37,938 nucleotides of DNA from Kiritimatiellia bacterium (GCA_035450385.1 DAOTMQ010000002.1:1-37938); one strand, 5' to 3'; positions 1-37,938 are shown, counted from the first letter of the stretch. The notes: generated from the letters alone by a model not told the origin. Made by a program: numbers and translations.

Positions 1-2
1 TT

Positions 3-101
3 ACACGGGAACTGGGCCTGTCCGGATTCACGGTTTTCAACTACGACGCGAACGCGGAGGCGGTCCTGCCTTGGGTGCGTCTCGGCACCACGGCGGATTA
101 G
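3..101 (+). CDS. 3-prime end of an unidentified CDS entering from the left edge (...AVLPWVRLGTTAD*)
   Basis: Frame 3 is open from the window edge to TAG at 99-101. A small hairpin follows (aagagc/gctctt, 108-126). Only 32 residues are visible, so the product is not recognisable. Confidence 0.3.
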   Translation, partial: TRELGLSGFTVFNYDANAEAVLPWVRLGTTAD

Positions 102-127
102 CCTAAAAAGAGCTTTAAACGCTCTTC

Positions 128-390
128 GGTTTCAGGTTTCATGGTTTCAAGGTTTCATCCAAATCGGGATCGCTATCGGGATCGATCGTTTAGCTATGGA
201 ACACAGGACACACGGAAGGGCATGGCTCGGTTTTTCTCATCCACTGATGGAACAGATGACGCAAGATTCCTTGGGGGGCAGGACGAGTGCAAAAACGGGA
301 GGGACGAGCGTCTGCTCGTCCGCGGGCAAGCGGACGCTTGCACCCGATCCGGTGCTTCGCTAGAGATAATGAAACTTGAAACCAGAAACC
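128..390. repeat. Inverted heptamer arrays: 4x GGTTTCA (128-157) and 3x (T/A)GAAAC(C) (370-390) flanking a ~210-bp hairpin-rich non-coding core
   Basis: Direct reading. GGTTTCA units sit at 128, 135, 143 and 151. Their reverse complements sit at 370-375, 377-383 and 384-390. The core holds the hairpins ggacgagc-gtct-gctcgtcc (302-321) and gcaagcg/cgcttgc (326-341). Confidence 0.6.
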
Positions 391-396
391 AAAGGC

Positions 397-906
397 CTAC
401 GCGCTCGCCGCGTCAGCGGAGGCGTCATCCTTGTCCTTATCCTTCGGCGCCGACTCCTTTGCCGCCGGTTCGGGCTCGGGTTTCAATGGCGCTTTCAGGG
501 CGTCGCTGAAGCCCATGCTCTCCGCCGCCCGCAGCAGTTCATCATCCGCCGTAGCCACAAGACAAGTGATGTCGTGCACGGACTTAAGCTCGAGCAGGGT
601 GGCGAGGTGGATGGCCTGCACCGTGCCGACGGCCGTGGGAAAGGCGTCGGCCGCGCGTTGCAGCACGCCGTCGGTGACCGGCACGATCGTGACGCTTTTG
701 CAGACCCGCTCGATCCAAGTGCCGAGCCGCGCGCGTTGTTCGTCATCCAGTTTCCCGGAGAGACGCAGCAGGTTGGCGGTGCGATAACACTCCGTGCGCA
801 TCAGGGCGCTGGCGTAGGCGGCGTCCCATGCGCCCCAGCCCGGCCAAGGGGTCTTGGTTCCGACCAGTTGCCGAATGACGAGGGTCGAATCGAGATAGAC
901 GGTCAT
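397..906 (-). CDS. PIN-domain ribonuclease toxin (VapC-like) with a low-complexity Lys/Asp/Ala/Pro-rich C-terminal tail
   Basis: N-terminus MTVYLDSTLVI carries the first PIN acidic residue. An ATADDEL acidic cluster lies near the C-terminal part of the fold. The start overlaps the upstream antitoxin stop by 4 nt (903-906). Tail: KAPLKPEPEPAAKESAPKDKDKDDASADAASA. Confidence 0.75.
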   Translation of the reverse strand: MTVYLDSTLVIRQLVGTKTPWPGWGAWDAAYASALMRTECYRTANLLRLSGKLDDEQRARLGTWIERVCKSVTIVPVTDGVLQRAADAFPTAVGTVQAIHLATLLELKSVHDITCLVATADDELLRAAESMGFSDALKAPLKPEPEPAAKESAPKDKDKDDASADAASA

Positions 907-1160
907 CTTTTTTTTCTTTCCTGAATGAGTTGTTTGACGGGGTCGGTATCAAGACCGAAACCGCCGATCTCCTTGAGTTCCGAGGCCGGCCTGGTCGGCT
1001 GCACGAGCGGAAGCCTGCCGGTCTCGCCGTCATCAGCCAGAATGCGCGCGATCACGCGCTTGTGACTGGTGACCAACACTTCCTTGCCTTGACGCGCAAG
1101 GCCCAGGTAGTGGCTGAGCTTTTGTTTAAGCGTAGCTGTGTTAACCGTTGTCATGTCCAT
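903..1160 (-). CDS. Phd/YefM-family antitoxin
   Basis: M(DM)TTVNTATLKQKLSHYLGLARQGKEVLVTSHKRVIARI matches the Phd/YefM N-terminal pattern. Its stop overlaps the PIN start (ATGA). The ORF-track start at 1196 is a TTG. ATGs at 1160 or 1154 are more plausible. Confidence 0.7.
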   Translation of the reverse strand: MDMTTVNTATLKQKLSHYLGLARQGKEVLVTSHKRVIARILADDGETGRLPLVQPTRPASELKEIGGFGLDTDPVKQLIQERKKR

Positions 1161-1211
1161 ATAATAGACATACCGTGTCCACTTTTGCAAGTGCAATGTG
1201 AGAAAAATCGC

Positions 1212-1236
1212 GTGACATTTTCTTGTTAAATGTCAC
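1212..1236. promoter_or_regulatory. Operator-like palindrome GTGACATTT-N7-AAATGTCAC in the divergent antitoxin / carboxyltransferase intergenic region
   Basis: Perfect 9-bp inverted arms read directly from the sequence. The site lies upstream of a TTGCAA(1185-1190)-N18-TATTAT(1161-1166) minus-strand promoter-like pair. Confidence 0.4.
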
Positions 1237-1290
1237 AATGGAAGCCCTTTTTTTGGCCCGCATCAGGAGCTTTTGGAGAACGACCCCTTT

Positions 1291-3186
1291 ATGAAAAAGA
1301 GTGAACAGAAAAAAGCGGCCGCCGCAACGGCCGCGCTGCGGATCCGTATTACCGACACCACCCTGCGCGATGCGCACCAGTCGCTCTGGGCGACCCGTAT
1401 GCGTACCGACGACATTCTCGCCATTGCCGAGGCGGTGGATGGTGCCGGGTACTACTCTCTGGAGTGTTGGGGCGGCGCCACCTTTGATGTCTGCCTGCGT
1501 TTCCTGCGCGAGAATCCTTGGGAGCGCCTGCGCCAGTTGAAGTCGGTCTGCAAAAAGACGCCGTTGCAGATGCTGTTGCGCGGCCAGAACATCCTCGGGT
1601 ACAAGAACTATCCGGATGATGTGCTGGAACGTTTCGTGGCGCTGGCCTGCGAGAACGGCATGGACATCTTCCGTATTTTCGATGCGCTGAACGACACGCG
1701 CAATCTTGAACGGGCGATTCAGGCGGTCAAGAAGTACGGTGGTCACGCGCAGGGCACGATCTGCTATACGTTCAGCCCGGTGCACACCGTTGATAACTTT
1801 GTGGCGATTGCCAAGGAGCAGGTGTCGATGGGCATCGACACGCTCTGCATCAAGGACATGGCCGGTATTCTGACGCCGGCTGCGGCCACCGAATTGGTGG
1901 GGGCGTTGGTCAAGGCGGTGAAGGTGCCGGTCCAACTTCATTCGCACATGACCAGCGGCATGGCTGCGGCGATGTACCTCTCCGCCGTTAAGGCCGGTGC
2001 GGGTGCGATCGATACTGCGGTTTCGACCATGTCTGGTTTTTCATCGCAGCCGCCCACCGAGACCATGGTGGCGATTCTGGAAGCCGAAGGGTATGCGACC
2101 GGACTCGATCCCGTTAGGGTCGCCAAGGTCAACGCTCACTTCCGCAACCTCAAAAAGGTGCGCCAGCCCTCCTCGTCCGGCGCGGTGGAGTCGGTGGACG
2201 CCGACGTGCTGCGCCATCACATTCCGGGCGGCATGATCTCGAACCTGCGCTCGCAACTCCAGCAGCAGGACGCGCTGGACCGTCTGCCCGAGGTGCTCGA
2301 AGAACTGCCGCGTACCCGCGCCGACATGGGGTATCCGCCGCTCGTCACGCCGACCAGCCAGATCGTTGGCGTGCAGGCCGTGCTCAATGTGCTGGCCGGC
2401 AAACGTTACGAGATGGTCACGCAGGAAACGCGCGACTACGTCAAGGGGCTCTACGGCCGCTCACCCGCTCCGATCGATCCCAAGTTGGCCAAGAAGATTC
2501 TCGCCGGTGAAAAGCCGGTCTCCTGCCGTCCGGCTGATCTGCTCAAGCCGGGGTTGGCCGACGCCGCCGCGCAGATCGATCCCAAGCTGATTGAGAAGGA
2601 AGAGGACATCCTTTCGTATTGTCTCTTCCCTGAAGTGGCGCTCGGTTATTTCAAGTGGCGCGCCAAGCCTGTTGACCAGCGCGATGCGATTCCGGCTGAC
2701 ATTGAAGAGGGCAATGGCCCCAAAGCAGAGGCGCAGGCGCAAGCAGAAGAACCCGTGCCGCCAGCTCAGGCTGACGCCGAGACGCAGCGCCTCGCAGAAA
2801 TCGGCCGCTTTGTCGTGTCGCTCGCCGGATTGGTGCAGGGCGCGGGATCGGCGGTCACCGCACCTGTCCTTCCGCCCTCCGCTCCGGCCGTGGCGGCTCC
2901 CGCCGCCAAGCCTGAGAAGCCTGCCAAGGCGGCGGATGCCGCACCGCAGGGGCCGACGATCAACGCGCCGTTGAGCGGTACCTTTTACCGCTCAGCCGGT
3001 CCCGGCAAGCCCGAACTCGCCAAAGAGGGGGAAAGCCTCAAGGCGGGAGATCCGCTCTGCATCGTGGAGGCCATGAAGCTCTTCAACCAGATCAAGGCGG
3101 ACAAGCCGCTCAAGATCGTGAAGTTCATGGTCGAGCATGGTGCTGTGGTGTCAAAGGGTCAGCCTTTGGCGGTCGTCAGCTACTAA
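1291..3186 (+). CDS. Biotin-dependent carboxyltransferase with a C-terminal biotinyl domain (pyruvate carboxylase subunit B / oxaloacetate decarboxylase alpha type)
   Basis: N-terminal ITDTTLRDAHQSL...ECWGGATFD is the HMGL-like/carboxyltransferase signature. A long Ala/Pro linker follows, then a biotinyl domain with EAMKLFNQI (biotin-Lys motif, AMKL variant). The first ATG is at 1291; the track start at 1273 is a TTG. Confidence 0.85.
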   Translation: MKKSEQKKAAAATAALRIRITDTTLRDAHQSLWATRMRTDDILAIAEAVDGAGYYSLECWGGATFDVCLRFLRENPWERLRQLKSVCKKTPLQMLLRGQNILGYKNYPDDVLERFVALACENGMDIFRIFDALNDTRNLERAIQAVKKYGGHAQGTICYTFSPVHTVDNFVAIAKEQVSMGIDTLCIKDMAGILTPAAATELVGALVKAVKVPVQLHSHMTSGMAAAMYLSAVKAGAGAIDTAVSTMSGFSSQPPTETMVAILEAEGYATGLDPVRVAKVNAHFRNLKKVRQPSSSGAVESVDADVLRHHIPGGMISNLRSQLQQQDALDRLPEVLEELPRTRADMGYPPLVTPTSQIVGVQAVLNVLAGKRYEMVTQETRDYVKGLYGRSPAPIDPKLAKKILAGEKPVSCRPADLLKPGLADAAAQIDPKLIEKEEDILSYCLFPEVALGYFKWRAKPVDQRDAIPADIEEGNGPKAEAQAQAEEPVPPAQADAETQRLAEIGRFVVSLAGLVQGAGSAVTAPVLPPSAPAVAAPAAKPEKPAKAADAAPQGPTINAPLSGTFYRSAGPGKPELAKEGESLKAGDPLCIVEAMKLFNQIKADKPLKIVKFMVEHGAVVSKGQPLAVVSY

Positions 3187-3191
3187 GATTC

Positions 3192-4160
3192 ATGCGATAT
3201 CGGCCCCAACATCTCGTAGAGTATGGCGCGCTGCGCGGTGTGGCCGCCCTGCTCCATGCGCTGCCGTACCGGGCGGCGCTGGCGGTGGCTTGGGGCTTCG
3301 CCGCTATCGCCTTCCATCTCGTCCGCTTCCGGCGGCGCGAAACGGCGCGGCGTATCCGCGAGGTGTTCGGCGATACGATATCCGACCGCGAGGTGCGCCG
3401 GATCGCTTGGCTCTCCTTGCGCAACATGGCCTTCAACATTGTGGAGATGATGCGGGCGCCGCGCATCGACCGCGCATGGATCGATCGCCACATTCCCACG
3501 TTTCGCGATCACATCGGCAAGGTGCAAGAGTTGATCGCGGAGCATGGGGGAGCTGTCATTGCGGTGCCGCACATGGGCAACTGGGATCTTGCCGGCTGGG
3601 CTTGCCACCGCTACGGCATCCAAATGTTCAGTATCGCCGGCAAGCAGAAGAATCCGCTGGTAAATGCGTGGATCAACCGTCTGCGCGAATCCGGCATGAC
3701 GGTTCTCGAGCGCGGCAGCGGTACGCTCAGGCAGATCATCAAGCTACTACGCGGCGGCAACGTGTTGGCGATCCTGCCGGATGTGCGGGTCTACACGCCC
3801 GACTTGCAGGTACCCTTTCTTGGCTCGACCGCCAATGTCGGGCGCGGCATGGCGATGTTTGCGATCACCGCGCGCGTACCGATCATTCCGGCGATCCTGC
3901 GGCGTGAAGGATGGGGGTGTCACGGCTTCGATCACCTCCCCGCCATCTTCCCCGATCCCACGCTGAGCAAGGAAGAAGACGCCCGCCGCATCACGGAGGC
4001 GGTTCTGGCAAATGTGGACGCCGCGATTCGGCAGGCGCCCGAGCAATGGCTTTGGTACAACAAGCGCTGGGTGTTGACGCCGGTTCGCGGCGTCGCGCCG
4101 ACGGCACCGTCTACCCCTGACGAGAATGAAAGGAACGCGAATCATGATCCGAGTCAATAA
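3192..4160 (+). CDS. LpxL/HtrB-family lipid A (lysophospholipid) acyltransferase
   Basis: HMGNWDL (HX4D acyltransferase motif). The N-terminal hydrophobic segment and overall length fit the family. The start is 5 nt after the upstream stop. Confidence 0.7.
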
Positions 4161-5367
4161 GCATTATGCCAAGTTGCAATCCTCCTATCTCTTTTCCGAA
4201 ATCGCCAAGCGCGTCAAAGCCTACCAAGCCGAAAATCCCGCGAAGAAGGTGATCCGTCTCGGTATCGGCGACGTGACCGAGCCGTTGCCCCTCGCCTGCA
4301 TCGAGGCTTTGCACAAGGCGGTCGACGAGATGGCCGCACGCGCGACGTTCCGCGGATACGGCCCGGAGCAGGGCTACGACTTCCTGCGCGAGGCCATCGC
4401 ACAGAACGACTATCGGGCTCGCGGTGCCCAGATCAACGCAGACGAGGTGTTTGTGAGTGACGGCGCGAAGTGCGACACCGCGAACATTCAGGAACTCTTC
4501 GACGACAAAATAACGATCGCTATCCCTGATCCCGTGTATCCGGTCTACGTCGACACCAACGTGATGGCGGGGCGCACGGGCAAGGTCAGCAAAGGCCGCT
4601 ACAAGGGATTGGTCTATCTCGACAGCACGGTCGAGAACGGCTTTGTGCCCGCGCTGCCCGAGCAGCCGGTTGACCTGATCTATCTCTGCTTCCCGAACAA
4701 CCCCACCGGCGCGACCGCCACGCGCGAGCAACTCGCCGCTTGGGTGCGTTATGCGCGGGACAACAAGGCGCTGATTCTGTTTGACGCTGCGTATGAAGCC
4801 TTTGTCCGCGATCCGGCGTTGCCGCGCAGCATCTACGAGATCGAAGGCGCGCGCGACGTGGCGATCGAATTCCGCAGCTTCTCCAAGACCGCCGGTTTCA
4901 CCGGCACGCGCTGCGCCTTCACGGTGGTGCCGAAGTCAGTGATGGCCTACACCAAGAAGGACGAGGCGGTGGCGTTGCATCCGATGTGGAACCGCCGCCA
5001 CACCACCAAGTTCAACGGCGTTTCGTACCCGATCCAGCGCGCGGCCGAGGCCATCTACTCGCCGGAGGGCAAGGTACAGACACGCGCGCTGACCGACTTC
5101 TATCTCGGCAACGCCGCGCTGATCCGTGACACGCTGGCCGACCTCGGCTTCGCGATGACCGGCGGTGAGAACAGCCCTTACATCTGGGTCAACGTCGGCA
5201 AGGATTCCTGGAAGTTCTTCGACAAGTTGCTGAAACGCGCACAGGTGGTCACCACGCCCGGCGCGGGCTTCGGCCGTTGCGGCGAGGGCTTCATCCGCAT
5301 CAGCGCCTTCAACAGCCGCGAGGCGGTCGAAGAAGCCATGCAACGCCTGCGCAAAGTGATCAAATAG
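4144..5367 (+). CDS. dapL: LL-diaminopimelate aminotransferase
   Basis: [24 protein letters not shown]...[13 protein letters not shown] is the typical DapL N-terminus. [15 protein letters not shown] is the PLP-lysine region. AAAGGAA lies upstream of the ATG at 4144. The gene overlaps the upstream gene by 17 nt. Confidence 0.85.
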
Positions 5368-5401
5368 GTAATAACGCTCAACGTTCAAGTAAAATGCAGA
5401 T

Positions 5402-5451
5402 GTGGCACGGGCATCTTGCCCGTGTTTCATGGGCGGGGACGCCCATGCCAC
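5402..5451 (+). repeat. REP-like double-hairpin element, copy 1
   Basis: GTGGCACGGGCATCTTGCCCGTGTTTCATGGGCGGGGACGCCCATGCCAC. It has two 8-bp hairpins closed by GTGG/CCAC. The same unit recurs at 8131, 17438 and 37511. Confidence 0.8.
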
Positions 5452-5763
5452 GAGGGGTTTTCAAGAGTCTCGTATGTAAGCCTGGCGCGAGGATTTGGAG
5501 TGCGGCGGCAAGCGGTATTCCGCGCGACGCCGCTTTTTGCGCGTTGAAAGTTGAACGTTGAGAGTTGAGCGTTTCCGGGGCGGAGAGAGTGGTGCCGTGG
5601 CCTGAAAGGTCACTTCAAAAAAACGGTCGGACGCGGGGTTGAAGTGCCCCTTCAGGGCACGAGAAGGCAGGGTGACGTTACCCGGGGCTGCGCTGCGCTT
5701 GCCCCGGGCTATGGTGCATCCGGCCCTTTGGGCCGGTGGGAGGGCGAGCGTCCCCGCGAGCCG

Positions 5764-5975
5764 CACTTAGTCCCTACACTTAATCCCTGCACTTCGTCGT
5801 TTACACTTAGCCCAAACACAAACACTTAGTCGGTTAGTCTCCCCACTGGTCGCCAGCACAAGCGACTGAGTTTTGGGGATCGGTGCGTATGCAGGACTAA
5901 GTGTGGAGACTAAATGTATGCGGGACTAAGTGTGGAGACTAAGTGTATTCGACTAAGAGTGGGGACAAAGTGTGT
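5764..5975. repeat. Dense inverted array of ACTAAGTG / CACTTAG octamers, including a 29-bp tandem duplication (5891-5919, 5920-5948)
   Basis: Five CACTTA(G/A)-type units lie in 5764-5843. Five to six CTAA(G/A)TG units lie in 5891-5975. The two 29-mers differ at 2 positions. Confidence 0.65.
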
Positions 5976-6027
5976 CTCCGCGCACAGCGCGGAGAGAAAG
6001 CGGTGCCGCGACCCGCGCACAGCGCGG
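5976..6027. repeat. Two CCGCGCACAGCGCGG hairpin palindromes (5976-5994, 6013-6027); a related copy lies at 8015-8045
   Basis: CTCCGCGC-ACA-GCGCGGAG is a perfect palindrome. The same core occurs again 20 nt downstream and on the other side of the island. Confidence 0.6.
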
Positions 6028-6140
6028 CTCTTGTCACCGCACTCCAAAATTTTTCCGCCGCGCCATGCGCGGCACAACCTTTATGCGCCCACGTAGCGGG
6101 AAATCATGTCCCAAAAACGCAACTCCTTACCTCTTACTTA

Positions 6141-6767
6141 TTACCTCTTACTTCGTGTCCGGCGGCGGGCGGCGTATTTGGCGGGGGATTCTTTCACGCT
6201 GAAGCCGATTTTGCGCGGGGGTGGCGGCGGGGCGGGATGCTCTGGCGGGTCGATCAAGTCCAGAATGCGTTGCATCACTTCAACAATGGCGGCGTCGTGC
6301 GAATCGAGGCGTGACTTGACCTCGCATTCAAGCGTTGCCAGTTTACGCGCCAGCTCACGGGTATCAGAGAGCGCGGCTCGCATTTTCGTGAAGGCGCGTA
6401 CCACGAAGACGCTCATCTCCATCGCCCGCTTGCTATTGAGCACATTAGCCGCCATCAGAGCGCCGTGCTCGGTGAAGACGCGAGGCGGATGCTTGCGATG
6501 TTGTCCGCGCTTTAAGATCACATTTTGTGATCTTAAAGCTGTAACGGCTTCCCATTCGATTTTTGAAAGCGTAAAGGAGAAATCCTCCGGGAAACGGTCT
6601 GGATTGCGCTTGACCTGCTGGTTGAGGGTGCGGACTTCTGCGCCGTATATCTCCGCCAAGTCGCTATCGAGAATCACCCTTTCGCCTCGGATGGTAAGGA
6701 TCCGGTCTTGCAGATCGGGTACGACATCAATCTCCTGTTTGGTCTGCTTCTTTTGGGGTGTGCTCAT
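6141..6767 (-). CDS. ORF6N-domain (KilA-N-like) DNA-binding protein with a coiled-coil and basic C-terminus
   Basis: IRGERVILDSDLAEIYGAEVRTLNQQVKRNPDRFPEDFSFTL...LRSQ...FTEHGALMAANVLNSKRAMEMSVFVVRAF matches the ORF6N family pattern. Codon third positions look more A/T-rich than in neighbouring genes. Confidence 0.8.
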   Translation of the reverse strand: MSTPQKKQTKQEIDVVPDLQDRILTIRGERVILDSDLAEIYGAEVRTLNQQVKRNPDRFPEDFSFTLSKIEWEAVTALRSQNVILKRGQHRKHPPRVFTEHGALMAANVLNSKRAMEMSVFVVRAFTKMRAALSDTRELARKLATLECEVKSRLDSHDAAIVEVMQRILDLIDPPEHPAPPPPPRKIGFSVKESPAKYAARRRTRSKR

Positions 6768-6777
6768 CTTTTTTTCT

Positions 6778-6837
6778 CAGAGTGATCAATTCAAGTGTTG
6801 CGCATGATAACCCCATGAGCGGATTTGGACAAGGCGG
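6778..6837 (-). promoter_or_regulatory. Promoter-like repeat, copy B1 (TTGTCC-N17-TATCAT on the minus strand) upstream of the ORF6N gene
   Basis: The -35 element is the complement of 6827-6832 and the -10 is the complement of 6804-6809, with exactly 17 nt between them. About 85 percent identical to copy B2 by eye. Confidence 0.5.
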
Positions 6838-6847
6838 GAAATAACGT

Positions 6848-7831
6848 TCAACGCTCAACTTTCTCAGGGCCAAGCAGCTTCTCGACGCCTGTCACGTCGC
6901 CGAAATATTGCTCGCTCCATGTGTAGAGCGGGTAGCCGTGTGCCTTGCGGTAGGCGACGAGTGCCTCGGTGTTCGCCTTGGACTTGTGCGCAACCGCCTC
7001 GAAGAACAGCCTCGCATGGTCATGCGCGACGCGCAGGTCCTTCACCAGCGAACGTTGCGGCCCCTCGGTGGGGCACGTCTCGGCCGCCGCCACAAATCTC
7101 TCCGCCGCGTCGAAATCCTCGCTCCGGTAGTAGTCGTTGAGGTTTCGGACAAGTCCGCGGCCGAAGTTGAAATAGCGGCCCTTGGCGACAATCGTCTCGA
7201 TGTTCGGTTCGAGACGCTTGTTCCAGACCTCTTCGCGCCAGAACCGGTAATAGGCCTTTACATCGTCCTTGGCCGCGCCATGGGCCTGAAAGAAGTGATC
7301 CTCCCAGTGGGCGAACGGCTTGGACGGATCCTGCATCGCATGCTGCAGGATGTATCGTTCGAACCAGTCGAAGCCGCCGGGCGAGGCTGCGGGTGCGTCA
7401 TAGTCGAAGCCGAGGGTGCCCTGCGAAACCAGATACTGAAAGATCTTGAAGAAGTGCTCTTCCTGACCCGTCGGCAGGTAGGGCGACCGGTAGTAGTGAT
7501 GCCGATTCGGGCGATAGAAGAAGTGCTCCGCCCCCGCCTCCTTCCAACTGTCGACGTAGGATACGATGTCCGCATACGTAAATGACGTCGGCACGAGCCC
7601 GATGACGCTTGCGGCGTCCGGTCGCATTTTTTCCGGCGCGTCTTGCGAGGCGTTGTAGGCGTAGTAGGCGACTTTCACATCTGCGCGGTGCGGGCGCGCG
7701 ACCTTCAGGACCTGATTGCCGAAATAGACATACCGGTCTGCATAGTGCGTCTCCCACTTCGGGTCGACCTTCGCCGGCACGACGTCCAGCGCCTTGCACG
7801 ACGGACACTGGCAGGAGTTCTGTCCCGGCAC
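6848..7831 (-). CDS. DUF4838-like C-terminal fragment (probable 5-prime-truncated gene remnant or pseudogene)
   Basis: It starts at the CQCPSC motif, which in the full-length paralogue (10109-12418, CECEKC) lies about 280 aa after its start. About 280 N-terminal residues are therefore missing. The only start is a GTG with no SD. It is in frame with an upstream 28-codon ORF (7939-7853) that ends in TGA. Confidence 0.6.
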   Translation of the reverse strand: MPGQNSCQCPSCKALDVVPAKVDPKWETHYADRYVYFGNQVLKVARPHRADVKVAYYAYNASQDAPEKMRPDAASVIGLVPTSFTYADIVSYVDSWKEAGAEHFFYRPNRHHYYRSPYLPTGQEEHFFKIFQYLVSQGTLGFDYDAPAASPGGFDWFERYILQHAMQDPSKPFAHWEDHFFQAHGAAKDDVKAYYRFWREEVWNKRLEPNIETIVAKGRYFNFGRGLVRNLNDYYRSEDFDAAERFVAAAETCPTEGPQRSLVKDLRVAHDHARLFFEAVAHKSKANTEALVAYRKAHGYPLYTWSEQYFGDVTGVEKLLGPEKVER

Positions 7832-7949
7832 GTCGTTTTCACACTTTGCGGATCAGATCAATGCCGACGCCGGGACATGCGTCCTGAAGGTCATGGGGAT
7901 GCTTAGCGCGTGTTGTTGGATGAGTTGGAGGGTTTTCATTGGTTCTCTC

Positions 7950-8010
7950 CAGAGCGATCAAATCAAGTACCGCGCATGATAACCTCATGCGCGGAATTGG
8001 ACAAGGCAGG
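7950..8010 (-). promoter_or_regulatory. Promoter-like repeat, copy B2 (TTGTCC-N17-TATCAT) upstream of the truncated DUF4838 locus
   Basis: The -35 element is the complement of 7999-8004 and the -10 is the complement of 7976-7981, with a 17-nt spacer. It is followed by GGAGAG-N5-ATG (7939). Confidence 0.5.
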
Positions 8011-8130
8011 TTTTCGCGCACAGCCGCGCTGCCGCGCTGTGCGCGTTGTGCGCGGAGTTGACATTTAGGAGTTAGGATTTAGGAGTTTTTTGTATGGTTG
8101 CGGGGGGGCCACAGAACGTTCAACTTTCAA

Positions 8131-8179
8131 GTGGCACGGGCATCTTGCCCGTGTTTCATGGGCGGGACGCCCATGCCAC
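8131..8179 (+). repeat. REP-like double-hairpin element, copy 2
   Basis: GTGGCACGGGCATCTTGCCCGTGTTTCATGGGCGGGACGCCCATGCCAC. It is directly preceded by a GAACGTTCAACTTTCAA unit, as in copy 1, and followed by GAGGGTTTTTCAAGAGCCTC. Confidence 0.8.
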
Positions 8180-8281
8180 GAGGGTTTTTCAAGAGCCTCT
8201 GACATGGCAGAGGGCAGCTTTGTGGCTCCAGCCCTTGGCGTTCTTCATTTTGGAAAACTCCGTGAACGATGTTGTTTCACA

Positions 8282-9838
8282 TCAGTAGACGCGGATCTCA
8301 AAAATCTGGGCTGAAGGATCACCCCATGTCGAACGGCATACGATACGCAATGCATCGATTGTGCGGCGGTCGAACGAGTGAACGGCAAGCCGCCGCCAGT
8401 TCTCATCTTCCGACGCGATCTCTGTCCACGCCCCGCCTGTTCTCACCTCCACCGTATAGCTTTTCACAAGGGCTCGCGGCATTACCGCAGGGTGCGTCGG
8501 CATTAGGTCGCTGTTGAACGTAATGCGCACCTGCTGCGCCTCGACCGGTTTTTCCCACGTTAAAGTGATCGTCTGCGGTAGAGCGGCGGCCGCATCCGAG
8601 ACCCACCCGTGTGCCTCGTCATTCACGATACGGCTTGTCCCGTCAATCACGGCCTGTGGCGAAGCGCCTTCGGCATACAGCCAGCCTTCACGGTCCCTAT
8701 CCTTTTTGTTCTGGAAGATACAACTATAATTATTCGTGATGTACCACTGCACGGATGGAGATTCTTGGAAGTAGAGACGCGGCTGCGAACTCGTCGCCGT
8801 CACTGTCGCCCGGCGCGCGTGGTCGCGCGGGTCCTCGTTCTTTACGCCGGGAATGTAAAGATCGTCCCGCAGAAGCCGTTGCTGGAGTTCCTTGAGCCGA
8901 TTCAGTCCCAGTGACTTCGGCGTCTCGCCATACTGCAAGCACATCGCGGCAGCCGTGCCGCACACCTGCCCGAGCGTGGCCAGCGTGGACATCACGCGCA
9001 CGGAACCGAGCGCCATGTGTGAGACGCTCGAGCAGCGTCCCGCAAAGAAAAGATTGCTGAAAGCCGGATTGTAGAGGATCCGGTAGGGGATCGTGTAGAT
9101 CGGCAGCACGGGAGTGTGCTTCCAGTAACCGTTCCCCTTCGGATTCGCAAGCCCGAGCGGATCGTGCGTGTCCATCGACCAGCCGCCGTAGGAGATGCGG
9201 TCGGGGAAGACCGTCGCCGCCTTCTGGTCGTTCCCGGTCAGGATATAGTCGCCCGTGAGCCGCAACGTCTCGCGCCGAGCGACCCCGTAGGGCATGTCTG
9301 TAAGTGCAAAATTTTTCAGCAGGTCCCGATGCTCCCACTTGTTCTTGCCCCAGCCGAAGTAGGCGAACGAAAGACGTACCAGCTCATCGCGCGCGTTCTC
9401 GGGGTCTTCGAAATCATCAACTATGCCGGGATGCGCCATCCGCCACGACGGCCCGAAGCCGTCATGCACGCGCAGACGGCGCGGATATTTGCGCGACCAT
9501 CCCGCAGGCAGGGCATCTTTCGCCCAGTCCGGTGTGACGTAGTCTACGGGATGCCCCATGTCGCTGTAGCCGAAGCACGAGAATCCTTCAGTCGCCAACA
9601 TGCCGCTCATCGTGGTGCGGTCCGGTTGCTCGGGCGCCTCCTTTTCGCCGAACTCGGACTGGCCTTCGCGCCCGAAACGGTAGGGGACCCCCGCGTAATA
9701 ACCGATTTTCCGGGCGCATACGGCGGACGCCAGTCGTTGCTGCGCACCCAGACCGTCCATGTGCCTGCCCGCGGAATTTCCACCGTCGTCACAGCCGGTA
9801 TAAAATGCCAGCACCACGCATATAAGTACGGTTTTCAT
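8282..9838 (-). CDS. FAD-dependent-oxidoreductase-like lipoprotein with a C-terminal discoidin/F5-8-type-C-like domain
   Basis: The start MKTVLICVVLAFYTGC carries a lipobox and has AAGGAG 8 nt upstream. The core ...GGWSMDTHDP...IPYRILY...FFAGRCSSVSHMALGSVRVMSTLATLGQVCGTAAAMC matches the FAD_oxidored family. The C-terminal ~150 aa looks like a jelly-roll (ITLTWEKPV...VRITFNSD...FEIRVY). Confidence 0.65.
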   Translation of the reverse strand: MKTVLICVVLAFYTGCDDGGNSAGRHMDGLGAQQRLASAVCARKIGYYAGVPYRFGREGQSEFGEKEAPEQPDRTTMSGMLATEGFSCFGYSDMGHPVDYVTPDWAKDALPAGWSRKYPRRLRVHDGFGPSWRMAHPGIVDDFEDPENARDELVRLSFAYFGWGKNKWEHRDLLKNFALTDMPYGVARRETLRLTGDYILTGNDQKAATVFPDRISYGGWSMDTHDPLGLANPKGNGYWKHTPVLPIYTIPYRILYNPAFSNLFFAGRCSSVSHMALGSVRVMSTLATLGQVCGTAAAMCLQYGETPKSLGLNRLKELQQRLLRDDLYIPGVKNEDPRDHARRATVTATSSQPRLYFQESPSVQWYITNNYSCIFQNKKDRDREGWLYAEGASPQAVIDGTSRIVNDEAHGWVSDAAAALPQTITLTWEKPVEAQQVRITFNSDLMPTHPAVMPRALVKSYTVEVRTGGAWTEIASEDENWRRLAVHSFDRRTIDALRIVCRSTWGDPSAQIFEIRVY

Positions 9839-10108
9839 TTTGTGAAACTCCTTAGGCGATGTTACTCCAAACAGAACTGAAGCGACCGCATACACGCGTT
9901 TGTGGACCGCTTCCTTGTACACGTGAGCGCGACCCTTTTCCGGCTTGCCCCGAAGCGTAAATCTGGTTACGCTCTGTTTCAGTTACGCATGGGCAAGACA
10001 CTTTCGCCTCCTTCCTGTTTTTTTCACATGGGGGAAGTGTACTTCAATGCGTGGTCGCTTTCAAAACTTAAGGTGTTGCGCTGGCCAGTCGCACACACGC
10101 AAAAGGAA

Positions 10109-12418
10109 ATGAAAATGAGACCTGTTCCTGTTCTACTGTCTCTTCTTGCAATGGCGGTGGCCGCGCGAGGTTTCGCCGAGATCACTGTCGCCGAGCGCGG
10201 CCAGCCTTCCGCCTATACGCTCGTCATCCCTGCGAAGGCTTCTCCGAACGAGCGTTACGCCGCGCAGGAATTCCGTGACTGGACACTCAAACTGACGGGC
10301 GTCGAGATCCCGATCCGCGAGACCACGCCGGTCGCCGCCAAGGCGATTTACTTGAACCGCGAGAAGCCCGACCCCGCGCTCGGCGACGAAGGCTTCGACC
10401 TTGAGGCCGTCGGTGGCGACATCCGCGTCAGCGGAGGTAGGCGTGGTCTCCTTTACGGCGTGTATGAACTCCTTGAGCGTTTCGGCGGCATCGCGTGGCT
10501 TGATTCCGGTTTTACCGACATTCCGCAGACCGATGTCTTCAAAATCCCGTCGGATCTCAAGGACCGGCAACTTCCGGCGTTCGATCGCCGTGTCCACGAC
10601 TGGCGGCAGATAAGCTCAGACATCTCTTTCAGCGCCCGCAGCCGCATCAACCATTATTATCTCCCCGAGCGTCACGGCCGCTCCTATCCGAAGTTCGACG
10701 GGCCGCTTGGTTGGGGCCACACCTTCAGCTACCTCGTCAACCCTGACCAGTATTTCGACGAGCATCCGGAATACTTCAGCTTCTTCAAAGGCAAGCGCCA
10801 GAAACACTATTCTCAGCTCTGCCTCACCAATCCCGATGTCTTCAAGATCGTCCTTGAAAAAGTGCTCGCGCGAATCCGCCACAACAAGACGAAAGGAAAC
10901 AACGTCAAATACTACGGTATCTCGCAGAACGATTGGAACGGTTACTGCGAATGCGAGAAGTGCGCGGCAATCGACGCACGCGAGGAATCGCACGCGGGCG
11001 CCTTGATCGACTTTTTGAACCGTATCGCCGAGGAGGTCGAAAAGGAACATCCCGATGTGATCATCCAAACTCTCTCCTACATGTATTCACGCAAGCCGCC
11101 CAAAAATCTGAAACCGCGCCGCAACGTGATGCCGCTCTTGTGTTCGATCGAGTGCGACTTCTCCAAGCCTATGGCGGAAAACCGCTTTGAGGAGAACGTC
11201 GCTTTCCGCGCGGATCTGGAGAAGTGGCGGAAGATCTCCAACCGTCTGATGATCTGGGACTACGCCGGAAACTGGCGCTCGACCCCGTGCCCGCAGCACA
11301 ATCTGCGCACGATCTGGGAGAACACGCGCTATTACCGCGCCCAGGGCGTGACGGAACTTTTCCATGAAGGCAAAGTCTTGTCCAAAGAGAGCCAAACCGA
11401 AGAGCTCGCCGCGCTCAAGGCATACCTTGCGTCGAAGGCGATGTGGAATCCCGACCGTCCGATGCGTCCGCTGATGGAGCGTTTCTGCAATGCCTATTAC
11501 GGCAAAGGCGGGCCGTTCGTCCTCGAGTACATCGACTTATTGGAGCGGCAACCGGTCGACGAGACGAAGACACCGATCATCTACAGCACCACCATTGACA
11601 AAATGCCGTGGACGGACGAGTTCCTGAACGAGGCGCGCGGGCTGTGGCGGAAGGCGGAGGCCGCGGTGGCGGATGAATCGGCGGCGGTCAAGTCGAACGT
11701 CTTCTGGGGCGTGTTCTGTGCCGACTACTCGTTGCTCTCGAAGTACATCCACGGCGGCGAGTGGCGGCCGGTGATCGTCTCCGAGAAGTTCGCTGCCTCG
11801 ATGGACAGGGATAAGTTCGAGACGATGCGCCGCATCGCGCGGGACATTGTCGCAGTGCTGGACAAGTACCCCGATCAGGTGGTGGTGCTCTCCTCGTATC
11901 TCAACGACTTCCGACACAAAGCGCTGGTGCGCGCACTCGCGGCGGCAGAACTGCCCGGCGGCGGCGACGCAGGCGGTAAGGCAACGGTGCAGGACGGCCT
12001 CATCACCTACAACGATTTTCCGAAGTCAAAGACGATCTTCCGCGAGCGTGACGAAGGGGCGACGGACGGATGGGCGATCCATGTGCACAAGTCCGAACCC
12101 GGATGGGCATGGACCATGACCTTTCACATGCATAACGCGGTGGCGTTCGACGAAGGCGTCAAATACCGCCTGCGGGTGCGGGTACGGGTGACGCCGGAAG
12201 AAGGGGTCGCCCCGGAGAAAGCGATTGTCACATCAGGGCTTTTCGATCGCAATGTGCGCGAGGATGTCCTTTCCAAGAGCGTGAGCGCGGCGGCGTCGAA
12301 GGGAGAATGGGTATGGGTCGATCTCGGCGAATGGACAGCGAAGAACGACAACTACATTTTCCACGTCAGTTCGCACGGTTGCACGTTCAAGCTGGATTTG
12401 TTTGAAATAACCAGATGA
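10109..12418 (+). CDS. DUF4838-domain protein (secreted, putative glycoside-hydrolase-like) with a C-terminal beta-sandwich
   Basis: Signal peptide MKMRPVPVLLSLLAMAVAARGFA. The motif YCECEKC and the following TIM-barrel-like region are typical of DUF4838. AAAAGGAA lies upstream. The ORF-track start at 9902 is rejected. Confidence 0.75.
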   Translation: MKMRPVPVLLSLLAMAVAARGFAEITVAERGQPSAYTLVIPAKASPNERYAAQEFRDWTLKLTGVEIPIRETTPVAAKAIYLNREKPDPALGDEGFDLEAVGGDIRVSGGRRGLLYGVYELLERFGGIAWLDSGFTDIPQTDVFKIPSDLKDRQLPAFDRRVHDWRQISSDISFSARSRINHYYLPERHGRSYPKFDGPLGWGHTFSYLVNPDQYFDEHPEYFSFFKGKRQKHYSQLCLTNPDVFKIVLEKVLARIRHNKTKGNNVKYYGISQNDWNGYCECEKCAAIDAREESHAGALIDFLNRIAEEVEKEHPDVIIQTLSYMYSRKPPKNLKPRRNVMPLLCSIECDFSKPMAENRFEENVAFRADLEKWRKISNRLMIWDYAGNWRSTPCPQHNLRTIWENTRYYRAQGVTELFHEGKVLSKESQTEELAALKAYLASKAMWNPDRPMRPLMERFCNAYYGKGGPFVLEYIDLLERQPVDETKTPIIYSTTIDKMPWTDEFLNEARGLWRKAEAAVADESAAVKSNVFWGVFCADYSLLSKYIHGGEWRPVIVSEKFAASMDRDKFETMRRIARDIVAVLDKYPDQVVVLSSYLNDFRHKALVRALAAAELPGGGDAGGKATVQDGLITYNDFPKSKTIFRERDEGATDGWAIHVHKSEPGWAWTMTFHMHNAVAFDEGVKYRLRVRVRVTPEEGVAPEKAIVTSGLFDRNVREDVLSKSVSAAASKGEWVWVDLGEWTAKNDNYIFHVSSHGCTFKLDLFEITR

Positions 12419-12703
12419 CGGAAAGGCATGGCTTTGCCTTTTCAAACCGCGAATGACGCGAGTGATGCGAATCCGCACGCAGCGCGGCTGCCACAGCCTC
12501 GAAGGGCGCTACATACCAGCATGTTATTACCATTTCCCGCTACGCGGGCGCATAGATCCAAGATTTTCAGGATTGAACAACATCATGTTAATCATGGATC
12601 TCTTCCCGCCGAAGCGAAGCTGTCGGAAATCATGCCCTAAACTTATTCCAAGGTTTTTTCGCGACGCGAGCCGCGCGGCAGGTTAAATCCTAAATTTCCC
12701 TTC

Positions 12704-12739
12704 GGGCGCGGGCCGGTTTCGCGAAACCGGCCCGCGCCC
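12704..12739 (+). terminator. Perfect 36-bp GC-rich palindrome followed by a TTTT tract (terminator-like)
   Basis: GGGCGCGGGCCGGTTTCG|CGAAACCGGCCCGCGCCC, then gtcgcTTTTcc. It lies about 285 nt after the nearest upstream stop, so the transcript it would terminate is unclear. Confidence 0.4.
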
Positions 12740-12784
12740 GTCGCTTTTCCAACGAAATCGAATCGAATACGAAATCGAATACGC

Positions 12785-12812
12785 TTGCCACTTGGAGGCG
12801 TAATCGTATAAA
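12785..12812 (+). promoter_or_regulatory. Sigma70-like promoter for tRNA-Leu (TTGCCA-N16-TATAAA)
   Basis: The -35 element is at 12785-12790 and the -10 at 12807-12812. The tRNA 5-prime end is 19 nt downstream. Confidence 0.45.
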
Positions 12813-12830
12813 GTACGGCTCGTTTTCTCC

Positions 12831-12914
12831 GCTCGGGTGGTGGAATGGCAGACACGTATGTTTGAGGGACATATGCCGAGAGGTGTGGGGGTTCGAGTCC
12901 CCCCCCGAGCACCA
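12831..12914 (+). tRNA. tRNA-Leu (anticodon GAG), type II with a long variable arm, CCA encoded
   Basis: Acceptor stem GCTCGGG/CCCGAGC. Anticodon stem TATGT/ACATA with loop TTGAGGG. T arm GGGGG-TTCGAGT-CCCCC. The variable arm is 13 nt. Confidence 0.9.
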
Positions 12915-12926
12915 TATTGATTTGAG

Positions 12927-12968
12927 GCCCGTTTTTGCTGGCAGGTTGCAGCGAGAACGGGCTTTTTT
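12927..12968 (+). terminator. Intrinsic terminator after tRNA-Leu
   Basis: Stem GCCCGTT...AACGGGC with an internal GCTGGCA/TGCAGC sub-stem, followed by TTTTTT. Confidence 0.6.
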
Positions 12969-12994
12969 ATTGGGGACAGCAAGCCCTCTCGTCC

Positions 12995-13684
12995 TCATCG
13001 CGCGAGCCATCCGCCGTCGACGGGGATGATTGTTCCGTGCACGTAGTTGGATAGGTGGGAGGCGAGGAATACGGCCGCGCCGCCGATGTCCGAAGCCTCG
13101 CCCCAGCGTCCGGCCGGGATGCGCTCGAGGATCTGGCGGGAACGAACCGGATCGGCGCGGAGCGCCGCCGTGTTGTCGGTCGCGATGTAGCCCGGCGCGA
13201 TGCCGTTCACGTTCACGCCCTTCGGCGCCCATTCGTTCGCGAGCGCCTTCACGAGCTGTCCTACGCCGCCCTTCGAGGCCGCGTAGCCCGGTACCGTGAT
13301 GCCACCCTGGAACGTGAGGAGCGAGCAGATGAAGATAATTTTGCCGTTACCACGCGCGATCATGTCCTTGCCGAATTCGCGGGCGAGGATGAACTGCGCG
13401 TTTAGGTTCACGTTCATCACCTTGTCCCACCACTCGTCCGGATGCTCTGCCGCCGGTTTGCGCAGGATCGTCCCCGCGTTGTTCACGAGGATATCGATCA
13501 CGGGATGCGCCTTCTTCGTTTTCTCGATGAAGGCGTAGACGGCCGCACGGTCCGACAGATCGCACTCCGCCGAACAGGTGGTGATTACCTCGGCGCCTTC
13601 GGCTTCGAGCGCCTCGGCGATTCCCTTCCCGATGCCGCGGTTTCCGCCCGTCACGAGCGCCACTTTCCCTTTTAGCATGTCCAT
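12995..13684 (-). CDS. Short-chain dehydrogenase/reductase, KduD (2-dehydro-3-deoxy-D-gluconate 5-dehydrogenase)-like
   Basis: TGGNRGIG (TGxxxGxG), NNAG and YAASKGG (YxxxK). The C-terminal IPVDGGWLA is KduD-like. Confidence 0.8.
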   Translation of the reverse strand: MDMLKGKVALVTGGNRGIGKGIAEALEAEGAEVITTCSAECDLSDRAAVYAFIEKTKKAHPVIDILVNNAGTILRKPAAEHPDEWWDKVMNVNLNAQFILAREFGKDMIARGNGKIIFICSLLTFQGGITVPGYAASKGGVGQLVKALANEWAPKGVNVNGIAPGYIATDNTAALRADPVRSRQILERIPAGRWGEASDIGGAAVFLASHLSNYVHGTIIPVDGGWLAR

Positions 13685-13908
13685 TTGCTATTGTCCTTTC
13701 CCACATCCACATCATTCGACGGCCTTTTTTCGAGCTTCCAGAGCCACCGCCGACATAGTATACTTCCGCTTCTTCATAGGACAGATTCTATCGGATTTAA
13801 CCGTGAATGTTAGGTGTAAAGTTGTTAACATGCGGGTAGGGTTCACGTTATGACGGTCGGCTATGTGGAGTCGGCCTTTATGGTTTTTGGACCGAGGGCG
13901 GCGAGGCA

Positions 13909-16665
13909 ATGAGGCGGGTAGCAGTTTGCTGGACGATGTTGTGCGCGGTGGCGGTGGTGTCTGACGCACATGCGGCGAAGGGAGTGGGCGTGGATATTCC
14001 GTATCATTCAACCGTTCTGGAAAACGGTCTGACTGTCATCGTACATGAAGATCACAAGGCGCCTATCGTGGCCGTGAATGTCTGGTACCATGTGGGCTCC
14101 AAGGACGAACGTCCCGGACGCACCGGCTTCGCCCACCTCTTTGAACATCTGATGTTTAACGGCAGCGAGCACTTCAACGACGATTGGTTCAAGGCGATGG
14201 AGCGGGTCGGCGCCACCGGCATGAACGGCACCACGGGGCAGGATCGGACCAACTACTTTCAAGAGGTGCCGCGCGATGCGCTGGCCTTCGCGCTCTGGAT
14301 GGAGTCGGACCGCATGGGCCACCTGCTCGGCGCATTGACGCAGGAGCGGCTGGACGAGCAGCGCGGCGTGGTGCTGAATGAGAAACGCCAGGGCGACAAC
14401 CAGCCGTACCGCATCGCTTGGCGGTTGATCACGCAGAATACATGGCCCGCCGGCCACCCTTATTCGTGGGAGGTGATCGGTTCCGAAGAGGATCTGAAAG
14501 CCGCCACGCTTGAAGATACGCATGCGTGGTTCAAAGAGTTCTACGGCCCCGCGAATGCGGTGCTGGTGATTGCGGGTGATGTTGATACAAACGAGGCGGT
14601 GGAACTGGCGCGACGCGCGTTCGGCGACATTCCGCCGGGGCCGCCGGTGCAGCGTCACAAGGCGTATGTAGCGAAGCGGAGCGGCACGCAGCGCATGACT
14701 GCGCAGGATCGCGTGCCGCAGGCACGGCTCCACAAGGTTTGGAACATTCCGCCGTACGGCACGACCGAAGGCAATCTGCTCAGCGTAGCGGCGGGCGTTT
14801 TGGCGGACGGGAAAACATCGCGCCTCTACCGTCGTCTGGTTCACGATGAGCAACTGGCAACGGACGTAAATGCCTGGGCAGGCCTGAGTGAGATCGCGGG
14901 CCAGTTCATGATCATCGCCACCGTCCGTCCCGGCGTGCCGGTGGACGCGGTTGAACAGGCCATCGACGAAGAGGTGGCGCGCTTGCTTAAAGAGGGGCCG
15001 GAAGAGGATGAACTGCAGCGGATCAAAGCCGGCTTCGAGGCGGATTTCGTGCGCGGCTGCGAGCGGGTGGGCGGGTTCGGCGGCAAATCGGATGTGTTGG
15101 CGCGCAACGCTGTGCTGACCGGCGACCCGGCGTATTACAAGACGGTGTTGCGTGAAACGCTTGGCGCGACGCGTACGGCGGTGCGTGATACCGCGCGCGC
15201 TTGGTTGTCGGATGGCGCGTTCGTGCTCACCGTTGAGCCGTTCCCCGAGTATCGCGCATCGACCAACGGCATGGACCGCTCTGCCGTGCCGTTCCCGACA
15301 TTGAAGCCGCAACCGCAGTTGCCGGCGTTCCAGCGAGCGACACTCGCCAACGGGTTGCGTGTGGTGCTGGCCGAGCGACAGGAAACGCCGCTGGTTCAGA
15401 TGGCGTTGCTGGTGCCTTCTGGTTTCGCGGCGGATCGCGGCGGCGTGGCCGGCACGGCGAGTCTGGCGGCAGCGATGCTTGACGAGGGTACGCGGAGCCG
15501 CGACGCGCTGGCGCTCAGCGCAGAACTCGATGCGTTGGGGGCGCGTCTCAGTACGGGGTGCGGACCGGACACGATCACGGTGTCGCTCAATACGCTGACA
15601 CGCCATCTGGACAAGGCGGTCGAACTCTTTGCCGACGTGGTGGTGAATCCGACCTTTCCCGAGAGCGATTTCAAACGTCTGCAACAGCAACGGCTGGCGG
15701 CGATCCAACGTGAAAAAAGCGACCCTAACGGCGTGGCGTTGCGCGTGCTGCCGCGCTTGGTGTTCGGAGCGGGACATCCGTATGCCGCGCCGCTCAGCGG
15801 GAACGGCGATGAGGCGGGCGTGGCCGCGCTTACGCGCGACGACCTGCAACGCTTTTATGCGCGCTGGTTCCGTCCCGAGCAGGCCACGTTGACGGTGGCC
15901 GGTGCGGTCACGCTCGAAGAGTTGCTGCCGATTCTGGAGCGCCGTTTCGGAAAGTGGCGGGCGGTGTCTAAAGATAGCGGCGCCCTGCCGTTTGAGGGGT
16001 TGGACGCATCGGCGCACGTCGCTAAGCGCACGTCGATCCTCTACGTGATCGACCGTCCTGACGCCGCGCAGTCGGTGATTGTGGCAGGATGCCCGGCGGC
16101 GGCGAAACGCGAGGCGGACGAGGCGGCTATTCAGGTGATGAATACGATTCTGGGCGGCTCCTTCACGAGCCGCATCAACATGAACCTGCGCGAGGATAAA
16201 CACTGGAGTTACGGGGCGCGCACGTCGCTGCTTGATATGAGGGGCGAGCGGGCTTTCCTGTGTTCGACGTCCGTGCAGGCCGACAAGACGTCGGAGGCGT
16301 TGCGCGAGTTGAAGCAGGAGGTGCTTGGGATGCAGACGGAGCGGCCACCGACATCCGCAGAGGTGGAGAAGGTGGTCACCGATCTCACGCTGCGATTGGG
16401 CGGACAGTGGGAAACGCTGAGTGCCGTTGGCGATGTGATGCAGCAGGTGGTTCGGCTTGGACTTTCTGAAAACTATTTTCGTGGGTACGCGGAGGCGCTG
16501 CGCGGCGTGACCGTGCCGGATGTCCGGGCGGCGGCAGCGCATGTGGCGCGTGCCGAGTCGCTGGTGTGGTTGGTGGTGGGCGACCGTACGCGGCTGTTGC
16601 CGGAACTTGAAGCGCTGGGATGGGGGCCGGTGACGGTGCTGGACGCCGAAATGAGTCAACCATGA
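13909..16665 (+). CDS. M16 (pitrilysin/insulinase) family zinc peptidase, fused double-length form, secreted
   Basis: Signal peptide MRRVAVCWTMLCAVAVVSDAHA. The HLFEHLMFNGS (HxxEH) zinc motif is in the first half. The second M16-like half lacks the motif. Confidence 0.85.
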   Translation: MRRVAVCWTMLCAVAVVSDAHAAKGVGVDIPYHSTVLENGLTVIVHEDHKAPIVAVNVWYHVGSKDERPGRTGFAHLFEHLMFNGSEHFNDDWFKAMERVGATGMNGTTGQDRTNYFQEVPRDALAFALWMESDRMGHLLGALTQERLDEQRGVVLNEKRQGDNQPYRIAWRLITQNTWPAGHPYSWEVIGSEEDLKAATLEDTHAWFKEFYGPANAVLVIAGDVDTNEAVELARRAFGDIPPGPPVQRHKAYVAKRSGTQRMTAQDRVPQARLHKVWNIPPYGTTEGNLLSVAAGVLADGKTSRLYRRLVHDEQLATDVNAWAGLSEIAGQFMIIATVRPGVPVDAVEQAIDEEVARLLKEGPEEDELQRIKAGFEADFVRGCERVGGFGGKSDVLARNAVLTGDPAYYKTVLRETLGATRTAVRDTARAWLSDGAFVLTVEPFPEYRASTNGMDRSAVPFPTLKPQPQLPAFQRATLANGLRVVLAERQETPLVQMALLVPSGFAADRGGVAGTASLAAAMLDEGTRSRDALALSAELDALGARLSTGCGPDTITVSLNTLTRHLDKAVELFADVVVNPTFPESDFKRLQQQRLAAIQREKSDPNGVALRVLPRLVFGAGHPYAAPLSGNGDEAGVAALTRDDLQRFYARWFRPEQATLTVAGAVTLEELLPILERRFGKWRAVSKDSGALPFEGLDASAHVAKRTSILYVIDRPDAAQSVIVAGCPAAAKREADEAAIQVMNTILGGSFTSRINMNLREDKHWSYGARTSLLDMRGERAFLCSTSVQADKTSEALRELKQEVLGMQTERPPTSAEVEKVVTDLTLRLGGQWETLSAVGDVMQQVVRLGLSENYFRGYAEALRGVTVPDVRAAAAHVARAESLVWLVVGDRTRLLPELEALGWGPVTVLDAEMSQP

Positions 16666-16702
16666 AACACATGAAACTTCATGAAATGTGGTGGTGTGCC
16701 CT

Positions 16703-17395
16703 ATGCGAACTCTGGTGATTGATCGTTCCTCTGGTCACCCCAGTATGGCGGTGTTTGAGGATAACGTGTGTGTGTGCGAAAAGGTATGGGACGGCGAGCC
16801 GTCTCGCGCCCCCGCATGGATGGCGGAACTTGCCGACGTGATCGCCGCGCACGGATGGAACGGCGCGTCCTTTGATGAGTTCGTGTGCGGGCTCGGCCCC
16901 GGATCGTTTTCGGGCATCCGCGCCTGCCTCGCCGCGTTGCAGGGATTGGCGCTGCCGGACGGCAAGCCGGTCTATGGGATCGCCAGCGCGGCGGCAGTGG
17001 CGTTGGGTCAGGCCGAAGGCGAGGAGCGCGTGACAGTGGTGGGCGACGCGCGACGCAACCGGCTTTGGTGCGTCACGTATGAGGTGCAGCCCGCCGCTGC
17101 ACAGGTGCGCATGCCGGGCGGTGGATTGCCGACGCATACGGCGGAAGATTTTCGGTTGGTGCCGTCCGAAGCGCTCGGAAGCGTGGTGCCGGATGCGGCG
17201 CGTATCGTGTCGCCGGATTGGGAGCGGCTGGCGTCGGTGTTGCGTGCGACGTTTGCGGAGGATCGGTTAGTGGCGCGCACGGTGTATCCTGTTGCGGCGG
17301 ATATGGGACGGCTGGCGCTGGCGATGCCGGCGAGCCGTGTGCGCGAGCCGTTGCCGATCTATCTGCATCCGGCGGTGGCCGCCGCAGTGGGGTGA
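16703..17395 (+). CDS. tsaB: tRNA threonylcarbamoyladenosine (t6A) biosynthesis protein TsaB
   Basis: MRTLVIDRSSG...GPGSFSGIRACLAALQGLAL is the YeaZ/TsaB signature. The first ATG is at 16703; the track start at 16688 is a GTG. Confidence 0.75.
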   Translation: MRTLVIDRSSGHPSMAVFEDNVCVCEKVWDGEPSRAPAWMAELADVIAAHGWNGASFDEFVCGLGPGSFSGIRACLAALQGLALPDGKPVYGIASAAAVALGQAEGEERVTVVGDARRNRLWCVTYEVQPAAAQVRMPGGGLPTHTAEDFRLVPSEALGSVVPDAARIVSPDWERLASVLRATFAEDRLVARTVYPVAADMGRLALAMPASRVREPLPIYLHPAVAAAVG

Positions 17396-17437
17396 TGGGA
17401 TGAGAAGTTGGTTGATGAGGCTCTTGCAAAAACCCTC

Positions 17438-17486
17438 GTGGCATGGGCGTCCCGCCCATGAAACACGGGCAAGATGCCCGTGCCAC
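17438..17486 (-). repeat. REP-like double-hairpin element, copy 3 (inverted orientation)
   Basis: GTGGCATGGGCGTCCCGCCCATGAAACACGGGCAAGATGCCCGTGCCAC is the exact reverse complement of the 8131 copy. It is preceded by the inverted flank GAGGCTCTTGCAAAAACCCTC. Confidence 0.8.
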
Positions 17487-17564
17487 ACCTGTTCCCGACT
17501 TGCCTTCCCTGTTTTCGCCAGAAACGAACGATCTTCGCACATCCCTGCCACTCGCCGATTGCGC

Positions 17565-19289
17565 ATGCGGACGGCATTAGTTGCTGTGTTTGTGGGGTGG
17601 TGCGCGTGTCTGGCGGCGTCTGGTGAGACTGTATACCGCCGCAGCATGGAGCGGGTGGCGAGCATGGATCCGGCCAATGCGGCGTCGATCTATGCGGCGC
17701 GTTCGTCGCAGCTCGTGTACGAGACGCTACTGGAGTACGACTACCGCGCGCGTCCGTACCGGTTGATTCCCGGCCTGGCGGCGGCACTGCCGGAGGTGCA
17801 GTCGAACGGATTGGTCTATGTGGTGCGGCTTGATCCTGAGGCGCGTTTTCAGCCGGACGCCTGCTTCGGGCTGGATGCGGACGGGCGCGCGCGGGGGCGG
17901 GCGGTCACGGCGGATGACGTGGTGTTTTCGTTGAAACGGCTGGGGGATCGGCGTGTGGCGTCGCCCGGCGAGTGGCTGGTGCTTGATACGATCCGTGGCA
18001 TGCGGGCGTTCGCGGAGGCGTCGATGAGCGGTACGGCCACGGATTACGCGCGTCCGGTGAGCGGGCTGGAGGCGCTCGACGCGCAGACGGTACGCATCAC
18101 GCTGACGCGGCCGGCGCATCAGTTTATCTGGTATCTCGCGATGTGCTTCACGGCGGTCGTGCCGCGCGAGGCGGTCGAGCAGTACGGTGCGGCGTTCGGC
18201 AGTCACGCGGTGGGCACAGGGCCGTACCGGCTGGCCGAGTGGCGGCGCAACCACCAGATGGTCTTTGCGCGTGATCCGGCGTGGCGCGGCTGGCGCAAGG
18301 GGCCTGCGGCGCTGGTGCCGGGGGCGGACGAGGTACCCTTTGACCGGGTGGTCTATTCGGTGGTCGATGATGTGTCAACGCAATGGCTCTGCTTTCTGGC
18401 CGGCGAGTTGGATTTTTTGGGTGAGGTCTCACGTGACAATTGGGATGTGGTGATCGACGGTGCGGGCGGTCTGATCGAGCCGCTGAAGCAACGCGGCATC
18501 ACGCTCTACTCCATGCCCACGCTTGAGGTCGCCTACATCGGCATCAACATGGAAGACCCCGTGCTGGGCTCAAACCGCGCGTTGCGCCAAGCACTCAACT
18601 GCGCGTTTGACAGCGCGGCGTGGGTGCGGTTTTTCAATCACCGCACGATCGTGTGCGACGGCCCCGTACCGCCGGGCACCGACGGGCGTTTGGAGACGCC
18701 GTTTCCGTATGCGTACGATCCGGAGCGCGCGCGGGCGCTGCTGCGCGAGGCGGGGTATCCAGACGGCATCGATCCGCAGACCGGCAAACGGTTGGAGTTG
18801 ACCGTGGACTTGGGACGGACCTCGCAGGACGCACGCGAGTCGACAGAGTTGCTGGCCTCGTTTTACGGGCGCGTGGGCATTTCGTTGAAGGCGCAATATC
18901 ACAACTGGCCCACGTTTCTGCGGCGCGTTTCCGAACGCCAGAGCCAGATGTTCCGCATCGGTTGGGTAGGGGACTATCCAGACGCGGAAAACTTCCTTCA
19001 GCTCTTTTACGGGCGCAATGTGTCGCCGGGGCCCAACCGCTGCAATTACGCTAATCCGCGTTTTGACCAGTTGTACGAGGCCGCTTGCGCGGCACAAGGC
19101 GAGGCAACACGCAACCGTTATTGGGCCGAGGCGCAAGAGCTGGTGCGCGAAGATTGCCCGTGGGTTTTTCTGCACTTCCAAAAGGCCTACAGCCTTAGCC
19201 ACGCCAGAGTACGGAACTATATGCCGTCCGATTTTCCGTACGGAACGGAAAAGTATCTGCGGACACCGGTAGCGGGCGATGGGCGTTGA
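17565..19289 (+). CDS. ABC-transporter family-5 (peptide/oligosaccharide/nickel type) substrate-binding protein
   Basis: Signal peptide MRTALVAVFVGWCACLAASG. ...SMDPANAASIYAARSSQLVYETLLEYDY and ...GWVGDYPDAENFL are typical SBP_bac_5 segments. No permease or ATPase genes are adjacent. Confidence 0.8.
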   Translation: MRTALVAVFVGWCACLAASGETVYRRSMERVASMDPANAASIYAARSSQLVYETLLEYDYRARPYRLIPGLAAALPEVQSNGLVYVVRLDPEARFQPDACFGLDADGRARGRAVTADDVVFSLKRLGDRRVASPGEWLVLDTIRGMRAFAEASMSGTATDYARPVSGLEALDAQTVRITLTRPAHQFIWYLAMCFTAVVPREAVEQYGAAFGSHAVGTGPYRLAEWRRNHQMVFARDPAWRGWRKGPAALVPGADEVPFDRVVYSVVDDVSTQWLCFLAGELDFLGEVSRDNWDVVIDGAGGLIEPLKQRGITLYSMPTLEVAYIGINMEDPVLGSNRALRQALNCAFDSAAWVRFFNHRTIVCDGPVPPGTDGRLETPFPYAYDPERARALLREAGYPDGIDPQTGKRLELTVDLGRTSQDARESTELLASFYGRVGISLKAQYHNWPTFLRRVSERQSQMFRIGWVGDYPDAENFLQLFYGRNVSPGPNRCNYANPRFDQLYEAACAAQGEATRNRYWAEAQELVREDCPWVFLHFQKAYSLSHARVRNYMPSDFPYGTEKYLRTPVAGDGR

Positions 19290-19324
19290 TTGATTTTTCA
19301 GTTGTATAAAAGAGGAGGAAAAAG

Positions 19325-22300
19325 ATGCGCGGAAAGTGGCTTGGATTAGCGGTAGGACTCGTGGGGGGCGTGTGTGCCGCATGGGCGGAGGTGCCGTTGC
19401 GTGATGACGCGCAAGGGACGCTATTCGGGACGGATCGTTTTGCGGTGCGGATTGATGCGCGGAACGGTTGGATAGCTGAAGTGCTGTGCGACGGCCAGCC
19501 GGTCGTGACAGCACCGGCGACTGCGCAAGCCTATGATATCCGCCAAGACGGGGCGTGGGTCACCGGCGGCGGTCAGGCGATTGAGCGGCTTGGCGTGGAG
19601 CGCGTGTCGTCCGACACGATCCGTTGTCGGACGCGAGCGGGCACGTGGACGGTTGACGCCTTTCTCCAGCTTGATCCGGAACGGCGCAGCGTGCGCCGCT
19701 GGTTCGATGTGACGTGGCATGGCGCGTCGGCCACGAAGATCAAGTCCTTCTGGATACGCGGTGGCGTGTTGCCGCTTGCGGAGGGCGGACGCTATCTGCT
19801 CCCCGCGCAGTATCCGCCGCGTAGCGTCGCGGCCGCTGAGTTGACGGCTGACCGCCGCACCGGCAGTTGGCGCAGTCCGTATGTGGTGATCGGCGAAAAT
19901 GGCCGCGGCTGGTCGGTGATGTGGGCGCTGGATGAATTACAACCCTATGCCGACCGCGGCAGTACAGGCGTGGAGGAGGGACGCGGCGAGATCCGTATTA
20001 CGCAATCTTTCAACATGCAGGGGCATGTACGCAACGGCGTGACGCAACGGGTTGGCGACTCATGGCTCTGGGTGCAGCCGAACGATGCAGAGACGGCGCT
20101 GCGACGTCTGCCCGAGTGGTTCGCCGCAGTCGGTCAGATGCCGCCGGAGGGGCGACCGGAGTGGCTCAAGCGCGTGATTCTCTACTCGTTTCATCCGGGT
20201 GGCACGATCGGCTCGAACTGCCGCGATCTCGGTGGCTTTCCTGCTGCCACTGCCCTGCTGCCGCATATCGACGGCTTGGGCTGCAATGCGATCTGGCTGA
20301 TGCCGCTTGAGGATAAATCGATCTACTGGCCGCGTGACTACTACAAGTTGCAAGAGGGGATTGGCACGCCCGATGACTTCAAGGCGTTCACGGCGCGTGC
20401 CCGTTCGCTTGGGATGCGCGTCTGGCAGGATTGCGTACCACACGGCGGTTGCAATGAGTATCCGCGCGCCAAAGAGCATCCTGAGTGGTTGGCGCAGAAC
20501 GAGGACGGCTCGACGCTCCACTACTGGTGCTTTGATTTCAACTGGCCGACTTGGGTCGACTACATGCGCGGCGTGGTCTCCTTTTACATGCGTGAATACG
20601 GATTGGACGGATTCCGCATCGACGCATGCGGCGGTAGCAAAATCCCGAACTGGAATCCAGACATCCCGTATGCACGGGCCAGCCACGCACAGGCGCAGGG
20701 GGGATTCGCCATGCAGCGCGCCTTGCGCGAGGAGGTACGCAAGGTCAAGCCGGATGGCGCGAATCTGGCCGAGGTCGGCGCGAGCGTGCATGGTGCGGTC
20801 AGCGACTCCACCTACGATTTTGAACTCTGCTACCATGTGCTGCATGATTTCCGGCGCTCTCCGGCCGATGTGTTTGTGCCGCGTCTGCGCCGCTGGCTGC
20901 ATGAACAGCAATACGCCGAGGTGCCGGACTTGGTGCGCATGCGTCATGTGGAGAGCCATGACAGCCTGCGCTCCGGTTTATGGTACGGCGCGGATGCGCA
21001 ACGTGCGCTGGTGGCGTTGATCAGTTGGATACACGGCATCCCAATGGTCTATCACGAGATGGAGGACGGCCATTATGAAGCGTACCGCCACATCTTTCAT
21101 GTGCGGCGGCATGTGCCGGAGTTGAACACAGGAACGGCGGACTATTTGAGTGTGACCGCGCCGGACGGTGTGTTCGCGTGTCTGCGGAGCGGGGAGCGGC
21201 CCGCACGCGCCGATGCGGCGTGGCACGAGGAGTATGCTTGGGACACGCGGCCGAGTGCTGCGGCGCGCGCGTCGGTGGTGCTGGTGAATCTGAACGGGAC
21301 TGTGGTGACAGGCAAGGTGTCGGTGCCGAAGGCGAGCTTGCCTGCAGCGTTGCAGGGTGCGGCATGGGCTCGGGATTTGATGAACGGCGAGCGCGTGGCT
21401 TTGCATGAGGGTGTCTGCGAGGTGTCGCTGTCGGCGTTCGGGTACACGGTTCTGCGGTTGGAGAGCGCGACGTTGCCGTCGTGTACGCCGGTGCCGGAGG
21501 AAGCGGTGTCAAAGCCCGCTGTTGCCGCGCGCGCGGACGGTGCGACACTGCGGGTCGGTCCGTTGGTGGCCGATGCCAAAACCGGATGGGCGCGTGCGTG
21601 GCGTACCGGATGGCGGCGTGAGACGTCGCTGAGCATGGACGTGGCGTTGCCGGCCGGTTGGGGCGCCAAGGCTGTGGCACCTGCCCGGTTGAACGCCGTG
21701 ACGGACGGCGTGGACGCCGAGTATGTGTGGCAGGGGAACACGCTGACGGTGCAGCAGCGTGAGGCGGATGACGGTGTAGAAATCAAGGCCGCGTGGCCGG
21801 ATGGCGCACCGGTCGATGCGGCGTTGGTGATCACGCTCGACGAGGCGCGCGCCTGGTATGCGGATACGGCAGAGGGACGTTTCGAGAGTCCGTTCCGTGT
21901 GCGGCATCCGGACATGACGATGCTGGGTACCGTCGGCTCGATTTACCGCTTGCCGCAGGGCGGTGCTGTGCTGTGGGACTCGCGTCGCCACCCCTTCGGC
22001 TTGGATGGTGTGCATGCCCGTGTAGGGGTCCGGTTGCCTGACGGGCGTGACCTTGCGTTGACCTTTGATCCTGCGCGGTTGCCGGCTTCGGTACGGTTGT
22101 TGGAGCGCGTGGGGGACCGGCACGGCTTGAATGTGGCCGTGGTGTGGCGCGGTGACGAGCATGGCGTGACGTCAGGCGTGGATGAGGTGCGTTTCCATAT
22201 CCGCTCCGCGCGCGAGCGTGAGGCGGTGTCGCCGGGCAGCGGCGATCCGCGCTTGATCGCGGTTGGCGGCGGTTGGCAGTTTGAAAACGCGCACTACCGC

Positions 22301-23539
22301 GCACGACTCAGTCGTGCCGGCACGCTGGTTGGGCTTTGGCGGCGTAACGGCGATGCGTGGCAGACGATCGTGCAGAAAGACGGCCTGTACACCGACAAAG
22401 GCTTCGCAGAGGACCGCAAGTACATCGCGCAGGAAAATGACGTGGAGGCTAGCGCGCGCATTGAGCCAGCGGGGGCGGACGGGATACGCCTGCGGGTCAC
22501 AGGCGAAATGCGGGGGTTCGGCCGGTTTGAGAAGTTGGGACATCCGGTGCGCTTCAACAGCGTCTTCACGCTGGGAGAAGGACCCGCGTTCCGCCGGTTC
22601 ACGGCATTTCAAAGTACTGCGGCTACAGGCCGTGCCTTTCTCTCGCAACGCACCGCCTTTGACGGGGCAGCGCGTGCAGTCTTCAGCGATGCGGCGGGCA
22701 CTATCTTGTCGCGTGACGCATACACTGCTAAAGCACGCACCTGCGAAACGGCGAAGGCGAAAGACCCGTCGCGATTGCCCACCGACATCCGTATCGCATG
22801 TGCGGACGGCGTCACAGTGCGCCTGGCGGATCTGAGATGGACCGGCGTGCGACCGGGCAATGTGTTCCTGCACGGCCAGGATCTGCATCTGGCTTGGCTG
22901 GACGGGGACACGGGCACGGCGGGGCCGAATGCTTGGCACGGGGTTTCGATGAGCGTCTCGTGTGAAGAGGATGCGGTCGCCACGCCGGATGATGCGGCGC
23001 AAAGCATTGCGGCGGTTGCCGCTCCAGTCGGTTTGGTGCGGGATGGCAGTTTCGATGGGTACGGTGCAATCGGCGGGGCGTTGCGGCTGGTGCGGTCGGG
23101 GCTCGACTGGCCGTCGGAGCGGGCTGCGGCGCAGGTGAGTTGGCGTCTGCCGGAGGGCGCTGAGATTGTGCGTGAAGGGGGCAATCCGTGTGCACGCGTC
23201 GATGGTGACGGAGCATCTTATCGGTTGATTCATCAGACGTTGGCGGCACGGGCGCTCACGCCGGGAACCACTTTGCGGCTCACCGCCCGCATGCGCGGCG
23301 AGGGGGTTCAGAAGGGGGACATCGAGTGGAAAACCGCCTGTCTGCGCTGGTGTGTGCAGACCAAGGGGCGTACGGATTATCAGACGGTTAGCTTGCCGGT
23401 GGGGGACAGCGCGTGGCGCGAATACAGTGTGACGGTCACGTTGCCGCAGCAGTTCAGCAGTGTGGCGATAGAGGCCGGTCTCAACGGTAACCGAGGCCGG
23501 GTCTGGATCGACGACGTACGGGTTACGGAAGAGAAATAA
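19325..23539 (+). CDS. Large secreted multidomain protein with a GH13 (alpha-amylase family) catalytic core and a C-terminal CBM4/9-like jelly-roll
   Basis: The start has the RBS AGAGGAGGA. GH13 regions: DCVPH (I), GFRIDA (II, Asp codon 20621-20623), NLAEV (III, Glu 20771-20773) and VESHD (IV, Asp 20960-20962). The last ~170 aa end in RVWIDDVRVTE. Confidence 0.75.
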   Translation: MRGKWLGLAVGLVGGVCAAWAEVPLRDDAQGTLFGTDRFAVRIDARNGWIAEVLCDGQPVVTAPATAQAYDIRQDGAWVTGGGQAIERLGVERVSSDTIRCRTRAGTWTVDAFLQLDPERRSVRRWFDVTWHGASATKIKSFWIRGGVLPLAEGGRYLLPAQYPPRSVAAAELTADRRTGSWRSPYVVIGENGRGWSVMWALDELQPYADRGSTGVEEGRGEIRITQSFNMQGHVRNGVTQRVGDSWLWVQPNDAETALRRLPEWFAAVGQMPPEGRPEWLKRVILYSFHPGGTIGSNCRDLGGFPAATALLPHIDGLGCNAIWLMPLEDKSIYWPRDYYKLQEGIGTPDDFKAFTARARSLGMRVWQDCVPHGGCNEYPRAKEHPEWLAQNEDGSTLHYWCFDFNWPTWVDYMRGVVSFYMREYGLDGFRIDACGGSKIPNWNPDIPYARASHAQAQGGFAMQRALREEVRKVKPDGANLAEVGASVHGAVSDSTYDFELCYHVLHDFRRSPADVFVPRLRRWLHEQQYAEVPDLVRMRHVESHDSLRSGLWYGADAQRALVALISWIHGIPMVYHEMEDGHYEAYRHIFHVRRHVPELNTGTADYLSVTAPDGVFACLRSGERPARADAAWHEEYAWDTRPSAAARASVVLVNLNGTVVTGKVSVPKASLPAALQGAAWARDLMNGERVALHEGVCEVSLSAFGYTVLRLESATLPSCTPVPEEAVSKPAVAARADGATLRVGPLVADAKTGWARAWRTGWRRETSLSMDVALPAGWGAKAVAPARLNAVTDGVDAEYVWQGNTLTVQQREADDGVEIKAAWPDGAPVDAALVITLDEARAWYADTAEGRFESPFRVRHPDMTMLGTVGSIYRLPQGGAVLWDSRRHPFGLDGVHARVGVRLPDGRDLALTFDPARLPASVRLLERVGDRHGLNVAVVWRGDEHGVTSGVDEVRFHIRSAREREAVSPGSGDPRLIAVGGGWQFENAHYRARLSRAGTLVGLWRRNGDAWQTIVQKDGLYTDKGFAEDRKYIAQENDVEASARIEPAGADGIRLRVTGEMRGFGRFEKLGHPVRFNSVFTLGEGPAFRRFTAFQSTAATGRAFLSQRTAFDGAARAVFSDAAGTILSRDAYTAKARTCETAKAKDPSRLPTDIRIACADGVTVRLADLRWTGVRPGNVFLHGQDLHLAWLDGDTGTAGPNAWHGVSMSVSCEEDAVATPDDAAQSIAAVAAPVGLVRDGSFDGYGAIGGALRLVRSGLDWPSERAAAQVSWRLPEGAEIVREGGNPCARVDGDGASYRLIHQTLAARALTPGTTLRLTARMRGEGVQKGDIEWKTACLRWCVQTKGRTDYQTVSLPVGDSAWREYSVTVTLPQQFSSVAIEAGLNGNRGRVWIDDVRVTEEK

Positions 23540-23540
23540 A

Positions 23541-23578
23541 ACAGCGAGGCCGACCCCGGATGGGATCGGCCTCGCTGT
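23541..23578 (-). terminator. Intrinsic terminator between the convergent GH13 and RRM genes
   Basis: 13-bp stem ACAGCGAGGCCGA/TCGGCCTCGCTGT. A T-tract (TTTTATTTC) follows it on the minus strand. Confidence 0.6.
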
Positions 23579-23601
23579 CAGATCAAATCATGCGGGTGAG
23601 A

Positions 23602-23976
23602 TTACCAGCGGGTCTCGCGGGATTCGCGACGCTCGCCACCACGTTCGCCGCCACGACCGCCGCCACCGCGACCGCCACGGAAGCCACCGCCACCGCCGCC
23701 ACCGAAACCGCCACCGCCGCGGCGTTCTTCGCGCGGCTTCGGCTGCGACTCATTCACGCGCAGCGGGCGACCGTCCAACTCCTGGCCGTTCAGGGCGTCG
23801 ATCGCCGCCTGGGCTTGGGCGCGGTCAGGCATCTCGACGAAGCCGAAACCCTTGGAGCGGCCCGTCATGCGGTCGGAAACGACGCGCGCGGAAGCAACCT
23901 CGCCGTATGCGGCAAACGCGTTCCGCAGGGACTCATCATTCGTCGAATAGGCAAGATTGCCAACATAGATGTCCAT
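23602..23976 (-). CDS. RRM-type RNA-binding protein with an Arg/Gly-rich (RGG) tail
   Basis: MDIYVGNLAYS (RNP-2) and KGFGFVEM (RNP-1). The tail is RRGGGGFGGGGGGGFRGGRGGGGRGGERGGE. Confidence 0.85.
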   Translation of the reverse strand: MDIYVGNLAYSTNDESLRNAFAAYGEVASARVVSDRMTGRSKGFGFVEMPDRAQAQAAIDALNGQELDGRPLRVNESQPKPREERRGGGGFGGGGGGGFRGGRGGGGRGGERGGERRESRETRW

Positions 23977-24340
23977 GTCTCTGTCCTTCTCTCTCTACTT
24001 CACTCATGCCATGTTTGTTCATTGTCCGGCGGAACCGGCTCCCATGGCCAAAACCGATCCCGTAGGCAACCTGCCTATCCTGCGCGGTTCACAGATGTAA
24101 ACCTACGGCAGTCCCAAATGTGGTCTCCGTTGGAATGCTGGAAGAGTCAGAAGGACGCGAGAACGCTGAACCGCACGAGAGAGGCTGGCGTCATGACGAA
24201 CCTAGGCTTTCTAGCCTCCACACTTCAAAAAGTCACCTGCCGCCCTGTTTCAGGCGTCTCCTCCGTCACAACGAACTGAGACCCGGAACCCTGCGCTCCG
24301 GGATGATGAAAAAATCAGCCGTCCTGCAATCAATGTCGTT

Positions 24341-24370
24341 AGTATTGTCTTTTTTGTGACACGATGTCAA
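24341..24370 (-). promoter_or_regulatory. Candidate promoter of the RRM gene (TTGACA-N18-AATACT), implying a ~360-nt leader
   Basis: The -35 element is the complement of 24365-24370 and the -10 is the complement of 24341-24346. It is embedded in a 7-bp inverted repeat, AGTATTG/CAATACT. Confidence 0.3.
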
Positions 24371-24622
24371 TACTGCGAAAAATTATTTTTTTATTTTTTT
24401 GTTTTAACCGCGAATTGCGCGAATTATGCGAAAAAGCACAGCACTGTTTTCGTTTGTTTCGTGTTTTATGGTTAGGAATTGAGCATTGAGCGTCGGTTCA
24501 CTACTTCTTCCCGCTATTAACTATTCACTATCGTCATTCACTCTCTCCTCGACGGATGCGCCCATTTAGACTACCATCTGGAAACAGTTGAATGGTGGTT
24601 CATGCGAAACGGCGGAGGCAGT

Positions 24623-27600
24623 ATGGAGAAAACGTGGGTTCCGGTTGTCTTATTGGCGTGTTTTGTGTGTCAGGCGCTTCGGGCGCAGTCGGGCGCGTGG
24701 GCGGTGGATGCCGATGGCACATGGGCAGATACCGCAAATTGGCTGGATGGTGTGGTGGCGTCCGGTCCTGGGGCGACGGCATTTTTCACAAACTCGGTGA
24801 GTGCGCGGCGTACGGTCGAGGTGACGGCTCCGGTCGACATCGAGGTGTTGCGGTTCGGTTCGCCGAACTATAACAGTTGGCGCTTGACCGGTGACGGGCC
24901 GATCACTCTGGGGGGCGTCGCCAAGCCGCGTATCGGTTCGACAGCCGACCGACGGGTCGAAGTCCTGACGCCGTTGGCGGGGACGAACGGCGTCATCAAG
25001 GAGGCTCTGCCCGGAGATATTGAGTTGGCGGGCGACAACTCGGGCCTTGCGGGTCTGGTCGAGTTACGGAGCTACACGCTGGCGCAGACTATGTCGAAGT
25101 CTGCCGCATCGCCGGCACCGTTAGTGCGTGACTATTTCCCGACCGGTGGCGTGATCATGGCGGGGGGACGCTTGGAGTTGTTGGGCCGCAAGAATGGCAA
25201 CGCCGTTGTCTCGCCGGACTGGACTTTGGTTCAGGATTCGGTACGCGTACAGGCGTCCGCCACCAATGCCACGGTCACCCTCGCTCCAGGACAGCAGGTG
25301 ACGGGCAACGGGATTCCCGCCGGTACGTACATTCGCCAGATTTTGGACGGCTCGAATCTCGTGCTGAGCGCGGCGGCGGAGCAGTCGGGTACCGAGACGC
25401 TGACCTTCGAAGCCGCCGCTTTCCGTTCGGAGCAGCTTTTGCAGCGGGTGCGTGTGGAGAATGGACAAGATTTCCGGATCCATCGCAACGGCGGCAGTTC
25501 GTTCACGGTCGAGGTCGATCGCGTCTACGGGCCCGCCAACTGGGCGCTGAAAAACGGTGACGCGGTGGTCAAGGTGCCGGGGCTGCGTGAGCACCGGGGC
25601 ACCCTGCAGTTGCACAGCGTGGATTTGACGCTGGCGCCCAAGAGTGTTACGCGCCAGCCTGCGGCGGGGCCGGTCTTTCATGTCGATGCCTCGTGCGAGG
25701 ACACGTTGGTCTTCGACGGTGGTGGCAACGAGGTTGTGGAGTGGCACGATGTAAACGGTAATGGCCTTTATGCCAAAGCACCGGGCTTGAAACCGACGCT
25801 GCTGCCGGATGCGCTGAACGGCCGGCCGGTGGTGGATTTCGGTCCCTTCGGCACTAGCCCCTACATGCATTGGTACGACGCGCAGGGCAAGATTGAACTG
25901 ACGTCAATCCGTGCGGTTTTCTGGGTGTTGGGCAGCCAGAACGGCGGCGGGTTTCTGCTGGGCGCGTCGACCACTGCACACTTTCATCGCGGTAATGCCC
26001 CGAACGGCGTGTTCTACCCGATCATGACGTCCTCTCAGCTCTGGGGGCATGATTGGAACACCTATCCGGGCGGCGGACGTGTCGAGACCTACATCGACGG
26101 CATGCGCGCCGGGGCGTCTGCCGCGCTCAACGGCGGTTATCAGGTGATTGCCTGCCAGATCGCCACGAACGTCACGGCCGGCGGGTTCGCCACAGACCGC
26201 AATCACTTCCCAGACCGTCGTGGCGGACAGCGGTTGGCCGAGGTCATCATTTATGACCGCCCGCTGACTGAACTGGAGCGCATCGAGACCGAAGAGTACC
26301 TCATGGCAAAATGGTTTGGTGATACGCGCTGGGATTCAGGCGGCCAAGACCCGGTCGTTAATGATCTGAATGCACAGGGCGTGCGCACGGTAAATACGCC
26401 CGACAGCGGGGTGGCGACGATCGGGCGTCTTTCGGGAGGCGGTAGGCTGGTGAAAAACGGCGGTAGCGATCTGGCCATCGTCGACGCGCAGGAGTATGCC
26501 GGGATGATCGCGCTGAGCGACGGGGGCTTGCGCTTGACTGCCGCGGCCGTGCCCGAAGCACCAGCGGCGGATGCCTATTTCCATGTAGATGCCAGCGTGG
26601 CGGAGTCTTTGACCTTGGACGAAGAGGGGCGAGTATTAGCCTGGCAGGATTGGCGCGGCAACGGGCTCGCGGCTACAGCGATGCCAGACTTCAATGCGCC
26701 TGCTTCATTGGCGCACGCTTTGAATGGACATCCGGTGGTGGATTTCGGGGCGATCGGCTCGCGTCAAGCACTCGCCTGGAATCACACGAACGACGCAATC
26801 CGCGCGGCGTTTGTCGTCTTCCAGAGCCTTTCCGGTAACGCGCAGTTGCTGGGAGGTATGTCGGGACAACCGCAGGACTTCTACCGCAATGGTTCCGGTC
26901 CGCTCTATCGTGATGGCACGGTTGCTGGCGATATGGCTAGCCGTGCGGTGGTCTATGGCGCAAACTATGTGGACGGTTGGCGCGTTGAACCGCTGGTCAC
27001 GCCGCTGCCGTCCAGTTTTTGCGTGGTCAGCGTGATCCCGACAACCCCTGCGCGTGCCAGTGCTTTTGCTCTGGATCGCAGCGTGACCTCCCGCTCGGGC
27101 GGACAGCGCCTGGCCGAAGTGATCCTCTACACGCATACGCTTACGGATCAGGAGCGGCGCGACACCGAAGCCTATCTCATGCGCAAGTGGCTGAATCGCG
27201 CGGCACCGGGTTACGGCGCGCCTGAATTGGCGCAGGTCCCGACGGTCTCGTACGCGGGGGCCGCGCTCCCCGTGCGTGTTGATGGTGACGGTACGGCTGC
27301 TCTGGGCCAGTTGACCGGCAGCGGCACAGTGGTCAAAAGCGGCAGCGGCACATTGACGTTGGGTTGCGGTGCACTGGGATTGATCGGTGCGGTCGAGGTG
27401 GAAGAAGGGGCTGTCTCGGCAGTGGCGCCATCTAGCGCGGCCCCCGCGTCGTTCCCGGTTTTCCATGTGGATGCCACGCAGACCAACCGGATGACATTCG
27501 TGCAGGAGAACGGCACAAATTTCATCACGCGCTGGCCGTCATGCGCGCCTGTCTCCAATGCTGCGGTTGAACGCGCGGGATACCGGCTGCCGTATTTGAT

Positions 27601-29500
27601 CGAGAATGATCTGAACGGCTTGCCGGCTGTTGGGTTCGGCCCGTTCGGTAGCACGGGGGGCTGCTTGAGGTGGGAGACCGCCGTGAGGACCATCCGGTCA
27701 GTTTTCGTCGTGCTCGGAAGTCAGGAGGGCGGCGCGTATGTGTTGGGCGGAACCGGCACAGCGCATTTCCACCGCGGTGTCCGCCGTAACAATACATTCC
27801 TGCCGGTCACCAAAGACAATGCGCTCTATGGCTATGACGTCTCGCCAAACGTCCTCAACGGGATGACCTATCTGGATGGCGCACGCGTAGCGAGTCCGAC
27901 TGTGCAAGCGCTCTCGGGCGGGTATCAAGTGATTGAGGCGATGACGCTCGATGTGGTGACCGCCGATCTGTTCGGTGGCGACCGGGCATTCACTGATCGG
28001 GCGGGCGGTTTGCGTTTGGCGGAGGTGATTGTGTACGATCGGCCGCTGACTGAGTTCGAGCGTGTGCAGACAGAAAACTACCTGATGGCCAAGTGGTTCG
28101 ACAGACAGCCGCTGGGTGCGGGGCTCGGCACGGTCAGACTCACGGACGGGACGGGTGTCCAAGCCGAAGGTTCGCCGGTCACACTCAACCGCTTGGTCGG
28201 CGAGGCGGCGGTCGTCAAGACCGGCGATGACATGCTGACGCTCCGCGATACCACCGCCTTCACGGGTACGGTGGAGGTGACTGCCGGCACCCTGAATCTG
28301 GCAGTGCCGGCCGCGCCGCTCGCGCCGCCTGCGGGTACGCTCTTTTGGGTGGACGCCGCCACACCCGGCACGATTGATGCCGACGAGGCTGGCGGTGTGA
28401 TCGAGTGGCGCGATGTCACCGGCAACGGCCGCCACGCGCGCCCGCGTGCAGGGCGTAGCGCCCCGACGCTGACAGGCAATAAAGTCGCCGGATTGCCGGT
28501 GGTGGACATGGGGCCCTACGGTATCGCCGGTGGCACCGGCATGTTATGGAATGAGCGGATCACCGGCATGCGGACGGTCGCATGGGTGCTCGACAGCCAG
28601 ACGAGCGGCGGTTATCTGCTGGGCGCGACGAACGCCACTACCTTCCATCGCGGGCCGCCGCCGGAAGGCGGGGAGATCAATGTCACAAATTTCACCCACC
28701 GTAATTTCATGCTTTCAAAGAAGTGGGGTGCCGTCATGCCGACTGCCACGTATACGAACGGGGTGTCGGTCGACCCGGATGTAACCCCGTTGTCAGGCGG
28801 CTATCAAATCATCGTGATGACGTGGAACGGTGGCACCTATGCAGACGGTTTTGCGTTTGACCGTCTGATGGGCGACCGCTACGGAGGCCAGCGGCTGGCG
28901 GAGTTTTTGGTGTATGACCACGTCATCACCGAACAGGAACGGTTGGATTTGGAAGCTTACCTGAATCAAAAATGGTTCCGCGTGCAGACAGCAGGTTATG
29001 AGCGTCCGGTGACGCATACCGGTGTGATCCTGCATGAGGGCGCGGCGTTGACGATGGACGGCGGCGAGCAGTCGGTCACCACCCTGTCCGGGGCGGGCGC
29101 GGTGTCGAACGGTACGCTTGTGGTGACGGAACGCTTGAGCCCAGGGATTGCTGCGGGGGCATGCGCTACGCTCGCTGTCGACGGCAATCTGACACTGGGT
29201 GCTGGTGTTGAGTGCGTGATTGATGTGGATGCGCTAAATGCGGACGCGATCACCGTGAGCGGCGGACTGTCCTTGGCGGGTACCGGCACAGTCGCGGTGC
29301 GGTCGTCGGTTCCGGCGAATGTCCTGCTGGGAATTGGCAGCATTCCTGTATTCGCCTTCGATGTTTTGGATGGCGCGCAACACCTGTCCGCATGGAGCGT
29401 TACAGGAGTGCCGCCGGGCTACAGTGCCCGGTTGCTCGTGGAAGGACAGACCGTCCGCTTGGCCTTCGCCGCAGACGGCACGCTGATCTTGGTGCGTTAA
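24623..29500 (+). CDS. Giant secreted protein with autotransporter-associated beta-strand (PATR)-like repeats alternating with four LamG/concanavalin-like modules
   Basis: GGAGG lies 4 nt before the ATG at 24623. Signal peptide MEKTWVPVVLLACFVCQALRAQS. The four ~215-aa modules each start (P/Y/L)(V/F)(F/H)(H/W)VDA and end GGQRLAE(V/F)(I/L)(I/V/L)Y...(T)E.ER...E.YL..KW. Confidence 0.8.
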   Translation: MEKTWVPVVLLACFVCQALRAQSGAWAVDADGTWADTANWLDGVVASGPGATAFFTNSVSARRTVEVTAPVDIEVLRFGSPNYNSWRLTGDGPITLGGVAKPRIGSTADRRVEVLTPLAGTNGVIKEALPGDIELAGDNSGLAGLVELRSYTLAQTMSKSAASPAPLVRDYFPTGGVIMAGGRLELLGRKNGNAVVSPDWTLVQDSVRVQASATNATVTLAPGQQVTGNGIPAGTYIRQILDGSNLVLSAAAEQSGTETLTFEAAAFRSEQLLQRVRVENGQDFRIHRNGGSSFTVEVDRVYGPANWALKNGDAVVKVPGLREHRGTLQLHSVDLTLAPKSVTRQPAAGPVFHVDASCEDTLVFDGGGNEVVEWHDVNGNGLYAKAPGLKPTLLPDALNGRPVVDFGPFGTSPYMHWYDAQGKIELTSIRAVFWVLGSQNGGGFLLGASTTAHFHRGNAPNGVFYPIMTSSQLWGHDWNTYPGGGRVETYIDGMRAGASAALNGGYQVIACQIATNVTAGGFATDRNHFPDRRGGQRLAEVIIYDRPLTELERIETEEYLMAKWFGDTRWDSGGQDPVVNDLNAQGVRTVNTPDSGVATIGRLSGGGRLVKNGGSDLAIVDAQEYAGMIALSDGGLRLTAAAVPEAPAADAYFHVDASVAESLTLDEEGRVLAWQDWRGNGLAATAMPDFNAPASLAHALNGHPVVDFGAIGSRQALAWNHTNDAIRAAFVVFQSLSGNAQLLGGMSGQPQDFYRNGSGPLYRDGTVAGDMASRAVVYGANYVDGWRVEPLVTPLPSSFCVVSVIPTTPARASAFALDRSVTSRSGGQRLAEVILYTHTLTDQERRDTEAYLMRKWLNRAAPGYGAPELAQVPTVSYAGAALPVRVDGDGTAALGQLTGSGTVVKSGSGTLTLGCGALGLIGAVEVEEGAVSAVAPSSAAPASFPVFHVDATQTNRMTFVQENGTNFITRWPSCAPVSNAAVERAGYRLPYLIENDLNGLPAVGFGPFGSTGGCLRWETAVRTIRSVFVVLGSQEGGAYVLGGTGTAHFHRGVRRNNTFLPVTKDNALYGYDVSPNVLNGMTYLDGARVASPTVQALSGGYQVIEAMTLDVVTADLFGGDRAFTDRAGGLRLAEVIVYDRPLTEFERVQTENYLMAKWFDRQPLGAGLGTVRLTDGTGVQAEGSPVTLNRLVGEAAVVKTGDDMLTLRDTTAFTGTVEVTAGTLNLAVPAAPLAPPAGTLFWVDAATPGTIDADEAGGVIEWRDVTGNGRHARPRAGRSAPTLTGNKVAGLPVVDMGPYGIAGGTGMLWNERITGMRTVAWVLDSQTSGGYLLGATNATTFHRGPPPEGGEINVTNFTHRNFMLSKKWGAVMPTATYTNGVSVDPDVTPLSGGYQIIVMTWNGGTYADGFAFDRLMGDRYGGQRLAEFLVYDHVITEQERLDLEAYLNQKWFRVQTAGYERPVTHTGVILHEGAALTMDGGEQSVTTLSGAGAVSNGTLVVTERLSPGIAAGACATLAVDGNLTLGAGVECVIDVDALNADAITVSGGLSLAGTGTVAVRSSVPANVLLGIGSIPVFAFDVLDGAQHLSAWSVTGVPPGYSARLLVEGQTVRLAFAADGTLILVR

Positions 29501-29502
29501 GT

Positions 29503-29686
29503 CTGCGATTCAGACAGTGGGGAAGCGGGCGGGGATTGCGCGTCTGGTTGACAGGTAGTCGGCGTCAAGGACAGCAAGTGTTAGCGGGGTGTTGAGCGAC
29601 GGAATGCCCCGGCCGGGGACGTCCGTCACCCGGTGTCCGTTTTCCCTGTTTTTTTTTCAAAAAAATGTCCACTGTCTGAATCGCAG
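29503..29686. repeat. Perfect 18-bp inverted repeat (CTGCGATTCAGACAGTGG / CCACTGTCTGAATCGCAG) enclosing 148 nt
   Basis: The arms lie at 29503-29520 and 29669-29686. The interior holds the CCCCGGCCGGGG palindrome and a T9/A7 tract (29651-29666) that may terminate the giant gene. Confidence 0.55.
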
Positions 29687-29825
29687 CGAAGGAGCTTCGG
29701 CACTTGCATGGACAGCCAAGGTTGCGTTATACTGGATCTCAATGGGCAGAGGCGTTCCTTTGCGGCGTGTTCGGGGGAAACGGAATGGTGCCGGACGCCG
29801 ATGCGCCAGCAGATGGTAGTATGTC

Positions 29826-30635
29826 ATGATGATTGATAAAGATAATCAGGGAGCCGCAACCGCCACCGTGACGGTGGGCGATGTCGTTTTTGGTGGTCAG
29901 CGATTGGTGCTGATCGCCGGTCCTTGCACAGTGGAGGATCGGACGCAGATGATTGAAATCGCTTGTGCCGTGAAGGAGGCGGGCGCGGTGATGTTGCGGG
30001 GCGGGGCTTTCAAGCCGCGCTCATCGCCCTACGCTTTTCAAGGCCTGTGTGAGGAGGGTCTCGAGATTCTGGCGGAAGCGCGCGAGCGCACCGGGCTGCC
30101 GGTCGTGACGGAAGTCCTGGAATCCTCACAGTTGCCGATCGTCGCGGCGGTGGCGGACATGTTGCAGATCGGCTCGCGCAACATGCACAACTCTGTCCTG
30201 CTGCGCGATGCCGGTGCCAGCGGCAAGCCTGTGCTGCTCAAACGCGGCATGAGCGCTACGATCCAGGAGTATCTGTATGCGGCGGAGTATGTCTTGAGCG
30301 CGGGCGGGCGACATGTGGTGCTCTGCGAGCGCGGCATCCGCACGTTCGAGACCGCGACGCGGTTCACGCTTGATCTAAGCGTCGTGCCGCTGCTGAAGGA
30401 GCAGACTTGGTTGCCGGTGATCGCGGACCCGAGCCACGGAACGGGCAAGGCATCGCTGGTGCCGCCCATGGCCCGCGCGGCGGTGGCCTGCGGCGCGGAC
30501 GGCTTGATCATGGAGGTCCACCCCTTTCCGAATCGCGCGCTGTGCGATGGCGACCAGAGCGTGACGCCGGAAATGTATAGCAACTTGGTCAAAGAACTGC
30601 GGGCGATCGCCCAGGTGGTGGGGCGGGAAGTTTAG
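29826..30635 (+). CDS. 3-deoxy-7-phosphoheptulonate (DAHP) synthase, class I-beta, unfused
   Basis: [20 protein letters not shown]...[18 protein letters not shown]...ADPSHGTG is the class I-beta DAHPS/KDO8PS-like signature. Confidence 0.85.
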
Positions 30636-30747
30636 CTGTCGGATGCGCTCTGCGCCGCCGAGCGGTTCTCGACTGGCGCGGGCCGGAAAACGCAAACGGA
30701 AACGAGAGGCCGGAGGCGGTAAGCCGCCGGAGAGTTGAGGAGACGGG

Positions 30748-32649
30748 ATGAAGCGAGTAGTGGCGGTGGTGGTGATCGGTGCCGCAGTGTGTGCGGGGGC
30801 GGCTTCGTATGTCTCGCCCGAATGTCTGGCCGTGGCACCGGACGGCAGACGTGCCTATGTGACATCGGCGACCGGCGGTCGTCTGCTGGTGATGGACCTC
30901 GATAACGCCAAGGTCACGGGCGAGTGGCTGCTCAAGAATAAAACGGAGCGACCGAGTGGTTTTTGGTCTTCAATTTTCGGTGGTGGCGCGGCGAGATCAG
31001 CAGATCCGAGCGGTGTCGCCGTGGCACCGGACGGAACGGTTTTCGTGACCGGCGGCGGGGCGGGGGGGTTCGTGCAGAAATTTACGGCGGACGGCACACC
31101 GGCTGTGCAGGCGGCAGCCGGCCACACGCCACTCGCGCCGGTCGTGAGCCCTGATGGTTCCACGCTTTACGTACCCTGCCGTTTCGACTCCTGTGTCAGG
31201 GTGTTCGACGCCCGCACGCTGAGTGTCAAGGCGACGGTACCGGTGCAGCGCGATCCGGTTGCAGCGGCGCTCGGCGCAGGTGGTCGTCTGCTGTTTGTGG
31301 CGAACATGCTGCCGTTCTGCCCCGCCACCAATGCGGTTGTTGCGGCATCGGTTAGTGTGATCGACACCTCTGCGGACTACGCCGTGAAGCATGTGATGCT
31401 GCCCAACGGTTCGACCGGCGTGCGCGGTGTCGGCGCATCGCCGGACGGCAAACAGATCTATGTCACCCACACCTTCGGTCGCTACCAACTCCCGACGACT
31501 CAACTCGAGCGCGGCTGGATGAATACGGCGGGGCTCAGCGTCTTTAACGGCGAGACGGGCGCGTATGTCAACACGGCGCTCTTGGATGATGTGGATCTCG
31601 GCGCGGCGAACCCTTGGGGCGTGGCGGTCTCTCCAGATGGCAAGCAGTTGGTGGTGGCGCACGCCGGTACACGTGAACTGAGCGTGATCGACCGTGCTGC
31701 GTTCCATGCGCGTCTGGACAAGGCGGCGCGCAACGAGAAGGTCACCGAGGTGACGAAGTCGGCGACCGACGTGCCGAACGATCTCTCGTTCCTCGTCTCC
31801 GTGCGCCGCCGCGTGAAACTGGACGGCGACGGCCCCCGCGGCGTGATGGTGGTCGGCAACACCGTTTACACGGCGCTCTATTTCGCGGACACGCTGGCGG
31901 TCTTATCGCTGAATGACGCGACCGCAGGACCGACAACGGTCGCGCTGGGCGCACCGGTCGATCTCAGTAAGGATCGCGTGCGGCGCGGCGAGATGTTGTG
32001 GAACGACGGCACCATGTGTTTCCAGCACTGGCAGAGTTGTGCGAGCTGCCACCCCGAAGGCCGCATGGACGCGCTCAACTGGGATTTGCTGAATGACGGC
32101 ATCGGGAATCCCAAGCAAAGCAAGAGCCTGATCTACACCCACCTGACCCCGCCGACCATGGTGACCGGTATTCGCCCGGACCTTCAGGCCTGCAACCGCA
32201 AGGGGATCACGCACATTCAGTTTTTGGTGCGCCCGGAGGAGGACGCGCTCTGTCTGGACGCCTACACGATGTCCCTCAAACCGGAAATGAGCCCCTACCG
32301 CGTCAACGGCGAACTCTCGGCCAAGGCGAAACGGGGCGAGCGGCTGTTCAAGCGCGCCGGTTGCGCGGAGTGCCACCCCGGCGACAAGGTCGGGCCGCAG
32401 GGGGAGCGCCTCTATACCAATCTCAAAAAGTATAACCTCGGGCTGGGGATCGGCAATGAAGAGGGGCGTGAATTCGACACTCCCACGTTGATCGAGGTGT
32501 GGCGCACGGCACCGTATCTGTACGATGGCCGGGCATTGACCATGCAGGAACTTCTGAAGGGGTGCAATCCGCAGGACAAGCATGGCACGACACAAAACTT
32601 GACCGACGAAGAGGTTGATGCGTTAGCGGAGTTTGTGCTATCTCTTTGA
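30748..32649 (+). CDS. Secreted beta-propeller (YVTN/YncE-type repeats) fused to a di-haem cytochrome c peroxidase/MauG-family domain
   Basis: It has a signal peptide. Repeated (V)SPDG(K)x(L/I)YV blades form the propeller. There are two CxxCH motifs: CASCH at 32038-32052 and CAECH at 32362-32376. FDTPTLIEVWRTAPYLYDG is the CCP-family C-terminal motif. Confidence 0.8.
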   Translation: MKRVVAVVVIGAAVCAGAASYVSPECLAVAPDGRRAYVTSATGGRLLVMDLDNAKVTGEWLLKNKTERPSGFWSSIFGGGAARSADPSGVAVAPDGTVFVTGGGAGGFVQKFTADGTPAVQAAAGHTPLAPVVSPDGSTLYVPCRFDSCVRVFDARTLSVKATVPVQRDPVAAALGAGGRLLFVANMLPFCPATNAVVAASVSVIDTSADYAVKHVMLPNGSTGVRGVGASPDGKQIYVTHTFGRYQLPTTQLERGWMNTAGLSVFNGETGAYVNTALLDDVDLGAANPWGVAVSPDGKQLVVAHAGTRELSVIDRAAFHARLDKAARNEKVTEVTKSATDVPNDLSFLVSVRRRVKLDGDGPRGVMVVGNTVYTALYFADTLAVLSLNDATAGPTTVALGAPVDLSKDRVRRGEMLWNDGTMCFQHWQSCASCHPEGRMDALNWDLLNDGIGNPKQSKSLIYTHLTPPTMVTGIRPDLQACNRKGITHIQFLVRPEEDALCLDAYTMSLKPEMSPYRVNGELSAKAKRGERLFKRAGCAECHPGDKVGPQGERLYTNLKKYNLGLGIGNEEGREFDTPTLIEVWRTAPYLYDGRALTMQELLKGCNPQDKHGTTQNLTDEEVDALAEFVLSL

Positions 32650-32686
32650 GGACGACAGACGGTATCTAGACAAAAAAAGGGATCGT

Positions 32687-33715
32687 ATGCGGAGACTTTT
32701 TTACGGCGGTGTGGCGCGACACCAAGAGATGGGAGTTTGGACGGTTGACCGCGGTGTGCCGCAGGTTGTGCGCGGACGTACGATTTCGCAGACCGGTTGG
32801 GCTAGCCGTGAGCAGTTGTTGCAGGCATCGGTCGGTGCGAAGGATCCATCAGTCCCGCAACTCTGGCTATGTGGCGGCAGCGGCGAATTGCCACCGGTCT
32901 ACCAGCGGTATGTGGCGAGCGGCGCGGAAATGCGGCTCATCCGGCGTCACGGGTGTGTCGTTGGGACGGCTTATCATGACGACTTTGCCGAGTATTGCCT
33001 GCTTACCGGTGTACTGCCGCCCGATCTGACCGCGTCGCGCGAGGCGCAAACGACGGCGGTTTTCGAGGGCATCGAGGACGCGCTCGCGGATGCCGGCATG
33101 ACCTTTGCGAACGTCGTGCGCACATGGCTCTACATGGATAACATCCTTGACTGGTACGATCCTTTCAATCGCGCGCGCGATGCGTTTTTCCGGTCGCGCG
33201 CGGTTTATGATGGGCTTGTGCCCGCGAGCACCGGTATCGGCAGCGCCAACCTGTACCGCTCAGCGATCACCGCCTGTGCCATCGCGATCAAACCGAGGCA
33301 GCCCAGTGCGGTAACAATAGAGCCGATCCCCTCGCCCTTGCAGTGCGCGGCGCTGGAGTACGGCAGTTCGTTCAGCCGGGCGGTGGAGATCGGGACGCCG
33401 GAGTGCCGCACGCTGATGGTGTCCGGTACGGCCAGCATCGAACCGGGCGGCGCGACGGCCCATGTGGATGACGTGCCGCGCCAGATCCAACTGACGATGG
33501 ATGTGATCGAAGCGATTCTGGCGTCGCGCGGCATGGGCTGGCGCAACGTGACGCGTGCGATCATGTACCTGAAGAAGGCCGCCTACATGCCAGAGTGGCA
33601 GGAGTGGTTGCGTACACGCTGTCTGGAGCGTCTGCCGCTTATCACGATCGAGGCGGATGTCTGTCGCGACGACTTGCTCGTGGAAGTTGAAGTCGACGCG
33701 ATAAAACGGGCGTGA
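32687..33715 (+). CDS. Tandem RidA/YjgF-fold protein resembling FkbO/Hyg5/XanB2-type chorismatases
   Basis: VRTWLYMDNILDWYDPFNRARDAFF, VPASTGIGS, SFSRAVEI, LMVSGTASIEPGGATAHVDD...Q and ADVCRDDLLVEVEV match my recollection of chorismatase conserved blocks. The assignment has not been verified by search. Confidence 0.55.
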   Translation: MRRLFYGGVARHQEMGVWTVDRGVPQVVRGRTISQTGWASREQLLQASVGAKDPSVPQLWLCGGSGELPPVYQRYVASGAEMRLIRRHGCVVGTAYHDDFAEYCLLTGVLPPDLTASREAQTTAVFEGIEDALADAGMTFANVVRTWLYMDNILDWYDPFNRARDAFFRSRAVYDGLVPASTGIGSANLYRSAITACAIAIKPRQPSAVTIEPIPSPLQCAALEYGSSFSRAVEIGTPECRTLMVSGTASIEPGGATAHVDDVPRQIQLTMDVIEAILASRGMGWRNVTRAIMYLKKAAYMPEWQEWLRTRCLERLPLITIEADVCRDDLLVEVEVDAIKRA

Positions 33716-34479
33716 AAAAACTCCTGAACAGATGGACCGGCCCCGCGCCGGCGGCCTGGCTGTGCTGGGCGCTCGCGCTCGGGGCCGTGGTGCTGGCTTT
33801 CCTCGGTGCGGAGCGTGCCGGTGTCTGGATGGCGCGGCCGATCATGCAGGTCGGTGTTGCGTTTCTGATGCTCGTTTTCTTTTTTGTCGGCGTACGTGCG
33901 GTGTTGCGACGCCGCTTCGACTCGGCGCTGCTGCACATTGGGTGCGCCTGCGTGTTGGCCGGATGGTTGATGGGGCGCTATGCGATCCGAACCTCCACAG
34001 CCGCGCGTCCCTGTACCGGTTCGATGGTGATGGTCGACGGCGACGAGTCGGACCGTCTGTGGGAAGGGCCGATGCTTGATCAGTATGTGGGGCAACTCCC
34101 TTTCTCGGTGCGTCTGGAACGCTTTTTTGTGGAGCGCTACGATCGCAACAGTGACGACCGCAATGCGGGACGCAACGCGCCGGTGCGGGAGTACCGCAGT
34201 CGCGTAACGATCACAGAGCCGGGGCGACCGCCTTATGTGGTCAATATACGCGTCAATGAACCGGCCTTTGTATGCGGTTACCACATCTATCAGATGAGCT
34301 GGGGCAATAGCACGGATCAACTGGGACGGCCGGTCGTCTATACGGTGCTGCAATTCATCCGTGATCCGGGGCTGAAACTGGCGTATGCCGGCTTCATACT
34401 GCTGCTTGCCGGTATCCTGATCTATGCTTGGCGCATCTTCCGCATTCAGGGAACGCAGCCGAGGGAGGTGCCAGCATGA
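33712..34479 (+). CDS. Short ResB/Ccs1-like cytochrome c biogenesis (System II) protein
   Basis: The GTG start overlaps the upstream stop (GTGA, 33712-33715). It has TM segments, and LPFSVRLERFFVERY...YRSRVTI...IRVNEPAFVCGYHIYQMSW is the ResB C-terminal signature. It is only 255 aa. Confidence 0.65.
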   Translation: MKKLLNRWTGPAPAAWLCWALALGAVVLAFLGAERAGVWMARPIMQVGVAFLMLVFFFVGVRAVLRRRFDSALLHIGCACVLAGWLMGRYAIRTSTAARPCTGSMVMVDGDESDRLWEGPMLDQYVGQLPFSVRLERFFVERYDRNSDDRNAGRNAPVREYRSRVTITEPGRPPYVVNIRVNEPAFVCGYHIYQMSWGNSTDQLGRPVVYTVLQFIRDPGLKLAYAGFILLLAGILIYAWRIFRIQGTQPREVPA

Positions 34480-35261
34480 CGGTGAAAATGACCGTACAGG
34501 GCGGATTGATCTACCTGACGCTGGTGTTCTTTGTGGCGACCATCATCGCGCGGCGCGGCGGCTGGCGCACCATCGGCAACGCCTTCTGGGGGACCGGCTT
34601 CGTAGCGGCCGTCGCGTCGGTCATCTGGCGCGGGCTCCACACCGGCCATCCTCCGATGCAGAATCTCTTTGAGTTTTTCCTGTGCATGGCGGCTGCGCTC
34701 TGGCCGCTTTCCGTCTTGAGCCGTCGGCACAACGGACTGGACACGACCGTGCAGGATGCGCTGTTGGGCGTGCTGATCCTCATGCCGGCCGGCTTTGTGT
34801 TCGGTGAGGATGTGCGGCGTCTGCCCCCGGCTCTGCAAAGTTCGCTCTTTATCCCGCACGTCGGTAGCTATGTGGCCGGGTATGTCCTGCTGGCGCGTGC
34901 AGCGCTGATGGCCTTGCCGCTGTTCAAACGGGACATCGCTGGCGACCGATTGCGCCAGACGGAGACGGCCTCACGCCAGACGGCGACGATCGGTTTTGTA
35001 CTGCTGACGCTGGGATTGCTGCTCGGCTCGCTGTGGGGAAAAATCTGCTGGGGACACTACTGGCAGTTCGACCCCAAAGAGATGTGGTCGCTCGCGACAT
35101 GGCTGGTCTATGCCGGCTACTTCCATGAACGCATGGTGCACGGCGTGCGCGCGCCGCGCGTTCTGGCGGCATTGCTCTGGACCGGCCTGCTCTTCATCGT
35201 GCTGACGCTGACCTGGATCAACCTGTCGCGCCTCTTTGTCGGCATGCACAACTATGCGTGA
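34476..35261 (+). CDS. ccsA: Cytochrome c biogenesis protein CcsA (haem exporter/handling, System II)
   Basis: WGHYWQFDPKEMWSLATWLVYAGYFH is the W-rich haem-handling motif. The ATG overlaps the upstream stop (ATGA, 34476-34479) and is preceded by GAGGGAGG. Confidence 0.8.
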   Translation: MTVKMTVQGGLIYLTLVFFVATIIARRGGWRTIGNAFWGTGFVAAVASVIWRGLHTGHPPMQNLFEFFLCMAAALWPLSVLSRRHNGLDTTVQDALLGVLILMPAGFVFGEDVRRLPPALQSSLFIPHVGSYVAGYVLLARAALMALPLFKRDIAGDRLRQTETASRQTATIGFVLLTLGLLLGSLWGKICWGHYWQFDPKEMWSLATWLVYAGYFHERMVHGVRAPRVLAALLWTGLLFIVLTLTWINLSRLFVGMHNYA

Positions 35262-35265
35262 CCGA

Positions 35266-36468
35266 TCAATAGCGACCGAGGTGTTTGTTCATCAAATCCG
35301 CCAACCGCGTTTCCAGCCAGGGCGTCACCTTCCAGAAGTCGCGCAGTTCCAGATACTCGCTCACGGCGGCCTGCTGACCCGGCTTTACGCTAAATTCAGC
35401 CCGCAGCAGGATGTTCCGCGCCGTAGCCTCGGCCGAGACAAACTCCATCACCTGCACACGGAAACCGAGCACGCGCAGGATCTGCGCACGGAAGGTGTCG
35501 GTCAACAGATCAGCCAGTCTCTCACGCAAAATACCGTGGCGTAGCACCGCCCGCATCGGTCCGTCCACTCCAAGCGACTTGTGCAGTTCATGCTGACAGC
35601 AAGGCGCGCGCAACAGATAACGGCACTTCCATTCGATGCCACGCGCCAGCGCTTCATCCGTCGCCGTGTCGCAGGCATGCAGACTCAACACCATATCCGG
35701 AGCAAACGGCACGTCACTGTCCGCAAGTGTGCCCTCAACGAACGTCACATGCTCCGACACGTCCAGCGCGTCGGCCATCGCGCGCGCTGTCGCAATTACA
35801 TTGGCCTGCTTGTCGATTCCGCAAACCCTGACATCGAACCCGCGCATGATCGTCAGATAGAAATAAACCGCCAGCGTGAGATAGGCACGACCGCAACCGC
35901 AATCCACGATGTTTAACGTCTTCTCTGGTTTCGCGGCGATCGTGGCATCGATGATCCGTAAAAACTCATTCACCTGATCATACTTGCCGCGCATTGACGC
36001 GCGGATATTTCCGTCGGCATCCGCAATCCCGAGTGTTTTTAGCAAGGGAGCCGAGTCAAATGCCGTCAGCGGCTGGCGTTTGACCCGGTCATGGCCCTGC
36101 CGCTCATCGACTTTGCGCGTCATCCGGCCGCTCCGCGATATCAGCGCTTTGCCCTTTTTGGTGATGCGCACATGCAGGTCGCCCGAAGCCGTTATCAGGT
36201 GCAGCTCACGCGGACCGGTCTGCCCCAGCATCTCCTCCAGACCGGCGCGTGCGCTGTCCGGATCGAAGTTCTTCACCTGCGTACGTCCGTCTTCCGTCAT
36301 CTCCCCCTGATACTTGTTTTCATCTTTGATGACCACCGGACGCAAGCTGACACGGAATATCCCGCCCCGTCCGCGCACAACCTGCGTCAGTTTCATAAAG
36401 CCACTTTCATTGAAAACCCGGTCGCGGATCTCCTCCGCAATACTTTCCGGCAAATCCGTTCGCGTCAT
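35266..36468 (-). CDS. Class I SAM-dependent methyltransferase with an uncharacterised ~170-aa N-terminal domain
   Basis: Motif I is IVDCGCGRAYLT. The downstream acidic and aromatic motifs fit a Rossmann-fold methyltransferase. The substrate is not inferable. Confidence 0.65.
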   Translation of the reverse strand: MTRTDLPESIAEEIRDRVFNESGFMKLTQVVRGRGGIFRVSLRPVVIKDENKYQGEMTEDGRTQVKNFDPDSARAGLEEMLGQTGPRELHLITASGDLHVRITKKGKALISRSGRMTRKVDERQGHDRVKRQPLTAFDSAPLLKTLGIADADGNIRASMRGKYDQVNEFLRIIDATIAAKPEKTLNIVDCGCGRAYLTLAVYFYLTIMRGFDVRVCGIDKQANVIATARAMADALDVSEHVTFVEGTLADSDVPFAPDMVLSLHACDTATDEALARGIEWKCRYLLRAPCCQHELHKSLGVDGPMRAVLRHGILRERLADLLTDTFRAQILRVLGFRVQVMEFVSAEATARNILLRAEFSVKPGQQAAVSEYLELRDFWKVTPWLETRLADLMNKHLGRY

Positions 36469-36606
36469 GTTTGCCTAACCTTTCAATCGTGTGTGAGTGT
36501 GGGAGTGATTGTACCACGTATGTCCACCAAACGGCCAAGAGAAGTTCGGATTTCGGTTTGAAAGGGCCTAAAAAACGCCTAAAAAATGCGCGGTTTGCGC
36601 TGGACG

Positions 36607-36635
36607 GGACGGAGGGGGTTTGGTACCCTCCGTCC
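36607..36635 (+). promoter_or_regulatory. 10-bp-stem hairpin in the rpmI-rplT leader
   Basis: GGACGGAGGG-N9-CCCTCCGTCC with no T-tract after it. It lies ~100 nt upstream of the rpmI start. Confidence 0.4.
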
Positions 36636-36734
36636 TTCCTCGTCGCAGAGGCGATGGGACTTGCGATCCTGCATGGGCGATCATGGCTGGCTGCCCTGCG
36701 GGTTCAGGCTTCAACCACAGGACTAGGAGCGATT

Positions 36735-36932
36735 ATGCCTACGATGAAGACCAAGAAGTCCGCCCGCGGGCGGATTAAAATGTCGGCCACGGGTAAAGTG
36801 TTGCGCACTCAGGCGGGCAAGTCCCACCTGAACGGCTACAAGCCGCGCAAGCGCAAACGGCATCTCCGTGGAACCACTCTTGCAGATAAAACGTTTGTCA
36901 AGACTGCGGTACGCATGCTGCAGGGCAATTAA
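36735..36932 (+). CDS. rpmI: 50S ribosomal protein L35
   Basis: MPTMKTKKSARGRIKMSATGKVLRTQAGKSHL..., 65 aa. AGGAG lies 5 nt upstream. Confidence 0.9.
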   Translation: MPTMKTKKSARGRIKMSATGKVLRTQAGKSHLNGYKPRKRKRHLRGTTLADKTFVKTAVRMLQGN

Positions 36933-36947
36933 CACGGAGTAAGACCC

Positions 36948-37304
36948 ATGTCACGAGCAACAAATGCACCTGTTTCACGTAAACGCCGTCGTCGGCGTTT
37001 GGAGTTGGCTAAGGGGTTCCGCGGTGCCCGCAGTAAGCAGTTCCGTCTGGCAACCGAGGCGGTTGACCGCGCTCAGCGCCTGGCGACCGTACACCGCAAA
37101 CTGCGCAAGCGCACGTTCCGCCGTTTGTGGATTGCCCGTATCAATGCGGCGGTCCGCAATGAGGGAATGACCTACAGCCGCTTCATGGAAGGATTGACCA
37201 AGGCTGGTATCGAGGTCAACCGCAAGATGCTGTCCGAGATCGCGATTGCCGATGTCGAGGGCTTTAAGGCTCTGGTCGAGAAGGCGCGCGCCGCGCTCGC
37301 TTGA
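36948..37304 (+). CDS. rplT: 50S ribosomal protein L20
   Basis: MSRATNAPVSRKRRRRRLELAKGFRGARSKQFR...RRLWIARINAAVR is the canonical L20 sequence pattern. Confidence 0.9.
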   Translation: MSRATNAPVSRKRRRRRLELAKGFRGARSKQFRLATEAVDRAQRLATVHRKLRKRTFRRLWIARINAAVRNEGMTYSRFMEGLTKAGIEVNRKMLSEIAIADVEGFKALVEKARAALA

Positions 37305-37373
37305 TCTGCCCAAATTCGCGCTTGCCTCGCAGGGCCGGTCTTTGATACGATCTCCGCAATTTTTAGGACTCAT

Positions 37374-37449
37374 GGGGCGGTAGCTCAGTTGGTAGAGCAT
37401 CACGTTCGCAACGTGGGGGTCAGGAGTTCGAATCTCCTTCGCTCCACCA
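37374..37449 (+). tRNA. tRNA-Ala (anticodon CGC), CCA encoded
   Basis: Acceptor stem GGGGCGG/TCGCTCC with the G3:U70 alanine identity pair. Anticodon loop TTCGCAA. T loop TTCGAAT. Confidence 0.9.
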
Positions 37450-37463
37450 TGATTGAAAAGAGA

Positions 37464-37488
37464 GGCCGCCGCTCGGCGGTCTTTTTTT
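37464..37488 (+). terminator. Intrinsic terminator after tRNA-Ala
   Basis: GGCCGCC-GCTC-GGCGGTC hairpin followed by TTTTTTT. Confidence 0.65.
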
Positions 37489-37510
37489 GTGTGGTGGGTT
37501 CTTGCTCCCC

Positions 37511-37559
37511 GTGGCATGGGCGTCCCGCCCATGAAACACGGGCAAGATGCCCGTGCCAC
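37511..37559 (-). repeat. REP-like double-hairpin element, copy 4 (inverted orientation)
   Basis: Identical to the copy at 17438-17486. A CAAGAGTCTCGT flank recurs at 37579-37590. Confidence 0.8.
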
Positions 37560-37658
37560 ACCTGCAAGCAGGGGAGTGCAAGAGTCTCGTGTGGTTAAGC
37601 GGGTTGTGGTAAAAGCCGTAGCCGGCCGCTGTTGCGGTCGCGTACGAAAGGAGCGCTG

Positions 37659-37938
37659 GTGTTTCTCATCCTCATTTTGCTGGCTGTTGCCGTCGCTGCC
37701 TTGAGCGGCCTGCCCGGTATTCTTTTGCGGCGGTCTGACGACGGCGGTGAACGGATATCCGCCATCTCTATGGTGTGTGCCGCGTGCGTGGGTCTGATCG
37801 GCGCTTTGGGCGGTCTGTTGGGGTACGGCGGCAAGCCGCTTGCGCTGACGTGGCCGGCGGTCGGCGGCGGAAGCGTGGGACTCGACGCGCTGAGCGCGTT
37901 CTTTCTGGTTCCGGTTTTTTTGATCGGGGGCTTGGGTG
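37659..37938 (+). CDS. 5-prime part of a proton-conducting membrane subunit (hydrogenase-4 component B / NuoL / MrpD-like), running off the right edge
   Basis: AAAGGAG lies 5 nt before the GTG at 37659. The frame is open to the window end. The sequence is hydrophobic, VFLILILLAVAVAALSGL...GLDALSAFFLVPVFLIGGLG, and the LDxLSAFF motif is typical of the family N-terminus. It is absent from the ORF track because no stop lies within the window. Confidence 0.5.
   Translation, partial: MFLILILLAVAVAALSGLPGILLRRSDDGGERISAISMVCAACVGLIGALGGLLGYGGKPLALTWPAVGGGSVGLDALSAFFLVPVFLIGGLG

Follow-up and report, generated by a model that had tools for sequence, protein, structure and literature searches.

A hydrazine synthase-like di-haem cytochrome gene paired with a chorismatase-fold gene in Kiritimatiellia and other phyla

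Introduction

Known chorismatases of the Hyg5/FkbO type are found in polyketide, xanthomonadin or ubiquinone contexts and, to our knowledge, never adjoin a c-type cytochrome. The role of the catalytic glutamate in Hyg5 has been described, as has a subfamily triad, defined via Nat-hyg5 equivalents, that reads G173/G240/C327 in the Hyg5 type and G/A/A in the FkbO type (PMC7170507). Among haem proteins, the beta and gamma parts of hydrazine synthase (HZS; Kuenenia structure 5C2V, fused beta-gamma in Scalindua) place a seven-bladed propeller ahead of a CCP-like di-haem domain within a single exported chain, and HZS homologues of the same architecture from non-anammox organisms were described by Hagglund et al. 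in 2025, with no mention of a RidA or chorismatase neighbour (PMC12758564). In the CCP/MauG proteins, a tryptophan located between the haems sits at the position of HZS gamma-His144 (PMC12758564). Here, we describe a locus in which a propeller/di-haem protein of this architecture is encoded directly upstream of a chorismatase-fold protein and of System II cytochrome c maturation genes.

Results

The locus lies on the plus strand of a Kiritimatiellia bacterium sequence (GCA_035450385.1 DAOTMQ010000002.1:1-37938; "the window" is this whole stretch of 37,938 nucleotides). Its first gene, PROP (30748 to 32649), encodes a Sec-exported protein of 633 aa in which a seven-bladed YVTN propeller is fused to a di-haem c domain, and is followed by RID2 (32687 to 33715; 342 aa), encoding a predicted cytoplasmic chorismatase-fold enzyme with three RidA-like lobes, by a gene for a compact CcsB/ResB with a GTG start (33712 to 34479; 255 aa) and by a gene for CcsA with an ATG start (34476 to 35261; 261 aa). 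Between the TGA stop codon of PROP (32647 to 32649) and the ATG of RID2 at 32687 there is a 37-nucleotide gap containing AAAGGGA, while the RID2 stop and the CcsB start overlap as GTGA (33712 to 33715) and the CcsB stop and the CcsA start overlap as ATGA (34476 to 34479). Reading out the sequence in this way reproduced the open reading frames (ORFs), both CxxCH sites and the three junctions of the initial annotation. The latter had also placed a DAHP synthase gene (type I-beta; 29826 to 30635, same strand; 269 aa, catalytic core only) 112 nucleotides upstream of PROP, correctly so, and we found its position ahead of PROP to be conserved within this clade. Of the window's 15 large ORFs, only PROP encodes CxxCH motifs, and no exporter gene is encoded at the locus.

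The PROP protein starts with signal peptide MKRVVAVVVIGAAVCAGA/AS and contains two haem sites, CFQHWQSCASCHP (32017 to 32055; CxxCH present as CASCH, residues 431 to 435, nucleotides 32038 to 32052) and GCAECHP (32359 to 32379; CAECH, residues 539 to 543, nucleotides 32362 to 32376). Profile searches returned YVTN repeats, CCP_MauG and a cytochrome c domain, the Pfam CCP_MauG match exceeding its gathering threshold (32 versus 25.6 bits) over model positions 3 to 76 of 149 only. In a sequence search of solved structures, PROP matched HZS gamma (5C2V_C; E = 2.4e-23) and HZS beta (5C2V_B; E = 1.7e-21), versus only about 1e-6 for solved CCPs, and 5C2V_B was also its top Foldseek match (TM 0.84 on target). 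Scores against the corresponding family models nevertheless stayed below cut-off, both for hydrazine_BC (144.8 versus 1250 bits) and for the NCBIfam models of HZS gamma (86.2 versus 625) and HZS beta (83.2 versus 560). In the HMMER alignment, which is of modest confidence in this loop, gamma-His144 aligns to Val472, a variable position in the family, and gamma-Cys165, which provides a third covalent haem bond, aligns to Gly486; close by, Cys482 hardly varies in the closer homologues from Kiritimatiellia, but its conservation drops below 80% across 46 PROP sequences from all phyla. The inter-haem tryptophan of CCP/MauG is absent from PROP, its place being taken by the non-conserved Val472. We conclude that PROP is an exported propeller/di-haem c protein of the HZS beta-gamma type, homologous to HZS beta and gamma. 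Its earlier description as CCP/MauG-like stands as far as the propeller, export, both CxxCH sites and the CCP_MauG match are concerned, but its closest relatives are HZS beta-gamma.

No signal peptide was found in RID2, in which profile searches detected two Ribonuc_L-PSP stretches and a sub-threshold FkbO/Hyg5 N domain (Pfam FkbO_Hyg5-like_N, 23.5 bits; cut-off, 27). Its best sequence matches in the PDB were Hyg5 (5AG3; 3.7e-10) and FkbO (4BPS; 2.5e-7). The AlphaFold2 model (pLDDT 90.4), searched with Foldseek, consists over its full length of three RidA-like lobes in a pseudo-trimer fold and resembles Hyg5 (E = 1e-21, TM 0.73) and FkbO (TM 0.74 to 0.77); the next class, Toblerone-fold hydrolases, followed at a TM of 0.4, and single-domain RidA structures matched just one third of the RID2 model (TMq about 0.3). 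Plus-strand motifs include RTW (33119 to 33127), PASTGIGS (33221 to 33244), FSRA (33371 to 33382), SGTASI (33422 to 33439) and DVCRDDLLVEVE (33656 to 33691), the last of which includes Glu333, the predicted catalytic residue, along with Cys326 and Arg327. Across 113 family members, this glutamate, which aligns to the catalytic residue of Hyg5 (E334) and FkbO (E338), is 99% conserved, and Gly183, Gly247 and Cys326, each at least 99% conserved, make up a triad of the Hyg5 type. We therefore assign RID2, from its residues and modelled fold, as a predicted cytoplasmic, three-lobed RidA-fold enzyme with the FkbO/Hyg5 catalytic residue set and the signature of Hyg5-type chorismatases (3-hydroxybenzoate synthases).

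The chorismatase-like character proposed for the 342-aa protein was thus borne out by fold, glutamate and motifs, if not by curated thresholds: RID2 scored 58.4 bits against TIGR04444 (cut-off, 325) and distant family members likewise reached only 53 to 61 bits, so the family is best seen as a divergent, unannotated clade. A histidine and an asparagine common to Hyg5 and FkbO are replaced in RID2 (Gly255 and Val273), and its substrate may consequently differ. A generic RidA, with a protomer of about 125 aa that forms a homotrimer, is ruled out for the 342-aa, three-lobed RID2 by the chorismatase fold, the catalytic glutamate, the shared arginine/tyrosine set and the G/G/C signature; the score against TIGR00004 (Rid family detoxifying hydrolase) was 39.7 bits, with a cut-off of 106.

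CcsB, whose unusual compactness had been remarked on before, indeed measures 255 aa, with hydrophobic segments near residues 10 to 38, 38 to 67 and 219 to 246 and a short periplasmic domain (about residues 95 to 215). It scored 67.7 bits against Pfam ResB (gathering, 24.6), over HMM positions 154 to 269 of 486 only, and aligned to CcsBA structures 25vk (2.6e-7) and 7S9Y. The segment ALLHIG (33925 to 33942) contains His75, which is conserved in 105 homologues, including those of Victivallales, L041 and L013 and the 402-aa form of L079, and which pairs, in a weak local alignment, with the TM-His segment of 7S9Y. Family members measure about 250 aa across the clade, as opposed to full-length ResB with its large periplasmic domain. 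In CcsA, the W-rich haem motif that had been pointed out is a WWD domain (WGKICWGHYWQFDPKE, 35034 to 35081), accompanied by P-His1 (IPHV, 34851 to 34862), TM-His2 (YFHER, 35118 to 35132) and P-His2 (GMHNYA, 35241 to 35258), with the histidines in register with 25vk and 7S9Y; scores were 110 bits against Cytochrom_C_asm and 129 bits against TIGR03144, the latter below its equivalog cut-off (187.6). The DAHP synthase (NF006421, 411 bits, cut-off 335; TIGR01361, 369 bits) matches NF006421 from position 79 of 338 onward and so lacks an N-terminal regulatory domain.

In 44 of 89 RID2-anchored loci, the gene immediately preceding RID2 on its strand was PROP, mostly with gaps of -4 to +50 nucleotides, and the pair carries the labels Kiritimatiellota, Victivallales/Lentisphaerota, Planctomycetota, Verrucomicrobiota, Hydrogenedentota and Armatimonadota. 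Approached from the other side, RID2 (cluster 5) was the most frequent gene downstream of PROP in PROP-anchored metagenome loci, although it was present in only 16 of the 75 testable loci and missing from the other 59. Around 40% of RID2 loci contained no PROP within 10 kb and had housekeeping neighbours instead (e.g., CysRS, PDH E1 and PGM), and a single metagenome-assembled genome contained two free-standing copies (L039 and L054). Outside Kiritimatiellia, RID2 and PROP distances correlated poorly (r = 0.23). RID2 also occurs behind an unrelated, haem-free exported set (DUF1549/1553, DUF1501 and a 750-aa PPC protein); each of the two exported gene sets has its own RID2 clade.

The complete four-gene order recurs in Kiritimatiellia relatives, at 50 to 80% protein identity and with unrelated flanks, and in a Victivallales genome, where start and stop codons likewise overlap. 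Because the same order and equally tight junctions are found in relatives with different flanks, we do not consider the arrangement a product of chance. Elsewhere, its parts come apart or acquire company: RID2-ResB-CcsA is retained without PROP (L003), ResB-CcsA lies behind a polyprenyl synthase without PROP or RID2 (L171), and an HZS-alpha-FGE gene is inserted in the order PROP, RID2, HZS-alpha-FGE, ResB, CcsA (L079), with HZS-alpha being present in L008, L038, L042, L055, L061, L078, L079 and many metagenome loci. The DAHP synthase gene lies upstream of the cytochrome gene in L001, L004, L005, L008 and L169 and is kept there in six loci with differing flanks. In summary, PROP and RID2, in that order and at near-zero spacing, form a conserved pair in no fewer than six phyla. 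Their coupling is facultative, and both the compact CcsB with CcsA and the DAHP synthase have been added only in particular lineages, which are in the minority. The four genes initially proposed as a module are thus a tightly packed, conserved unit with only the PROP-RID2 pair as its conserved core. In agreement with the earlier impression that no such system had been described, we found neither a paper on this arrangement nor a published description of the PROP-RID2 pair.

Discussion

Tentatively, we read the locus as a self-contained operon for a periplasmic HZS-like di-haem cytochrome and a conserved cytoplasmic partner enzyme, a possibility we hold at a little below even. Going by what is known of their families, CcsB and CcsA would carry haem across the membrane and attach it to both CxxCH sites of the Sec-exported PROP, and the unregulated DAHP synthase would raise flux through the shikimate pathway. 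RID2, to judge from its residues, might cleave the enolpyruvyl group from chorismate, yielding a hydroxybenzoate (predicted to be 3-hydroxybenzoate) and pyruvate. Our best guess, prompted by the coupling of the genes, is that this chorismate-derived product could leave the cytoplasm and either be oxidatively modified by the periplasmic haem enzyme or act as its redox mediator or ligand, and in relatives that enzyme may work with an HZS-alpha-like, FGE-domain cytochrome. The idea that the aromatic is used in this way is weakened by the frequent occurrence of each partner without the other. Further points against the proposed pathway are that one would not readily expect 3-hydroxybenzoate to be a redox partner and that the locus encodes no exporter.

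Extended to PVC and allied phyla, the same reasoning leads to a two-compartment pathway, which we consider unlikely in this general form, in which a hydroxybenzoate made in the cytoplasm would be exported and transformed by the periplasmic di-haem enzyme or used as its cofactor or mediator, often together with an HZS-alpha/FGE cytochrome. If true, this would amount to an undescribed aromatic-dependent periplasmic haem system and would offer a first indication of the chemistry performed by the ancestors of hydrazine synthase.

A somewhat doubtful but serious alternative is that the genes are operonic neighbours that share no pathway: RID2 would be a general PVC-type chorismatase whose hydroxybenzoate goes into some metabolite of the cytoplasm or membrane, the ccs genes would be the ordinary System II of the genome, placed beside its main or only c-type cytochrome, and the pair would be a product of ancestry and convenient co-expression. 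Such a scenario fits the solitary RID2 genes with housekeeping neighbours that many Verrucomicrobiota and some Kiritimatiellia have, as well as the 59 PROP loci without RID2, the lone ResB-CcsA behind a polyprenyl synthase and the poor distance correlation outside Kiritimatiellia. Since some Kiritimatiellales have no c-type cytochromes at all and others have many (PMC5148204, PMC7356697), placement of ccs genes beside their client would also be plausible. Mere neighbourhood is harder to reconcile with adjacency at -4 to +50 nucleotides kept in six phyla, at about 45 to 50% RID2 identity, while the surroundings turn over, with the persistence of RID2 directly after PROP even where alpha-like, ccs or DAHP synthase genes have been added, and with the distinct RID2 clades of two different exported gene sets.

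Two further alternatives concern RID2 itself. It might be a hydrolase of the Rid superfamily and shield the cytoplasm from a reactive product of the periplasmic HZS-like enzyme (e.g., through hydrolysis of imine, oxime or hydrazone adducts that hydroxylamine-like nitrogen species form), given that both lobes match Ribonuc_L-PSP and TIGR00004, that HZS, the closest characterised relative of PROP, handles NO and hydroxylamine (PMC12758564), and that RID2 falls under chorismatase cut-offs with two Hyg5/FkbO-shared residues changed. We find this quite improbable: PROP does not conserve the residues critical to HZS (PMC12758564), the fold and complete catalytic set are those of a chorismatase and not of a single-domain RidA (TM 0.73 versus 0.3), RID2 also accompanies the haem-free exported set, and the DAHP synthase linkage points to chorismate. 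Highly improbable, finally, is a non-catalytic RidA scaffold acting in maturation or targeting of large exported proteins (e.g., as a pre-export chaperone or CcsBA haem-delivery factor), for although RID2 always directly follows genes for signal-peptide proteins (PROP or the DUF1501 (Tat)/PPC set), is translationally coupled at its stop to the CcsB start and is retained with ResB-CcsA in L003, its catalytic-type residues are strictly invariant across the 113 sequences, many copies are free-standing and we know of no precedent for a RidA-type or chorismatase fold in such a chaperone.

Returning to the operon reading, each component can be set against its closest described counterpart. CcsB and CcsA share with System II, including fused CcsBA (7S9Y and 25vk), the WWD domain, both periplasmic histidines, the conserved TM histidines, the beta-rich periplasmic core of CcsB and the adjacent, translationally coupled genes. 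They differ in the 255-aa CcsB with its periplasmic domain of about 120 residues, in the cytoplasmic enzyme gene wedged between client cytochrome and synthetase and in the absence of CcdA/ResA thiol-reduction genes from the locus. With CCP, MauG and MbnH, PROP has in common two CxxCH sites of the same spacing logic and a C-terminal F-D-x-P-x-L...APY-x-x-DG block; unlike them, it is fused to a propeller, and its match to the CCP_MauG model spans just one third. HZS beta/gamma provides the best match in both sequence and structure, but PROP scores far under the family cut-off (145 versus 1250 bits), has a valine at gamma-His144, where it also lacks the tryptophan of clades I to III (PMC12758564), and does not conserve the equivalent of gamma-Cys165. 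Unlike HZS clusters, the window has no alpha-like gene (none of its large ORFs matched HZS_alpha), and in relatives the alpha-like partners are fused to an FGE/PvdO-like domain. RID2, lastly, has the full-length, three-lobed RidA-type fold of the Hyg5/FkbO chorismatases (EC 4.1.3.45; 5AG3, 5A3K and 4BPS; TM 0.72 to 0.77) at about 24% identity, together with their residues Arg145, Arg164, Arg231, Arg327, Tyr157 and Tyr225 (RID2 numbering) and motifs PAxTGxG and SxTAS. It differs from them in invariants of its own (Trp156, Asn161, Ser216 and Gln219) and in belonging to a PVC-wide, apparently primary-metabolism clade that is annotated only as "RidA family protein."

Layout of the locus

All five ORFs described in the initial annotation were recovered on the forward strand at the same coordinates: a class I-beta DAHP synthase consisting of the core only (29826 to 30635); PROP, a 633-aa exported YVTN propeller and di-haem c protein (30748 to 32649); RID2, a 342-aa cytoplasmic protein of chorismatase fold (32687 to 33715); CcsB/ResB (255 aa; 33712 to 34479); and CcsA (261 aa; 34476 to 35261). 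The junctions likewise read as claimed, with a 37-nt gap and a purine-rich stretch ahead of the RID2 ATG at 32687, a GTGA overlap of RID2 and CcsB (33712 to 33715), and an ATGA overlap of CcsB and CcsA (34476 to 34479). The nearest homologues (81% identity) come from sources labelled Kiritimatiellia, which assigns the window to that class. A promoter and terminator scan of positions 29400 to 35700 gave counts no higher than in shuffled sequences, and an Rfam search of the whole window matched two tRNAs only, with no riboswitch ahead of the DAHP synthase or PROP gene.

The window's tRNA-Leu(GAG) and tRNA-Ala(CGC) genes lie at 12831 to 12914 and 37374 to 37449, respectively. Upstream of the locus, a secreted 1632-aa protein (24602 to 29500), with a weak, subthreshold PATR match, is built in part of several long repeats, each with a terminal RLAEVI-Y-L...E-YLMAKWF-like motif, and YLMAKWF itself occurs exactly at residues 566 and 1160; giant proteins of this kind also flank the locus in relatives. 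On the other side, a 400-aa Methyltransf_32 SAM-dependent methyltransferase (35266 to 36468, reverse strand) converges with CcsA, leaving 4 nt between the stop codons, a position held in relatives by a 2-thiouracil desulfurase/DUF1722 gene. It is followed by two small ORFs (36471 to 37304) whose translations, judged by eye, resemble ribosomal proteins L35 and L20.

The exported cytochrome resembles hydrazine synthase

PROP has a Sec-type signal peptide and combines, according to Pfam, YVTN/lactonase-type propeller repeats with a class I cytochrome c domain and a partial match to CCP_MauG, the di-haem peroxidase family (32 bits; model positions 3 to 76 of 149). Its two CxxCH sites, CASCH (residues 431 to 435; 32038 to 32052) and CAECH (residues 539 to 543; 32362 to 32376), are where they had been placed, and PROP alone of the window's 15 large ORFs contains such a site. 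The protein had been assigned to the MauG family. However, the best NCBIfam models were those for hydrazine synthase (HZS), namely, the beta-gamma fusion (145 bits), gamma (86 bits), and beta (83 bits), all scoring far under their cut-offs, and the top sequence matches among solved structures were Kuenenia HZS gamma (2.4e-23) and beta (1.7e-21; 5C2V), compared with ~1e-6 at best for di-haem peroxidases, a difference of at least 15 orders of magnitude. The predicted propeller also superposed best on HZS beta (E, 1.4e-22; TM, 0.84 on target). While the AlphaFold model is good for the propeller, pLDDT is below 50 in the haem domain (residues 421 to 495), and we therefore drew no conclusions from that part.

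Two residues set PROP apart from HZS. The position of gamma-His144 is occupied by Val472 and is variable across the PROP family; according to Hagglund et al. 2025 (PMC12758564), the catalytic Trp of CCP/MauG maps to this position, where their clades I to III also have Trp. The equivalent of gamma-Cys165 is not conserved. Since PROP matches HZS beta and gamma best but lacks these two residues, it is, as judged from its sequence, an HZS beta-gamma-like cytochrome of the non-anammox kind reported in that study, distinct both from hydrazine synthase itself and from canonical CCP/MauG proteins; a MauG/MbnH-type modifying enzyme as its closest family is ruled out by the HZS match and the missing Trp. 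No alpha-like HZS gene was found in the window. Cys424, seven residues ahead of the first CxxCH (CFQxWQSCASCHP; 32017 to 32055), is kept in 80 to 95% of 46 PROP homologues and might provide a third link to haem or take part in a disulphide.

RID2 as a predicted chorismatase-type enzyme

A profile search detected two Ribonuc_L-PSP stretches in RID2, and its relatives are annotated merely as "RidA family protein" or "enamine deaminase." The proposal that the protein is chorismatase-like did not bring it above the curated models, as it scored 23.5 bits against Pfam FkbO_Hyg5-like_N (cut-off, 27) and 58.4 bits against TIGR04444 (cut-off, 325). It is nevertheless borne out by fold coverage and by the catalytic residue set, which together rule out a generic RidA deaminase. 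By sequence, the best solved relatives are the characterised chorismatases Hyg5 (5AG3; 3.7e-10 over residues 87 to 335) and FkbO (4BPS; 2.5e-7). The AlphaFold2 model (pLDDT, 90.4) matches both along its full length (E, 1e-21 to 4e-16; TM, 0.72 to 0.77), compared with a TM of 0.4 for the next fold class, and single-domain RidA proteins span one lobe only.

In an alignment of Hyg5 and FkbO with 113 members of the RID2 family, the residues common to the two chorismatases and 99 to 100% conserved in the family include Arg145, Trp147, Tyr157, Arg164, Tyr225, Phe229, Arg231, Gln266, Tyr294, and Arg327, together with the Pro-Ala-x-Thr-Gly-x-Gly and Ser-x-Thr-Ala motifs. Equally conserved is Glu333, aligned with the catalytic Glu (Hyg5 E334, FkbO E338) whose role in the Hyg5-type enzyme has been described (PMC7170507). 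The three positions characteristic of the Hyg5 subfamily (PMC7170507) are Gly183, Gly247, and Cys326 in RID2, whereas FkbO has Gly, Ala, and Ala. The family also departs from both chorismatases: where Hyg5 and FkbO agree on a His and an Asn, it carries Gly255 and Val273, and it has invariants of its own (Trp156, Asn161, Ser216, and Gln219). In summary, RID2 is predicted to be a divergent chorismatase-type enzyme, putatively of the 3-hydroxybenzoate-forming type. The family comprises 562 clusters at 50% identity (E ≤ 1e-30) and is present in at least 558 GTDB species. A hidden signal peptide in the longer RID2 homologues, which would make both partners periplasmic, was rejected, as none was seen in 26 N termini, longer homologues included.

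A compact CcsB and its CcsA partner

The haem-handling motif ascribed to CcsA is indeed present: its WWD domain (WGKICWGHYWQFDPKE) and three His residues (in IPHV, YFHER, and the C-terminal GMHNYA) align in register with two CcsBA structures. CcsB is as miniature as had been noted, matching only positions 154 to 269 of the 486-position Pfam model and aligning with 25vk and 7S9Y over the last helix and the periplasmic core of their CcsB portions. Its His75 (in ALLHIG) is kept in 105 homologues, one of them from Victivallales and another a 402-aa form. Because the approximately 120 relatives listed are all ~250 aa long, the compact CcsB is a lineage trait and no truncation; keeping only the His-bearing helix and a ~120-residue periplasmic core, it would represent a natural minimal System II haem channel partner.

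Conservation and limits of the gene order

Gene order was compared in the window and in 88 further RID2-anchored loci, drawn from public assemblies and from representative genomes of GTDB species. PROP lies directly upstream of RID2 on the same strand in 44 of these loci (four more were ended by a contig edge), mostly at a spacing of -4 to +50 nt, and the record titles span Kiritimatiellia, Victivallales/Lentisphaerae, Planctomycetota (including Phycisphaerales), Verrucomicrobiota, Hydrogenedentota, and Armatimonadota. The four-gene neighbourhood suggested initially stood in part. The ccs pair (CcsB/ResB and CcsA) comes after RID2 in the clade of the window (L001, L006, L007, L008, L011, L013, L169, L170, and L172) and also in a Victivallales genome (L041), where stop and start codons overlap. 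What lies downstream otherwise changes freely from locus to locus (GDSL lipase, RadC, guanylate kinase, GH20, QueH, and TerC). Locus L003 retains RID2-ResB-CcsA without PROP, and in a PVC-group genome (L079) PROP and RID2 are followed first by an HZS-alpha-FGE protein and then by a 402-aa ResB and a 644-aa CcsA. DAHP synthase precedes PROP in the window's clade only, at six loci whose upstream flanks are unrelated.

A large cytochrome with the HZS alpha middle domain, often fused to an FGE/PvdO-like domain, adjoins PROP in 13 of the RID2-anchored loci and in many of those anchored on PROP. Such alpha-like proteins, found next to PROP in many phyla, are exported and 1150 to 1365 aa long (L008, 9620 to 13234; L042, 3791 to 7888; L079, 3204 to 6644; L023, 5741 to 9517), with two CxxCH sites and a C-terminal FGE/PvdO-like (sulfatase-modifying-factor fold) domain, replaced in L023 by HEAT repeats.

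Seen from the other partner, the coupling is looser. Among 80 PROP-anchored metagenome loci, retrieved with a Planctomycete-first alignment, RID2 was downstream of PROP in 16 of the 75 that were testable, making it the commonest single downstream gene; the majority have other neighbours. Without RID2, PROP is usually accompanied by sulfatases, fucosidases, malectin-domain proteins, and GH130. Where RID2 is absent from these loci (L089 to L168), PROP and its alpha-like partner often lie near sulfatases (12 loci), alpha-L-fucosidases (7 loci), or malectin-domain proteins (7 loci), with GH130 and GFO/IDH/MocA oxidoreductases also among the flanking genes. Together with the FGE-like domain, these flanks hint at a link to sulfated-glycan metabolism, but the general gene content of those genomes may explain the sulfatases and fucosidases equally well.

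RID2 also has a second context, a haem-free exported set seen in at least 12 loci under four phylum-level labels, in which a DUF1549/DUF1553 protein, a Tat-signal DUF1501 protein, and a 750-aa PPC-domain protein precede RID2. In the examples inspected (L051, L066 to L069, L071, L080, L084, L087, and L088; ~4.5 to 10.9 kb each), the genes are tightly spaced on one strand and none encodes a CxxCH. This set rules out a haem-related role for RID2 based on the idea that its partners are all cytochromes. In many Verrucomicrobiota, RID2 is solitary, beside housekeeping genes. The contexts are interspersed in a neighbour-joining tree, and one Kiritimatiellia MAG has two RID2 copies (L039, JASLPY010000035; L054, JASLPY010000048), neither adjoining PROP. 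The correlation of RID2 and PROP distances in a mirror-tree analysis was 0.70 overall and 0.23 outside Kiritimatiellia. With RID2 contexts thus interspersed, and RID2 solitary or joined to other sets, the PROP-RID2 pair is therefore facultative, though real and ancient.

A possible pathway and its alternatives

We tentatively propose the following chain, which as a whole we regard as possible rather than probable. From family knowledge, apo-PROP would be exported by Sec, CcsB and CcsA would export haem and form the thioethers at its two CxxCH sites, and the unregulated DAHP synthase core would feed carbon into the shikimate pathway. RID2, as its residues suggest, would split off the enolpyruvyl side chain of chorismate, yielding a hydroxybenzoate and pyruvate, and the gene coupling suggests that the aromatic product may serve the periplasmic haem enzyme.

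The main alternative, somewhat unlikely in our judgment, casts RID2 as a general chorismatase of PVC bacteria and the ccs genes as ordinary housekeeping genes located next to their client. The solitary RID2 copies are consistent with it, as is a Kiritimatiellota locus (L171) where the compact ResB-CcsA lies, without PROP or RID2, behind a polyprenyl synthase; the recurrence of the PROP-RID2 pair across phyla argues for the proposed chain. At L171, the gene directly 5' of ResB-CcsA is a DUF116/polyprenyl synthase fusion (5337 to 6962). Cytochrome content differs within the group: Kiritimatiella glycovorans has no quinones and no cytochromes (PMC5148204), and menaquinones together with several c-type cytochromes occur in Pontiella (PMC7356697). 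A Rid-type detoxifying hydrolase acting on reactive nitrogen adducts would suit the RidA-like lobes of RID2 and fits poorly with its chorismatase residues, making this improbable; a noncatalytic maturation factor, suggested by the place of RID2 ahead of the ccs pair, is very improbable given the strictly conserved set of catalytic-type residues.

Comparison with known systems

Every component of the locus falls within, or adjoins, a known family. Literature searches on chorismatases with ResB/CcsA, on YVTN/CCP/RidA in Verrucomicrobia, and on DUF1501/1549/1553 returned no description of the pair, and none of the chorismatase-like clade of RID2 was found; PMC12758564 makes no mention of a RidA or chorismatase neighbour of HZS homologues. 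That study first reported non-anammox HZS relatives in 2025, including the fused beta-gamma-like form, without proposing a function. One large clade of these relatives has a conserved, predicted small-molecule enzyme as a partner, and the pair offers a testable handle on the role of HZS-like cytochromes outside anammox bacteria. RID2 itself stands for a large chorismatase-like family that is everywhere labelled generic RidA and that, if active, would be the first clade of chorismatases not tied to secondary metabolites, pigments, or ubiquinone.
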